Shown here piece by piece: positions 1-64,000 of a stretch of 64,000 nt of DNA. This DNA is from an uncultured Ignavibacteria bacterium (lineage in GTDB: Bacteria > Zixibacteria > MSB-5A5 > UM-FILTER-46-8), in NCBI GenBank assembly GCA_964563085.1, contig CAZLVS010000011.1, positions 8,328 through 72,327 of the forward strand. The letters are read 5' to 3'. The position numbers were made by a program, and so were the translations under genes. The notes below the pieces were generated by a model. It ran no database searches and was not told the DNA's origin. It saw only the letters and a program-made list of their open reading frames with translations. The stretch's first letter is position 1. Each line of letters begins with the position of its first letter.

Positions 1-26
1 CAGGTGAGTATCTACGAAACGGGATA

Positions 27-1370
27 ATGCAGGAGGCGATCGATGTTTATCTTTCCGGCAGGGAGTTTTCCGATCAGGAAGATCGGTTCGCCATGGAGCT
101 TGCTAATATTTACGAGATCCTGGGCAGATACGATCAAGCCGCCTCCGAACACCTGCTAATGGCGATCAAGCAGCCAACCAGGGTTTCTATGGTTAACAAT
201 CGAATAAAGTCGATTTTCGAGAGCGCCGAAGATCGCAAAGATATTCTAAAAGCGCTGGAGAAAACCGCTGATAGGTATCCCGAGAACGAAATGAAATTCG
301 TTATCCTCGCCAATGCCTATAGATTGGCTGATGAAAACGACAAAGCGCTGGAATCATACATTGAGTATGATAGGATTACCGAGCACAGGGGGAGACAGCT
401 GATCTCTTTTCTGTCGGATTGCCTCGAAGACCAGCAGTACCAGCTGGCTATGCAGGGAGCGGACTATATTATCGGTACCTATGAGAAAAAGTCGCCTTAT
501 TACTGGAGATGCAGGCAGATAATTGCGGAGGCACACGAAGGTAAAGGAAACATAGACAGGGCTAAGACGGTGCATAGAGCTATTATTGATGAAAGTGATG
601 ATAGGCATATAAAGGTGCAATCGCATATTCGGCTCGGAGAATTCGCCTTTAATGAAAACCACTTCGACAATGCGGAATCGCATTTCAATGAAGTCAGACA
701 GCTCGCGCCCGGAAGCAAGCATGAAATCTATGCAAGAATTCGTCTGGGAGATATCCAGTTTCATACCGAGAACATAGACAGCGCGCTGCATAACTATTCG
801 ACCATAGATGCGGCGAATTTCGATGACGCCAAAGAAGAGCTTATGTTTAAGATTACGCAGATGGAGTTCTATCTTGGTAATTTCGATAGGGCTTCTCTGA
901 TAGGCATGCGATACATTTTCGACTATCCCTCCGGGAAGTTCGCAAATGATTGCCTGCTGCTATTGGATTTAATTGAGCAGGTTAGTTTCGATTCGCTCGG
1001 ACTGCTGAATTTCGCCAAAGCGGATTTCAAGAGCAATATCGGGCATTTTAATGAAGCCGAATCTCTTTTCAGCAAATTAAGCGCAGAAACCTCCAACAAT
1101 ATTATCAGAGAAGCATCGTATCTGAAGACGATTGATATAAACGTGGAAAGGGAAGAATATGATAAGGCGGTGCAATTGATGGAGTCGTTTGAGAAAAAGC
1201 ATCCTGACTCCTACTATATTCCCCAGGTGCTTTTTAAACTCGCTGATTTGTATAAGAACCAATTGAATGAAAAAGAAAAGGCTGCCGCAATCTACCAGCA
1301 GATTATCAATAACTTCCCCGAATCGTTAATAATCGATGACGTACGCAGAAACTTAAGAAGCATTTCCTGA
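27..1370 (+). CDS. TPR-repeat protein. The frame stays open upstream to the window edge, so the gene may be 5'-truncated.
   Basis: 447-aa ORF with degenerate 34-residue repeats rich in A/Y/L, typical of TPR proteins. There is no stop codon between position 3 and the first ATG. Confidence 0.55.
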   Translation: MQEAIDVYLSGREFSDQEDRFAMELANIYEILGRYDQAASEHLLMAIKQPTRVSMVNNRIKSIFESAEDRKDILKALEKTADRYPENEMKFVILANAYRLADENDKALESYIEYDRITEHRGRQLISFLSDCLEDQQYQLAMQGADYIIGTYEKKSPYYWRCRQIIAEAHEGKGNIDRAKTVHRAIIDESDDRHIKVQSHIRLGEFAFNENHFDNAESHFNEVRQLAPGSKHEIYARIRLGDIQFHTENIDSALHNYSTIDAANFDDAKEELMFKITQMEFYLGNFDRASLIGMRYIFDYPSGKFANDCLLLLDLIEQVSFDSLGLLNFAKADFKSNIGHFNEAESLFSKLSAETSNNIIREASYLKTIDINVEREEYDKAVQLMESFEKKHPDSYYIPQVLFKLADLYKNQLNEKEKAAAIYQQIINNFPESLIIDDVRRNLRSIS

Positions 1371-1574
1371 GCCTGGCTTCAACCATACTATCCAATATCA
1401 TAAAACACCCCGCTCCCGCCCAAATTTGCGGATCTATCCACTTGAGTTTTTAAAGAGGAACAATAAATCAAATTTATTTATTTCCTAAAAGAGGTTCAAT
1501 AAGTAAATTTGCAGCTGATGATTCATTCAGTATTTCTATTGTCAATTACGGGTTTATAAATTCAAGGAGTAACA

Positions 1575-2459
1575 ATGGATGTAAAACAATATCTTGATCC
1601 TATTGTGGACTGGTTATTAGCGAGCGGGCTGCGAATTGCGTTAATTATTGTACTTACTCTGATCGCTCTTAAGATTGCAAAGATAGTCTCCAACAGGATT
1701 TTCTCGGTATTTCTCAAGCGGGATACCGAAGGTGAGTTCAAAAAAAGAGCGGACACCCTGAGTTCGCTCCTTCGCTATGTTTTTGGAATCTCGATATTTA
1801 TTACCGCCGCAATAATGGTGCTGGGCGAATTCGGTATAGAAGTGGGACCTATACTCGCTGCCGCCGGTGTCGTCGGTGTGGCGCTTGGGTTCGGCTCGCA
1901 GCATCTGGTGCAGGATATCATCAGCGGCTTCTTTATCCTGCTGGAGGATGAAATTCGGGTTGGAGATGTGGTGCAGATCGGCGGTAAAGGCGGCATCGTG
2001 GAAAGCGTGGATTTACGCATGACAGTGTTGCGGGATCTATCCGGAAATGTTCACTACGTGAGGAATGGACTGATTGATGTCGTAACTAACATGACCAAGG
2101 ATTACTCGAGGTTTGTATTCGATATTGGAGTGGCTTATCGAGAAGATGTGGATGAAGTGATTAAAGTAATCAAGGCGGTGGACGAAGATCTTCGCAGCGA
2201 CCCGGATTATAAATCCGACATACTCGAGCCAATTGAAATCCTCGGACTCGATAAATTTGCCGACTCGGCGGTCATAATAAAAGCCCGCACGAAAACCAAA
2301 CCGATCAAACAATGGGGCATAGGGCGGGAATTCAACCGCAGGTTAAAAAGGGCTTTCGATGAGAATAATATAGAGATTCCGTTCCCGCACGTTACCCTGT
2401 ACCCGGGTCAAGATAAGGATGGACAGGCTCCTCCTTTGTATGTAAACATGAAAGAGTAA
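1575..2459 (+). CDS. Small-conductance mechanosensitive channel, MscS family
   Basis: Three N-terminal TM helices followed by 'GVALGFGSQHLVQDIISGFFILLEDEIRVGDVVQIGG' and a beta-domain ('VESVDLRMTVLRDLSGNVHYVRNG'), which is the canonical MscS pore and TM3 signature. AAGGAG RBS lies 5 nt upstream of the ATG. Confidence 0.8.
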   Translation: MDVKQYLDPIVDWLLASGLRIALIIVLTLIALKIAKIVSNRIFSVFLKRDTEGEFKKRADTLSSLLRYVFGISIFITAAIMVLGEFGIEVGPILAAAGVVGVALGFGSQHLVQDIISGFFILLEDEIRVGDVVQIGGKGGIVESVDLRMTVLRDLSGNVHYVRNGLIDVVTNMTKDYSRFVFDIGVAYREDVDEVIKVIKAVDEDLRSDPDYKSDILEPIEILGLDKFADSAVIIKARTKTKPIKQWGIGREFNRRLKRAFDENNIEIPFPHVTLYPGQDKDGQAPPLYVNMKE

Positions 2460-2582
2460 AAGCAGAATTGAGTTTATTCCATAGCTTAAGTCGTGCAGCT
2501 CTGAAAGTCGAACTGATTCCGTAAAGCGTTACACCTACAGCGGGATTAATGGTTTACCAGTATTGATTACATCTCATATAAA

Positions 2583-2602
2583 GCGGGACAAGAATGTCCC
2601 GC
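2583..2602. terminator. Hairpin between the convergent mscS-like and 375-aa genes; possible bidirectional terminator
   Basis: Perfect 8-bp stem gcgggaca/tgtcccgc with a 4-nt loop, in a 168-bp convergent intergenic region. No clean T-run follows. Confidence 0.3.
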
Positions 2603-2627
2603 CCACCAACGAATATAGATGATTTGA

Positions 2628-3755
2628 TTAGTCTTCGAGCAGCTCGACATTCGCTCTGGGGACAATAACCTTGCCTTCCGCCTCAAATTCGACTTCAAGA
2701 ACGCGAGCCTTCGACTCGGACTCCAATTTCTGCAGCGGCGACGGAAGGTCGCTGACCTTTCCGATTTTACCGAAGTAAGGATGGCGAATAACACGTATCG
2801 GAGAACCCACTTCCAATCCATGGCTTGCGACTTTATCCTCCTCGTGCGTGGCGTGGATGTCGCCCTCATAAGGAATTACCACCTCGGGCCTGATAACACC
2901 GGCTCTGATCTGTGTGGCTCCGTTGATGCAAGCCAGTTGGCCCTCCTTAGATTTCAGCAGGCTGTATGTGTGTTCCGCCATAGCTATCTCTCCGAATCCC
3001 TCGGTAACGACCAGAGTAATACCCTTGTCTTCGTTTCCGGTAATGGCGACACCCAGATCGTGTCCAAGAAAATCCCTGAGGTCTTTATCGTTGAATCCGC
3101 CGACTACGATACCTCGCACCCCTACGGTTATCGCTTTCTTCAAGGCTGATGCGGTAACCAGGGAGCCGCCGACAATAATTTTCTCCTTTAGCTCCGGAGT
3201 AATATCCTTCTCATCAAGAATGGTATCGGGATTAGGCGATACGATTTTTAACTCACCATGAGTTTCACCGCCGATACCGAAAATCCCTTGGGCAAATGCT
3301 CCCCAAGTTCTGACCTCAACACCCTCCTCCGGTATGATTTTGTAAACCTCGCCTTTAATATAAGCCTTAACCTCAACCGGTACCGGCGCTCCTCTAAGTA
3401 GAACCTGACCCGTAACCGAAGAGACGTGTTCGAGATCACCTTCAATTTTGGCTTTGCAGGTTGACGTGAATAGCCCAAAAAACGACTTGGATTTTGCGAT
3501 GATCTCGCCCTGTTCCACGTGATCGCCAATCTGTTTGAGCATGCAGTCGTTAACATCCTCAGGCGGAATACCGAGAATATTAGCGACGTTCATCGGTTCC
3601 ACTGTTCCCGGAAGCTCGGTTCTGGCGACCACGGTATCCGGTTCAACCGTATCCCCTTCCTTAACGACAACCTCGCCCTTTAAGGGAAGTATTCGTTTCT
3701 TGGATATCTGAGCCTTTTCCGTTACTTTAAGACCTGGCGTATAAGCATGAGCCAT
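2628..3755 (-). CDS. Uncharacterised protein with an N-terminal lipoyl/biotinyl-like hybrid-barrel motif. It is the last gene of the three-gene operon with 4046..5893.
   Basis: 375-aa ORF. The N-terminus 'LPLKGEVVVKEGDTVEPDTVVA' resembles the hybrid-barrel N-termini of RnfC/NqrA-type proteins. The body is rich in G/V and I did not recognise a family. Its ATG is preceded by a GAGGTG RBS. Confidence 0.55.
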   Translation of the reverse strand: MAHAYTPGLKVTEKAQISKKRILPLKGEVVVKEGDTVEPDTVVARTELPGTVEPMNVANILGIPPEDVNDCMLKQIGDHVEQGEIIAKSKSFFGLFTSTCKAKIEGDLEHVSSVTGQVLLRGAPVPVEVKAYIKGEVYKIIPEEGVEVRTWGAFAQGIFGIGGETHGELKIVSPNPDTILDEKDITPELKEKIIVGGSLVTASALKKAITVGVRGIVVGGFNDKDLRDFLGHDLGVAITGNEDKGITLVVTEGFGEIAMAEHTYSLLKSKEGQLACINGATQIRAGVIRPEVVIPYEGDIHATHEEDKVASHGLEVGSPIRVIRHPYFGKIGKVSDLPSPLQKLESESKARVLEVEFEAEGKVIVPRANVELLED

Positions 3756-4045
3756 ATATTCACCTCATTATATGTAAAAACACTATTTTCTACTTGTTTT
3801 TGCCTTCTTCGATCAGGTTTTCCGCAATCCTCACAGAAATGTTCATATTGTCTGCCCTGAAGAACTTTGCTAAACCAATATTCCTCGGCTCCGGATGTAT
3901 GGACGCTGAGATTGCGAACCGATCCCCATCCACAGATTTTTTCATTCGCAAACCTATCCCATTCCACCTGTTTGAGCGAGTCAATAACAGTGGGGACGAA
4001 CTTCAGGTTATAAGTATAGAGAGTTCGGTAATCTTCTATTTCCAC
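3722..4045 (-). CDS. Small Cys-containing hypothetical protein (107 aa) with a GTG start abutting the stop of the upstream gene
   Basis: The ORF fills the 290-bp gap between the 615-aa and 375-aa genes. Its GTG lies directly after the TAA of 4046..5893. It carries a 'C..HFCEDCGK' Cys/His motif. An alternative 64-aa ORF (3790..3984) is open in another frame. Confidence 0.3.
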   Translation of the reverse strand: MEIEDYRTLYTYNLKFVPTVIDSLKQVEWDRFANEKICGWGSVRNLSVHTSGAEEYWFSKVLQGRQYEHFCEDCGKPDRRRQKQVENSVFTYNEVNIWLMLIRQVLK

Positions 4046-5893
4046 TTAAGCCAGTTCCTCGAGTAAATCCTTGTTATAAATATCCAGGGCATGCATCCAC
4101 TCCTTTAGTTTCGTTACCCGCGTCTTCTCATCCTCAGGCAACCTGAAGGGACGTCCGCGCCCATCGAGTATTATCCCAACGACTCCCCCTGAAACCTCAG
4201 TTTCGATTCTATGACCCTTCCCTTCGCCGATATCAAGAGATTTCGCCGGATCCAGAGAAGCCTTGACCTTAACGGGAAGCGATGAACTCTCGTCAATTCC
4301 AGCTTTTATGAGTTTAATCTCACCGAACGACAGCTTGCCTTCTTCCACCGATCCATCGGGAAGTTTAAATTTATAGGTTAGCACAGTACCGTCGCCCTTG
4401 AACTCACCGGTCGGCGCTATACAGGTTCCCAGATGAATCAGGCAATCTTTGTTGAACACCTCGGTTGCCGCTTGCTCGTGAATTGTGGAAAGCACCCCCA
4501 ACTGGGGCATCATAAAAATCGAATCGACCGCCAGGCGGGTAATTCCTTCCGGAAGGAATGCGTCCATCATCATCAGCGCGGATTGTTGTCTGCGCGGAGC
4601 GTGCGACAACACACCTCCCGATCCGATCAGCATATTCAGCGACATCATGTTAACTAAGGTCTGTCCGCCGACTGTTTGATCGAAGGCGTCCGCGATAGTT
4701 CTCTGTTGCTGAACTCCCTTTAACACGGTGGCGAAACTCTTATGCTGAATAAACGCCAGCCTCAGGGCTTCCCTGGCAATAGCTTGTTCAAAAACCAGTT
4801 CGCTGAGGGACTGCGGTATGGTGGTCGGTCTTATCATTTTGTTCTTAACCCGATTGCGAAGATCGCGTTCGTTCATATCAAACGGCACCCACCTCATTAC
4901 ATTCTCCAAGCCGGATTCGGCGAAGACATTGGATACGGAATAACTCATTCCCAAATTAGCGGAAACCGTCCGATTAAATATTCCCTGAAATACAGAGAAG
5001 ACGTCAGTCGTAGCGCCGCCTATATCCACACCGACAGCGTCAATTTTTTCGATATCCGCAATAGTCTTAATAATCAAACCCACTGCGCCGGGAGTCGGCA
5101 TAATCGGAGCATGCGCCCAGTCCATCAGTTTGGAGTAGCCGGGAGCCTGAGCCATCACATGTTCCATGAACAGATCGTGGATTTTCTCGCGGGCGGGCAG
5201 AAGGTTTTCCCTCTCAAGCACCGGTCGAATGTTTTCGACAATGTCCAGAGCAACCTTCGCCTCAAGCGTTTCCTTAACAGCATCGCGCGCCTTATTATTA
5301 CCAGCGTAAATCACCGGAAGGTTATAACCGGATCCAAGCCTGGGTTTGGGGTCGGCGGCGGATATCAACTCAGCGAGTTCCGCCACATGAGTGGTGGTTC
5401 CGCCATCGATACCGCCTGACAGCAGGATCATATCCGGTCGGAGATGACGTATCCTTTCGATCTGCTGATGAGGCAGACGCTTATCATTGGAGGCTATCAC
5501 GTCCATTACGATAGCGCCGGCGCCCAATGCCGCGCGTTCGGCTGATTCCGCAGTCATCGAACGCACCACCCCCGCCACCATCATCTGCAGTCCCCCTCCC
5601 GCCGATGATGTAGATATGTAGATATCCGCACCGGTCTTATCTTTTGCCGGCGATATTATCCTGTGTTTTTCATCCAATATCTTTCTTCCCGACAATTCTT
5701 CCACCTCGGCGATAGCATTCAGCACGCCCATCGTTACATCCTCGAAAGGCGCTTCAACCGTTGTAGGCGCTTCGCCGCGAACGATCAGACGATATTCCCC
5801 GTCCCGATATTCGATTAAAATCGCCTTGGTTGTAGTGGAGCCGCAATCGGTGGCTAAAATTACTTTAATGTCTTCAGGCTTCTTTTTAGTCAT
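4046..5893 (-). CDS. MutL/GlmL-like ASKHA-fold protein: two actin-like ATPase domains, as in the glutamate mutase accessory protein and hydantoinase-A families
   Basis: N-terminal 'KVILATDCGSTTTKAILI' and central 'VGVDIGGATTDVFSV' phosphate-binding motifs (DxGxT) typical of MutL/GlmL (PF13941-like) and hydantoinase_A proteins. There is an approximately 150-aa C-terminal extension. Confidence 0.6.
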   Translation of the reverse strand: MTKKKPEDIKVILATDCGSTTTKAILIEYRDGEYRLIVRGEAPTTVEAPFEDVTMGVLNAIAEVEELSGRKILDEKHRIISPAKDKTGADIYISTSSAGGGLQMMVAGVVRSMTAESAERAALGAGAIVMDVIASNDKRLPHQQIERIRHLRPDMILLSGGIDGGTTTHVAELAELISAADPKPRLGSGYNLPVIYAGNNKARDAVKETLEAKVALDIVENIRPVLERENLLPAREKIHDLFMEHVMAQAPGYSKLMDWAHAPIMPTPGAVGLIIKTIADIEKIDAVGVDIGGATTDVFSVFQGIFNRTVSANLGMSYSVSNVFAESGLENVMRWVPFDMNERDLRNRVKNKMIRPTTIPQSLSELVFEQAIAREALRLAFIQHKSFATVLKGVQQQRTIADAFDQTVGGQTLVNMMSLNMLIGSGGVLSHAPRRQQSALMMMDAFLPEGITRLAVDSIFMMPQLGVLSTIHEQAATEVFNKDCLIHLGTCIAPTGEFKGDGTVLTYKFKLPDGSVEEGKLSFGEIKLIKAGIDESSSLPVKVKASLDPAKSLDIGEGKGHRIETEVSGGVVGIILDGRGRPFRLPEDEKTRVTKLKEWMHALDIYNKDLLEELA

Positions 5894-5932
5894 AATCTAT
5901 CCCCAAAACAATATTTTATTCTAATTCTTAAT

Positions 5933-6649
5933 CTAATCAGACGAACCGCCTCTTGAATAACTGCCATTGAATCCTCTTGAAAAGACCCAATCCTTAATAC
6001 TCTTCTCTTCATCCTTCTTAGACTGTGGTTTTACCTCCGCATCGGCTTCGGAGGAATCTTGCCGCTCCTCTCCGGTACAGTTCCGATAATCATCATAGCG
6101 GTCGTTGTCTGCACTATAATCACGATGATTACTATGGGTTCTCGAACGGACTTTTTCGAATTCGTTTTTCATGTCTCTCAGGTTTATATAGTTATGTCCT
6201 ACCGCATTGCGCAATTCCAGGGCTGTCATAGTATCTACCGCAACAACAATTACTTTCCGCCCTCGACTACGAAGCAGTTCAACCGCTCTCTCAAAATCCC
6301 CGTCGCCGGAAAAGAGAATTGCGGTTTCATACAAATTAATAGTATTGAACATGTCAATTACAATTTCGATATCCAGATTAGATTTCACTACTTCCCGGTT
6401 GGCTCGTTTATCCCACATACTTTTGATCTTCTTTACTCGAACCGTGAATCCCATCCTCATCAGCGCCTTGAAGAAATCCTCCCGTTCGGAACCGAAATCA
6501 CCATCGTATCCGGTATAATAAAAAGCGTTTACTAATTCTTTCCCATTAGTAAAATACCGAAGTATTTTATTGTACTCAAAGTGCCAGCCTAACTCTCTTT
6601 GCGAATAGAACATGTTTGAACCGTCGACGAACAAAGAGACTTTTTCCAT
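5933..6649 (-). CDS. NYN-domain (LabA-like, DUF88) predicted ribonuclease with a low-complexity acidic/basic C-terminal tail
   Basis: 'LFVDGSNMFYS' and 'ILFSGDGDFERAVELLRSRGRKVIVVA' match the PIN-like NYN catalytic core. Confidence 0.75.
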   Translation of the reverse strand: MEKVSLFVDGSNMFYSQRELGWHFEYNKILRYFTNGKELVNAFYYTGYDGDFGSEREDFFKALMRMGFTVRVKKIKSMWDKRANREVVKSNLDIEIVIDMFNTINLYETAILFSGDGDFERAVELLRSRGRKVIVVAVDTMTALELRNAVGHNYINLRDMKNEFEKVRSRTHSNHRDYSADNDRYDDYRNCTGEERQDSSEADAEVKPQSKKDEEKSIKDWVFSRGFNGSYSRGGSSD

Positions 6650-6749
6650 AATACGAATACCTCATAAAAGAACAAAATTGATAAAATAATGAGCAATCAT
6701 ATAATTCAATGTAACGGAATATAATATCAGGAATTAATCTATGCAAATG

Positions 6750-7184
6750 TTATGCATTTTTATCCTTCTTTCGTTTAAACCTCGCCCAGAAACCTCTCTT
6801 CGCCTTTTTCCTTTCCTTCTTTAACGCCTGTTCTTTTTCGTAAGCATCGGCGTCCAGTTTTTCGATCTTCTGAATGAGAACCTCCACCGACTCGCGTTTC
6901 TCCAGCGTTTTCTGCAAAACATCATAATCCTTGAAGGAGAACATAGCATGCACAAATGGTTCGAAAAAGACCATTGCCTGCGATCCAATCCAGTTAAGCG
7001 GCTTGATCGACTCCAAAAACATTATTGCTGGCACCGCCATTTTCCATTCGATTACTTTGGCGGCGAGTCTATGGAGAGCCTGATGCTCATGTTCGGAGAT
7101 TTTATCATTGGGATCAACCGGAGGTTGTCCGTCCCGGAAGATATCACGAAGAGACATCTTCGTCGCCTCCTTCCTTCGGCTCAT
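6750..7184 (-). CDS. Hypothetical protein with a basic C-terminus
   Basis: 144-aa ORF in an operon-like array with 7144..7626 and 7586..7801. No recognised family. Confidence 0.4.
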   Translation of the reverse strand: MSRRKEATKMSLRDIFRDGQPPVDPNDKISEHEHQALHRLAAKVIEWKMAVPAIMFLESIKPLNWIGSQAMVFFEPFVHAMFSFKDYDVLQKTLEKRESVEVLIQKIEKLDADAYEKEQALKKERKKAKRGFWARFKRKKDKNA

Positions 7185-7626
7185 CCTTTGATATCATCGC
7201 CTGCACAAAGTTTATAACTTCTTCCCTATTATCTGAAAATCTCAAATAAACTCCTCTGAAGTTCTCGAGCCTCGATGGTTTAACGAAAGGAGACAGAAAG
7301 ACGCCGTTGCTATCCGGGCAGCAGCTTCGGAATCTACTCCAATTATACGTTTTGACGCCGGAGAGGCTTCTTATCTCCACACCGTCCTGATTCATAGCAT
7401 ATCTGGTGGGAATATAAAATGAAGACAAAGATCCAACCATGATTATTACTGCCACAACAGTCAGCAAGGGACTATGAGTTGTTAAATATACCGTCACGAA
7501 AATTACTAAGAGAAAGATGCTGACAATCAGAGTCCGCTTCCAGCTTACGGCAGCGGGATGATTCACCCATTCAACGGCATTGTCGTTAGAATTCCGATTG
7601 GTCTCGATATCGTTCTTTCCGGACAT
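7144..7626 (-). CDS. Hypothetical membrane protein: two TM helices plus a possible bacterial PH-like domain
   Basis: Hydrophobic segments 'LIVSIFLLVIFVTVYL' and 'LLTVVAVIIMVGSL' followed by a soluble domain. Confidence 0.5.
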   Translation of the reverse strand: MSGKNDIETNRNSNDNAVEWVNHPAAVSWKRTLIVSIFLLVIFVTVYLTTHSPLLTVVAVIIMVGSLSSFYIPTRYAMNQDGVEIRSLSGVKTYNWSRFRSCCPDSNGVFLSPFVKPSRLENFRGVYLRFSDNREEVINFVQAMISKDEPKEGGDEDVSS

Positions 7627-7801
7627 CCTGCATCTTTTTCAAATACTCTTCGGGATCGATAATACCCTTCTCAATCAGAATCGCAACCAGCGCTTCCGTC
7701 GCCAAATTGTTGGAAAGAGACAGCTCCTCATAGCTAACCTCCTTAACCTGATCGCCGATCTTAATCTTTAATAACGCCTTTTTATCCTTGCCTTTTGCCA
7801 T
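7586..7801 (-). CDS. Small hypothetical protein (71 aa)
   Basis: Begins 17 nt after the stop of 7819..9639 and overlaps the next ORF by 41 nt. Lys/Glu-rich. Confidence 0.3.
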   Translation of the reverse strand: MAKGKDKKALLKIKIGDQVKEVSYEELSLSNNLATEALVAILIEKGIIDPEEYLKKMQDVRKERYRDQSEF

Positions 7802-7818
7802 TTTAATCCCAAAGTCAA

Positions 7819-9639
7819 TTATTCGGATAGGCGCACAACTTCATCGCCTACAATTCTACAATACATAACATCGCTATTCAAGCCGCCCCTTGCTTTGAAG
7901 GTTACATCGCCGCTGACTCCTTTGTAATCCTCGATCTTGTTCAATCCATGGGTGATATTAAAACCGCCGATCTCCCTAACCGTCGTCAATATTATCATCG
8001 CCGCATCGTAGCTTAAGCCGGCAACTCTCTTGGGGCTGATTCCATACTGCTTTCGAAACCGGGCGGAAAAGCGAGCCCATCGGGGCTCTTTGGGAAACGG
8101 ATAGAAATCCGTGGCGAAAACAGCGCCGTCGAGATAACCTTTCGCGCTTTTAAGAACCTCAGGATCGGACCATCCTTCGCTGCCCAACAGCGTGGTTTCC
8201 ATCTGCCCGAATACCACCTGAGGAGCGATCATAGCCACTTCGTCAGCAAATCCCGGAATGAAAAGGCCATCCAGCCGTACAGGCCATTCATACTTGGGCA
8301 GTAGTTCTTCCGGTTGTTTAGGATTGATATACAAGGATGAATCCGCCAATCCTTCCTCCAGCAGCTGCTCGATATCCTCGGTCAGAACTTCTTTGATCTC
8401 TGTCAACGGTCTTCTAAAATCAGTCATACCCCGCTGATAGAAAGCGATTTTGATCACCTCCCCATTCAGCCGTTTCACTTCCTGCACAAACGCGGCAGAT
8501 ACATCTTCCCCATACGCATCATTGGGGGTGATGATGCCAAACTGTTCAAGACCGAGTTTCCTGATTGCATAACTTGCTATTTGCTTGCCTATATATTCCG
8601 AATCGGGGCTTAGTTGAAATATACTCCTTCCTACCGCCGCAATGCCTTTTCCCGAGGCGGCGGGAACCACCAATGGCACATTTTCATACTGGCAAATTAT
8701 CGCTGCAGCGAAGGCGTTCTCACTCTGAAGCGGTCCGATGATAACATCAACACCCGATTGAATCAACTCCCTGGTGCCCTCAACCGTGTTTATCGATGTC
8801 CCCAGATTATCGTACACTTCCAACTCAACTTCCGTGGAGGTATCCGCAGTGTTGAAATCCTCCAGGGCCAGTTTTATTCCCCTGAGCATATTGATGCCGT
8901 ACTCAGAATATCTGCCGGACAATGGGATCAGCATTCCAATCCTGAGGAGCCCGGGATCTTCCTTGGATTTTCCGAACTCCAATTCCTGCGCTCGTAAGGC
9001 GAATTCGCTGTTGGAGTACTTCTCCTTCAATCGGGAAATCGTACTTGCGGCTTTCTCCGGTCTATTCTCCCTTATCTCTCTTTTCGCTTTGAGATAATGC
9101 ATCTCCGCCGATAGCTGATAATTATCAGCCCTGGTAGCGAGGTCGTCCAACCTCGCAAGCGATATATGGTCTTCGATAACATTCCTCAGCGAGATTCTCG
9201 CCTTGTCCTTTAAATCAGAATCATCAAGCCTATCATAAGCCTGGATGTAGTAATACGCTGCGCCGAAGGGATCATCTTGCTGAAAGCGAATATCCCCCAG
9301 CAAAAGCAATGCTCCCCCAATGTATTGCGAGTATGGAAACTCATTTATAAAATCCTCAAACTCCTTTTCCGCAAACTCGAGCATTCCCAGCTTGTGATGC
9401 GAACGCGCCTTCATAAACCAGGAAATTGAAAACCTCGGTTCCATCGGATAATCGGTCAGAAGCTCATCAAAAAGCTCCGCCGCCTGGGAATAATTTTCAT
9501 TCTCGAAGCTGTCAACCGCCTGCTGAAACAGGGCATCAGCGCTATCTTGCGACAATGCCGCTGAACCGATGAAGAGCGAACACATCGCCATCATCGAGAG
9601 AAGATTTCTCAATCTGTTAGGGGGTATATTCTTTTTCAC
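7819..9639 (-). CDS. TPR-repeat plus periplasmic-binding-protein type 1 (LivK-like) domain protein with LpoA-like architecture; predicted lipoprotein or exported
   Basis: Signal peptide 'LSMMAMCSLFIGSAALS'. N-terminal TPRs. The C-terminal half has the PBP1 fold pattern ('LRIGMLIPLSGRYSEYG', 'VDVIIGPLQSENA', 'VPLVVPAASG'). Confidence 0.7.
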   Translation of the reverse strand: MKKNIPPNRLRNLLSMMAMCSLFIGSAALSQDSADALFQQAVDSFENENYSQAAELFDELLTDYPMEPRFSISWFMKARSHHKLGMLEFAEKEFEDFINEFPYSQYIGGALLLLGDIRFQQDDPFGAAYYYIQAYDRLDDSDLKDKARISLRNVIEDHISLARLDDLATRADNYQLSAEMHYLKAKREIRENRPEKAASTISRLKEKYSNSEFALRAQELEFGKSKEDPGLLRIGMLIPLSGRYSEYGINMLRGIKLALEDFNTADTSTEVELEVYDNLGTSINTVEGTRELIQSGVDVIIGPLQSENAFAAAIICQYENVPLVVPAASGKGIAAVGRSIFQLSPDSEYIGKQIASYAIRKLGLEQFGIITPNDAYGEDVSAAFVQEVKRLNGEVIKIAFYQRGMTDFRRPLTEIKEVLTEDIEQLLEEGLADSSLYINPKQPEELLPKYEWPVRLDGLFIPGFADEVAMIAPQVVFGQMETTLLGSEGWSDPEVLKSAKGYLDGAVFATDFYPFPKEPRWARFSARFRKQYGISPKRVAGLSYDAAMIILTTVREIGGFNITHGLNKIEDYKGVSGDVTFKARGGLNSDVMYCRIVGDEVVRLSE

Positions 9640-9657
9640 CTTGTGTCTGCTCCTGGG

Positions 9658-10152
9658 TTAAAGCGAATACTTCCCGAAATCTTCCGGATTAATTCTTCTC
9701 AATCTCTCCTTCAAGGATTCTTCGTTCTTTGGCAATCCTTGTGATTCCCGTTGTTCGGGGGAAAGCGTAAGAAGATCGCTGTTAATAAAAATGGGGGCTT
9801 TCGTTTTCAAAGCCAGCGCTATCGAATCCGAAGGTCGCGCATCGACCTTAATAACCTCATCCCCGTTTTTAGCGATATGAATTTTAGCATAAAAGGTCTG
9901 CTCCTTTAGTTCGGTAATCTCGATTCTATCGACTTTACCGCCGATAGAGGAAATGACCGATGCTAAAAGATCGTGAGTTAGCGGGCGTTTCGATGGTACT
10001 CCGGAGAGTTCCATTCCGATCGCCCATGCCTCGTAATGCCCGATCCATATTGGCAGGATTTTCTGGGAATCCTCGGGGGCTAATATAACCACCGGAGAAT
10101 TCGTGGAAGCGTCCAACGCCAATCCGTTAATCTGCGCTTTTACCATTTCCAT
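9658..10152 (-). CDS. Bifunctional nuclease family protein (BFN/DUF151)
   Basis: 'NSPVVILAPEDSQKILPIWIGHYEAWAIGMEL' and 'PLTHDLL' are the hallmark of the DUF151 nuclease domain. Confidence 0.7.
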   Translation of the reverse strand: MEMVKAQINGLALDASTNSPVVILAPEDSQKILPIWIGHYEAWAIGMELSGVPSKRPLTHDLLASVISSIGGKVDRIEITELKEQTFYAKIHIAKNGDEVIKVDARPSDSIALALKTKAPIFINSDLLTLSPEQRESQGLPKNEESLKERLRRINPEDFGKYSL

Positions 10153-10166
10153 TTGTTTTCCATACC

Positions 10167-11984
10167 TTATTTTTCATTTTCGTAATAAACTCCCCAGGCG
10201 CCCGGACCTGTATGGGATGCTATTACCGGACCTATATCAAATACTAATTCGGGCTTGACTGCGAACTCGGTCTGCAATCTATCAACTAAATCGGTTATAT
10301 CCGCATTGGACATACCGACGGCGAACCGTACCCTTTTATTATCCTCGATATCCGTCTTCAGCAGCGCAATGACCGTATCAACCAGTTTCTCTTTGCCGCG
10401 CGCTTTGGCAACCGGCACTATCTCGCCATCGACAATTTTTAATATCGGTTTAAAATTAAGCAATTCGCCGATAAATCCCCTGGCTTTACCTACCCTCCCG
10501 CCTTTGACCAGGAATTCAAATGTATCTATGGTAAAATAGATGCCGCTTCTGCTTTGTATCTCCGTCAAACGATGTAGAATCTCCTCCTTGCTCTTGCCTA
10601 CCCGAGCTAATCTCGCAGCCTCAATAACCATCATCCCCATACCCAGAGATGCGGTTTTGGAATCGAATACCGATACTCTATCGGGAGACGATAGATTCTT
10701 CCTTCCCTGCAACGCGGAATTGAAGGTACCGGATAATTTGGATGAAAGGTGTATTGAAACTATATCCGTGGTGAAATTACTCTCCAGAAGCCTCTCATAC
10801 TGCTGTTTGAACTCCTCCGAAGCCGGCTGGGATGTTTTCGGGAATATATTATTACTCGAGAGTTTTTCTAAGAAGGAATCCGCGGTCAGGTCCACGCCGT
10901 CAGCATACTCCTCCATTCCGAACAGAACTTTCAGGGGAACTACCGATATATCGTACTCATCGATAACGCTGGGCGACAAATCAGCGGTGGAATCAGTCAC
11001 GATTCGCACCGTTTTGGTCGAAACCGAAGACGACTGACCATGTTTTATCATAGTAATGCTGCGATGCTGTTCAAGCATATCGTCAACCTTGCGATGTGTT
11101 ATACTGCCAAAATCGCCCACAGCCGATTCGATCGCTTTATACTCATCTGTATGTATGTGTACTTTATGAAGATAACCGTTATCGTCCGTTTCGCTGGCGG
11201 CGACGATTAAGGAATTACCCATTTCTCTTAATTTCGCCTTTAGCATATTAGCTTTATCGCTATCGCTTACTAACATAAACTCGCAGCAGAAACGTTTGTC
11301 AGGCCTGGCATGACGCATTGACACTTCGGTCGATTGCGATTCATGGGATACGCTTTTGGGTATTGTTCCGCTTTTAATGTACCCGACCACTGCTTCCAAC
11401 ATATGCACGAATCCCTGACCTCCGGCATCGACGACATTAGCATCCATTAGAGATTCCAACTTGTACTTGGTCTCCGCCAATGAATTTTTTGCCTTCTCAA
11501 GGGACGATTCCATCAGCTCCAGCAGGTCATTGGTTTTGCCGGTCCATTTCTTAAAATGCTCGCCGGTTTCCCGGAAGATCGTGAGTATTGTACCCTCTCG
11601 CGGCGATTCGATAGCCTCGTATGCCGACTTGGTTCCCTCCTGAAATGCGATAGCGAGATCATCTGCATAGACTTTCTTCCGCCCCTTCAGAGCCGCCGCG
11701 AAACCTTTCAGATACTGAGACAGTATAACCCCCGAATTGCCACGGGCGCCGCGCAGGGACGAAGATGCCATGGTATCCGCTACGTCACTGAGGTCTACCC
11801 TGTCCATCTTTTCTACGGCAGAAGCTGTTGTACGAAGAGTAACTGCCATATTCGTGCCGGTATCACCATCGGCAACCGGGAAAACATTTATAGCGTTTAA
11901 ATCTTCAGACTTAGTGGATAACCAATTGCTGCAGGCAAGCAATACATTTCTGAGTCTCTTGCCATCGCAATAAGTGAGAGCCAT
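10167..11984 (-). CDS. DAK2 (DhaL) domain plus DegV/EDD-fold domain protein, YloV/FakA-like fatty-acid kinase homolog
   Basis: N-terminus 'FPVADGDTGTNMAVT' is DhaL-like. The C-terminal half 'IVTDSTADLSPSVIDEYDISVVPLKVLFG' is DegV-like. Confidence 0.75.
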   Translation of the reverse strand: MALTYCDGKRLRNVLLACSNWLSTKSEDLNAINVFPVADGDTGTNMAVTLRTTASAVEKMDRVDLSDVADTMASSSLRGARGNSGVILSQYLKGFAAALKGRKKVYADDLAIAFQEGTKSAYEAIESPREGTILTIFRETGEHFKKWTGKTNDLLELMESSLEKAKNSLAETKYKLESLMDANVVDAGGQGFVHMLEAVVGYIKSGTIPKSVSHESQSTEVSMRHARPDKRFCCEFMLVSDSDKANMLKAKLREMGNSLIVAASETDDNGYLHKVHIHTDEYKAIESAVGDFGSITHRKVDDMLEQHRSITMIKHGQSSSVSTKTVRIVTDSTADLSPSVIDEYDISVVPLKVLFGMEEYADGVDLTADSFLEKLSSNNIFPKTSQPASEEFKQQYERLLESNFTTDIVSIHLSSKLSGTFNSALQGRKNLSSPDRVSVFDSKTASLGMGMMVIEAARLARVGKSKEEILHRLTEIQSRSGIYFTIDTFEFLVKGGRVGKARGFIGELLNFKPILKIVDGEIVPVAKARGKEKLVDTVIALLKTDIEDNKRVRFAVGMSNADITDLVDRLQTEFAVKPELVFDIGPVIASHTGPGAWGVYYENEK

Positions 11985-11989
11985 TCGGT

Positions 11990-12454
11990 TTACTCCTCCT
12001 CTTCAGCGCTCCCCTTTTTAACCACCCATACCTTGAGATTTGCGATGAGGTCCTTTTCAATCTTGATGGGGACAGTATAAACGCCGAGGGCTTTTATCGG
12101 TTCCTCAAGAAGAACGTTGTGTCTGTCGATATCGAATCCCTTTTCCTTCAGCATATCGATAATGTTGTATGTGGTAACGGATCCGAAAACACGATCCTCT
12201 TCTCCCACCAGCACTTCGGCTGTGCAGGATGTCTTCTCGATGGCATCCCTGAGTTTTTCCGCTTCCTTCTTCTTTTTATTATCCCGGATGGTTTTCTGGT
12301 GATGGATTTCATCGATTGATTTTACATTGCTCTTGGTGGCAGGGATAGCCAGGTTGCGCGGAATAAGGAAATTCCTGGCGTAACCATCCTTTACAACCAC
12401 AATCTCTCCAACTTGTCCCAGAGTGTCTATATCGTCTTTTAGAATTACTTTCAT
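11990..12454 (-). CDS. rplI: 50S ribosomal protein L9
   Basis: 'MKVILKDDIDTLGQVGEIVVVKDGYARNFLIPRNLA' is a canonical L9 N-domain. Confidence 0.92.
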   Translation of the reverse strand: MKVILKDDIDTLGQVGEIVVVKDGYARNFLIPRNLAIPATKSNVKSIDEIHHQKTIRDNKKKKEAEKLRDAIEKTSCTAEVLVGEEDRVFGSVTTYNIIDMLKEKGFDIDRHNVLLEEPIKALGVYTVPIKIEKDLIANLKVWVVKKGSAEEEE

Positions 12455-12471
12455 TAACTACTCCTAAAACT

Positions 12472-13416
12472 TTAAACGGTAGTCGCCGAACCTCGGTTTC
12501 GGAAATTGAACCAACAATCAAAAAGCCCGACGCCAGCGAGTACAACTAACGAAAAAAGCTGCGCGAATAATATTCCTATGTAAAAAAGTATCTTAAAAAA
12601 TACGGGCATTTTTGCTTTCATAAAGAAATTTTCAACCACAGCCAATCCGACTACGAAATAAATTATACCGGTAAAAACCAATATGTTCCATCCTACAGCC
12701 CTGGTTCCCCCCATCCCGATTACAGAGATAAGTAGCCCGGCTATGAATAACCAAACCAGATTGTAATTGGGTTTCCAGCTCGTGAAATGCGGTATGGTTG
12801 GAACCTTGTAATCCCGTCTTCTCAGGATTTTGGAAGCAATCAGATAACCGACGAACGAATTAAACAACCCCGAGAGTAATATCAATGAGGGCATAATCAT
12901 AAACATAGTCTTCCCGTATGAATGCAATGTGTCCTGCATCGATTCCGTATCATCGAGAAATCCGGGAAGCGTTGTCATCTGCGCAATACCCTCATCAATC
13001 GCCATAACCAACGCCGCCTCCAATTCCGCTCTGTTTATCAGGAAAAAGAGCATTATCACCAATGCTGGCAGGAAACCTAATATGATAGCCTCCTCCGTGG
13101 TTCGTCCTGATTTAATAGCCCAACCGATCGCAATACCGGGTAATGTCACCGACAACAGCAGCGAGAACATGCCGGTCAGACCGCCGACAATCGAAGCGAC
13201 TATCAGCGTACCCGCAGCCAATACGATGGCCAGGTTTTTGCGTTCGGTAACGAATAAATAAGAGTAACAGGCAACTCCGAGTAAACCTAAGATGTAATTC
13301 ACTACGGGGATGCCGACCAATGCGGAGTTGACCGCTATTATCGCCGCCGCGTAGGAAGTGAGTTCCGGCTTTACCTGATGCCTGTTTACTCCGGCTTCCG
13401 TCGGTATTGAATTCAT
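12472..13416 (-). CDS. Polytopic membrane protein, YybS/DUF2232-like
   Basis: About 8 TM helices. It sits between rpsR and rplI, where yybS sits in Firmicutes. Confidence 0.55.
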   Translation of the reverse strand: MNSIPTEAGVNRHQVKPELTSYAAAIIAVNSALVGIPVVNYILGLLGVACYSYLFVTERKNLAIVLAAGTLIVASIVGGLTGMFSLLLSVTLPGIAIGWAIKSGRTTEEAIILGFLPALVIMLFFLINRAELEAALVMAIDEGIAQMTTLPGFLDDTESMQDTLHSYGKTMFMIMPSLILLSGLFNSFVGYLIASKILRRRDYKVPTIPHFTSWKPNYNLVWLFIAGLLISVIGMGGTRAVGWNILVFTGIIYFVVGLAVVENFFMKAKMPVFFKILFYIGILFAQLFSLVVLAGVGLFDCWFNFRNRGSATTV

Positions 13417-13419
13417 TCT

Positions 13420-13686
13420 CTAATCGAATACTTCCGGGGTATATGCAATCATCCCGAGATGTCTGGCTCGCTTGATCGCCTTTGTTAATTGCCTTTGATG
13501 CTTCGCACAATTTCCCGAGACGCGACGAGGAATTATCTTGCCGCGTTCATTCACGAATCGACGAAGCAACCTGTCTTCTTTATAATCGATAAATTCGGCT
13601 TTATTCTCACAGAATCGACAGATCTTTTTTCTCTGTCCTGTATAGCTGAGTTTGAGCCGCCTCGAATCGGTTCTTTGTATCCTCAT
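13420..13686 (-). CDS. rpsR: 30S ribosomal protein S18
   Basis: '[63 protein letters not shown]'. Confidence 0.92.
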
Positions 13687-13728
13687 TAGTCTCCTTCTTC
13701 AACTAACTCATTACATCTAATATGATAA

Positions 13729-14355
13729 CTATTCCGGCTTCTCCCCTGTTTCGTCATTTATCGAATCGGGCTCGGCTTCTTTTTTAAGATCTTCATCTTC
13801 AGAAGTTACCGCGGATGCCGTTTCCACCTCTTCGCTCTCTCTGTCAGGCTCCGCCTTTTCTTCGGTTTCCGAAGCGGAAGGAGTCACCTCCTCTGCAGGC
13901 GCATCCTCGGTTGCCGCCGCCTGCGGTTCTTCGGCGCTACCCGACGGTTCGGCTTTCGATTTTTCCTCTTCTGTCGGCGGAGAATACCCATCAGCGGATT
14001 TGCGCGAGGCAGCCCCCTTTACACTATCCTCCCTGCGCTCTCTTTCCAGCGCTCCTTCCATTCCGCCTACTTCTTCGCTAACCACGGTAAGATGACGAAG
14101 AACGTGTTCATCAAGTTGGAAATGACGATTCAGTGATCCGGGAAGCTCCCCTGTTCCTTCGAATTTAACATGGAAATAATTACCTTGATGCCGCTTTTTC
14201 AGTTCATAAGCAAAACGCTTTACGCCCCACTTTTCCACCTTTAGAATCTTGCCACCATTTTCGGTGATAATCTTCTCTAAGCTGCCGATTTCGCTATCGA
14301 TTAAGGCGGTGTCGACACCGATATCAAGAACAAACGTAGTTTCGTACTTTTTCAA
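13729..14355 (-). CDS. rpsF: 30S ribosomal protein S6 with a long (approximately 100 aa) acidic E/S/A/P-rich C-terminal tail
   Basis: N-terminal 100 aa 'MKKYETTFVLDIGVD...GNYFHVKFEGTG' is S6. The remainder is low-complexity acidic sequence. GGAGGTG RBS. Confidence 0.85.
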   Translation of the reverse strand: MKKYETTFVLDIGVDTALIDSEIGSLEKIITENGGKILKVEKWGVKRFAYELKKRHQGNYFHVKFEGTGELPGSLNRHFQLDEHVLRHLTVVSEEVGGMEGALERERREDSVKGAASRKSADGYSPPTEEEKSKAEPSGSAEEPQAAATEDAPAEEVTPSASETEEKAEPDRESEEVETASAVTSEDEDLKKEAEPDSINDETGEKPE

Positions 14356-14421
14356 CTTTCACCTCCTTTCGGTCTGTACGGCCTGCCATAACTCGCAGGC
14401 AAGGAGTAATTACTAACTATA

Positions 14422-15042
14422 TTAACTATTTATTATTTCGTCTTTTTTTGCGACGTTATAAGTACCTATCGCAGTATCAATTCCTCTATAGACTATTGAA
14501 TCAAGCAGTTCCACAGCTTTATCCAGCGATTTATTCAGTAATTCCGTCTCCCCTTCTCGAAAATCCTGTAATACAAAATCCTCCAGAAGGATACCCTCAT
14601 CGCTTGGACCAATCCCAATCCTGACCCGAGGAAAATTCTTACTTTCAATCTCTTCGAGCACCGACCCCAATCCTCGATGGCCGCCATCAGAACCGCTCTT
14701 TCGCACCCTGATCTTTCCCAAAGGTAAGTAAACGTCATCTGAAACGAGAAGTATCTCCTCTGGCAAAAGACTGCATTTTTTCTTAATTCGAGCTACAGCT
14801 AATCCGCTGTTATTCATAAAATTGAGCGGTTTTAGCAGCCTAATTTTCCTGCCCTTTAGCGAAATCTCGGCTAACTCGTAATCAGGATTAACCTGCTCTA
14901 TCTCAACGCCATGCTTGGCGGCAAATTTGTCGACAGCCATAAATCCGGCATTATGCCGGGTGAAACTGTATTTGTGTCCGGGATTACCTAATCCGGCAAC
15001 TAATTTTATATCCGGTTGTAAAAGAGCGTCATTCATATTCAT
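14422..15042 (-). CDS. pth: Peptidyl-tRNA hydrolase
   Basis: 'LVAGLGNPGHKYSFTRHNAGFMAVD'. Confidence 0.9.
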   Translation of the reverse strand: MNMNDALLQPDIKLVAGLGNPGHKYSFTRHNAGFMAVDKFAAKHGVEIEQVNPDYELAEISLKGRKIRLLKPLNFMNNSGLAVARIKKKCSLLPEEILLVSDDVYLPLGKIRVRKSGSDGGHRGLGSVLEEIESKNFPRVRIGIGPSDEGILLEDFVLQDFREGETELLNKSLDKAVELLDSIVYRGIDTAIGTYNVAKKDEIINS

Positions 15043-15289
15043 TCTACGATAAACTCTTATTATAGTTTTTGTAATGCAAAAGTCAAGTTAAATATGGATT
15101 GAAAATTATTTCGCAATACTGTGATTTGCATCTACATTTTTAAGTTATTTCCAATCATATTCGTAATCCGGCATATTGTTGTCATTAAAGAGATGATTTC
15201 TACCTTTGATAATATCACGGCGAGGAGGCGTGTTAAACCGAATCCTACGCAAATCTTTGGCGTAAGTCGGATTCTCCCGATAAATCGGG

Positions 15290-15410
15290 GAGCGAGAAAC
15301 CCGACATAGTGGTATTTTATGCGGCGTCAAACGTCCACTCCATAGGCCTGTGGACTCGTTTGAAGCCTTCGGACAGACGAGAACGTCTGACCGCGCCCAA
15401 GACCGCTGTC
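15290..15410 (+). repeat. Copy A of an approximately 100-150 nt tandem-hairpin intergenic element (core hairpins 15323..15393)
   Basis: It shares 'gagcgaGaaac..gacatagYggtatttt.tgcggcgtcaaacg...cgtttgaHgcc-ttcgg-acagac...gtctgaccgc' with the copies at 17885 and 57000. Hairpin 1 is ggcgtcaaacg/cgtttgaagcc with an inserted tccac/gtgga sub-stem. Hairpin 2 is cggacagac/gtctgaccg. Confidence 0.5.
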
Positions 15411-15658
15411 CTCCGTTTAATCGGGGACGGCAAGCGGATTGCTCCGCCGTTCAGCGCTCCAGCGCTGACGTAAGAAAATATATGGTTGGCGAACGTCCCC
15501 GCCAAAGGCGGGCAAGCTCGTTCATCAGCTTAAATCATAAACAAGGCATACGGGGACGTATGCCTTGCAAGATATTGTCACGACATGCATATCCCCGCTC
15601 TTAGCGGGACTAAACATGCCACTTTTACTTCTAACAACTAAAAACTAATAGCTAACAA

Positions 15659-17713
15659 TTATTTCAGAAGCGTCATACGCTTTCTGTACACCTGGTCGTT
15701 GACCGTAAGTTTATACAAATATATACCAGATGCATACTCGGAAGCATCCCAGTTGACCGAATGATATCCGGCGTTCTGCTTGGTGTCGATCAGGGTTTCC
15801 ACTTTCTGGCCTAATAGATTGTAAACATCCAAACTGACCTCAGAACTGGCTGTTAACGAATACGCTATCTCGGTGCTGGCGTTAAAGGGATTCGGATAAT
15901 TCTGCTGCAATGATACTTTGTAAGGAATCGCTCCATCTTCATCCACACTCGCCGCTCCTACGTACATATTAACCGGAATATATACATGCTTTGCATACGG
16001 ATCGTTGCAGTACACTTCGAGCATACCGCGATAGATTCCCGCGGGATGATCTCCGGCATCACACGTTACGCTCACATCCAGAAATCCTCCGAGCGGCACA
16101 ACTCCATCATCGATATCCGTTGATAGCCAATCGAATTCCCCGGGAGGGGTACCCAAAATAAATTTCACTGCCTTGCCGTCAGTAGTGAATGGCTCATGAT
16201 AAGCGACCTCGAGCCCGACCGTCCCGGCGGCATTTTCCATCCCCGTGGAAGCCAGGTCAAGAGGACCATTGGGATCCATAGATTCGTACTGAAGAACAAC
16301 CGTATTGGGTTTAACCAAAACGATCTGGAATGTATATTTGCCATCATGCAATCCATCCGGAATATCCACCCAGGAAATAACAGCCGAATCGGAATTATTG
16401 GTATAGAAATAGATATTCGCATTGGAGTCGGGATTCGGAACGAGGTTCGCCCAGAATGGCGCTATGATATTGTTGGGGTCAGCATCGTTCGGGAAGCGGC
16501 GCGCATAGCTGGAGGAGGAGGTGCTATCGGTAAAAGAAGCCCATCCATTCGAACATACGCAAATACTGTTATAGCTATTTCCATAATAATTGAAATCGAA
16601 ACCCAGCGGAAGATGACCGGAATTACCATAAGAGGGGTTCCCCGAAAACTCTATAATCTGCCCTTCCTGGGTGATATCGACCCAGTCATAAACAGGACCC
16701 CCGGTAGTGTCAGAATGCAGCCAATAATATCCGAATGAATCAACAATCGATGATGGCTCTAAATCGATAGCGAAATAGAGGGCGCGATCGCCGGTGTTGC
16801 CCAGCTGCAGAATATCGGTAGATTGTCCGCCTTCTTCAACATTAACCTCAATATTCTCCAGACTGTAAGTCAGAACCGGATAATTGCTGTTGTAAATCGG
16901 TCTCTGGGTAAACCGCCCCATTCCGCAGGAATAATAGGGTATGTAGAAGTAGCCAGAGTCCCCCCAACTCGCTCCCCAGCTATTTTTGCATATCCAGGCG
17001 CCATCGCCATCGCACATATTATCATCCCAGCCAACGATCACGATTGCATGGTTGGACGGTTCACTACCCGGGCCGTCATAGCAATCCCAATGAAAACCAT
17101 CGAAAACCGTAAATGTCGACGAAACAGGGCCATTAATCAATGAATTTTTGATAGATTCCACGTTGTTGGGAATACTCTCTGCATCGTCAAGGAAAACCAT
17201 GGTGACGCAACTGTCCTGGCCGCAATTCATATCTTGAGCTCTGTACGGATAACATTCTTCTTCAACCGCGCCGGTGTTGAAGAAAAGATTATAAGCATAA
17301 TGAGCCGAACCGCCATTGCAGCTTCCGCCGTATAAGTTACAGTCCACCACCTGCTGTTCGGATAAATCCCATTCCACCGAATCGGCAATGATAATCGCTG
17401 ATTCAAACGCCCCTACACCGGCAAACGCCCAGCAGGATCCGCAATCTCCCTGGTTTTTCACGGGAGTAACGCCGCCGTTTTCGCGCCAATCCCAACGTTC
17501 ATCGTCCAGCAGCAATGGCGGAGGTGGCTGCTTATCTAATTCCTGGAAAAGTTTAATTTCCTCTTCTGAAGGTTCAAAACCAAGGGCGCCGATTCTGTTC
17601 TTCGGATCCTGATTATCTCCCTCAGCCGCATTAAGATAGGTTACGGCGAAGAACAGCTGCAGCAAAAATGCAGCCCTCACTCCCAGAGTTACGCTTACCG
17701 CCAATTTTCTCAT
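15659..17713 (-). CDS. Secreted papain-family (C1) cysteine peptidase with a T9SS type-A C-terminal sorting domain
   Basis: Signal peptide. Active-site 'QGDCGSCWAFAGVGAFE'. C-terminal 'NYPNPFNASTEIAYSL...GIYLYKLTVNDQVYRKRMTLLK' is a Por/T9SS CTD. Confidence 0.8.
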   Translation of the reverse strand: MRKLAVSVTLGVRAAFLLQLFFAVTYLNAAEGDNQDPKNRIGALGFEPSEEEIKLFQELDKQPPPPLLLDDERWDWRENGGVTPVKNQGDCGSCWAFAGVGAFESAIIIADSVEWDLSEQQVVDCNLYGGSCNGGSAHYAYNLFFNTGAVEEECYPYRAQDMNCGQDSCVTMVFLDDAESIPNNVESIKNSLINGPVSSTFTVFDGFHWDCYDGPGSEPSNHAIVIVGWDDNMCDGDGAWICKNSWGASWGDSGYFYIPYYSCGMGRFTQRPIYNSNYPVLTYSLENIEVNVEEGGQSTDILQLGNTGDRALYFAIDLEPSSIVDSFGYYWLHSDTTGGPVYDWVDITQEGQIIEFSGNPSYGNSGHLPLGFDFNYYGNSYNSICVCSNGWASFTDSTSSSSYARRFPNDADPNNIIAPFWANLVPNPDSNANIYFYTNNSDSAVISWVDIPDGLHDGKYTFQIVLVKPNTVVLQYESMDPNGPLDLASTGMENAAGTVGLEVAYHEPFTTDGKAVKFILGTPPGEFDWLSTDIDDGVVPLGGFLDVSVTCDAGDHPAGIYRGMLEVYCNDPYAKHVYIPVNMYVGAASVDEDGAIPYKVSLQQNYPNPFNASTEIAYSLTASSEVSLDVYNLLGQKVETLIDTKQNAGYHSVNWDASEYASGIYLYKLTVNDQVYRKRMTLLK

Positions 17714-17884
17714 GTTTCCTCCGTTTTAGTTGCTATTTTAAAGACTACTATAACCCCATCCCTATAAGTTAAGATACAAAATTAACAATTTTCAAGCTTC
17801 ATCTAATTTCCCTAAGAAGGTATCTATTTACTATATAATACATAATCTCTCACATGCAAGTATAAAACGAAGCCGCTTAAAGTT

Positions 17885-17995
17885 GTTCTCGTGGCGTCAA
17901 ACGTCCTCGTTTGACGCCTTCGGTAAGACGAGTTTACGCGCTTCTGGCGCGGTAGTCTGACCGCACCTGAGAAGGATGCGTTAGTCCAGAGGGTT
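17885..17995 (+). repeat. Copy B of the tandem-hairpin intergenic element (core 17893..17963)
   Basis: Perfect 11-bp hairpin ggcgtcaaacg-tcct-cgtttgacgcc, then ttcgg, then the second hairpin cggtaagac...gtctgaccg with an inserted cgcgc/gcgcg sub-hairpin. Downstream 'gatgcgttagtcca..g.gttgacc' also matches copy C. Confidence 0.5.
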
Positions 17996-18231
17996 GACCG
18001 CCGGAGCATACAGCAGCTTAATTAGTTAAAAACCATAACTTGTCTTTGTAAAAATTCAGTCGACGATATTTGTAGAACCTGGCGGATTAAGCAACTCGAA
18101 TTATTCCGCAAATTTTCGGAACAAAAGGAACGATAATAAAATTTGTATTTGTTTTGAATCAAATAACGAGTTATCTAATCATACAAACAAATGGGGAAAT
18201 CTAATAACTGAGTTTCGAAAGGAGAATTATA

Positions 18232-18543
18232 GTGATTAATATATCGGATAAAGCAAGTAAAGAAATTCAGAAAGTTTTGCAGAGCGATAGAGCTAAAGGC
18301 AAACATCTTATTATCTTCGCTAACGGATTCGGATGAGGCGGACCCAGTATGGGAATGGCTCTGGATGAGTCCAAAGAAGGTATGAAGGAATTAGAGTCGA
18401 ATGGTATAACCGCATACATCGATCCTGTTCTGTATGAGCAGGTTAAGCCGGCTGGCGATATCAGGATTGAATATGTTGACGATCCTTTGCGGGGGAAAGG
18501 ATTTCAGATAAATATCGGCAACAGCGGCGGATGCAGCTGCTAA
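18232..18543 (+). CDS. HesB/IscA-like Fe-S assembly-type protein with an in-frame TGA (18334..18336) at the conserved first Cys; candidate selenoprotein
   Basis: GTG start with a GGAG RBS 7 nt upstream. The translation 'VINISDKASKEIQKVLQSDRAKGKHLIIFANGFG-U-GGPSMGMALDE...FQINIGNSGGCSC' aligns to the IscA/HesB pattern (..GLRLGV..GGCSG......NPNA..CGCG), with TGA exactly where the first conserved Cys lies. The ORF track only reports the post-TGA half (18349..18543). Confidence 0.6.
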
Positions 18544-19050
18544 TTTACTGCAAAGGGGGGCTTCTGCCATATTTACGGCAATATCGTAATCCATATTAAT
18601 ACTACAAATGGGGATTAAACCTCTTGACAACCGCATTTACTTATCTATTTTTACGCTCGGTCTTGAGGAGTAAAGGCGTCGGGTGAGGGTGAAACTGTCT
18701 CAAAACCTCAAAAAGATTACTTCGTCGTCCCGCATTTCGCCCCGATGAAATCCCGCATTCTGCGGGACGCAGTCGGGGCAATGACAGCAGTAGGAGTCAT
18801 TGCGAGCCCGAAGCTTGCTGAGGGCGCGGCAATCTCCTATTCTCACGCAATGCGTTAAATTAGGGATTTGAGATAGCTTCGAGGGCACCCGACGGCACGA
18901 TTCAATGGAGGGACGCGCTTCGTCGCGTCCATTGGTTACTTTTTTAAACGAAGGATTTATTCCCGTCTTGTATTCTATTCACAGAATAAAGAGAAAATCT
19001 CCAATCCCGAACTTATAGATATAATAACAAAAATAGAATGTACAGGAAAA

Positions 19051-19434
19051 GTGATTGATAAAAAGGCAGCTTTCTGGTTTGTAGTTGCACTATCATACGC
19101 AGGATTTATAACGTATATTTCATCGCAACCTCAACTGCCAACTCAGGATTTAGGCATTGATATAGGTGACAAAGCGATGCATGCAGGAGCGTATTTTGTT
19201 TTTGGATTGTTATGGTATAAAGCGTTTGCAGGAATCAGACTGAACATGCGAATTCCGGTTTTGCGGGTGGTGTTCGTATACGGATTTATTTTCGCTGCAA
19301 TCGATGAATTTCATCAGTATTTTGTACCTAACCGTGAAATGGAATTTTGGGATTTTGCCGCCGATGGTCTGGGGATAATTATGGCGATAATTATGGTGAA
19401 ATTATGGAATCTACGATTGCGAAAAGCTCATTGA
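19051..19434 (+). CDS. VanZ-like family membrane protein
   Basis: Four TM segments and 'FAAIDEFHQYFVPNREMEFWDFAADGLG', the VanZ-like motif. Confidence 0.65.
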   Translation: MIDKKAAFWFVVALSYAGFITYISSQPQLPTQDLGIDIGDKAMHAGAYFVFGLLWYKAFAGIRLNMRIPVLRVVFVYGFIFAAIDEFHQYFVPNREMEFWDFAADGLGIIMAIIMVKLWNLRLRKAH

Positions 19435-19478
19435 ATTTCTCCCGAATATTGTTGACATGAATTAAAACGCCCGATAAT

Positions 19479-20780
19479 TTGAAAATTATGGAATCGATTA
19501 AAAGGATAAAAGGAACCGACGATATACTTCCACCGGAAATATACCTCTGGCAGTTCATGGAAACGAAAATCCGGGAAATCATGCAAAGGTATAACTATCA
19601 GGAGATGCGCATCCCGATTTTTGAGCATACCGAGCTTTTTGCCAGGAGTATAGGTGAGGCGACCGATATTGTATCCAAGGAGATGTACACTTTTAACGAT
19701 CTGGGCGGAAGGAGCTTAACCCTCAGACCGGAGGGAACAGCAGGTGTGGTGAGGGCGTACATAGAGCATTCTTTGGGCGCTAAAGAACCTGTGGTTAAAT
19801 GTTACTATATATGCCCTATTTTCCGGCAGGAAAAGCCCCAGAAGGGTCGAAGGCGTCAGTTCAATCAGTTCGGAATCGAAGTTCTCGGTACCGATTCGGC
19901 ATACGCCGATGTGGAGGGGATACTTTTAAATCTTGGGATTTTGAAGGGTCTGGGTATCGATGATTGTCAGCTCAGGATTAACTCAATCGGCGATCCGGAT
20001 TGTAGAGTTAGGTATCGAGTTGCATTGAAGGAATACTTAAAGCCGCGGTTGGATGAACTATGCGAGGATTGCCGAATTCGTTTCGAGAAAAATCCTCTGA
20101 GAATTCTGGATTGTAAAAGGGAAAGCTGTCAGGCTGAACTTAAAGAAGCTCCTGTGGTTTTGGATCATCTTGGCGAGGAAAGCAAAGAGCATTTTGAGCA
20201 AGTGCGCAGCGGTCTGGACAAACTTAATACTGACTATTCGATTGATAAAAGATTAGTAAGGGGTTTGGATTATTATACCCGCACTGTTTTTGAAATAATA
20301 TCACAATCCCTGGGCGCACAGGATTCATTGTCCGGCGGCGGACGGTATGATCTCCTTGTAGAGCAATTAGGCGGTAAGCCGACACCCGCATTCGGTTTTG
20401 CGGCTGGAATGGAACGTCTGATATTGGTGATGCAGGAATCCGAAAGATTAGAAATGCCGGTTCGGAGTATAGACTGTTTTATTGCTGCTCCTAAGGGAGA
20501 AAATCTGGATGAAGCGTTGATTTTAGCCGAAAAGGTAAGAGACAGAAACCTGAGCGCGGAAATCGATCTTCTAAGCAGGTCTTTAAAGGCGGAATTGAAA
20601 ACGGCAAACAAACTTAATGCGAATTTCGTGGTGATTTTGGGTGATAATGAACTAAAACGTGGGGTAGGCTCGGTAAGGGATATGAAGTCCTCGGAGCAAT
20701 GGGAGGAACCTCTGGATAAACTACCGACACGATTGGCTGAATTAGTATCAACACGGCGAGGAAAACGTGAAGGATTTTAA
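19479..20780 (+). CDS. hisS: Histidine--tRNA ligase
   Basis: 'GTDDILPPE', 'RSLTLRPEGTAGVVRAY', 'GGGRYD' class-II aaRS/HisRS motifs. Confidence 0.92.
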   Translation: MKIMESIKRIKGTDDILPPEIYLWQFMETKIREIMQRYNYQEMRIPIFEHTELFARSIGEATDIVSKEMYTFNDLGGRSLTLRPEGTAGVVRAYIEHSLGAKEPVVKCYYICPIFRQEKPQKGRRRQFNQFGIEVLGTDSAYADVEGILLNLGILKGLGIDDCQLRINSIGDPDCRVRYRVALKEYLKPRLDELCEDCRIRFEKNPLRILDCKRESCQAELKEAPVVLDHLGEESKEHFEQVRSGLDKLNTDYSIDKRLVRGLDYYTRTVFEIISQSLGAQDSLSGGGRYDLLVEQLGGKPTPAFGFAAGMERLILVMQESERLEMPVRSIDCFIAAPKGENLDEALILAEKVRDRNLSAEIDLLSRSLKAELKTANKLNANFVVILGDNELKRGVGSVRDMKSSEQWEEPLDKLPTRLAELVSTRRGKREGF

Positions 20781-22584
20781 GCATTTAAAGAGAACTCACA
20801 CCTGCGGTGAGTTGAGAGCATCGGATGAAGGAAAAAGGGTTACGCTGAACGGTTGGGTAAACTCCTGGCGGGATCACGGAGGACTTGAGTTTATCGACCT
20901 GCGTGACAGATATGGACTTACGCAGGCGGTGTTCAATCCGGAAAAGCTATCCGAAGAGGACATGGCGAGAGCCGGAAAAATCCGATTCGAATATGTGGTT
21001 TCGGTTACCGGAGTGGTGGGGAAAAGACCCGAGGGTCAAACTAACGCAGATATGCCAACGGGGGAGATAGAGGTTGTTGCGGAGTCGTTTGAAGTTCTGA
21101 ACAGTTCATTGACGCCTCCGTTTTTAGTCGAGAATGAGGTAAATGCCGAAGAAGAACTTCGATTAAAGTACCGCTTCCTCGACCTGCGCAGGCCTGTGCT
21201 GCGGGATAAGATGGTCATGCGCCACAAAGTAACAATGGCGGCGCGTGAGTATTTGGATTCGAAAGATTTCCTTGAGATCGAAACCCCGATGTTAATAAGA
21301 TCTACCCCGGAGGGGGCTCGGGATTATGTAGTGCCGTCGCGGGTATTCAGAGGCAAATTCTATGCGCTGCCGCAATCGCCGCAGTTGTTCAAGCAGATAT
21401 TGATGGTTTCGGGATTCGATAAATACTTCCAGCTTGCGCGTTGTTTACGAGATGAGGATTTGCGCAGCGATCGCCAACCGGAACACACTCAGATCGATAT
21501 CGAGATGTCTTTTGCTACCGATGAGGATGTGTGGGAAGTAGTTGAGGGTATGTTGAGTCATGTATTTATGAAGGTGCTTGGCGATGAAATCGAAACACCG
21601 TTCCTGCGATTATCCTATCAGGAGGTTATGGAGAAATACGGGAGCGATAAGCCGGATATACGTTACGGATTTGAGATAGAAGATATTAGTGATCTTCTTG
21701 CCGAGACCGAGTTTAAGGTTTTCGCCAATGTATTGAAATCCGGCGGTAAGGTGCGCGGAATCAAGCTGCCGGGAGGGGCTGGTATGTCCCGCAAGGAGAT
21801 AACCGACCTTGAGACTGTCGCTAAAAAAGCGGGAGCAAAAGGATTGGCGTATATCGGCGTTACCGAGGACGGTTTCAAATCATCGGTGGCGAAATATCTA
21901 ACCGAAGCGGAACTTAAAGGTATATGTGACCGGTTTAAATTGGAAGTCGGCGATATCAGTTTTATCGCCGCGGGAGATTATTTGGACACCTGTGCAGTTC
22001 TGGATAGCGTGAGAAGAGAGTTAATTCGTAAATCGAATATCGAGCCGGAATCCAGGTGGGCGTTCCTATGGGTTCATTCGTTCCCATTGTTCGAGTTTAA
22101 CCGGGAACAGAATCGGTACGATGCTATGCATAATATCGTAACTTCGCCATTTGCGGAGGATATGGATTTACTGAAGGAGGGATTCGATACGGAATTGCCC
22201 CCGGGCGATCCGGAGCATCCCTGGACTAAGATAAGGGCTTACCAATATGATCTGGTTCTAAACGGTATGGAAATAGCATCGGGAGGGATTAGAAATCATC
22301 GGCGTGATGTCCAGGAGTTAATCCTGAATATTCTCGGTATCGCTTCCGAGCGAGCCGAGAAAATGTTTGGTTTTTTATTAAAAGCTTTGGAATACGGCGC
22401 GCCTCCGCACGCCGGAATCGCACCGGGGCTCGATAGAATAGTAGCGCTTATGACCGGCTCCGATTCCATCAGAGATGTTATCGCTTTTCCTAAAACAACG
22501 GCTGCGCAGTCACTGATGGATGAATCGCCGTCGGAGATCGACTCTCAGCAGTTGAAGGAATTGGGACTGCGCATAGTCGAATAA
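20767..22584 (+). CDS. aspS: Aspartate--tRNA ligase
   Basis: OB-fold N-terminus, 'FLDLRRP', 'QSPQLFKQILMVSGFDKYFQLARCLRDEDLRSDRQPEHTQIDIEMSF', and a GAD insertion domain. Confidence 0.92.
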   Translation: MKDFKHLKRTHTCGELRASDEGKRVTLNGWVNSWRDHGGLEFIDLRDRYGLTQAVFNPEKLSEEDMARAGKIRFEYVVSVTGVVGKRPEGQTNADMPTGEIEVVAESFEVLNSSLTPPFLVENEVNAEEELRLKYRFLDLRRPVLRDKMVMRHKVTMAAREYLDSKDFLEIETPMLIRSTPEGARDYVVPSRVFRGKFYALPQSPQLFKQILMVSGFDKYFQLARCLRDEDLRSDRQPEHTQIDIEMSFATDEDVWEVVEGMLSHVFMKVLGDEIETPFLRLSYQEVMEKYGSDKPDIRYGFEIEDISDLLAETEFKVFANVLKSGGKVRGIKLPGGAGMSRKEITDLETVAKKAGAKGLAYIGVTEDGFKSSVAKYLTEAELKGICDRFKLEVGDISFIAAGDYLDTCAVLDSVRRELIRKSNIEPESRWAFLWVHSFPLFEFNREQNRYDAMHNIVTSPFAEDMDLLKEGFDTELPPGDPEHPWTKIRAYQYDLVLNGMEIASGGIRNHRRDVQELILNILGIASERAEKMFGFLLKALEYGAPPHAGIAPGLDRIVALMTGSDSIRDVIAFPKTTAAQSLMDESPSEIDSQQLKELGLRIVE

Positions 22585-22599
22585 AACTGGAGGCATTGT

Positions 22600-23592
22600 A
22601 TCAGCAGCGAAGAGATTGTTACCGTTAACGTCAAGGTTGGTAATACCGACCTGCGGTCTCTTGTCGGTCTTAATCACTCCTTTATCGGAATTATCGAACA
22701 AGAGTTTGATGTGAAAATCATATCCAGGGGCGATCTGATACAGATTGCAGGTCCCCGCTCAAGCGTGGATAAAGGTCGTGCAGTGATCGAGGATCTGTGT
22801 CGGTATATCGATGACAATGGGGAACTTAACGAGAGATATGTTTATTATTCAATAGCGTCGGTTAAAGAGGGCGAAAGAGCTCCTTATGAGAAAATCGGGA
22901 ACGATAGCCTGATTACCAGCGTAGCTACCAAAGAAGAGATAAAACCCAAGACGGTCGGTCAGAAGAATTATACCGAGTCCATCGATAAGCATGATGTGGT
23001 ATTCTCAATAGGGCCTGCCGGGACAGGGAAAACCTATTTGGCGGTAGCTAAGGCGGTTAGTTTTTTTAAGCGGAAATTGGTGAATCGTATCGTATTGGTA
23101 AGGCCCGCAGTGGAGGCGGGGGAATCGCTCGGTTTTCTGCCGGGAGACATTCGAGCCAAAGTCGATCCGTATCTGCGTCCCCTTTACGACGCCCTGCATG
23201 ATATGCTGGTTGCCGACAAGATAAAGAAGTTGATGGAAAACGGGCTTATTGAGATAGCCCCGTTGGCGTTTATGCGAGGCAGGACTTTAAACAGCGCTTT
23301 TGTTATAATGGATGAAGCACAGAACAGCACCGCTCCGCAGATGAAGATGTTCCTAACGCGATTGGGAGAGAATTCCAAGGCGATAATAACCGGAGATATT
23401 ACTCAGATCGATCTGGTTAATAGAGCTTCTTCCGGTTTATTGCATGCGCGCAAAGTACTGAAAGGTATTAATGGGATTAAGTTCGTCTATCTCACGGAAA
23501 AGGATGTTGTGCGGCATCAGTTGGTGCAGAAGATAATCAATGCCTACGAGAAGCACGAAGCTATGAAGGTGCAGAAGAAGGCGAGAAAGTAA
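22600..23592 (+). CDS. phoH: PhoH-like ATPase (YbeZ family). The 5' end is uncertain: the first canonical start is GTG at 22711, but the conserved N-terminal domain is encoded upstream of it.
   Basis: Walker A 'GPAGTGKTYLAVAKAV' and 'VIMDEAQNST'. The frame is open from 22585. 'IVTVNVKVGNTDLRSLVGLNHSFIGIIEQEF' resembles the PhoH N-domain. The only plausible initiator upstream is ATC at 22600, 6 nt after a GGAGG. Confidence 0.75.
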   Translation: MSSEEIVTVNVKVGNTDLRSLVGLNHSFIGIIEQEFDVKIISRGDLIQIAGPRSSVDKGRAVIEDLCRYIDDNGELNERYVYYSIASVKEGERAPYEKIGNDSLITSVATKEEIKPKTVGQKNYTESIDKHDVVFSIGPAGTGKTYLAVAKAVSFFKRKLVNRIVLVRPAVEAGESLGFLPGDIRAKVDPYLRPLYDALHDMLVADKIKKLMENGLIEIAPLAFMRGRTLNSAFVIMDEAQNSTAPQMKMFLTRLGENSKAIITGDITQIDLVNRASSGLLHARKVLKGINGIKFVYLTEKDVVRHQLVQKIINAYEKHEAMKVQKKARK

Positions 23593-23593
23593 C

Positions 23594-25831
23594 ATGGTCA
23601 GGAACCTGTTGAAAAATAACGATGGGCGTTATTACCGGAAAGCGGCGAACGGTTCTAAGTCGGTTGAACGCGGCAAATCCAATATCATAGAACTCCTCAA
23701 TAATGAGCTTTTTAAGATAGCTCTCTGGTTGGTTCTAACAGCGGTTCTCACATTGATGTTTCCGATAGAATCGCTGTATATGCCTCTGGAAGCTCCCAAA
23801 TTGGGATCGATTGCAACCGAAGATATAGTAGCGCCCTTCGATTATTATATCAATAAAAGCACAGAGGAGATCGAGCAGGAGCGGAGCGGGATCGTTCGTA
23901 ATTTACCCGCTTATATGGTGTATAACGAAGAGATTGCCGCGGGTGTGAAGGAATCGTTCAGGGAGTTTTTCGAGGATATCGGCGGTCTGCGCCCAAAGAT
24001 TAAGAATCCCAAAGATATGGAAAGTTTTTTGGCAATATATTCAGGGCTTGATTCGTCGCATGTCACTGTTTTGGCTAACGAGCGGATTATGGGGAGATAT
24101 CGGGACTTGATACTGGAAGTTGTTGATTCGCTCTATGGCTACGGAATAAACGATAACATGAGCAATGTTCCGCTTGCTGAAAATCGGCTGGTGGTTATAG
24201 TGAAAAACAACCAGAGGATAACGGTTCCGAGAAGTCAGGTGCACGATCTCGCCAGCGCAATCAAATACACCGAAAGCACAATCTCCAAGAACACGGCAAA
24301 TGAGAAGCTGATTGAGGCATTGCTGGCGCTGTTCGAATTCCTGATTAAGCCTAACCTTAAGTTTAATCTGGAGTTAACGGAGAACGCCCGGCGGAAGGCA
24401 ATGGACAATATTAGTCCTTACAAGGGGATGGTTTTAAAAGGAGAAACCATCATTCGGAAGCATGAAAGGGTAACGCAGGCGCATCTCGAGAAGTTGAATT
24501 CATTAGCCGCTTTGAGAGGCGGAGGTTCGGATGATGAGTCTATGTCGGTCGGATGGTTACCCCTGATAGCCAGGTTCATATTCATCGGTTTTCTCATGGC
24601 TTTTATAGGAGCCTTTTTGAAGTATTTTAAAAGGGAGATTTATAATTCACCTCGCAGGATGATCCTTATCTTCATAATTCCGATTTTGGTTGCGATTCTG
24701 ATTTATTTCATAGATTTTCAATGGCAGCTATCCCCGTATTTGATACCGGTCACATTAGCCGCTATGCTTCTGGCGGTATTGTTTGAAGTTGAAGTCGGCT
24801 TACTGATGGCGGTTGTAATTTCCCTGCTGGTGGGGATTATCAGGAATTTCGATTTCTCTTTGGCGTTCGTGTCGATAGTGGCGGGTACCGTATCGGCATA
24901 CAGCGTTAGAAATGTGCGACACAGGCATGATTTTTACAGGCCTATTATCTACATCGTAATTACCTATATTATTACGATCTACTGTATCGAGTCGCTTAAA
25001 TTCACCGAAACCAAGGATATTCTCAAGGCGTGTGCTTTCGGCGCATTTAACGGTTTGATTTCTCCGCTTCTGGTGATAGCATTGCTGCCGCTGTTTGAGA
25101 CTACTTTCAAGATCACTACCGATATTACATTGCTGGAGTTGTCGGATTTAAATCATCCGCTTCTAAAAAGGCTGTCGCTGGAGGCTCCGGGCACCTATCA
25201 CCATTCAATAATTATGGGCACATTGGCTGAAGAAGCCTCCAAGGCTATCGGGGCGAATTCGCTTCTTGCCCGCGTGGGCGCATATTACCATGATATCGGC
25301 AAATCGCTGAAGGCGGAGTATTTCGTCGAAAACCAGATGGGCGCCAAAAACAAACATGAGAAGTTGACGCCATCGATGAGCGCGCTTATTCTGGAGTCGC
25401 ATGTCAAGGAGGGACGCGAGATGGCGAAACTTGCCGGATTGCCCAAGATTATCATCGATTTTATTGAGCAGCATCATGGCGATTCAGTGATGAGTTTCTT
25501 CTATCAAAAGGCGATTGAAAAGGGCGCCAGTTCCGATGAAGCCTCCGCTCTGCGCTATCCGGGACCAAAACCGCAGTTCAAGGAATCGGGAATCGTAGCG
25601 ATCGCGGATTCGGTTGAAGCGGCATCTCGGACCCTTGACGATCCGAAACCATCCCGCATTCGAAACCTGGTCAGGAAGTTAATCTATGATAAATTCACAT
25701 CAGGTCAACTGGATGATTCCGATCTCACTATTGCGGATATACATAAAATCGAGGATGCATTCGTGTTCGTATTGACCGCTATATTCCACAACCGGATCGA
25801 GTATCCGGATAAAGAGAGAGTTGCCTCTTGA
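23594..25831 (+). CDS. pgpH: 7TM receptor with intracellular HD hydrolase (PgpH/YqfF-like; candidate c-di-AMP phosphodiesterase)
   Basis: Extracellular domain, 7 TM helices, and C-terminal HD domain 'HHSIIMGTLAEEASKAIGANSLLARVGAYYHDIGK'. Conserved phoH-pgpH-ybeY order. Confidence 0.8.
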   Translation: MVRNLLKNNDGRYYRKAANGSKSVERGKSNIIELLNNELFKIALWLVLTAVLTLMFPIESLYMPLEAPKLGSIATEDIVAPFDYYINKSTEEIEQERSGIVRNLPAYMVYNEEIAAGVKESFREFFEDIGGLRPKIKNPKDMESFLAIYSGLDSSHVTVLANERIMGRYRDLILEVVDSLYGYGINDNMSNVPLAENRLVVIVKNNQRITVPRSQVHDLASAIKYTESTISKNTANEKLIEALLALFEFLIKPNLKFNLELTENARRKAMDNISPYKGMVLKGETIIRKHERVTQAHLEKLNSLAALRGGGSDDESMSVGWLPLIARFIFIGFLMAFIGAFLKYFKREIYNSPRRMILIFIIPILVAILIYFIDFQWQLSPYLIPVTLAAMLLAVLFEVEVGLLMAVVISLLVGIIRNFDFSLAFVSIVAGTVSAYSVRNVRHRHDFYRPIIYIVITYIITIYCIESLKFTETKDILKACAFGAFNGLISPLLVIALLPLFETTFKITTDITLLELSDLNHPLLKRLSLEAPGTYHHSIIMGTLAEEASKAIGANSLLARVGAYYHDIGKSLKAEYFVENQMGAKNKHEKLTPSMSALILESHVKEGREMAKLAGLPKIIIDFIEQHHGDSVMSFFYQKAIEKGASSDEASALRYPGPKPQFKESGIVAIADSVEAASRTLDDPKPSRIRNLVRKLIYDKFTSGQLDDSDLTIADIHKIEDAFVFVLTAIFHNRIEYPDKERVAS

Positions 25832-26250
25832 GTGAGAACGATGAAAACCTCGTCGATGTGATTTTCGACGATAGAAGCTATAGAATCGGCAAGCAGGAAG
25901 TGATCGATACACTGAGAGCTGTTCTATCCCGCGAAAACAAGTATGGCGTGACGATAAACGTTATTTTTACCGATGATAAATATATGCGGGGATTGAACAA
26001 CAACTATCTGGGCGAGGATAGAACGACGGATGTAATGTCTTTCAACATCGACGAGGAGATGCTTGGGGAAATATACATAAGCCTGCCTGAGGCGCGTCGT
26101 CAAGCGCAGGAACGGGGAATACCGATCAAAGTGGAGATTAAAAGGCTATTGATACATGGATTGCTGCATCTTCTGGGTTACGATCATGTCACTGGAGACG
26201 AAAGGCCATTGATGTTCACCAAACAAGAGCGCTATCTATCGGAGGTTTAA
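25828..26250 (+). CDS. ybeY: Endoribonuclease YbeY
   Basis: 'HGLLHLLGYDH' zinc-binding motif. Confidence 0.9.
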   Translation: MSENDENLVDVIFDDRSYRIGKQEVIDTLRAVLSRENKYGVTINVIFTDDKYMRGLNNNYLGEDRTTDVMSFNIDEEMLGEIYISLPEARRQAQERGIPIKVEIKRLLIHGLLHLLGYDHVTGDERPLMFTKQERYLSEV

Positions 26251-26254
26251 TTTA

Positions 26255-27142
26255 GTGAGTTGGAGTATGAGAAAGCTGCTTTCGTATTTGAGAGATAAAG
26301 TGAGAGGGGGAGAGTCGGAATCGGATTCACCCCGGCAGAATATCGAAGAGGAAATGCTGGAGACATTGGAAAGAGCTTCCACAGACGGAAGTATCGATTT
26401 AGAAGAAGACGAACGAGAGATGATCTCCTCGATTTTTGAGCTCGGAGATACGGAGGTGCGCGAGGTTATGGTTCCTCGTATCGATACTAAATATTTAACC
26501 GATTCGCAGACACTGGATGAAATACGTGATTTCGTGGCGGAGACCGGACATTCACGCTTTCCGCTTATCGGTGAAGATATCGATAACATCTTGGGGATTG
26601 TTTATGTCAAAGATATTTATCTTAATTCTGCGGGGCTTCGTGAAGGGAATATCTCGTTGAGGAGTTTAGCTCGGAAACCGCTTATTGTCCCGGAGCGGAA
26701 GAAATTGGATGAGCTCTTAAGGGACATGAAGCTGTCTAAAAACCACTTCGCGGTTGTAATCGACGAGTATGGCGGTACCGCCGGCATAGTAACCATGGAG
26801 GATGTATTGGAGGAGATAGTTGGGGAGATAGAGGATGAATATGATTTCGAGGTTCCGCCGATAACCAAGGTAAAAGAAGGTCATTATATCGTGGATGCCA
26901 ATCTGAGCATAGAGGAATTGAATGAGGAGATCGATACCGGGATTCCCGACGGGGAATTCGAGACTGTAGGCGGTTTCATCTATGACCAGGTCGGTAGTCT
27001 ACCGAACGACGGCCAGATGGTTAAAAGCGGTGACACAAAGTTTATTGTGGATAAGATGTCCGGGCAGAGGATTATTTCCGTAAGAGTGATCCGGGACGCC
27101 GAATCCGAAATGGAGGGTGAATTAGATGCCGAAGATAAATGA
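26255..27142 (+). CDS. corC: CBS-pair plus CorC/HlyC C-terminal domain protein (YbeX/CorC-like)
   Basis: Tandem CBS domains ('VMVPRIDT', 'HFAVVIDEYGGTAGIVTMEDVLEEIVGEIEDE') and the CorC_HlyC tail. Follows ybeY as in the ybeZYX arrangement. Confidence 0.8.
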   Translation: MSWSMRKLLSYLRDKVRGGESESDSPRQNIEEEMLETLERASTDGSIDLEEDEREMISSIFELGDTEVREVMVPRIDTKYLTDSQTLDEIRDFVAETGHSRFPLIGEDIDNILGIVYVKDIYLNSAGLREGNISLRSLARKPLIVPERKKLDELLRDMKLSKNHFAVVIDEYGGTAGIVTMEDVLEEIVGEIEDEYDFEVPPITKVKEGHYIVDANLSIEELNEEIDTGIPDGEFETVGGFIYDQVGSLPNDGQMVKSGDTKFIVDKMSGQRIISVRVIRDAESEMEGELDAEDK

Positions 27143-28229
27143 TAGAATTTCCGAAGACAAATTTCAGTTAATTTTAAGGGTTGGTCAGGCATTTAATTCG
27201 GTAATCGAGATCGACCGCTTATTCGAATTGATTGCCAGCACAACATCGAGACTATTGGAGGCGGAGCGCTGCTCCATTTATGTGGTGGATACCGAGCAGA
27301 ATACACTCTGGACGAGAGCTGCCGAAGGTGAGAACCGGATTGCGATTCCGATCGGAGTGGGGATAGCCGGAGCAGTTGCCGAGAGCGGCGAGTATATAAC
27401 GGTAGATGATGCTTATGAAGATCCCAGGTTCAACCACGAAATCGACAGGGAAACCGGCTACAGAACAAAGAGCCTGATTGCAGGACCTTTAATCAATAAT
27501 ACCGGTGAGATAATCGGTGTAATACAGGTTCTTAATGTCAAAAAGGGAAACTTCAGTATAGGGGATGAGCAACTGTTGAGGTCGCTTTCGGGATTTGCGG
27601 GGAACGCACTGGAGAATGCGCTGCTTTATGATGAACTTAAGACGACGTTTCATTCCGTATTGCAGGTATTGGCGGCGACTATCGACGCTAAACACCATTA
27701 TACTGCGGGTCACACCGCCAGGGTTGCCGATTATTCCTGCGGAATCGGCCGGGAAATGAGTCTAAGCGAGGATGAGTTAGAAATCCTGCGAGTAGCGGCT
27801 TTTTTACATGATTATGGCAAGATAGCTATCAGGGACAACGTGCTAACCAAGCCGGGCAAGCTAAGCGACGAAGAGTATGAGGAGATGAAATCTCACGCGA
27901 TGAAAACAAGCGAGATACTCTCAAAGATGCATTTTTCAGCGGGATACAAGGAAGTCCCATTGATTGCCGGGGCGCACCACGAGAAGTATGATGGTTCAGG
28001 TTATCCGGCAAAGCTCTCTAATGATGACATCCCTCTGGGGGCGCGGATTATGGCTGTGGCTGATGTTTTCGATGCATTGACATCGGACAGGGATTATCGA
28101 AAGGCGATGAAACCGCATGAGGCTCTGGAGTTGATTCGAAAGGAGGTGGGAACTTCTTTCGATCCGAAGGTTTTCGCCGCCTTTGAGAGCTATTTTAACC
28201 GACGATATGGACCGCTCGGCGATTCTTAA
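27126..28229 (+). CDS. GAF-domain plus HD-GYP-domain phosphodiesterase
   Basis: N-terminal GAF ('ERCSIYVVDTEQNTLW'). HD-GYP motifs 'HHYTAGHTARV', 'FLHDYGKIAI', 'HHEKYDGSGYP'. Confidence 0.8.
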   Translation: MPKINDRISEDKFQLILRVGQAFNSVIEIDRLFELIASTTSRLLEAERCSIYVVDTEQNTLWTRAAEGENRIAIPIGVGIAGAVAESGEYITVDDAYEDPRFNHEIDRETGYRTKSLIAGPLINNTGEIIGVIQVLNVKKGNFSIGDEQLLRSLSGFAGNALENALLYDELKTTFHSVLQVLAATIDAKHHYTAGHTARVADYSCGIGREMSLSEDELEILRVAAFLHDYGKIAIRDNVLTKPGKLSDEEYEEMKSHAMKTSEILSKMHFSAGYKEVPLIAGAHHEKYDGSGYPAKLSNDDIPLGARIMAVADVFDALTSDRDYRKAMKPHEALELIRKEVGTSFDPKVFAAFESYFNRRYGPLGDS

Positions 28230-28249
28230 CTAAAGAGGACTGTGGATAT

Positions 28250-29644
28250 TTGGATAAGTTCTCAGATGAGATACACCAGTTTATATCCGACAACGAGCTT
28301 ATTTCCTCCGGGGATTCGATACTGATAGCATGTTCGGGAGGCGCCGATTCGGTAGCGTTATTAAGGATTCTATACGGATTAAGCGATGATTTGGAGTTCG
28401 AGTTGGCAGTTGCTCATCTCAATCACCAGATTCGACCGGAAGCCGAGGAAGACCATGAATTAGTGCGAATACTAACCGGGGAACTGAGCTTAAAATTTCA
28501 TTCTCGGTCGATTGATGTTCCCGCTTATGCCGAAAGCAATGGTATGACATTGGAGGAAGCTGCTCGAGAGGTGCGCTACGATTTTCTCTCGGAGGTTGCC
28601 GATGAATATGGTTATGATAAAATAGCGGTTGGACACAATTTCGACGATAAAATTGAAACCGTGTTGTTTAACTTTATAAGAGGAACCGGATTGACGGGGC
28701 TTTCAGGAATACCGCCCAAAAGAGACCGGATAATCAGACCATTGCTTCCGGTAACTAAAAGGACTATTAGAGAGTGGTTAAAGTATAGAGGTCATGTTTA
28801 CATGGAAGATACTTCTAATCGGGATATCAGGTATACGCGCAACAGGATCAGAAACAGACTTTTGCCGTATCTGAAAAAATATTTCAATCCGCAGATCGAG
28901 CAATCTATTGATAGATTGTCAAATATAGTCGCTGAAATGGACGATTATATTAATGAGGAAGTTCAGAATGCGTTGCCTGAATTGATCGTAGAAGGGAAAG
29001 GTCATAAAATAGTTCTTGATTTTAGGGGATTTAACAGATATCATTTAAGTTTAAAACAAAATATCGTACGCAGAATTGTAAGAGACATCACGGTTTCGCA
29101 TTACGCGCCGGACTATAAATCGATTGAGGACTTCATAAAGTTTTGTGAACTGAAATCCAAAGGTCAATTTCATTTCAAAGGCGGTGTCATTGCGGAACTT
29201 ATCGATGACAGAATCGTATTCGGTATTCTAAACCAGTATGAGTTCGAAGACGAAGTCGACTTTCCGGGAATCTGGCAAAAGCGCGGCTCGGGATCGAGGA
29301 TAAAAGGTGAGTTGTTAGAGAACGTTTGCCCGACGGAATCGTACAAAACTCAGCGCAGAGATATCGCCTTCTTCGATTACGAAAAACTGGGGCGGAAAAC
29401 GGTTGTTCGTAATGTCAGAGCTGGCGATGAACTCAAACCTCTGGGGATGTCCGGAAATAAAAAAGTAATGGATATACTTGCCGAACATAGCGTTCCCATT
29501 TTCCTGAGACGTTCGCATCTGGTTTTGATTTCGAATTCGAAGATTGCCTGGTTAGTCGGATTCCGTACATCGGATGATTTTAAGATAGATAACAGGACAA
29601 GAAGGGTTTTAAAGCTAACCTATGAAGAGCGAAGTTTTAATTGA
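28250..29644 (+). CDS. tilS: tRNA(Ile)-lysidine synthetase
   Basis: PP-loop 'ILIACSGGADSVALL'. tilS-hpt-ftsH synteny. Confidence 0.85.
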   Translation: MDKFSDEIHQFISDNELISSGDSILIACSGGADSVALLRILYGLSDDLEFELAVAHLNHQIRPEAEEDHELVRILTGELSLKFHSRSIDVPAYAESNGMTLEEAAREVRYDFLSEVADEYGYDKIAVGHNFDDKIETVLFNFIRGTGLTGLSGIPPKRDRIIRPLLPVTKRTIREWLKYRGHVYMEDTSNRDIRYTRNRIRNRLLPYLKKYFNPQIEQSIDRLSNIVAEMDDYINEEVQNALPELIVEGKGHKIVLDFRGFNRYHLSLKQNIVRRIVRDITVSHYAPDYKSIEDFIKFCELKSKGQFHFKGGVIAELIDDRIVFGILNQYEFEDEVDFPGIWQKRGSGSRIKGELLENVCPTESYKTQRRDIAFFDYEKLGRKTVVRNVRAGDELKPLGMSGNKKVMDILAEHSVPIFLRRSHLVLISNSKIAWLVGFRTSDDFKIDNRTRRVLKLTYEERSFN

Positions 29645-30131
29645 AGAGGAAAAGATACGCAAGCGGGTAGAAGAACTCGCTGCGCAGTTAGATAAAGATT
29701 ACGACGGCAAATCACCGGTGCTGGTAGGCGTCCTCAAGGGCAGCTTTATTTTTCTGGCTGACCTGGTCAGGAAGATGAAAACGCCGCATCAGGTGGATTT
29801 CTTAACGGTTGCCAGTTATGACGGTGGAGTGAAAAGCACCGGCGTGGTGAGATTGGTTTCCGATTTGAGTATCAACATAGAGGGACGACACGTGCTGGTA
29901 GTGGAGGACATAGTGGATACAGGTTTAACCACAGACTATATTTTGAAAAACCTGGGAACCAGAAACCCGGCGTCGCTGGAATTCGTCACATTGCTGGACA
30001 AACGAATATGCAGAAAGGCGGAGGTGCCGATCAAGTATGCGGGATTCGAAATACCGGATCAATTCGTGATCGGTTACGGACTGGATTACAATCAATACTA
30101 TCGTAATCTTCCTCACGTTGCGAGGTTATAA
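29622..30131 (+). CDS. hpt: Hypoxanthine phosphoribosyltransferase
   Basis: PRPP-binding 'VLVVEDIVDTGLT'. Confidence 0.85.
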   Translation: MKSEVLIEEEKIRKRVEELAAQLDKDYDGKSPVLVGVLKGSFIFLADLVRKMKTPHQVDFLTVASYDGGVKSTGVVRLVSDLSINIEGRHVLVVEDIVDTGLTTDYILKNLGTRNPASLEFVTLLDKRICRKAEVPIKYAGFEIPDQFVIGYGLDYNQYYRNLPHVARL

Positions 30132-30133
30132 AT

Positions 30134-32122
30134 ATGAACGAAGAGAGAAAAGAGAATAAAAAAGGCAATAATGACGATAAGCAGCCGCCACGTTTGAATC
30201 TAAAACGTAAAGGCGATTCCGGCGGCTCCGGTCCCAATAAAAAACCTGAAGTACCCTGGAAGAAAACCAGCCGAACATTGGCGTTCTGGATTGCGCTCAT
30301 CCTGCTGTCTGTGCTCTTTGTTCAACTTTATTATGGCGGCCGCGAGGAATTGGTTAAGATAGATTATACCGATTTTATAAATCAGGTTGAAGACGGCAAT
30401 GTTAAAAGGGTGCAGTTCATCGAAAGGGATATTGAGGGTGAATTCAATCAACCCTATACTAAATTAGTTGACGGCAGGAGAGGCACATACACGAAATTTA
30501 AAAGCTACCTTCCGTTTGATGATCCCGATCTGGTGAAAAAGCTAAATGAGGCGGGCGTGACAGTCAGCGCCGAGCCGGTCAATTTTAACTGGGCATCGGT
30601 TCTGCTATCAACCTTACCGTGGTTACTCCTGATTGTTTTCTGGCTGTTCATGTTAAGACAGATGCAGGGAGGCGGCGGAACCAAAGGGATATTTTCTTTC
30701 GGCAAATCCCGGGCGCGTTTGTTGACCGGTGATAAACCCAAAGTCACTTTCCATGATGTTGCCGGAGCGGACGAAGCCAAGCAGGAGCTTCAGGAGGTAA
30801 TTGAATTCCTGAAGGATCCGGGTAAATTCCAAAAGCTGGGAGGTAAGATTCCCAAAGGCGCCCTGCTTTTAGGTCCTCCGGGTACCGGCAAAACCCTGTT
30901 GGGGAGAGCGGTTGCGGGGGAAGCTGGCGTTCCGTTTTTCAGCATGTCCGGTTCGGATTTTGTTGAGATGTTCGTTGGAGTGGGCGCCTCGCGCGTAAGA
31001 GATCTTTTCGATCAGGGGAAGAAAAACGCTCCTTGTATTATATTTATCGACGAGATAGATGCGGTGGGTCGTCATCGCGGAGCCGGTCTGGGCGGCGGTC
31101 ACGATGAACGAGAGCAGACATTGAATCAGCTTCTGGTGGAGATGGACGGTTTCGAGTCCAACGAGGGGGTTATCCTGTTGGCGGCGACTAACAGACCCGA
31201 TGTGCTCGATCCGGCACTGCTTAGACCCGGGAGATTCGACAGGCAGATCGTTGTCGACAGCCCCGATGTAAAAGGACGCGAAGGGATATTCAAGGTTCAC
31301 ACCAAGAATATCCGGATGTCCGAGGATATCGACTTATCGGTCTTAGCCAGAGGTACCCCGGGGGTATCGGGAGCGGATATAGCCAATATCGTTAATGAAG
31401 CGGCTCTGTTGGCGGCTCGAAGAAATCGCAGCGAAGTTGCCATGGAGGACTTTGAGGATGCCAAGGACAAAGTGATGATGGGGATCGAACGGCGCAGTAT
31501 GGTTATTTCCGATGAAGAAAAGAAAACTACCGCATATCATGAAGCCGGGCATGCGCTGACTGCGAAACTTATACCGGGGTCGGATCCGGTGCACAAAGTA
31601 ACAATTGTACCCAGAGGATTAGCGCTGGGATTGACCCATTATCTTCCTATCGATGAAAAGCACACATATTCCAAGGACTATCTGGAAGCGAAGCTGGTTC
31701 ATGCTTTGGGCGGAAGGGTCGCCGAGAAACTGGTTTTTGACCACTTCACCACCGGAGCCGGCGATGATCTGAAGAGAGCGACGGATTTGGCGAGAAAGAT
31801 GGTTTGCGAATGGGGTATGTCCGAGAAGCTGGGACCGGTAACTTTCGGTAAACGTGATGAGCAGATATTTCTGGGCAGAGAGATAAGCCAGAAGCAGGAT
31901 TATTCCGAGAAAACCGCTCAGGAGATCGATGCGGAAGTGCAGGGGATTTTAAGAAGCGCTCAGGATAAAGCGAAAAAGCTTCTTTCCGATCATATCGACA
32001 TTCTGCATAAGTTAGCGAGAGCGTTGATTGAAAGGGAGATTTTGGACGGAGAGCAGATTGATAAAATTATGAAGGGGGAATCTTTGGAAACCGTGAAAGT
32101 AAGCGACGAAAGCAATGATTGA
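30134..32122 (+). CDS. ftsH: ATP-dependent zinc metalloprotease FtsH
   Basis: Two TM helices, AAA '[23 protein letters not shown]', SRH, and 'HEAGHAL' zinc site. Confidence 0.95.
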
Positions 32123-32684
32123 TCGGGATAGGATTTATAAAGGGGTTCAGGAGATAGTCGCCGGTTTGGGCGACGGTATCGATGGGTCCCGTATGGATGA
32201 AACCGCAAAGAGGGTTGCCGATTTTTACCGGGATTACTTCGCAAATATCTATCAGGATCCGCGCCAATACTTAAAAGTTTATATAGCGGATAATCGCGAG
32301 GAGATGATTATAGCTCGCGGTATTTCATTTTATTCCATGTGCGAACACCATCTGCTTCCGTTTTTCGGAGAAGCGCATTTAGCGTATATACCCAAAGGAA
32401 ACCGGGTTACCGGCTTTTCTTCGCTGGTCCGTGTTGTTGATTGCCTTGCGAGAAGGCCTCAGATTCAGGAAAAACTCACCGGTGAAATTGCTGATGTTAT
32501 CATGGAGGTTATCAAACCGATGGGGGTTTTCGTTATAACGGAAACCGAGCAATTATGCTTGACCATGCGTAAACTGCACCAACCGGGACTGAAGACTATT
32601 GCATCCGCAATCCGGGGAGCTTTCAGGCGAGATGCCACTCGCGAAGAAGCTCTGTTTCTGATAAATAACAACCGTAATGCTTGA
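32115..32684 (+). CDS. folE: GTP cyclohydrolase I
   Basis: 'FYSMCEHHLLPFFGEAHLAYIP'. Confidence 0.9.
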   Translation: MIDRDRIYKGVQEIVAGLGDGIDGSRMDETAKRVADFYRDYFANIYQDPRQYLKVYIADNREEMIIARGISFYSMCEHHLLPFFGEAHLAYIPKGNRVTGFSSLVRVVDCLARRPQIQEKLTGEIADVIMEVIKPMGVFVITETEQLCLTMRKLHQPGLKTIASAIRGAFRRDATREEALFLINNNRNA

Positions 32685-32690
32685 TAAAGG

Positions 32691-33554
32691 GTGAGCCCGA
32701 TGCCGATTCCAATCCAAAGCGACTCCAACATTCTATTGAAACTGCAGCTACGGAGCAATAAACCTTTTTTGATGGGCGTAGTTAATGTAACCCCGGATTC
32801 CTTCTATGACGGAGGGAGATATTTCGACTCCGATAAGGCGGTCGATCGCGCCTTTCAGTTAATAGAGGACGGAGCGGATATACTGGATGTTGGTGGTGAA
32901 TCCACTCGCCCCGGGTCAGATCCGGTATCACCCCGGGAGCAAATCAACCGTGTCTGTCCGGTTATCAGCGAAATTAGAAAACAGTTCGATATACCGATAT
33001 CAATCGATACCACATCCTCGATTGTCGCAATGGAGGCGATAAACGCCGGGGCGAATATCGTCAACGATGTATCAGCGTTGCTTTTCGACGAGAAGATGAT
33101 TGAAGTGATACGAGATAATAGCGTGCCGGTTATATTGATGCACATGAAGGACACCCCGAAAACCATGCAGAAAGCTCCTTTAGATACCGGCGTCATCGAT
33201 GAGATACGGGGATTTCTATCTCAAAGACTCCAATTTTGCGAGGAGAACGGGATACCGTCATCCGATATAATTATCGACCCCGGAATCGGCTTCGGTAAAA
33301 CAGCAGCGGGAAATTTGGAGATTATAAGAAATATTGGCAGCTTTCGCGGGCTTGGTAAACCAGTGCTAATTGGCGCCTCAAGAAAATCGTTTATTGGCAC
33401 CATAACCGGCGCCGAAACGGATGACCGTCTGGCGGGCTCTTTGGCGATAGCCTGTTACTGCGCATTAAAAGATGTTGACATACTGCGGATTCATGATGTA
33501 AAAGAGACCAAGAATGCAATTGAAATAATATCTTCAATAATTAGCGATGATTGA
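32691..33554 (+). CDS. folP: Dihydropteroate synthase
   Basis: 'MGVVNVTPDSFYDGG', 'DILDVGGESTRPG'. Confidence 0.9.
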   Translation: MSPMPIPIQSDSNILLKLQLRSNKPFLMGVVNVTPDSFYDGGRYFDSDKAVDRAFQLIEDGADILDVGGESTRPGSDPVSPREQINRVCPVISEIRKQFDIPISIDTTSSIVAMEAINAGANIVNDVSALLFDEKMIEVIRDNSVPVILMHMKDTPKTMQKAPLDTGVIDEIRGFLSQRLQFCEENGIPSSDIIIDPGIGFGKTAAGNLEIIRNIGSFRGLGKPVLIGASRKSFIGTITGAETDDRLAGSLAIACYCALKDVDILRIHDVKETKNAIEIISSIISDD

Positions 33555-34326
33555 TCTTTTCCACATAGCGTTTCTTAAGTTCACATTGATTGACTTAATT
33601 GATATCGTTATCGTAAGTTTCTTTTTTTACAAGCTGTTAACTTTAATGAGGGGAACCAAATCCCTGCATATATTCCTGGGATTGCTTTTTCTCTCGCTAA
33701 TGGCTTTTATCGCCTTCTGGTTTCAGTTCGAAGTGCTGAAATGGCTCATTACCAATATCGCCACAGTAGGTATTATCGTTATTGTTATTGTTTTCCAACC
33801 GGAAATCCGTCGGGCATTGATGCAGATGGGTCAATACAGGATTTTCAAGGGTTTGTTCAAGAGCGAGAGCAAGAATATACTGGAAGAGATATGCAAAGCT
33901 ACCGAGCAGCTTTCGGCAAGGAAATGGGGCGCATTGATATGCTTTGAACGCGATGTGGGACTGGACCATATAATCGAGACCGGAAAGAAATTGGGTGCGG
34001 AGGTATCTTCGGAAGCGTTGGTTACGATTTTTGCTCCTAACACGCCGCTTCATGATGGCGCCGTCGTTATTCAGAACGATTTTATAACCGCCGCCGGCTG
34101 CACCCTTCCGCTGACCCAGAATCCGGTGTTTCATCAATCCTACGGTACTCGACATAAAGCGGCGGTCGGGATGAGCGAGGAGAGCGATTCGGTAGTATTA
34201 GTTATCTCTGAGGAAACCGGCCGGATATCGGTCGCCTATGACGGGATACTCAACAGAGGGATCGAGAAGGATATGCTTTCATCCACATTAAAGAAATTGC
34301 TTGGCGCACCCACCAAAACCAAGTAG
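33547..34326 (+). CDS. cdaA: Diadenylate cyclase CdaA (DacA): three TM helices plus a DAC domain
   Basis: 'ALVTIFAPNTPLHDGAVVIQ', 'GTRHKAAVGMSEESDSVVLVISEETGRISVA'. Confidence 0.85.
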   Translation: MIDLFHIAFLKFTLIDLIDIVIVSFFFYKLLTLMRGTKSLHIFLGLLFLSLMAFIAFWFQFEVLKWLITNIATVGIIVIVIVFQPEIRRALMQMGQYRIFKGLFKSESKNILEEICKATEQLSARKWGALICFERDVGLDHIIETGKKLGAEVSSEALVTIFAPNTPLHDGAVVIQNDFITAAGCTLPLTQNPVFHQSYGTRHKAAVGMSEESDSVVLVISEETGRISVAYDGILNRGIEKDMLSSTLKKLLGAPTKTK

Positions 34327-34332
34327 TTATAA

Positions 34333-36430
<2,098 letters not shown>

Positions 36431-36526
36431 AGTTTATCGGGAAAACTATTGATTTTTATAAAAAATCCCCTATCTTAAAAGTTTTGATGAAATCTGCCGT
36501 ATTTAGGGAACCTGAATTCGACATTT

Positions 36527-36811
36527 TTGGATATTGAAAACTGTTTGCGAGAAAAAAAGATACAGATACTTAACAAGATGGGTTTGCATGCCCGTCCGGC
36601 AGCGATGCTGGTTTCCGCAGCCTCCAAATTCAAATCCGATATCTTTGCAATAAAGGATGGCGCCGAAGTAAATTGCAAATCGATCATGGGAGTAATGATG
36701 TTAGCTGCGGAAACCGGGAGCTGGATAATACTACGTGCGGAAGGACCCGATGAGAAAGAAGCGATCGACAGCTTATCTAAACTATTCCAGGAAAAATTCG
36801 GTGAGCAGTAA
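36527..36811 (+). CDS. ptsH: Phosphocarrier protein HPr
   Basis: 'GLHARPAAMLV' around the His15 site. TTG start(s) at 36527 or 36545. Confidence 0.8.
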   Translation: MDIENCLREKKIQILNKMGLHARPAAMLVSAASKFKSDIFAIKDGAEVNCKSIMGVMMLAAETGSWIILRAEGPDEKEAIDSLSKLFQEKFGEQ

Positions 36812-38588
36812 GCGAAAAAAGGAATATGAAAAAGAGATAACGATACTCGGGATCCCCGGATCCCCCGGTATTGTAACGGGTAAACTATTTTTAGTACACA
36901 CGGATAAGATTTCAACCGCTAAAGAGACTATTCCCGAAAGTGAAATCGAGTATGAAATCGCCCGGTTCAGGGAGGCGGTATCCGAAGCCGCCAACGATAT
37001 AATTAAGATCAAGAGGAATATAAGCGAAAAGCTGGAGGGGGAGGCAGCAGGAATTCTGGACGCTCAGATTATGTTTATCAATGATCCTGAGTTGAATAGG
37101 CAGGTAGCCTCGATAATAAGGGAGCAGTCTGTAAATGCTGAGCATGTATATAATGATCTGATTTCCAAAGTGATTAAATCGCTTCAGAAATCCAGCAGCG
37201 AGTATTTAAAACAGCGAGTTTATGATATAAAGGGGATTCGTGCCAGAGTTCTTTCACGGCTTCGAGGCATAAAGCAGAGGCACCTGGTGGAGATGAACGA
37301 ACCTTATATAATTGCAGCCAAGTCACTGGGAGCCGGGGAGTTTGCTCAAATGAGCGGTAGTGACGTAATTGGACTGGTCACCGCGATTGGAGGGGCGACA
37401 TCGCACACCGCGCTTCTGGCTAAATCCTTAAATATACCCGCAGTGCTGGGGATTGAGGATAATTTCAACCTGCTTCAAAACGGTTCTAAGATCATTCTGG
37501 ATGGGAATCAGGGCAAAATTATCGTTAATCCCACATCTTCCAGCAGGGAGCTTTATAAAGATCGTGAAATGAAATATGTTCGCGAGCGTGAGCAGTTGCT
37601 GATAACCAAGGATGAACCGACGGTTACGACCGACGGTCGAAAAGTCGGTCTGTTGGCGAATATTGAATTATTATCCGAAGTTGACAAAGCTATCGAGGCG
37701 GGGGCTGATGGTATCGGACTATACAGAAGCGAATTCCTGTATTTCACTCATGGCGGATTACCCTCCGAAGAACAGCAATTCCGCGCATATTCCCGTATCG
37801 TCAGAAAGATGCATCCTAAGCCGGTGACTATACGCACCTTTGACCTTGGGGGCGATAAATTCATTGATGAAACCCACAGACCGTACGAACGAAATCCATT
37901 TTTGGGCTGGAGAGCGATAAGAATCAGTCTATCGTTACCGGAATACTTTAAGTGCCAATTGCGTGCGATCTTACGAACGTCCGCCTTTGGGAATGTATCG
38001 ATGATGGTTCCTATGGTTAGTGATATTTCGGAGATCAAGAAATCGAAAGCGATGTTCATGGAGGTGAAGGAGGAATTAAAGGCGAAAGGAACTGAATTTG
38101 ATGAGAATCTTAAATTCGGTATTATGATCGAGGTGCCTTCAGCGGCGCTAAACGCTGATTCACTTGCTAAGCATGTAGATTTCTTCTCTATAGGAACCAA
38201 TGATCTCACTCAATATACGCTTGCTGTTGACCGAAGTAATGAGGTTTTAAGCGAACTTTTCCAGAGCTTTCATCCATCAGTGCTAAAGCTGACCGCAATG
38301 GCTATCAAGGAAGCCAAAAGCGCCGGTATTCCTGTCAGTATATGCGGGGAATTGGCTGGTGATCCTCTGGCGGCGGCATTGCTGGTCGGGCTCGGGGCGG
38401 ATTCACTTTCCGCGCCATATACGATGCTGCCATTGATCAATGAGATAATCAGGAACATAAGTTCAGAGGACGCAGGCAAGCTGGCGCAAAAAGCCCTTAA
38501 ACTTGAGAACACGGCGGAGATTAAGAACTTATTGGCAAACTACTTGACCGATATTTTCGAAGGTATGAGTTCTCCTATACATAAATGA
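36801..38588 (+). CDS. ptsI: Phosphoenolpyruvate-protein phosphotransferase (PTS Enzyme I). The start is placed at GTG 36801 rather than the ORF-track start 36735 inside ptsH.
   Basis: 'ILGIPGSPGIVTGK', phospho-His region 'GGATSHTALLAKSLNIPAV', and PEP-utilising TIM barrel 'DFFSIGTNDLTQYTLAVDR'. Confidence 0.85.
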   Translation: MSSKRKKEYEKEITILGIPGSPGIVTGKLFLVHTDKISTAKETIPESEIEYEIARFREAVSEAANDIIKIKRNISEKLEGEAAGILDAQIMFINDPELNRQVASIIREQSVNAEHVYNDLISKVIKSLQKSSSEYLKQRVYDIKGIRARVLSRLRGIKQRHLVEMNEPYIIAAKSLGAGEFAQMSGSDVIGLVTAIGGATSHTALLAKSLNIPAVLGIEDNFNLLQNGSKIILDGNQGKIIVNPTSSSRELYKDREMKYVREREQLLITKDEPTVTTDGRKVGLLANIELLSEVDKAIEAGADGIGLYRSEFLYFTHGGLPSEEQQFRAYSRIVRKMHPKPVTIRTFDLGGDKFIDETHRPYERNPFLGWRAIRISLSLPEYFKCQLRAILRTSAFGNVSMMVPMVSDISEIKKSKAMFMEVKEELKAKGTEFDENLKFGIMIEVPSAALNADSLAKHVDFFSIGTNDLTQYTLAVDRSNEVLSELFQSFHPSVLKLTAMAIKEAKSAGIPVSICGELAGDPLAAALLVGLGADSLSAPYTMLPLINEIIRNISSEDAGKLAQKALKLENTAEIKNLLANYLTDIFEGMSSPIHK

Positions 38589-38597
38589 GATATTCAA

Positions 38598-39665
38598 ATG
38601 GCGGATTGTAATGATATAACGGCGATTAAACGGTTGGATAAATCGGATATGTACTCCAAACTTACCGGTTTTCCAAACCAGGTGCGCGACGCATATAATA
38701 ATTTATCGGATATTAGATTACCTTCTCTGAAAAACGATAAGTACGGAAGCATCGTAATCGCCGGGATGGGCGGTTCGGCAATCGGCGGCGATTTTGTCAG
38801 GGCTCTCCTTCTGGACGAGTCAACTATCCCTCTACTCGTAGTCAGGAATTATTCATTGCCCCGGTTTGTCGGCAAGAATTCCCTGGTTATCGCTGTCAGC
38901 TATTCCGGCAATACTGAGGAAGTGATTGCGGTTTACCAGGAGGCTCGGAGGATGGGATCGACCTGTGTAGTGGTTAGTTCCGGGGGTAAACTGTCCTCAG
39001 CAGCACGTAATGATAAAGTACCGTTGATAACGGTTAAGGATGGTTACCATCCGCGAGAAGCGGTAGGGTATCTTCTGTTATCGATTTACCATATCCTGGG
39101 TGAAACCCGGCTGTTTTCAATCAGGCTGGAAGATATTGAGATGTTGAGTTCCTTTTTGGAACAAAGCGGGTCGAAACTGGTTTCTGAAGTATCGGAAAGT
39201 GAGAATTCTGCGAAATTTATGGCTGGCAGGTGTTTCGGCAAACTGCCAATCATTTTCTGCGATGGCGGCGTATATGAGGTAGCGGCGAAACGTTTGAAAA
39301 ACCAACTGGCGGAAAACTCCAAGGTATTGTCGTTCGTTAGCGTGTTGCCGGAAAGCAATCACAATGAGATCGTAGGTTTCGAAAATCTGACTATACCCGG
39401 CGAAAAATTGATTGCGATTATGATATACGATGAACTATCGCATCCGCGGATCAAAGCCGGAATGAAAGCGGTTTCACGAATTCTCGGTGATCGAGGGATA
39501 GAGATAATGGAGATCAAACCGGCAGGCACAAGCTGCCTGGAAAGAATATTTTCCTTGATTCAGAGAGCGGATTTCAGTAGTTTCTATCTTGCGATCCTGA
39601 ATGATCAGGATCCGTCTCCAATTAAATCGATAGATGACTTGAAGAGGGAATTGGCAGGACAATAA
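38598..39665 (+). CDS. Bifunctional phosphoglucose/phosphomannose isomerase (double-SIS, archaeal-type PGI/PMI family)
   Basis: 'GSIVIAGMGGSAIGGDFV' and a second SIS domain. Confidence 0.75.
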   Translation: MADCNDITAIKRLDKSDMYSKLTGFPNQVRDAYNNLSDIRLPSLKNDKYGSIVIAGMGGSAIGGDFVRALLLDESTIPLLVVRNYSLPRFVGKNSLVIAVSYSGNTEEVIAVYQEARRMGSTCVVVSSGGKLSSAARNDKVPLITVKDGYHPREAVGYLLLSIYHILGETRLFSIRLEDIEMLSSFLEQSGSKLVSEVSESENSAKFMAGRCFGKLPIIFCDGGVYEVAAKRLKNQLAENSKVLSFVSVLPESNHNEIVGFENLTIPGEKLIAIMIYDELSHPRIKAGMKAVSRILGDRGIEIMEIKPAGTSCLERIFSLIQRADFSSFYLAILNDQDPSPIKSIDDLKRELAGQ

Positions 39666-39705
39666 GTAGAGCAAAAGATAATTTTAAAATTCAGGAATAA
39701 TAAAA

Positions 39706-40680
39706 GTGAAAGTAGTTATACCGGCAGCGGGAATAGGAACCAGGTTGCGTCCGCATACGCATACACTTCCGAAATCATTACTGCATGTAGCAGGTAAACC
39801 GATTTTGGGTCATATTCTGGATGAGGTCAAGTTACTCGATGTTTCCGAGGTAGTATTCGTGGTAGGTTTTTTCGGGAATATGATTAAAAGATATGTTCAG
39901 GAGAACTACGATTTCAAATGCAGGTTTATTGAGCAAGAGGAATTGAAGGGATTAGGATCCGCAATTAATTTAGTTGCGCCATATTTCGATAAGGAACCGG
40001 TTTTGATAGTACTCGGGGATACTATTTATCGGGCGGATCTAAGCGATGTAATAGCCCGAGGGGAAAATGCTATTGGAACGCATTATGTGGAGAATCCGCA
40101 AAGATTCGGTATAGCGGAAGCTAAAGATGGTTACATTACCAGACTGATAGAAAAACCGGAGGAACCGACATCCAATTTAGCGGTTGTGGGACTATATTAC
40201 ATCAAGGATGTTGACGCTTTATCGGAAGCTCTCGATGAGATTGTGGAGAAGGGAATCAAAACCCGAGGTGAGTATCAGCTTACCGACGCCCTTCAGATAA
40301 TGATAGAAAGGGGAGTTAGAACCACAGTATTTAATGTGGAAGGATGGTATGATTGCGGCAAGCCGGAAACGCTTTTGAGTACGAATAGATTTCTTTTAAG
40401 TCAGTTCAAGGAAACCCCGTCTATCAAAGGTTCGGTGGTTATACCTCCTGTTTTTATATCGCCAAGCGCGAATATCACCAACTCGATAATCGGCCCCGAT
40501 GTTTCCATAGCAGAAGGGGCGGTCATAGTTAATTCGATAATTCAGGATTCAATAATAGGTCAAAAAGCACAGCTATATGATTGCCTGATGGAATCCTCCC
40601 TGATAGGCGACTATGCGCGGGCGCGGATGACGTTTCGCAAGTTCAATGTCGGGGACTCATCTGAAATAGGTTATATTTAA
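39706..40680 (+). CDS. Sugar-1-phosphate nucleotidylyltransferase (NTP_transferase domain plus C-terminal left-handed beta-helix); likely mannose- or glucose-1-P NDP-sugar pyrophosphorylase
   Basis: 'MKVVIPAAGIGTRLRP....PKSLLHVAGKPIL' and C-terminal hexapeptide repeats. Sits beside the PGI/PMI gene. Confidence 0.7.
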   Translation: MKVVIPAAGIGTRLRPHTHTLPKSLLHVAGKPILGHILDEVKLLDVSEVVFVVGFFGNMIKRYVQENYDFKCRFIEQEELKGLGSAINLVAPYFDKEPVLIVLGDTIYRADLSDVIARGENAIGTHYVENPQRFGIAEAKDGYITRLIEKPEEPTSNLAVVGLYYIKDVDALSEALDEIVEKGIKTRGEYQLTDALQIMIERGVRTTVFNVEGWYDCGKPETLLSTNRFLLSQFKETPSIKGSVVIPPVFISPSANITNSIIGPDVSIAEGAVIVNSIIQDSIIGQKAQLYDCLMESSLIGDYARARMTFRKFNVGDSSEIGYI

Positions 40681-40701
40681 TCATGATACAAAGGAGTAAG
40701 T

Positions 40702-41868
40702 TTGTTTAGAAACACCAACTTTATTTTTAGTTCAGAGTCGGTAACAGAAGGGCATCCGGACAAAGTCTGCGACCAGATATCGGATGCCGTATTGGATGAA
40801 ATGCTCGAACATGACATTAAATCAAGAGTTGCCTGCGAGACATTTATCACTGTCGGGCTGGTAATAGTTGGCGGTGAGATCACCACCAGTGGTTATGCGG
40901 ATGTCGCGGGGATAGCGCGGCAGGTTGTAAAGGATATCGGCTATACGGATTCGAAATACGGATTCAATTACGAAACCTGCGCGGTGCTAAATGCTATCGG
41001 CGAGCAGTCGCTGGATATCTCCCGCGGTGTCGACATCGGCGGCGCCGGCGACCAGGGGATAATGTTCGGACATGCCTGTAATGACACCGAGGAATTGATG
41101 CCGGTTCCGATAACGCTGGCGCACAAATTGACCATGAACCTATCCAGGTGCAGAAAGAGCGAAGAAATCCCCTTCCTCGGTCCAGATGGCAAGTCTCAAG
41201 TCAGCGTTGTTTATAGAGATGGCAAAGCCTGCCATATCGAGTCCGTCGTGCTCTCTACTCAACACACCGATGAAGTGCTGAATGGCGATAAGACAAAGAT
41301 ACGAGACGATGCCAAGGAGGAGATAGTCGAAAAGGTTATCAAACCGATTTTACCGCCGGATCTCGTTAACGAGAAAACCATGTACTATATCAATCCGACG
41401 GGAATATTCTTGATAGGCGGACCCCAGTCGGATACCGGGATGACCGGACGTAAGATAATTGTAGATACTTATGGCGGCTGGGCGCCCCATGGCGGCGGAG
41501 CTTTTTCAGGAAAGGACCCGACGAAGGTTGACAGGTCAGCCAGTTACATGGCTCGTCATATCGCCAAGAACATAGTTGCGGCGGGATTGGCGGAGACCTG
41601 CACCATCCAGTTAGCTTACGCAATCGGCGTGGAGCAGCCGGTTTCTATCGCTATCGATACCGAAGACTCCGGACAGCTTGATGACCATCGCCTGGAGGAG
41701 TTGGTGAGGCTGAATTTCGATCTCACTCCGCGCGGAATTATAAACACGCTGGATTTACTCAGACCGATTTATCAAAAAACCGCTGCTTACGGGCATTTTG
41801 GCCGCAATGAACCTGAGTTCACCTGGGAGAAGACCGATCGAGCTGATGAGATGAAGTCCTGGTCGTAG
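40702..41868 (+). CDS. metK: S-adenosylmethionine synthetase
   Basis: 'GHPDK.CDQISDA', '[17 protein letters not shown]'. Confidence 0.95.
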
Positions 41869-41903
41869 ATTATTAGAATTTTTCATATTAAAGGAGTTAG
41901 TAG

Positions 41904-43163
<1,260 letters not shown>

Positions 43164-43184
43164 GCGATTTGTACTTGGAATTCA

Positions 43185-43215
43185 CCCGATCACGAATGCG
43201 TGGTCGGGTTTTCTA
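43185..43215 (+). terminator. Intrinsic terminator after ahcY
   Basis: Stem cacccgatcac/gtggtcgggt (one mismatch), 6-nt loop, then 'ttttctattt'. Confidence 0.5.
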
Positions 43216-43459
43216 TTTGGCTTGTATTATTCATAAATCCTATCAACGGTAGCGGAAGCCTTGCGCTTCCGGCGTTTCTTTGAGATACTTTATTTCAATC
43301 TGCAAATGACCTGCTCCTATTGAACTCCCGAAGGACAGGCTTTCGGCTGCGTATTAATGGGTTTCATGAATTATCCGGGTTAGGCGTCAAATCGATTTAC
43401 CGATTAGAGAGATAAAAATATTCTTGCTATCTGAAATGATCGATTATTATAATATTATC

Positions 43460-43548
43460 GGAGAGATGTCCGAGTTGGTCTAAGGAGCGCGCCTGGAGAG
43501 CGCGTAGGGGCCACAAGCTCCTCCTGGGTTCGAATCCCAGTCTCTCCG
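43460..43548 (+). tRNA. tRNA-Ser (anticodon GGA), class II with long variable arm; CCA not encoded
   Basis: GGAGAGA acceptor paired with TCTCTCC, D-arm GTCCGAGTTGGTCTAAGGAG, anticodon stem CGCGC/GCGCG with loop CTGGAGA, long variable arm, and T-arm GGGTTCGAATCCCAG. Confidence 0.9.
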
Positions 43549-43715
43549 TTTTCAATCTTGCCGTAACCTGCGTACTGCACTCGATTTACGGTTGAACAAA
43601 GTTTAATATAGATACGTTTAATTTATGTTATGGTTATCGGAGGTACAGCTAAGGATGCTGTGCATCTTATTTGGGCTCAAAAAAACGATTGAGTCGAGAA
43701 TGAAGGATAGAAAAT

Positions 43716-45554
43716 ATGGCTAAAGAATCTACACTCGATTTTGTTTTACGGGAATTTACGGTAGTTCCAACGAAATCGTCCTATAATGTTGAAACGCTAA
43801 GGGCAATCGCTGATAAATTTCTTGACAGGATGCGTTCGGCGGGAGGACTGTCTGCCGCTCGCGAAAGGCTGTACAGACTTATAAGTATCCATCAATTTGA
43901 TACGTTTGCCGGCAGCGAGGAGCTCCAGGAACACCAAACCTTCAGAATGCGCGATTGCGCTACTGCTTTGAAATTTATGCTGAAAGAGAGTTCCGATAGA
44001 TTCGCCGGTTTCAGCGTGGCTAAAGCGCTCTATGATATCGCTCGAGACGTCCCGCGTCCGGACCTGCAGCCCGGATTCTACGCCGAGATGATTCATTTAT
44101 TCTTGGGATTGCAGGGCGTTGTTTCCGATATGGTCTTCGAGAATACCTACTTCGACACAAACCTGGAGGGGCGCAAGGCGGCTATCGCTCGTTCCGAACT
44201 CCTGGATAGATACTGGGAGGAAAAGATCGAAGTCCAGATCCACAAGTACCGGCATGGTTTGCAAGAAGATATTATTAAACTGCGGAGTGTCAACCGTGCA
44301 AGGATACTCTCGGCATTGGGAGGAAGCGAAGAGGATTGGTATGATTGGAGGTGGCAGTTAAGAAATATAGTACGGGATGCGGATAGCCTCGCTAAATTGG
44401 TCAATATCACAGAGGATGACTACGAAGCCATTACTCAAGCAAAGAAGAACAGGATACCGTTCGGTATAACCCCGTATTATGTCTCGCTGATGGATGAAAC
44501 TCCCGGTAGAAACGATACCGCGGTACGCGCCCAGGTTATACCATCTCCTGATTATGTGAAGGTTATGTCGGAAGCCAAAGGCAAGAGTATATGTTCCTTC
44601 GATTTCATGTTAGAAAAGGATACGTCGCCTATAGATTTAATAACCCGACGATATCCGTCTATCGTTATCCTCAAACCATATAACACCTGTCCTCAGATAT
44701 GCGTTTATTGTCAGAGAAATTGGGAGATAGAGGATGTACTGGCTAAAGGCGCCATGGCAGCTAAAGAATCTATTGAGGCTGCAATAGAATGGATAAAAGA
44801 TCATCCAGCTATCCATGATGTATTAGTGACCGGCGGTGATCCGCTTGCTCTCAATGAAAATGTGCTGAAACGGATACTGGATAAACTCTCAGAAGTTTCG
44901 AGCATCGAACGGATACGAATAGGTTCGCGCACGCCGGTAACTATGCCGATGCGGATTACTCCCGAGCTGGTGAATTTGCTTGCTTCCTATCGGATTCCGA
45001 TGAAGAGAGAAATTACAGTAGTCACTCATGTTGAACACCCCTATGAGATTACCGAAGATATGTTCAATGCTGTCGAACTCTTAAGAAAGAATGCCATCAG
45101 CGTCTATAATCAGAATGTTTATACTTTTTATGTTTCTCGGAGGTTTGAAGGCGTTTTACTTAGAAGGCTGCTCAAAAGAGTTGGCATCGAACCATATTAC
45201 ACGTTTAATGCCAAAGGCAAGGAAGAAACCGCGGATTTTCGCGTGCCGATTGCCAGATTGCTGCAGGAACAGAAAGAAGAAGCCAGATTGCTGCCCGGAC
45301 TGAGCCGCACCGACGAAGCCGTATATAATGTGCCCGGTCTTGGTAAGAATTACCTGAGGGCATTTCAACATAGGGACATCCTGTCCATTTTACCTGACGG
45401 TTCGAGAGTTTACAACTTCCATCCGTGGGAAAAGAACATCAGCATCCAAAAGACCTATGTCGGAACCGATGTGCCGATTCTGGAATACCTCAATCGGTTG
45501 GAATCAATCGGCGAGGATATTGCAGATTATGAAACTATCTGGTATTATTTCTAA
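43716..45554 (+). CDS. KamA-family radical SAM aminomutase homolog (lysine 2,3-aminomutase-like) with an approximately 200-aa N-terminal extension
   Basis: 'DWYDWRWQLRN', 'ITPYYVSLMD', CxxxCxxC 'CPQICVYCQR', 'VLVTGGDPL', 'IRIGSRTPVTMPMRITPELV' all match KamA. There is no C-terminal Cys cluster. Confidence 0.8.
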   Translation: MAKESTLDFVLREFTVVPTKSSYNVETLRAIADKFLDRMRSAGGLSAARERLYRLISIHQFDTFAGSEELQEHQTFRMRDCATALKFMLKESSDRFAGFSVAKALYDIARDVPRPDLQPGFYAEMIHLFLGLQGVVSDMVFENTYFDTNLEGRKAAIARSELLDRYWEEKIEVQIHKYRHGLQEDIIKLRSVNRARILSALGGSEEDWYDWRWQLRNIVRDADSLAKLVNITEDDYEAITQAKKNRIPFGITPYYVSLMDETPGRNDTAVRAQVIPSPDYVKVMSEAKGKSICSFDFMLEKDTSPIDLITRRYPSIVILKPYNTCPQICVYCQRNWEIEDVLAKGAMAAKESIEAAIEWIKDHPAIHDVLVTGGDPLALNENVLKRILDKLSEVSSIERIRIGSRTPVTMPMRITPELVNLLASYRIPMKREITVVTHVEHPYEITEDMFNAVELLRKNAISVYNQNVYTFYVSRRFEGVLLRRLLKRVGIEPYYTFNAKGKEETADFRVPIARLLQEQKEEARLLPGLSRTDEAVYNVPGLGKNYLRAFQHRDILSILPDGSRVYNFHPWEKNISIQKTYVGTDVPILEYLNRLESIGEDIADYETIWYYF

Positions 45555-45599
45555 TAACACGATATTATCAACCGAAGAGGCTGCTGCCCGGCGTATGGA

Positions 45600-46526
45600 A
45601 TGAGAAAGTACCTGCTTAAGATAGCCATTTGTATTCTAATTACTCTACTGATTTCGGAGTACACGATCGCTGGAGATGTTGCAGGGGATAAACTCACGAT
45701 TAACATCCGCGAATATAGATTCATGCTGAAGCCATCCAAATTTGAGAACCGCAGGAGAGCTGCGCGGGAACTCTGGCAGATGGTCAAAGGCTACGCGGCA
45801 ATCAACAATGTTGCGGTTGTCCAAAAGGATCGGATGTTGTTTGAGACACAACAGGAACTGGTTTTCCTGGACACGCAGAAGGGCGATATTTATCGAAACG
45901 GCTATCTGCTTTACAGAGTTACGGAAGCAGCGCGGGGGAGGAAGAAAAACCGATATGATTTAGTTCTGGAACGCCGTTATGCAGATTTACAAACGGTAAA
46001 GAACACTGACCTCGGAGATGGCCTAAGTATGAGTGCGCGGATAATCCTTAAAGAAGAACTTCATCCTGATTCCGTATACACAAACGCCTTCCGACCGGTT
46101 TATTCATTAAAGATTATTGCCGAGGATTTGATGACAAGCATAGGGAAGAACGTTGGAGATTATGCCGAAATCTTTCCAATTCTCTCCGAGTTGAACGTCC
46201 CTGCGGATAGTGAACTCAAGCCTGTTAATGATATGGTATATATGGAATTGGGATATTCGCCGGGAGTCTTTAATTTCGGCGATGGGATAGAATCCGAAAT
46301 AAATATCAGCGTCATGTATGAATGGGATAAAAGGGGAGCGATTGTTGGCGAGCTCTTCTTCCGGCACGAAATTGTTGACTACGAAAATCTGCCTCCCGGA
46401 GCGCAGAAATGTACTGAATTTTTCAAGGGGCTTGCCGGCGAGCGGCAGGATTGGATACTGTATGATTTTTCGAAGGCGGGATTTACTTACGAGCATTCCT
46501 CCCGCAATAACAATGGTGATAAATAA
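45600..46526 (+). CDS. Hypothetical secreted protein (signal peptide; no recognised domain)
   Basis: 'MRKYLLKIAICILITLLISEYTIAG' signal. 308 aa. Confidence 0.5.
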   Translation: MRKYLLKIAICILITLLISEYTIAGDVAGDKLTINIREYRFMLKPSKFENRRRAARELWQMVKGYAAINNVAVVQKDRMLFETQQELVFLDTQKGDIYRNGYLLYRVTEAARGRKKNRYDLVLERRYADLQTVKNTDLGDGLSMSARIILKEELHPDSVYTNAFRPVYSLKIIAEDLMTSIGKNVGDYAEIFPILSELNVPADSELKPVNDMVYMELGYSPGVFNFGDGIESEINISVMYEWDKRGAIVGELFFRHEIVDYENLPPGAQKCTEFFKGLAGERQDWILYDFSKAGFTYEHSSRNNNGDK

Positions 46527-46567
46527 CTTATTATCAACCAATCAGCAAAGCCGCCGGACATAGATTA

Positions 46568-47479
46568 TCAAATAGCAACTTCTATACAGCGGTAGGAAAG
46601 TTCATTGAGGGGTAGTTCGCCCAGCAGAAGAACCGTATCGCCGCCTCCGGCGCCGGTAGGTTTAGCATAACCGCCGTTGTCCAATGCCCATCGCTTGAGC
46701 TCATCATGCACGGGGATACGATAGCTTATCCCTGCACTTGAACAGCATTTCGTAACTAAAGACGTGAACTCATCCAGGATGTCATAAAGGTCGGGCGGAG
46801 GTATCCTAAACCATTTCTCAGCCAATTCATCGCTTTTGTCAATCAGGCTTTTAAGACTTTTATTTTTCCTCCCGGTGTTTTTTATCCATTGGTTGAATTT
46901 CGTAACGAACTCACGGGTATCCGCTGACTTCCCGGTCCAAACCAGATTAATCGGTATCTTATAATCCGGATTGGGAGTATGCAATTGGTCCATGAAGAAA
47001 CCGTCCCGGTTACGCTTGAATACAATCGGTTTACCATAGGCGCAGACCGCGACATCGGCCCCGCTCCCCCGACCGCCTTGGGCGATTGTATGTGCATCGA
47101 TGGCGTATATCGCTGCCGAATACCTGTTCATCTCCCACGGTAAACCGGCGCGCTCAAATCGGAGTGCAATAACGCCGGCTGCTTCAGCGGCGGAGGAACC
47201 GATCCCCAGCTTAACCGCAGCGCCGCTGCCATCGCGAAAGTAAAAATCCGATCTGTCAATATCAACGCCCTGCAGGGGATGAGTGTGCTCGTAACCATCC
47301 AGTTCGGGAACAGGATATTGTATGGCGTTTTTCACAACCGGATTGGTGTTCTCCGCAGTTGGCGCATTCGATTCAGTGATTTTAAGGAAGCGAGGGACGG
47401 GGAAGAGAACAGCGCTTCCACCATAGAGAACAGCGTATTCCCCCGACAACATTACTTTTCCTGGCATGGTTACAGTCAT
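46568..47479 (-). CDS. GHMP-family kinase, most likely phosphomevalonate kinase (short form) of the mevalonate operon
   Basis: 'GKVMLSGEYAVLYGG', 'KLGIGSSAAEAAGV', 'GAGGGDTVLLLG'. Operon context with mvaD/HMGR-MVK/idi-2. Confidence 0.65.
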   Translation of the reverse strand: MTVTMPGKVMLSGEYAVLYGGSAVLFPVPRFLKITESNAPTAENTNPVVKNAIQYPVPELDGYEHTHPLQGVDIDRSDFYFRDGSGAAVKLGIGSSAAEAAGVIALRFERAGLPWEMNRYSAAIYAIDAHTIAQGGRGSGADVAVCAYGKPIVFKRNRDGFFMDQLHTPNPDYKIPINLVWTGKSADTREFVTKFNQWIKNTGRKNKSLKSLIDKSDELAEKWFRIPPPDLYDILDEFTSLVTKCCSSAGISYRIPVHDELKRWALDNGGYAKPTGAGGGDTVLLLGELPLNELSYRCIEVAI

Positions 47480-48456
47480 TTTTCTATTGAAATTATCTCG
47501 GCGCCTCCAGCCGGTTTACAGGAAATAAAGTGTGATTCACCGAGGTGATGCAGTATATTCTTAGTAATCTTTTCAGAATCACTCTGCCTGCATAAGACAA
47601 TAACGTTAGAACCGGCATCAACCGTGAAGTAGGCTTGTATACCGCTCTTTTCGCGAATGGAGCGAATTCCCCTAATAATTCTAAAGGTTGAATCATTCCA
47701 GTACAAAAGCGGTGGGCGTGATGCCATCATACAGCAATGCATGGCAAGCGCGTTTTCTTCCATTATACTGCCGATTGCTGCGAAATCATCCACTTCGATT
47801 GCAGACAGCATTTTCCGGTAATCCTCTCGGGCTTGCTTCACCCAACTGGAGTAATAGGGCGAAGTCTCCGCGCAGCGACGCATACCGAGCGATGAGGGCG
47901 TATCCTTTTGCTCGGAATGAGCGAGTAATACTATCATGCTCCATGGAACATCTTGCGGCTCTTTCAGTAATCTTGCGGACGGATCATCGTTGAGTGGAAA
48001 GGCTGATAATCCCCCGGTAATAGAACGCGCTGCCGAACCGCTTCCCTGGCGCGCTAATTTAGATAATTCCCTGTCGGAAAGCTTTCTTTCTGAGAATCCG
48101 CTCAAAGCTTTTGCTAATGCCGCGAATCCCGACGCGCTCGATGCCAGACCGGAAGATGTTGGGAAGCTGTTTTTCGATTCCAACAAAAAACTGCCCGCGA
48201 TTAGCCCTTTGTCCCGCCAGAGATCAAGATATTTCACGAGACGATGGTTTACTTCACCGGAAGTTTCCGCACCATTAAGGATGAATATATCGTTAGATTC
48301 TTCGGTTCGCGTTATGGTTGTTTCGGTAGTAAGTTTATCCAGAGCGAGCGAAATAGAGGGAGTGGCGGGAATATTCCCCGCTGTATCTTCCCGTTTTCCC
48401 CAATATTTTATCAAAGCGATATTCGAATATGCCCGGGCGATCACCCGCCGTATCAC
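47476..48456 (-). CDS. mvaD: Diphosphomevalonate decarboxylase
   Basis: 'AYSNIALIKYWGKRED', 'SSGLASSASGFAALA'. Confidence 0.85.
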   Translation of the reverse strand: MIRRVIARAYSNIALIKYWGKREDTAGNIPATPSISLALDKLTTETTITRTEESNDIFILNGAETSGEVNHRLVKYLDLWRDKGLIAGSFLLESKNSFPTSSGLASSASGFAALAKALSGFSERKLSDRELSKLARQGSGSAARSITGGLSAFPLNDDPSARLLKEPQDVPWSMIVLLAHSEQKDTPSSLGMRRCAETSPYYSSWVKQAREDYRKMLSAIEVDDFAAIGSIMEENALAMHCCMMASRPPLLYWNDSTFRIIRGIRSIREKSGIQAYFTVDAGSNVIVLCRQSDSEKITKNILHHLGESHFISCKPAGGAEIISIEK

Positions 48457-50759
48457 CGCAGCGCTCCCAACGTAAATGGAAACACCATCGGGAAATCATG
48501 GGATAGAGATTCCATCCAATCGAACTGGCTCCCGGGTTCGACCAAACCGATGACCGCGCCGCCGCCTCCGCTGCCGGTTAGTTTAGCGCCAATTGCGCCG
48601 TTTTCCAGCAAAAGCTCCACAGCCCTATCCAGCGCCGGAGTAGATACGCCCAGTTTTGCCAGAAGCTCATGATTCCGGAACATCAGTTTTCCGATTTCGT
48701 AGGTGTCACCGGTTCCCAATGCTATTCCGGCATCGACAGTCAGATTCCCGATATCTTCCAGGATACTGTTAACGTACTCCGGTTTTTGGTCGCGGAACCT
48801 CGCCACTTTCTTAACCAGCTCTATCGTTCTGGCGCCCGGTTCCACCAGGCATATTACGCCGCTTACCGGAGAGGGAACCTGGATCGGTAAGAACTCCCGC
48901 GGAGGTCCTTTACGGAACCAGAGCACCCCCTCAGAGAGAACGGTAGCCGCATCCATCCCGCTGGGATGGCCATGGAAAATCGCCTCCAGGTTCTGAACTT
49001 CATCAAAGAAATCGCTGTCCCATCTTTTTGACCGCCTCAGATGCTTATATTGCCGTAAAGCTGAGCACAGAGCGATTGAAAATGCTGCCGACGAACCTAA
49101 ACCCATGCCGGGAACCAGTTCGGATTCGATCTGGATGGCGATAGGTTCATTTCTTAGATCATATATTTCTAAGGCTACATCCACCGCATTTGAAAACAAT
49201 TGGATATCCTGGTCCGATTTGGGAACGGAAAACACCTTTTTAAAATGTGGATGAAGAAACCGGGGACCGTCAGGGTCCCTGGTAACTTTTAGCTTAATGC
49301 CGATATTGATGGCAGCGGCAATCCCGGGATAGTTGTAAACGGTAGCGTGTTCGCCAAACAGTACGATTTTACCGGGTGCGAATGTTTCTACTGGCAATTC
49401 ATCCTCTTCCTCTGTTCGTTTGGGCTGCTTCTGCAGCTTACGATATATATCCTCCGCAACCGTAATTTTAACCTCGCCCCGCCTTATCATCTCCTGCGCG
49501 ACTTCTTCCACGGCATTAGGAGGTACGCCAACGCTAACCGCAACACTGCGAGCATGCAGCGCCATGTGCCCCTTCTGAATGCCAACTGTGCTTAACGCCA
49601 ACAGGGCGGCGAAATTCTGCCCCAAGCCTACTGCGCTCAGCAATCCGGCTAATTGGCTGGCGTTTTCCACGCCGCTTATTGCGCGTAGAATTTGCACTCC
49701 GGGATGAGCTTTGACCGCGCCGCCCACGCTGCCGGTTTGCAGCGGCAGTTCGATTTCACCATGCAGACATCCGTTGGAAATCTTGTAGGTGGTAAGACCT
49801 CGGTAGATTCCATCTCGAGCGGCATATGCATGCCCGCCGGCTTCGATTGCTCGCCAGTCCTGACCCAATGCCAGGGCAGCGGCGCACAGTCCGTTAAATA
49901 TACCTTTGTTATGTGTCGCAGCCCGATAGGGATCCACATGCGCCAACCTATCAGCCTCAACCAAACGATGCGCCACCTCCTCGCCGGTGAATTCCTTCGT
50001 GGTTAGGTGTTCGAACGGCAATGTGAATTCGGCCCGAGCGATTCGCTTATCAGCGAGATTGGAAAGGATGCGAAGGTGCACACGGCCTCCGGTCACCATT
50101 TCAATCAGTGAGCCGACCGCTTCGCATGCGTAGTTGACCGCATTTGCTCCCATCGCCTCACAGACGTTAAAAAGCAGATGAACCACCAGCATCTCGCCGA
50201 CGCCTTCCCCACCATCCAAAATCCTGGTCTCGATATCAAAAACGCCGCCGCCTCTCTGCACCATTCGGGGATTTACCAGGTTCGCTTGAGCTATAATTTC
50301 ATCTTTATAATTCCCAATCTGTCTGACAGCTTCCTGCGGGTCTTTCAGGTCGAGTACCTGCACCTGCCCGATCATCACCGGATCGTTGATTCGGGTACGA
50401 AATCCTCCGCCCTTGCGAATTATCAGCGCCGCTTTTGATGCTGCGGCTATTATTGATGCTTCCTCGATCGCCATGGGAACCAGATACTCCCTGCCATCGA
50501 CCAGAAAATTCAATCCCAATCCGAGGGGTAAGCCGAAGACTCCCACGGCATTCTCCACCATGTTAACTGCATGCTTCATTCTCAGAGCGTTACCATTGCG
50601 GAGTTGCGAAACTTGTTCATCGTTTAGATTAAAACTCCGCGCCAGAAATGCGAGCCGTTGTTCAACCGACAATCGGTAAAATCCCGGTATCCGCGAAGTT
50701 CTGAATTCGGTTCCTCCGATAGGAGGTTTCTTAATGAATCGAAATCTATCCATTATCAA
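48453..50759 (-). CDS. Fusion protein: class II HMG-CoA reductase (N-terminal, about 430 aa) plus mevalonate kinase (C-terminal, about 330 aa)
   Basis: HMGR-II motifs 'ENAVGVFGLPLG', 'EAMGANAVN', 'GSVGG'. After the linker 'KRTEEEDELPVE' come MVK motifs 'APGKIVLFGEHATVYNYPGIAAAI', 'GMGLGSSAAF', 'KLTGSGGGGAVIGL'. There is no internal stop or start. Confidence 0.8.
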   Translation of the reverse strand: MIMDRFRFIKKPPIGGTEFRTSRIPGFYRLSVEQRLAFLARSFNLNDEQVSQLRNGNALRMKHAVNMVENAVGVFGLPLGLGLNFLVDGREYLVPMAIEEASIIAAASKAALIIRKGGGFRTRINDPVMIGQVQVLDLKDPQEAVRQIGNYKDEIIAQANLVNPRMVQRGGGVFDIETRILDGGEGVGEMLVVHLLFNVCEAMGANAVNYACEAVGSLIEMVTGGRVHLRILSNLADKRIARAEFTLPFEHLTTKEFTGEEVAHRLVEADRLAHVDPYRAATHNKGIFNGLCAAALALGQDWRAIEAGGHAYAARDGIYRGLTTYKISNGCLHGEIELPLQTGSVGGAVKAHPGVQILRAISGVENASQLAGLLSAVGLGQNFAALLALSTVGIQKGHMALHARSVAVSVGVPPNAVEEVAQEMIRRGEVKITVAEDIYRKLQKQPKRTEEEDELPVETFAPGKIVLFGEHATVYNYPGIAAAINIGIKLKVTRDPDGPRFLHPHFKKVFSVPKSDQDIQLFSNAVDVALEIYDLRNEPIAIQIESELVPGMGLGSSAAFSIALCSALRQYKHLRRSKRWDSDFFDEVQNLEAIFHGHPSGMDAATVLSEGVLWFRKGPPREFLPIQVPSPVSGVICLVEPGARTIELVKKVARFRDQKPEYVNSILEDIGNLTVDAGIALGTGDTYEIGKLMFRNHELLAKLGVSTPALDRAVELLLENGAIGAKLTGSGGGGAVIGLVEPGSQFDWMESLSHDFPMVFPFTLGALR

Positions 50760-51841
50760 ATTCCTTGTTTATCGAGCCATCCAAAGTTCAAAAGCCATTC
50801 TCTCAATTCACCGGTGAATATCCTGGGAATCCTCTTTAGTTCGGTTAAGTCGGCGGCGCCGGTCAAAAGCATAGCTGTCTTCAGCTCATGTATCATTTGC
50901 TCCATAAATTCGGCAGCTCCGTCTTTGCCATTATCAAGAAAACTAAGTAATATAGGGCGGGCAAATCCGGCGATATCCGCTCCCACAGCGATCGCTCGCG
51001 CAGCATCCAGGCCGTTTTCAATTCCGCCTGATGCCATTATGCAAGCCTTCTCATTTCGGATCCTGCGCGCCGCAATAAGACTGAATGCGGTCGGTATCCC
51101 CCAATCGGAGAATGTTTTGCCAGTTTGTTTGAGGAGTTTATCCGCCGCCCGATACATCTCCACTTTGGTCCAAGAAGTCCCCCCGGCTCCGGATACATCC
51201 AGATATTTAATCCCGATTTTCGATAGTTTCTTCAAACTCTCAGGGTCTATCCCGGCTCCCGTCTCTTTAACCATGACTTTGCCGTCTATCTTATCATTCA
51301 ATGCAGCCAAAGCATCGAGTAAACCGCGAAAATCCCGATGACCCTCATCCTGAATTAGTTCCTGTGCCGCATTCAGATGGACGCAGATTCCATCAGCTTC
51401 GATATCATCCATCAGACCAACTACGGCATCCAGGGGATACTCCCGTAACTCTCCAGCGCCGATATTACCCAGCAGGACGCCATCCGGTATCCATTTACGA
51501 ACCGCGAAATCATCTTTCATCTCCGGGTGGCGAAATATCACTCGCTGACTGCCCACACCGAATGCGATTCCGAACTCCGATGCGGTTTCTGCCAGGCCGC
51601 GATTCATCTCCCCGGCGAATTCGGCGCCTCCGGTCATGCCGGTAATCATCAGCGGATATTTCAGTTTTTTCCCGAAGAATTCAACTTCGGTCCGGATATC
51701 CCTTAAATCCAACTCCGGAAGGGCGCAATGCAGCAGGATTATATCACCCAGCATGGTGTTCCGACGGTGTTTCACTTCTTCCTCGGCAACAATCCGTAAA
51801 TGCTCCGATTTCCGCCTGGATATGGTCACATCATTTTCCAT
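50756..51841 (-). CDS. fni: Isopentenyl-diphosphate delta-isomerase, type 2 (FMN-dependent)
   Basis: TIM-barrel IDI-2 pattern 'PLMITGMTGG', 'FGVGSQR', 'VKETGAGI', 'LDVSGAGGTSW'. Confidence 0.85.
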   Translation of the reverse strand: MENDVTISRRKSEHLRIVAEEEVKHRRNTMLGDIILLHCALPELDLRDIRTEVEFFGKKLKYPLMITGMTGGAEFAGEMNRGLAETASEFGIAFGVGSQRVIFRHPEMKDDFAVRKWIPDGVLLGNIGAGELREYPLDAVVGLMDDIEADGICVHLNAAQELIQDEGHRDFRGLLDALAALNDKIDGKVMVKETGAGIDPESLKKLSKIGIKYLDVSGAGGTSWTKVEMYRAADKLLKQTGKTFSDWGIPTAFSLIAARRIRNEKACIMASGGIENGLDAARAIAVGADIAGFARPILLSFLDNGKDGAAEFMEQMIHELKTAMLLTGAADLTELKRIPRIFTGELREWLLNFGWLDKQGI

Positions 51842-52117
51842 TATTTGATTTATGGGTTACCCTCCGATTATTGAACTGGTAACTGGGAATCAGATTAAAT
51901 CACCTTTCTTTGAAACTAACCTTTAACGGACTAACAGTTAAAATTATTACACGTTCCAAATATTTCTATTTCATTCGGAAACTCAAATCAAATATTAACC
52001 GACAATATTAATCGTAAAAACTGCTCAAAGTCAATAAATTTTATAAAAAAACAGCCCCTGATAGTATTAGAAAAAGCAGTTTCTTTACCAGCTTTTTCGT
52101 CCTGACTTTGTATGGAG

Positions 52118-53098
52118 CTATCTGTACAATGTTCCCTTCTCCTTACGTTCCCGGAGATGTTCCAGCATATCCTTAGTCATGGCATCCAAATCCCATTTCG
52201 GCTCCCATCCCCATTCTTCCCTTGCCGGAGTGTCATCTATGGAATTAGGCCAGGAATCAGCTATCTCCTGGCGGTAATCCGGCTCATATGTAACTTCGAA
52301 ATCCGGGATATATTTCTTAATGGAAGCTGCTAATTCCCCCACAGTAAAGCTCATTGCTGCATGGTTGAAGTCGCTGTGGTGTTTTAGCTTGGAGAAATCG
52401 GCTTCGGCTAACTGGATCGTACCCTCGATAGCGTCAGGCATATACATCATTGGCAGCTTAGTGTCCTCTCTGACGAAGCATGTATACTTCCCTTTATCGA
52501 CAGCTTCGTAATAAATCGCCACCGCATAATCGGTGGTTCCGCCGCCTGGCAAGGTTTCATAAGAGATGATTCCGGGATAACGGAGCCCGCGGATATCGAG
52601 CCCGAACCGCTTTACATAATAATCGCACAGAAGCTCGCCGCATACTTTGGTTACGCCATACATAGTGGTTGGCTTGAGTACAGTTTCCTGAGGAGTATTA
52701 TCAAGCGGAATACCGGATCCGAATACGGCTATGGAACTGGGGATTATTATCCTTGCCATTTCGTATTTCAGCCCCAGTTCGAGGATGTTTATAGTTCCGT
52801 TCATGTTGACATCCCAGCAGAGCTGAGGATTCTTTTCACCAACTGCCGAAAGTATGGCAGCCATGTGATAGACCGTATCTATGTCATACTTTTCTATCAT
52901 TTCCTCGACGGTCTCAATCTTGTTGACATCGATAAAATGAAACGGTCCCGAATTCCTGAGTTCCTCGGAGGGCTGTGTCTTTCTCCCTGTAGCAACAACA
53001 TTTTCCGCGCCATATCTTTTGCGCAGCTCCATTGTTAATTCTGAACCGATCTGCCCAACAGCGCCGGTGACCAGTATCTTCTTCATCTCTTTTTTCAT
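52118..53098 (-). CDS. tdh: L-threonine 3-dehydrogenase, NAD-dependent epimerase/dehydratase (extended SDR) type
   Basis: 'KILVTGAVGQIGSELTMELRKRYG', 'SGPFHFIDV', 'YHMAAILSAVGEKNP' resemble UDP-Gal-epimerase-like TDHs. Confidence 0.75.
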   Translation of the reverse strand: MKKEMKKILVTGAVGQIGSELTMELRKRYGAENVVATGRKTQPSEELRNSGPFHFIDVNKIETVEEMIEKYDIDTVYHMAAILSAVGEKNPQLCWDVNMNGTINILELGLKYEMARIIIPSSIAVFGSGIPLDNTPQETVLKPTTMYGVTKVCGELLCDYYVKRFGLDIRGLRYPGIISYETLPGGGTTDYAVAIYYEAVDKGKYTCFVREDTKLPMMYMPDAIEGTIQLAEADFSKLKHHSDFNHAAMSFTVGELAASIKKYIPDFEVTYEPDYRQEIADSWPNSIDDTPAREEWGWEPKWDLDAMTKDMLEHLRERKEKGTLYR

Positions 53099-53432
53099 AG
53101 TTTCTCTCTTTTAATTTTAAACATTTCATTTTCAAGTTACAAAATTCACAATTAATGTTTTCACGTCAATAATGCAAGTAAATTAGCTCATCTCGCAATT
53201 TGGATTTAATAGTTTCCGATAACCCGAGGTCGTTCGCAACTAACCCTGATAGATATTGATTGTAGATGACATTTAATAGTTGACATGTTTAAGCATATAT
53301 TATACATTAATCAGGTTCAGGTAGTGGACTATGTCCGTTCCAAAACTGTAATAAGAATTATCTTCTAATGAGATTTAAACCTCTCTAAACGTTTAATAAA
53401 GAACATAACCCTCACACTCAAGGAGTAGTAGT

Positions 53433-56400
53433 ATGAAACGTTATCCAGCGCCTGCAATTTTGATTTTGTTGGCAATCCTCTTGCTGAGTCTGAATTCGAC
53501 AGGATTCGCGATGCAAGCAGACACAAAAGGGGAAGCGCTTTACGAGCTGAAAGTCAATTACCCCGGAGTTTCTACTTATCAATCCGGTAAACGAATTACC
53601 AGCTTATGGGGCATAACTTTCGGCTACGGCGCCAATCCGCAGGCAACCGCAGAGAACTTCCGGATGAATTATTCCGAAATCTTCGGTGTGGCACCGGCAG
53701 ATTTGAAACCCCACAGTCTCCTTCCCGACCAACGTCATACTCAACCCGTGATGTACAATCGGGAGAATGATTCTTATAAATTCACCCTGGTTTATTACAG
53801 CCAGTATAAAGAGGATATTCCGGTATTCCGTTCCGAACTCAGATTGCTGGTTCGCAACGAAGCCAATTATCCTTTGACGCTGGCGCGTTCGGCTTTGAAA
53901 GACTTAAAGGACTTCCGGGTTCCCTCCGGAGCAACCTTAAACAAAGGCTTAGCCGAAACAGCCGCGAAATCTTTCAATCCCAATCTGGATTACTTCGAAG
54001 AACCTCGTTTGGTTATCTGGGCTGGCGCCAACGAGGAAGCTGCTGAACCGAGATTAGCAATGGAAATTATCGGCGACAACAATAGGCCTGCTACTGACGA
54101 TTATGAAAAGTGGTTACTATTGGTCGATGCTTTAACCGGTGAGATACTGTATTCCGAAGATATGATTCTTAACGTTGATGTCGATGGCAACGTTAGCGGC
54201 AGAGCCACAGACAATTTCGCCGCAGAGATCTGCGACGATGAGGTCTCCTTCGGCATGCCTTATTCCCGTGTTTACATTCAGGGCGGAAATACTTCTTATG
54301 CCGATGAGTTCGGTGATTTCACCATACCGTTCGGTGGATCAGCGCCGGTGGATGTTTACTCCCATTTGCGCGGCTCCTGGTTCCGTGTGTATAACGAAGC
54401 CGGCGCCGAAGCGGAACTGGACACCACCGTAACCCCTCCGGGTCCGGCGAATTTCCTGCACAATTCATCCAATAGCAATGAATATGTGAGGGCGCAGGTT
54501 AACGGATACCTGCACGCCAACGTCGTTAGGGATTTTACACTGACTTATAATCCCTCCTACCCGGGTTTACAGCAAACCGAGTTTCCGGTAAATGTCAACA
54601 TCAACAGCAGTTGTAACGCTTATTACGATTATCAATCCATCAACTTCTACCGCTCCGGCGGCGGATGCCCGAATACAGCGTTTGGAACCGTGGTTCACCA
54701 CGAATACGGTCACCATTTGGTTGCCATGGCTGGAAGCGGCCAGGGGCAGTACGGCGAGGGTATGAGCGATTGCATGGGTGTAATGATTACCGATGATCCC
54801 GGTCTCGCTTACGGTTTCCTCGGAAACTGTAATGAACCGCTAAGGAACGCCGACAACAATAAGCAATATCCCTGCAGCGGCGGAATACATGACTGCGGAC
54901 AGCTCCTTTCCGGATGCGTTTGGGATACGCGCAACGCCTTAATGGCAAACTATCCCAACACCTACATGGATATTCTGGCTAATTTGGCGGTTAACGCTGT
55001 CTTACTGCACACAGGGGATCTGATCACTCCACAGATTACTATAGATTACCTGACCCTGGATGATGATAACGGTAATATCTATGACGGAACTCCTCATTAT
55101 AATGAGATCTGTTCCGGCTTCGGCGCTCATAATATGGATTGCCCCGATCTGCAATTGATCGCCTTCGATTATCCCAACGGTCTGCCGGAACTGTTTGATC
55201 CGGATGGCGGAACCACGATTCGCGTGGAAGTTTCAGGCATTACCGGTTCACCGGAGCCCGGCACCGGAATCATGTATTACAATGATGGCGGCGGATGGGA
55301 ACAGCAGCCGATGGATGTTGTATCTCCGAATGTTTACGACGCTGTCTTCCCGCCGTTTGAGTGCGGGCTGGTGATCGAATATTACTTCAGCGCAGAAACC
55401 ACCGACGGTTTCGTAGCTTATGATCCCTCGGGCGCTCCCGGAACCACTTACTCGGGTGTAGCCGCTCATGGTATGATCACGGTGTTCGAAGACGATTTCT
55501 CGACTGACCAGGGCTGGACAGGTTTGGGTGGTCAGGGCGAATGGACAATTGGACCTTGTATGGGCGGTAATGGCGACGACTATTACGGCGGTCCCGATCC
55601 TTCCGAAGACCATTCACCGACTTCGGATAACAGGGCGCTCGGTAACGACATGACAGCCGGCGATGGTGATTATGAAAACTACCTCGGAACCACTTACTGG
55701 GTAACCTCTCCCAATATCGATTGCTCCGGCGTCTATGCATTGCAGTTGAGCTTCTGGCGGTGGCTCGGAGTAGAACGGGATTGGTACGATGAAGCCTACT
55801 TCCAGGCATACAACGGTTCTTCCTGGATCACTCTTTGGGAAAATGGCAGCGAGACTATCGACGAAGCTTCATGGAGCGAGCAGAATTACGACCTCACAGG
55901 AATCGCCGACGACAATCCCAACTTCAAGATCAGATTCGGAATAGGGCCCACTGATGGTTCCTGGCAGTACTGCGGGTGGAATATCGATGATGTGCAAATC
56001 GTGGCTTATACCTGCGAACCGTCTGCAGATATCACTGTGGATATGATACCGGATAATCCTCCGATCGAAGTTCAGCCGGGCGGATATTTCACCTATACCG
56101 GAATACTGACCAATAACACTGCTCAACCTCAGAGCTCCGATGTTTGGGTGATGTTGGATGTGCCGGGTTATGGCAGTTACGGACCGGTTCAGCAGTTCAA
56201 CAATGTGCCTCTGGGGCCGAACCAAACCTTAAGTTATGAAGGCGCGCGGCAGAATATACCGGGATTCGCACCGTTGGGCGAGTATGATTATATCGCTTAC
56301 TGCGGCGACTATCCCAATTCGCCGGTCGATTCGGCATCCTTCACATTCACCGTTGTTCAGGGCATCGGCGGAGACGCTGACGGATGGATTTTGAACGGCT

Positions 56401-56693
56401 GGTTCAATGATGATATCGAAACTCTGCCTTCAAGGACCGAACTATTGGGCAACTTCCCGAATCCGTTTAATCCGACCACAACCTTCAGCTATGCCTTAGC
56501 TGATGAATCCAATGTGTCTCTGGAAGTCTACAATCTGATGGGACGTAAGGTAGCGACGGTATTTGAAGGTCATCAGGAAGCCGGTTACAGGACAGTTCAG
56601 TGGAATGCAGGAGATTATTCCTCAGGCGTCTACTTCTACAAGCTGACCGTTGATGACCAGGTATTTACCAAGCGTATGACCTTGTTGAAGTAA
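53433..56693 (+). CDS. Secreted thermolysin/fungalysin-like (M4/M36-type gluzincin) zinc metalloprotease, 1086 aa, with a T9SS C-terminal sorting domain
   Basis: Signal peptide. 'VVHHEYGHH' HExxH plus downstream 'GEGMSDCMG' (the E..SD third-ligand motif of M4/M36). Pre-CTD domain shared with 60199..61848 and 63103..64000. CTD 'NFPNPFNPTTTFSYAL...GVYFYKLTVDDQVFTKRMTLLK'. Confidence 0.8.
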   Translation: MKRYPAPAILILLAILLLSLNSTGFAMQADTKGEALYELKVNYPGVSTYQSGKRITSLWGITFGYGANPQATAENFRMNYSEIFGVAPADLKPHSLLPDQRHTQPVMYNRENDSYKFTLVYYSQYKEDIPVFRSELRLLVRNEANYPLTLARSALKDLKDFRVPSGATLNKGLAETAAKSFNPNLDYFEEPRLVIWAGANEEAAEPRLAMEIIGDNNRPATDDYEKWLLLVDALTGEILYSEDMILNVDVDGNVSGRATDNFAAEICDDEVSFGMPYSRVYIQGGNTSYADEFGDFTIPFGGSAPVDVYSHLRGSWFRVYNEAGAEAELDTTVTPPGPANFLHNSSNSNEYVRAQVNGYLHANVVRDFTLTYNPSYPGLQQTEFPVNVNINSSCNAYYDYQSINFYRSGGGCPNTAFGTVVHHEYGHHLVAMAGSGQGQYGEGMSDCMGVMITDDPGLAYGFLGNCNEPLRNADNNKQYPCSGGIHDCGQLLSGCVWDTRNALMANYPNTYMDILANLAVNAVLLHTGDLITPQITIDYLTLDDDNGNIYDGTPHYNEICSGFGAHNMDCPDLQLIAFDYPNGLPELFDPDGGTTIRVEVSGITGSPEPGTGIMYYNDGGGWEQQPMDVVSPNVYDAVFPPFECGLVIEYYFSAETTDGFVAYDPSGAPGTTYSGVAAHGMITVFEDDFSTDQGWTGLGGQGEWTIGPCMGGNGDDYYGGPDPSEDHSPTSDNRALGNDMTAGDGDYENYLGTTYWVTSPNIDCSGVYALQLSFWRWLGVERDWYDEAYFQAYNGSSWITLWENGSETIDEASWSEQNYDLTGIADDNPNFKIRFGIGPTDGSWQYCGWNIDDVQIVAYTCEPSADITVDMIPDNPPIEVQPGGYFTYTGILTNNTAQPQSSDVWVMLDVPGYGSYGPVQQFNNVPLGPNQTLSYEGARQNIPGFAPLGEYDYIAYCGDYPNSPVDSASFTFTVVQGIGGDADGWILNGWFNDDIETLPSRTELLGNFPNPFNPTTTFSYALADESNVSLEVYNLMGRKVATVFEGHQEAGYRTVQWNAGDYSSGVYFYKLTVDDQVFTKRMTLLK

Positions 56694-56728
56694 AAAGTAG
56701 CCATTCAACCGGAGTATTAACCTTTGCA

Positions 56729-56760
56729 GGGGCGAGTTTTGCACTCGCCCCTTTTTTTTA
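56729..56760 (+). terminator. Intrinsic terminator of the metalloprotease gene
   Basis: 9-bp stem ggggcgagt/actcgcccc, loop tttgc, followed by T8. Confidence 0.75.
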
Positions 56761-56999
56761 TGGTCTAATCCGGATAATTGATAAAGACCATTAATCCGTA
56801 GTCAAAGGTTTGTCCATCTCATGGAGGTTTCAACGCCTCCGGCGTGGACAAAAGTCTTGCACAAATATTACCGAACAGGAATGTCCGGTCTACCGGTGGT
56901 TGTAATCATTGTTCCGCCATCGGGTGTCCTCATCCAACACCCATGTCTCGATTGCATCGGGACAAAACGAGCCGCAGGTCGGGTTCTGAGCGAGCGTAG

Positions 57000-57135
57000 C
57001 GAGCGAAAAACTGACATAGCGGTATTTTTGTGCGGCGTCAAACGTCTTCGTTTAACGCCTTCGGTCAGACAAGGAAGTCTGACCGCACGCAAATGAGATG
57101 CATCAATCCATGAGTCAACCGTCAGGGCGCATGAT
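57000..57135 (+). repeat. Copy C of the tandem-hairpin intergenic element (core 57034..57085). It is followed at 57195..57234 by hairpin aaggctg/cagcctt plus T6 on the + strand.
   Basis: 'gagcgaaaaactgacatagcggtatttttgtgcggcgtcaaacg-tctt-cgtttaacgcc-ttcgg-tcagac-aaggaa-gtctgaccgcac'. The second hairpin is a perfect 9 bp. Confidence 0.5.
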
Positions 57136-57254
57136 AATTCAGTTAGCCTGGAGCCATAAATCCGGGGAGTTTGATGTCAAAATCCACCAATCAATCAAAA
57201 GGCTGCCCGAGATTGGACAGCCTTTTTTCTAATAGTTATTAATTATCGTAGGAA

Positions 57255-58898
<1,644 letters not shown>

Positions 58899-58915
58899 TT
58901 ATCTCCTCCCCAAAA

Positions 58916-59203
58916 CTATTCTATGATTGCTAAAATGTCAGATTCGCGCATTATCAGGTATTCGGTATCATCAACTGTCACTTCAGTACCGGAATACTTA
59001 CCATATAACACCTTGTTACCGGATTTCACCTGCATTTCCACTAATTTACCATCGTCGGAAACCCGACCAGGACCTACCGCCACGATTTCACCTTCCTGAG
59101 GTCTTTCTTTGGCGGTGTCGGGAATGATAATTGATCCCTTTTTAGTTTCTTTTTCCTCCAAAGGTCTGATTAATACCCTATCAGCAAGAGGTTTTACGTT
59201 CAT
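58916..59203 (-). CDS. groS: Co-chaperonin GroES. The start is taken at the ATG preceded by AGGAGGA rather than the longer ORF-track start.
   Basis: '[33 protein letters not shown]...'. Confidence 0.9.
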
Positions 59204-59271
59204 ACCTTCCTCCTTATTTGGTTTATATGTATTTGTTAAGTTACTATTAATCAATAGATTATCAAATCCTG

Positions 59272-59298
59272 TTAGCACTCGCCCGGGTGGAGTGCTAA
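59272..59298. promoter_or_regulatory. CIRCE operator (HrcA binding site) upstream of groES
   Basis: Perfect TTAGCACTC-N9-GAGTGCTAA inverted repeat, 69 nt upstream of the groES start. Confidence 0.88.
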
Positions 59299-59399
59299 CA
59301 TTTGAACGCAGAAATTAATCGCGAGTTCCACTTTTGTCAAGAAATTTTTTGATTTTTTGCATTTTAAAGCGTTTAATAGATATCAAACGGAGGAAGCTT

Positions 59400-59912
59400 A
59401 TGAAATACGGACAGACAGTATTATATATTGGCATATTGATAGCGGTTTGTATGCTTGCCAGTTCATGTTGTATATTGGGCGGCGTATGTAAAACATCGAA
59501 AACTGACATTAGCGGCTTCGATACGGGATCAGAGATTCTCCGAGCTTTGGATGTACGAATATTAAGCCGTTCAATGGGTTATGCGCTGGGATCGCCGTTT
59601 GACATGAAGATGCGCGTTACTAACAAGTCCGATGATGAGATCATTTTGGAATTTCCCGAAGGTTATGTTTTCGATTTCTACATTTTTCAAAAAAATGAGT
59701 TAGTGTATCGCTATTCGGAGGATGAGCGGTATCCCACCGGCTTGAGGGAATTTAAGCTTGCGCCGGGTGAATCCAAGGACTTCGGAGGAATCTGGCTCTG
59801 CAAAGACAACAACGGCGTCTGGGTACGGGGAGGACGCTATGAGATGATAGGGATCATTAACACCGACCCACCGGTTTTGTCTAATATCCTGCAATTCGGA
59901 TTGACAGATTAA
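59400..59912 (+). CDS. Lipoprotein with a BsuPI-like (intracellular proteinase inhibitor, Ig-like) domain
   Basis: Lipobox-like 'CMLASSCC'. 'LEFPEGYVFDFYIFQKNELVYRYSEDERYPTGLREFKLAPGESKDFGGIW' matches the BsuPI pattern (beta-sandwich with a conserved W). GGAGG RBS. Adjacent to a secreted metzincin. Confidence 0.5.
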   Translation: MKYGQTVLYIGILIAVCMLASSCCILGGVCKTSKTDISGFDTGSEILRALDVRILSRSMGYALGSPFDMKMRVTNKSDDEIILEFPEGYVFDFYIFQKNELVYRYSEDERYPTGLREFKLAPGESKDFGGIWLCKDNNGVWVRGGRYEMIGIINTDPPVLSNILQFGLTD

Positions 59913-60198
59913 GAAATATATCAAGCCTAAACGAGCATGACTCCCTTCCCGGGAGGTTCTTCGGGTTTTTCGCTTACTGCATTCGCTCAGAACCGACTTA
60001 CGTGCGGTTGTCGGGTAATTGCGCCTGACGGTGCTTTCACGCGGCAGACAAGTTTTTCTGCTTCGGGCGGTTTTACGCGCCTGCGACGTGGACATATATC
60101 TTTTTTCGGATGCAAGGGCAGCCTGGCCAAGGCTGCGCCTTGACCATGCTGCCCTCGTAAATTCACTCGTCTAACGATTGAAGACGATCGACCAGGGA

Positions 60199-61848
60199 CT
60201 ATTTTAGTAAATGCATCCTCTTAGCCATAATCTGGTCGCCAGCCTGGAGCCGGTAGAAATAGACGCCGCTGGAGTGGTGAGAAGCATCCCAGGAAACAGT
60301 ATGCTGTCCTGCCGCAAGCCCGCCATTCACCAGAGTCGCGACCTTCTGCCCTAACAGGTTATGAATCTCAAGCTTTACGTTTTTGGCTTCGGACAGATTG
60401 AAAGTGATATTCGTTTGGGCGTTAAACGGATTGGGATAATTGCCCAAAAGTTCGAATTCCGCAGGGTTGCCCTTAACCGAATTCCATCCGCCTTCCACAT
60501 TCCACAAGTTACCGGAACTCTCTGACCTGTCACGTCCGGCAGCAACTGTAAATTGGAAGGAATCGGCAACATATATATTATCGGGGTAGTCACCGGCATT
60601 TGAGATATAATCGTAGGCTCCGGTTGGCGCAAAATTAGGCACGCTTTGATTAAGGTGCGCATTTATGCTCTGCCCCGAGTTAAGATATATATCCTGAAAA
60701 GTCCGCAACGGTCCATATTCGCCGTAGCCGGGAACATTCAGCATTAGCCAAACATCGGTCGTGACCGGATCGACTCCGGCATTGGTAAGGAATCCGGTTA
60801 ATCCGAATTGACCTCCCGGCGGTACTTCGATCGGATAATCATCAGGGATCATCGATATTTCAATATCCGGTGAAGATTCCTCGAACCAGCTCGATAAAAC
60901 CTCATAAGTCCAGCACTGTATACGCCCCCATTGCTGCGGTGTTAAGTCAGTCCAGCACGGACTTCCACCCAGAGTGCCGTAACTCATGTAGTTTTCGGGA
61001 GAAGTGTCACCCCAGGGGACTCCGCAGCAAGGATCGGTCCCGCCCGGATCGTAGCAGTAGTAATTGATAGGCGTTGGCGGCGTATCCGAACAGAGGTCGC
61101 CGGTGATGTCGGCATCCTGACCGTCCGCCTGCTCCCAGCACTCCCCGCACTGCGGTACTTCGCTTACACCATGGTGAGTATGCCACAAGCCTATCGTATG
61201 CCCGATTTCATGGACCAAAACATTGTCATGGAAAGGAGTGGGATAAACATGCCCTTCGCTCAGTACAACACCGCCCTGGTCGGAAAGAGGAAGACGGTAA
61301 TCATCCCATGGGAACGTACCGAAAGATCCGCCAGTAGTTCCGGTAATGTATATATTCATTTGCGATTCGGGATTGAGGGCATAAACTCGCTTCATCGCTT
61401 CCGCATCCGCATAATAACGGAATCGGGTAGAATTCACGAATCTGTAATCATAGACGAATTGAATTCTAACCTGTAGGTATTCCTCGTTAAGATGGTTTAC
61501 CATATCTTCCAGCGTAGCTTCATCGGTAGCGCAATTGCTTCCGTTGTCCTCGCAGAAGATGTGAAAATAAAGGCGAATATAAGCAATCGGATCATCGGGA
61601 TCAGGTATTGCCGCATCGCGATTCTCCGGCTCGTCACACGGTCCGTTGTAGCAATCATGATATAGCATACCATATTTCTCTATTTGTCCCTTTTTGTAGA
61701 TTTCCCAGGTTTCACAGAAACCATCCACATCCGCCAATGCGGTTGAAGAAGCGAGGGATATAGCGAAAAGCAGGAACGCTGCGAATGATATCCTCACTGC
61801 ATTAGTTGAGATTGTAGTCATCTCTTTTGGGTTGCGCTTCATGTTCAT
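60199..61848 (-). CDS. Secreted metzincin (M43/pappalysin-ulilysin-like) zinc metalloprotease with a T9SS C-terminal sorting domain
   Basis: Signal peptide. 'HEIGHTIGLWHTHH' (HExxHxxGxxH). Cys-rich region. Shared pre-CTD domain. CTD 'NYPNPFNAQTNITFNL...GVYFYRLQAGDQIMAKRMHLLK'. Confidence 0.8.
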   Translation of the reverse strand: MNMKRNPKEMTTISTNAVRISFAAFLLFAISLASSTALADVDGFCETWEIYKKGQIEKYGMLYHDCYNGPCDEPENRDAAIPDPDDPIAYIRLYFHIFCEDNGSNCATDEATLEDMVNHLNEEYLQVRIQFVYDYRFVNSTRFRYYADAEAMKRVYALNPESQMNIYITGTTGGSFGTFPWDDYRLPLSDQGGVVLSEGHVYPTPFHDNVLVHEIGHTIGLWHTHHGVSEVPQCGECWEQADGQDADITGDLCSDTPPTPINYYCYDPGGTDPCCGVPWGDTSPENYMSYGTLGGSPCWTDLTPQQWGRIQCWTYEVLSSWFEESSPDIEISMIPDDYPIEVPPGGQFGLTGFLTNAGVDPVTTDVWLMLNVPGYGEYGPLRTFQDIYLNSGQSINAHLNQSVPNFAPTGAYDYISNAGDYPDNIYVADSFQFTVAAGRDRSESSGNLWNVEGGWNSVKGNPAEFELLGNYPNPFNAQTNITFNLSEAKNVKLEIHNLLGQKVATLVNGGLAAGQHTVSWDASHHSSGVYFYRLQAGDQIMAKRMHLLK

Positions 61849-62679
61849 TCCTCCGGAATTGGGTTTAATTCAGGCTGTTATAAAATTTCCTTGTTAGTAG
61901 ATTTTGAGATGCCTTTTTCTATTTCACCTGGAAGCATAGCTGATATTTATGAACTTCCCATAATCCCGGGTGTACTGCGATAGCGATATGAGAGTTCACC
62001 AAGTGTTCGTTTTAATGTTAACTTAAACCGTAGGGCATAAACTACGGTTCCATCTTTCAACTTAGAAAGCTGATATCCAAGGACGATGCCCGGGAGCATT
62101 GGAAACGATACTCTGGTTCATTAAAACACTAAAATACAATATAATTAAAAAGGGCAAAAATCCAACTAATTTAATGATCAATCTTATTGAATCAAATACC
62201 GAAGGGATTAGAACTACCTCTTATTCCGAACTTAAAGATCGCATGCTCTGCAGCGTTGTATCAGCCTCAGAAGCTAAGATACTGCGGGACTATATCTTGA
62301 ATTTGATGCTCACTTACCGGAGTAGCGGCTAAGCAATCCTTCCGATGCTGTTATACGGTCTGTTTATCTTTACAATAAATTAGGGTCATTTATCGATTAA
62401 CTGTAGGGGATAACGCGCTAAGTATTAACAGATTACAAGAATATTACAGCTAATCTCTTTGCGTAGAATTATATACGCATTCAATAGTTTTTTTACTCGT
62501 ATTGACAAAACTTAACTCTATCGTATATACGCTTATCAAATTGACAGAAATCACCGACTGAGTAATCATAATAATCTGTTAGATGTCAGGTGTAAATGTC
62601 ACTATTTGATAAAAACTCAGACCCTGTTTGAATTGAAAAGAAAAGATTGAAGTGATGAAATTAGCTGTGGAGGATTAAA

Positions 62680-62982
62680 ATGAACTCAAAAAACAAAAAA
62701 ATAACCGGTTCGGTTTTGAAAGTCGGGGTAATCGCATTGTTTGTGGCTATAATTGCCTGGTTTGGACTATCTATTGGACACCGGGACAGATCGCACACGG
62801 ACCGGACGCAAAACCCGGTAGTGATACTAACCCTGGAAGATGATCCCAATTGTCCCTACGACTATGAACCATGCCGTTATTTCAGCGGCGATGAATACTT
62901 GAGCGTGGAAGTTGGAGATACAATCTACAGCCCGCAGGGATATGCTCACGTCGTCATGGAAAAGACCGTGCTCTATGAATAG
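62680..62982 (+). CDS. Small hypothetical membrane-anchored protein (100 aa)
   Basis: GGAGG RBS, N-terminal TM 'VGVIALFVAIIAWFGL', followed by a terminator. Confidence 0.45.
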   Translation: MNSKNKKITGSVLKVGVIALFVAIIAWFGLSIGHRDRSHTDRTQNPVVILTLEDDPNCPYDYEPCRYFSGDEYLSVEVGDTIYSPQGYAHVVMEKTVLYE

Positions 62983-63050
62983 TTCGTAACTCGCATCTGA
63001 TGAGCGCTTTGGGGATTATCAGCATTTCTTTACAGACTGCCTTTAAATGA

Positions 63051-63083
63051 AACTGCCGGAGATTAAACCCCGGCAGTTTTTTT
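63051..63083. terminator. Bidirectional intrinsic terminator between 62680..62982 and the T9SS gene
   Basis: 9-bp stem aactgccgg/ccggcagtt followed by T7 on the + strand. On the - strand it is preceded by an A-run. Confidence 0.65.
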
Positions 63084-63102
63084 CTATCCCGAACTGCTAA
63101 TA

Positions 63103-64000
63103 CTATTTCAGCAATGTCATCCGTTTAGTGAGAGCTTCGTCTCCTGCGGTTAATTTGTAGAAGTAGATACCGGATGACTGACTTGAAGCATCCCAAATTA
63201 CACTATGCAGACCGGCATCCATGTAACCCTCAACCAATGTTGCCACTTTCTGTCCCATGATGTTATAAACTTCAATGGCAACGTCACCGGCTTTCGGCAA
63301 CTCGTAGGTTATGGTTGTGGTGGCGTTAAACGGATTAGGGAAGCTGCCAATTAAAGCATATTTGCTGGGAATCTCAGCGGAATCAAATCCGCCCTCAAGA
63401 ATCCATCCATCAGCGCCATCAGCGGTTCGAGCGCCGCTAACAGTGAACGGGAAGCAGAAGGAATCATCCTTCACGCTCGGGCGATCACCGCAATAGCAGC
63501 AGTACTGATACTCTCCCTGAGGAGCGTAACCGGGCACATTTTGCCGCATATGTGCGCTTATGTGCTGTCCCGGATTAAGGGGACGATTGGGAAAACTAAA
63601 CTGCTGATAGAAATTTCCGAATCCCCATACGCCGCCCCAGATATCGGTAACAATGGTCTCGTTACACGGATTTTCGATATGTCCGGTTACGCCGAATCTA
63701 CCGCCAGGCGGCACAATAACCGGGTCCTCGTCAGGAACCATCCAGATATTGCAAACGCATTCGCCGGCATCGGCGTATAACCGGAATTCATGGTATGCAT
63801 CCGATTCCGTATCGAAAACGAAGTAATTAAAGAACTCCTGTTCGACCATATACTGGATTGAGAACCGCATATCATACTCGGTAAAAGCCTCGATTCCAGG
63901 ACCGGTGGAATACCACCTTACACCGCCAAGAGGGCGAGGATTACCGCGAGGATCATAATAGACGAATTCAGAATACCACGGTCCCGTTCCCGTGGGAGCG
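63103..64000 (-). CDS. T9SS-CTD secreted protein, 5'-truncated at the window edge. The frame is open to position 64000; the ORF-track M at 63870 is internal.
   Basis: Shares the approximately 100-aa pre-CTD domain ('MVPDEDPVIVPPGGRFGVTG...CFPFTV') with the two metalloproteases. CTD 'SFPNPFNATTTITYEL...GIYFYKLTAGDEALTKRMTLLK'. Confidence 0.7.
   Translation of the reverse strand, partial: APTGTGPWYSEFVYYDPRGNPRPLGGVRWYSTGPGIEAFTEYDMRFSIQYMVEQEFFNYFVFDTESDAYHEFRLYADAGECVCNIWMVPDEDPVIVPPGGRFGVTGHIENPCNETIVTDIWGGVWGFGNFYQQFSFPNRPLNPGQHISAHMRQNVPGYAPQGEYQYCCYCGDRPSVKDDSFCFPFTVSGARTADGADGWILEGGFDSAEIPSKYALIGSFPNPFNATTTITYELPKAGDVAIEVYNIMGQKVATLVEGYMDAGLHSVIWDASSQSSGIYFYKLTAGDEALTKRMTLLK

Follow-up and report, generated by a model that had tools for sequence, protein, structure and literature searches.

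The far end of the window, by which we mean the whole 64,000-nt stretch of DNA analysed here, carries three genes whose products end in a T9SS type-A CTD. The first, p1, encodes 1086 aa on the forward strand (53433..56693) and is followed at its 3′ side by a strong terminator-like hairpin (56728..56752). The second, p2, encodes 549 aa on the reverse strand (60199..61848), while the third, p3, also on the reverse strand, is represented by its C-terminal 298 aa (63103..63999). All ORFs listed in the initial annotation exist, including p3 as a truncated gene, its frame being open to base 63999 where the window cuts it. On a near-identical contig (L070), the full p3 is 658 aa long, and directly past the position of the window end there is a fourth cargo gene sharing the C-terminal cassette. 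The region had been described as a cargo island, a notion that we rejected in both its compositional and its mobile sense: the GC content does not depart from that of the remaining window, groESL lies among the cargo genes, and mobility genes were not found.

Behind its signal peptide, p1 comprises an M4-type propeptide, a catalytic domain and a possible MAM-like region, followed by the pre-CTD domain, linker and CTD described below. The propeptide (about aa 27-245, nt 53511..54167) was recognized with a profile of 34 p1 homologues, which matched the propeptides of prothermolysin (5a3y, E 4.3e-8) and vibriolysin MCP-02 (E 1e-5). The catalytic domain (about aa 250-570, nt 54180..55142) contains the zinc-protease motif HEYGH (aa 423-427, nt 54699..54713) and the motif GEGMSD (aa 441-446, nt 54753..54770), and the residues H, E, H, E and D do not vary among the 34 homologues. 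Its AlphaFold (AF2) model (pLDDT 94) was matched in Foldseek by the M4 enzymes aureolysin (E 1.8e-9), vibriolysin and LasB, and by M36 at E 5e-7. These structural matches, together with the profile match to prothermolysin, support the earlier designation as M4/M36-like. The p1 protein shares with M4/M36 (clan MA(E)) the HExxH motif with a downstream ExxxD, the M4-type propeptide and the two-lobed fold, but is just 12-15% identical in sequence, and the Pfam and NCBIfam models for M4 and M36 did not match its catalytic domain. Thus, p1 is a divergent thermolysin-like zinc protease of a family that lacks a Pfam or NCBIfam model; relatives, annotated as "hypothetical," were found in Zixibacteria and Phycisphaerae.

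The p2 protein consists of a signal peptide, a prosegment, an M43 catalytic domain (aa 140-327, nt 60868..61431) with the zinc site HEIGHTIGLWH and the Met-turn NYMSY, and again pre-CTD domain, linker and CTD. It matched PAPP-A and PAPP-A2 in phmmer (E 6e-25) with these motifs aligned, and its Pfam Peptidase_M43 score (14 bits) falls under the 23-bit cut-off. By sequence, p2 is a lower-pappalysin (M43) zinc protease, in agreement with its previous classification as a metzincin. Like the lower pappalysins of M43B (ulilysin, mirolysin, cytophagalysin; PMC11674741), it displays the HEXXHXXGXXH site, the Met-turn and an N-terminal prosegment that contains Cys. The order of Ig-like domain(s) and then T9SS-type CTD is also seen in cytophagalysin (PMC11674741), which, however, has seven Ig-like domains before its CTD where p2 has one, of a new family. 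For p3, Pfam yielded no match besides the CTD.

The CTDs themselves were assigned with Por_Secre_tail (PF18962), the scores all exceeding the Pfam gathering cut-off: aa 1008-1082 in p1 (nt 56454..56690; 33.4 bits, E 5.5e-8, plus TIGR04183 at E 2.5e-12), aa 471-543 in p2 (nt 60202..60438; 45.9 bits, E 7e-12) and nt 63106..63342 in p3 (38.7 bits, E 1.2e-9, plus TIGR04183). A further tail belongs to a C1 papain-family peptidase (15659..17713, reverse strand), which serves as an internal control, with neither a match to the pre-CTD domain nor a Trp motif upstream of its CTD. We can thereby confirm that the window encodes four CTD cargos, three of which are proteases. Neither the window nor ∼610 kb of retrieved Zixibacteria sequence yielded a T9SS core gene, the sole candidate being a C25/PorU-like protein with 68 bits versus a cut-off of 420. 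Secretion by a T9SS is accordingly predicted from the tails.

Common to p1, p2 and p3 is a C-terminal cassette of ∼220 aa, composed of an Ig-like domain, a Trp-containing linker and the type-A CTD. HMM searches and alignment placed the pre-CTD domain at aa 865-976 of p1 (nt 56025..56360, forward strand), aa 327-437 of p2 (nt 60538..60870, reverse strand) and aa 81-189 of the p3 fragment (nt 63433..63759, reverse strand). It is 109-112 aa long and ends 31-33 aa upstream of Por_Secre_tail. Pairwise identities are 50, 42 and 40%, with even the weakest pair reaching E 8e-27 in BLASTP, and a six-frame scan of the window with the three-copy HMM returned these copies alone, the next match having an E value of about 1. 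The proposal that all three cargos share a domain just before their CTDs therefore holds, and so does the statement that this domain has no named family, for a scan of Pfam and NCBIfam yielded nothing even at E≤10.

As to its fold, AF2 predicts the p1 copy to form an eight-strand Ig-like sandwich (pLDDT 91), whose closest Foldseek neighbors are CARDB (3idu; TM 0.68, E 7e-5) and a DUF11 protein (TM 0.71). The model and these neighbors support the Ig-like nature suggested earlier. What Foldseek brought up are generic sandwiches of the Ig-like type, 10-23% identical in sequence. CARDB (PF07705) and DUF11, both E-set Ig-like folds and the best structural matches, share the x-V-x-N strand pattern with the pre-CTD domain. 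However, identity to CARDB is 20%, the three copies had no Pfam CARDB match at E≤10, CARDB was not among the 25 most-matched of 53 families in 76 full-length relatives (E≤1e-3), and, unlike the pre-CTD domain, it is not connected with T9SS tails in any defined way. Searching PDB sequences with the pre-CTD profile gave no significant match; the best full-length one was the mite ML-domain allergen Der f 2 (E 0.34). The domain is a new, unnamed family, placed in an Ig-like-then-CTD arrangement that is already known.

Between this domain and the CTD runs a linker with the motif G-x-A-D-x-W-x-L-x-G-W-F, the Trp of which is invariant (89/89 cassettes). In p1, the linker spans aa 977-1007 (nt 56361..56453, forward strand) and the motif reads WILNGWF (nt 56385..56405); the corresponding reverse-strand linkers of p2 (WNVEGGW; nt 60439..60537) and p3 (WILEGGF; nt 63343..63432) contain recognizable versions. 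In 93 of 95 cassettes, 28-42 aa separate domain and CTD. The Trp motif was not found in CTD-only cargos of the same genomes, and variants of it are kept after several internal domain copies that lack a CTD behind them. Most likely, the motif adds an extra edge strand to the pre-CTD domain, in which case the true flexible linker would measure ∼12-15 aa. We also note that the cassette linker is ∼3 times as long as the 9-aa linker of the gingipain RgpB and is conserved beyond what a passive spacer would need, which counts against a spacer reading.

At E≤1e-3, an exhaustive HMMER search recovered the pre-CTD domain in 2362 clusters, a number that falls to 946 at 1e-10. Of the best 150 of these 2362 clusters, which were inspected more closely, 126 have the end of the domain 91-130 aa short of the C terminus; in a few proteins the domain is internal or unaccompanied by a CTD. 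Por_Secre_tail was present in 72 of the 76 relatives scanned, whose N-terminal parts are unrelated, ranging from S8, M14, C25, C1 and M28 peptidases to FG-GAP, Omp28 and cupredoxin proteins. All cluster members that carry a name belong to Zixibacteria, and 62 of 63 genome loci to four Zixibacteria MAGs, a restriction that may be overstated since genomes were scanned with two narrow peptide patterns. The MAG Bin_336 holds at least 58 distinct copies of the cassette and Bin_366 holds 27. CTD-only ORFs also occur across the same genomes (27, including the C1 peptidase of the window; 15/42 in Bin_366). Domain identity correlates with CTD identity (Spearman 0.20, Mantel 0/999), and in 60 of 81 pairs with domains ≥70% identical the N termini are nonhomologous. 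The cassette is a lineage-specific family that Zixibacteria have amplified and recombined onto many unrelated passengers.

The nearest precedent is found in RgpB, Kgp and PPAD of Porphyromonas gingivalis (PMC4804311), in which an Ig-like sandwich likewise sits between passenger and type-A CTD to form a two-Ig tandem. For RgpB, the IgSF domain ahead of the CTD is proposed to be a spacer or insulator, and the processing of the CTD to be dictated by motifs located in the two neighboring Ig-like domains (PMC4804311). The gingipain IgSF domain is a different sequence family, the Zixibacteria profile finding no PDB sequence, and is smaller (∼83 aa and seven strands versus 109-112 aa and eight), while the RgpB linker of 9 aa is disordered (PMC4804311) and that in Zixibacteria measures ∼30 aa and carries the invariant Trp motif. 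Also unlike gingipain IgSF, the cassette occurs in dozens of copies per genome, shuffled over unrelated passengers, and all identified family members are from Zixibacteria. By analogy with the gingipain tandem, we consider it reasonably probable that the pre-CTD domain acts as a spacer and processing platform. Under this model, p1, p2, p3 and the fourth gene would encode Sec-exported T9SS cargos of a Zixibacteria (FCB superphylum) genome, whose CTD would be the export signal and be cleaved off after translocation. The Ig-like domain would insulate the passenger from the CTD, hold the linker, as the expected processing and attachment site, at a fixed geometry, and remain as a C-terminal stalk of the mature protein.

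Some of the same data could mean that domain and Trp motif are an obligatory, lineage-specific extension of the sorting signal, recognized by shuttle or sortase proteins of Zixibacteria. Such a role would fit the fixed distance to the CTD, the invariant Trp, the co-inheritance of domain and CTD, the RgpB motifs proposed to dictate CTD processing (PMC4804311), and the 58 of 59 CTD ORFs that carry the cassette in the fetched Bin_336 loci, which are a biased sample. We nonetheless regard it as unlikely, given the 27 CTD-only cargos in the same genomes and the internal or tandem domain copies that no CTD follows.

Compared with a spacer and processing platform, a CBM-like or adhesin-like module with which the enzymes would be anchored on a polymeric substrate or matrix seems quite improbable. 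Structural neighbors such as CARDB ("cell adhesion related"), the biofilm scaffold RbmA and FnIII-like domains of GH3 and dextranase would be compatible with binding, but they are the generic, low-identity sandwiches mentioned above; moreover, the passengers, which also include M43 and M4-like proteases, are functionally unrelated, and the position of the domain is fixed relative to the CTD, not to the catalytic domain. Highly improbable, too, is a RhoGDI- or ML/MD-2-type sandwich that would bind lipid or LPS and hold the protein noncovalently at the outer membrane: RhoGDI is among the Foldseek matches (TM 0.62-0.68, E 1.6e-4), yet the likeness is no greater than to many other Ig-like folds, and the sequence match to Der f 2 is at chance level. 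That the shared region belongs to the canonical Por_Secre_tail or FlgD_ig tail as its N-terminal portion, for which its proximity to the CTD is the one argument, is refuted by Pfam and TIGRFAM tail envelopes beginning 31-33 aa downstream of the domain, by domain-only sequences matching neither tail model at E≤10, and by CTD cargos that have no such domain.

Convergent with p2 and divergent from groES lies a gene for a 170-aa protein (59400..59912, forward strand) with its own terminator-like hairpin (59948..59965). Its designation as a BsuPI-type lipoprotein proved sound: PF12690 scores 49 bits (E 6.5e-13; cut-off 22.9), PDB entry 3isy is matched at E 1.3e-4, and the signal sequence ends in a lipobox-like A-S-S-C. 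This Cys after small residues is conserved in 8 of the 9 sequences that were aligned, among them the window protein; P0277 does not have it at the corresponding position. With Bacillus subtilis IPI (BsuPI, 3isy), it shares the Pfam family and the single Ig-like domain, signal peptides being present in many members (PMC3901451); it differs in being lipoprotein-like and restricted to Zixibacteria, where all nine homologues were found. The initial annotation saw in it a self-protection partner of the metzincin, for which family membership, a predicted periplasmic or membrane location, and the neighboring M43 gene, a pairing confined to the window and its close relative L001, might be adduced. We consider a dedicated inhibitor of p2 highly improbable. 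The convergent orientation of the two genes and the separate terminator-like hairpin speak against it. Orthologues with 55-69% identity adjoin FG-GAP, BNR or DUF7901 cargos or tig-clpP-clpX-lon, never an M43 gene, and the other 62 loci, with about 100 cassette cargos, lack a BsuPI-like gene. In addition, IPI, the sole characterized family member, inhibits subtilisins but is ineffective against metallopeptidases, and the family has been taken out of MEROPS (PMC3901451). The lipoprotein is encoded by a conserved, single-domain gene of Zixibacteria whose place next to p2 is fortuitous; should it act as an inhibitor, it would more likely target subtilases.

The initial annotation had picked out three neighboring cargo genes near the end of the window, here p1, p2, and p3, as sharing a domain, which it could not assign to a named family, just ahead of their type IX secretion system (T9SS) tails. 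All three reading frames are present, p3 being open to the window end. The domain spans amino acids (aa) 865 to 976 of p1, 327 to 437 of p2, and 81 to 189 of the p3 fragment, and in each protein the tail model starts 31 to 33 aa downstream of its end. The copies are 50, 42, and 40% identical in pairwise comparison, the weakest pair giving a BLASTP E value of 8e-27, and an HMM built from them matched only these three copies in a six-frame translation of the window. Indeed, no named family was found for it. Pfam and NCBIfam leave this region uncovered in the full-length proteins, matching there the tail alone; the three isolated domains have no Pfam match even at E ≤ 10, CARDB (PF07705) included; and a profile of the domain yielded chance-level matches only among PDB sequences. 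Similarly, it is covered by none of the 25 families listed, out of 53 matched in all, for 76 full-length relatives. Since no model in these scans covers the domain, we rejected the possibility that it is simply part of the Por_Secre_tail/FlgD_ig model, and regard it as a new, unnamed Ig-like family.

The Ig-like designation comes from the predicted structure. An AlphaFold2 model from a four-sequence alignment (pLDDT 91.4) is all-beta with eight strands, and its top Foldseek match in the PDB is the CARDB domain of PF1109 (3idu/2kl6; TM 0.66 to 0.69, E value 7e-5), as expected of a CARDB-like beta-sandwich. Next in rank are RbmA, FnIII-like domains of GH3 enzymes and a dextranase, RhoGDI, and complement MG domains, all PDB matches sharing 10 to 23% sequence identity with the domain; in a library of viral structures, a DUF11 protein came first (TM 0.71). 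The model thus predicts an E-set Ig-like fold, with which the earlier guess of an "Ig-like spacer" agrees. Alignment with the BsuPI-like family by hhalign gave a probability of 2%, that is, no detectable relationship. The subfamily around the p3 copy (window 63433..63759 and relatives) has additional conserved cysteines, a CC before the first strand and a C-D-S near the end; these suggest disulfide bonds, which would be consistent with a location outside the cytoplasm.

Across 64 sources comprising 611 kb, we found the domain in 101 ORFs, 95 of which also carry the tail, and in 93 of these 95 the two are separated by 28 to 42 aa. The linker contains a tryptophan in all nonredundant cassettes (89/89), within the motif G-x-A-D-x-W-x-L-x-G-W-F. 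This motif is absent from 27 CTD-only ORFs of the same genomes and likewise from the C1 peptidase of the window (15659..17713), which possesses a T9SS tail and no copy of the domain. Because variants of the motif are kept behind several internal domain copies that no tail follows, it probably belongs to the domain, as an extra strand. Pairwise identities of domain and tail are correlated (Spearman 0.20; observed value reached in 0 of 999 Mantel permutations), and in 60 of the 81 pairs with domains at least 70% identical, the N-terminal regions have no detectable similarity. Together, these observations indicate a three-part unit of domain, linker, and tail, which travels as a whole and has been recombined onto different passengers.

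The family is large. Whereas a word-index profile search returned a single relative, an exhaustive HMMER search of 1.84 billion representatives returned 2362 at E ≤ 1e-3, 946 at E ≤ 1e-10, and 119 at E ≤ 1e-30. Among the best 150 of these 2362, the domain ends 91 to 130 aa from the C terminus in 126, and Por_Secre_tail is present in 72 of the 76 relatives scanned. The N-terminal partners are mutually unrelated, including Peptidase_S8, M14, C25, C1, M28, FG-GAP, Omp28, InhA-like MAM, beta-helix, and cupredoxin regions. Two proteins of ∼2200 aa on a 17-kb JGI contig (P0005 and P0006) carry two tandem copies near a C terminus that ends in low-complexity acidic sequence; they lack a T9SS tail, so the domain is not strictly tied to T9SS.

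All domain cluster members bearing a name are from Zixibacteria, and p1 and the BsuPI-like protein discussed below likewise have their best relatives there. In a scan covering one genome for each species, the domain was located at 63 loci, 62 of them in four Zixibacteria metagenome-assembled genomes (MAGs) and the remaining one in candidate division LCP-89, a breadth that is a lower bound, since the scan rested on two narrow peptide patterns from the four-sequence alignment. The closest relative of the window is a syntenic contig whose domain is 95% identical. From these relatives, the window itself is of Zixibacteria origin. Copy number is high, with at least 58 distinct domain-bearing ORFs in the fetched DNA of the MAG Bin_336 and at least 27 in that of Bin_366. 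The family is marked by its conserved Trp motif, its many copies, and a fixed linkage to the T9SS tail, and it appears to be confined to Zixibacteria. With more than 2000 protein clusters, it represents a large unannotated cargo module from an uncultured FCB phylum, and in each Zixibacteria genome an HMM of the cassette would annotate the last 220 aa of dozens of "hypothetical" proteins and flag their secretome.

As to the tails themselves, Por_Secre_tail (PF18962, cut-off 27 bits) scores 33.4 bits in p1, 45.9 in p2, 38.7 in p3, and 38.2 in the C1 peptidase, and TIGR04183 matches the C termini of p1 to p3 at 45 to 48 bits (cut-off 23). Just as first counted, the window therefore encodes three proteases among its four CTD cargos. 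In translation, p1 begins with a Sec signal peptide (MKRYPAPAILILLAILLLSLNSTGFA), as does p2 (...ISFAAFLLFAISLASSTALA); for p3 and a fourth cassette-bearing gene, the reading of an N-terminal signal peptide is based on the full-length genes of the near-identical contig L070. T9SS biology is based almost wholly on Bacteroidota; T9SSs are known in the FCB group, and from the tails and the place of the phylum in that group we infer that the cargos are exported by a T9SS. None of the machinery components SprA/Sov, PorV, PorU, and GldK/L/M/N was found among the window ORFs. When the nine largest ORFs of the fetched loci were compared with NCBIfam, no core component of a T9SS emerged clearly, the sole candidate being a C25/PorU-like protein with a CTD (68 bits versus a cut-off of 420). 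This protein of Bin_366 (926 aa; L018:4950-7727, plus strand) bears a T9SS tail and weakly matches the peptidase region of the PorU sortase model; it is a gingipain-like cargo or else a divergent sortase. Our literature searches returned no paper on a T9SS in Zixibacteria.

The cassette has its closest precedent in gingipain RgpB, whose IgSF domain and CTD form a tandem: the Ig-like domain, proposed to be "a spacer or insulator," precedes the tail across a 9-aa linker, and motifs in both Ig-like domains are proposed to dictate processing (PMC4804311). The Zixibacteria domain is likewise Ig-like and directly N-terminal to the CTD; however, its profile has no significant match to gingipain or PPAD among PDB sequences, and neither has an entry in its top 50 Foldseek matches. 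What is new here is the domain family, an Ig-like domain ahead of a T9SS tail being already known, and since that arrangement is established, we do not regard the finding as a new kind of system. In the reading that we favor, by analogy with the RgpB tandem, the tail would direct export and then be removed, while the Ig-like domain would remain as a C-terminal stalk of the mature protein, acting as spacer or insulator and presenting the processing and attachment site.

Other roles are conceivable. The domain and its Trp motif might be a working part of a Zixibacteria-specific sorting or anchoring code rather than a passive spacer: shuttle or sortase proteins might require it as a second recognition element, or it might bind lipid or LPS and so serve as an anchor in place of covalent A-LPS attachment. 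Such a code would explain the fixed tail distance on most cargos of the phylum, yet we consider it unlikely, and an obligatory second sorting element equally so. That the domain is instead a binding module seems more doubtful still, and a lipid or LPS anchor is very improbable. What besides the CTD sets cargo processing and attachment was left open by De Diego et al. in 2016 (PMC4804311), and the fixed geometry and invariant tryptophan offer a handle on this question.

Turning to the cargos, p1 (53433..56693, plus strand) encodes 1086 aa. Outside the tail, it is matched neither by Pfam or NCBIfam models nor, in a single-sequence search, by PDB entries; its sub-regions, the catalytic one included, are without a Pfam match even at E ≤ 10, and the match to NF038113 (T9SSA_dep_M36) covers the CTD only. 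The predicted catalytic domain (54180..55142, plus strand) nonetheless combines a thermolysin-like fold with the corresponding motifs, HEYGH (aa 423 to 427) and GEGMSD (aa 441 to 446), the latter supplying the downstream Glu ligand of an ExxxD pattern; 34 homologues show no variation at H423, E424, H427, E442, and D446. Moreover, the family profile matches the propeptides of prothermolysin (E value 4.3e-8) and vibriolysin MCP-02 (1e-5), and the AlphaFold model (pLDDT 94) retrieves aureolysin of M4 at 1.8e-9 and M36 at 5e-7, its top 20 Foldseek matches all being M4 and M36 entries. The original "M4/M36-like" label is therefore right at clan level, and we predict p1 to be a thermolysin-like protease. 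A MAM-like region is possible, given a subthreshold match in an orthologue (E value 0.006). The p1-type family (including P0151 to P0270) has no Pfam or NCBIfam model, is mostly annotated as "hypothetical," and occurs in Zixibacteria and Phycisphaerae/Planctomycetota, its protease domain often being fused to dockerin (PF00404) or PKD (PF00801/PF18911) domains instead of the T9SS cassette.

For p2 (60199..61848, minus strand, 549 aa), the metzincin call holds up. By phmmer, aa 140 to 327 match PAPP-A at an E value of 5.8e-25, the catalytic domains of PAPP-A and PAPP-A2 both scoring ∼6e-25; the zinc motif HEXXHXXGXXH reads HEIGHTIGLWH (aa 213 to 223), and the Met-turn NYMSY aligns with NFMSY of PAPP-A. 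Pfam PF05572 stays below its cut-off of 23, at 14.2 bits. By this similarity and its motifs, p2 is an M43 pappalysin-type metzincin and, with its T9SS tail, resembles mirolysin and cytophagalysin, which are T9SS-associated enzymes of the same type (PMC11674741).

On the minus strand, p3 ends at 63103 and is open to base 63999, where the window cuts it; its complete form has 658 aa (L070:5387-7363). Just past the window end lies a fourth cargo gene of 799 aa with the domain-linker-CTD cassette (L070:7846-10245, minus strand), so that p2, p3, and the fourth cargo are arranged in tandem on the same strand. The N-terminal parts of p3 and of the fourth cargo (590 aa in the latter) have no Pfam match. 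That of p3 contains the motif DFE(D/N)(V/I)P..YW(Y/F)(F/Y/H)GGNQNL, also found directly behind internal Ig-like domain copies in other proteins (P0015, P0076, and P0121), which suggests a second unannotated domain traveling with the Ig-like one. Between p2 and p3, an ORF of 100 aa (62680..62982, plus strand) with one predicted transmembrane helix and no family match is kept in Bin_336 (L045, 174 bits) and called as a gene on L070 to L072.

The protein encoded between groES and p2 was correctly assigned to the BsuPI family (PF12690, 49 bits versus a gathering cut-off of 22.9; PDB 3isy, E value 1e-4), and its nine homologues all carry PF12690. A hydrophobic leader followed by small residues and a Cys is seen in eight of nine aligned sequences, the window protein included, which supports a predicted lipoprotein. 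Its proposed role as self-protection partner of the metzincin, on the other hand, is unsupported, and we rejected the pairing on several grounds. It is transcribed divergently from groES and convergently with p2, with its own terminator-like hairpin at the 3′ side; it neighbors an M43 gene only in the window and its closest relative; and orthologues of 55 to 69% identity lie elsewhere, one having an FG-GAP cargo and tig-clpP-clpX-lon as neighbors, another a BNR cargo, and a third being located between groES and a DUF7901 cargo. In addition, IPI of Bacillus subtilis inhibits subtilisin homologues and is ineffective on metallopeptidases, and the family has been withdrawn from MEROPS (PMC3901451). 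The gene adjoins groES in two Zixibacteria genomes (window 58916..59912; L069:1-921) and tig-clpP-clpX-lon in a third (L064:6001-12618). That is, it recurs near proteostasis genes, not near one particular secreted protease.

Nor did the description of the cargo cluster as an island stand. GC content is 0.44 to 0.52, like the rest of the window, groEL and groES lie inside the cluster, its neighbors are mevalonate-pathway and other housekeeping genes, no mobility genes were found, and the sole tRNA of the window, at 43459, does not mark a boundary; otherwise, Rfam and tRNA scans of the window gave nothing relevant. CTD cargo genes simply abound in these genomes. Upstream of the C1 peptidase gene, ∼1.7 kb (17714..19478) contain only short ORFs of 50 to 127 aa and no Rfam match. 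The mevalonate-pathway cluster (46568..51841, minus strand) comprises a 768-aa HMG-CoA reductase/GHMP kinase fusion, a diphosphomevalonate decarboxylase, a second GHMP kinase, and an FMN-dependent dehydrogenase that is likely a type 2 IPP isomerase. FCB bacteria can reportedly make isoprenoid ether lipids, and the cluster may bear on this synthesis.
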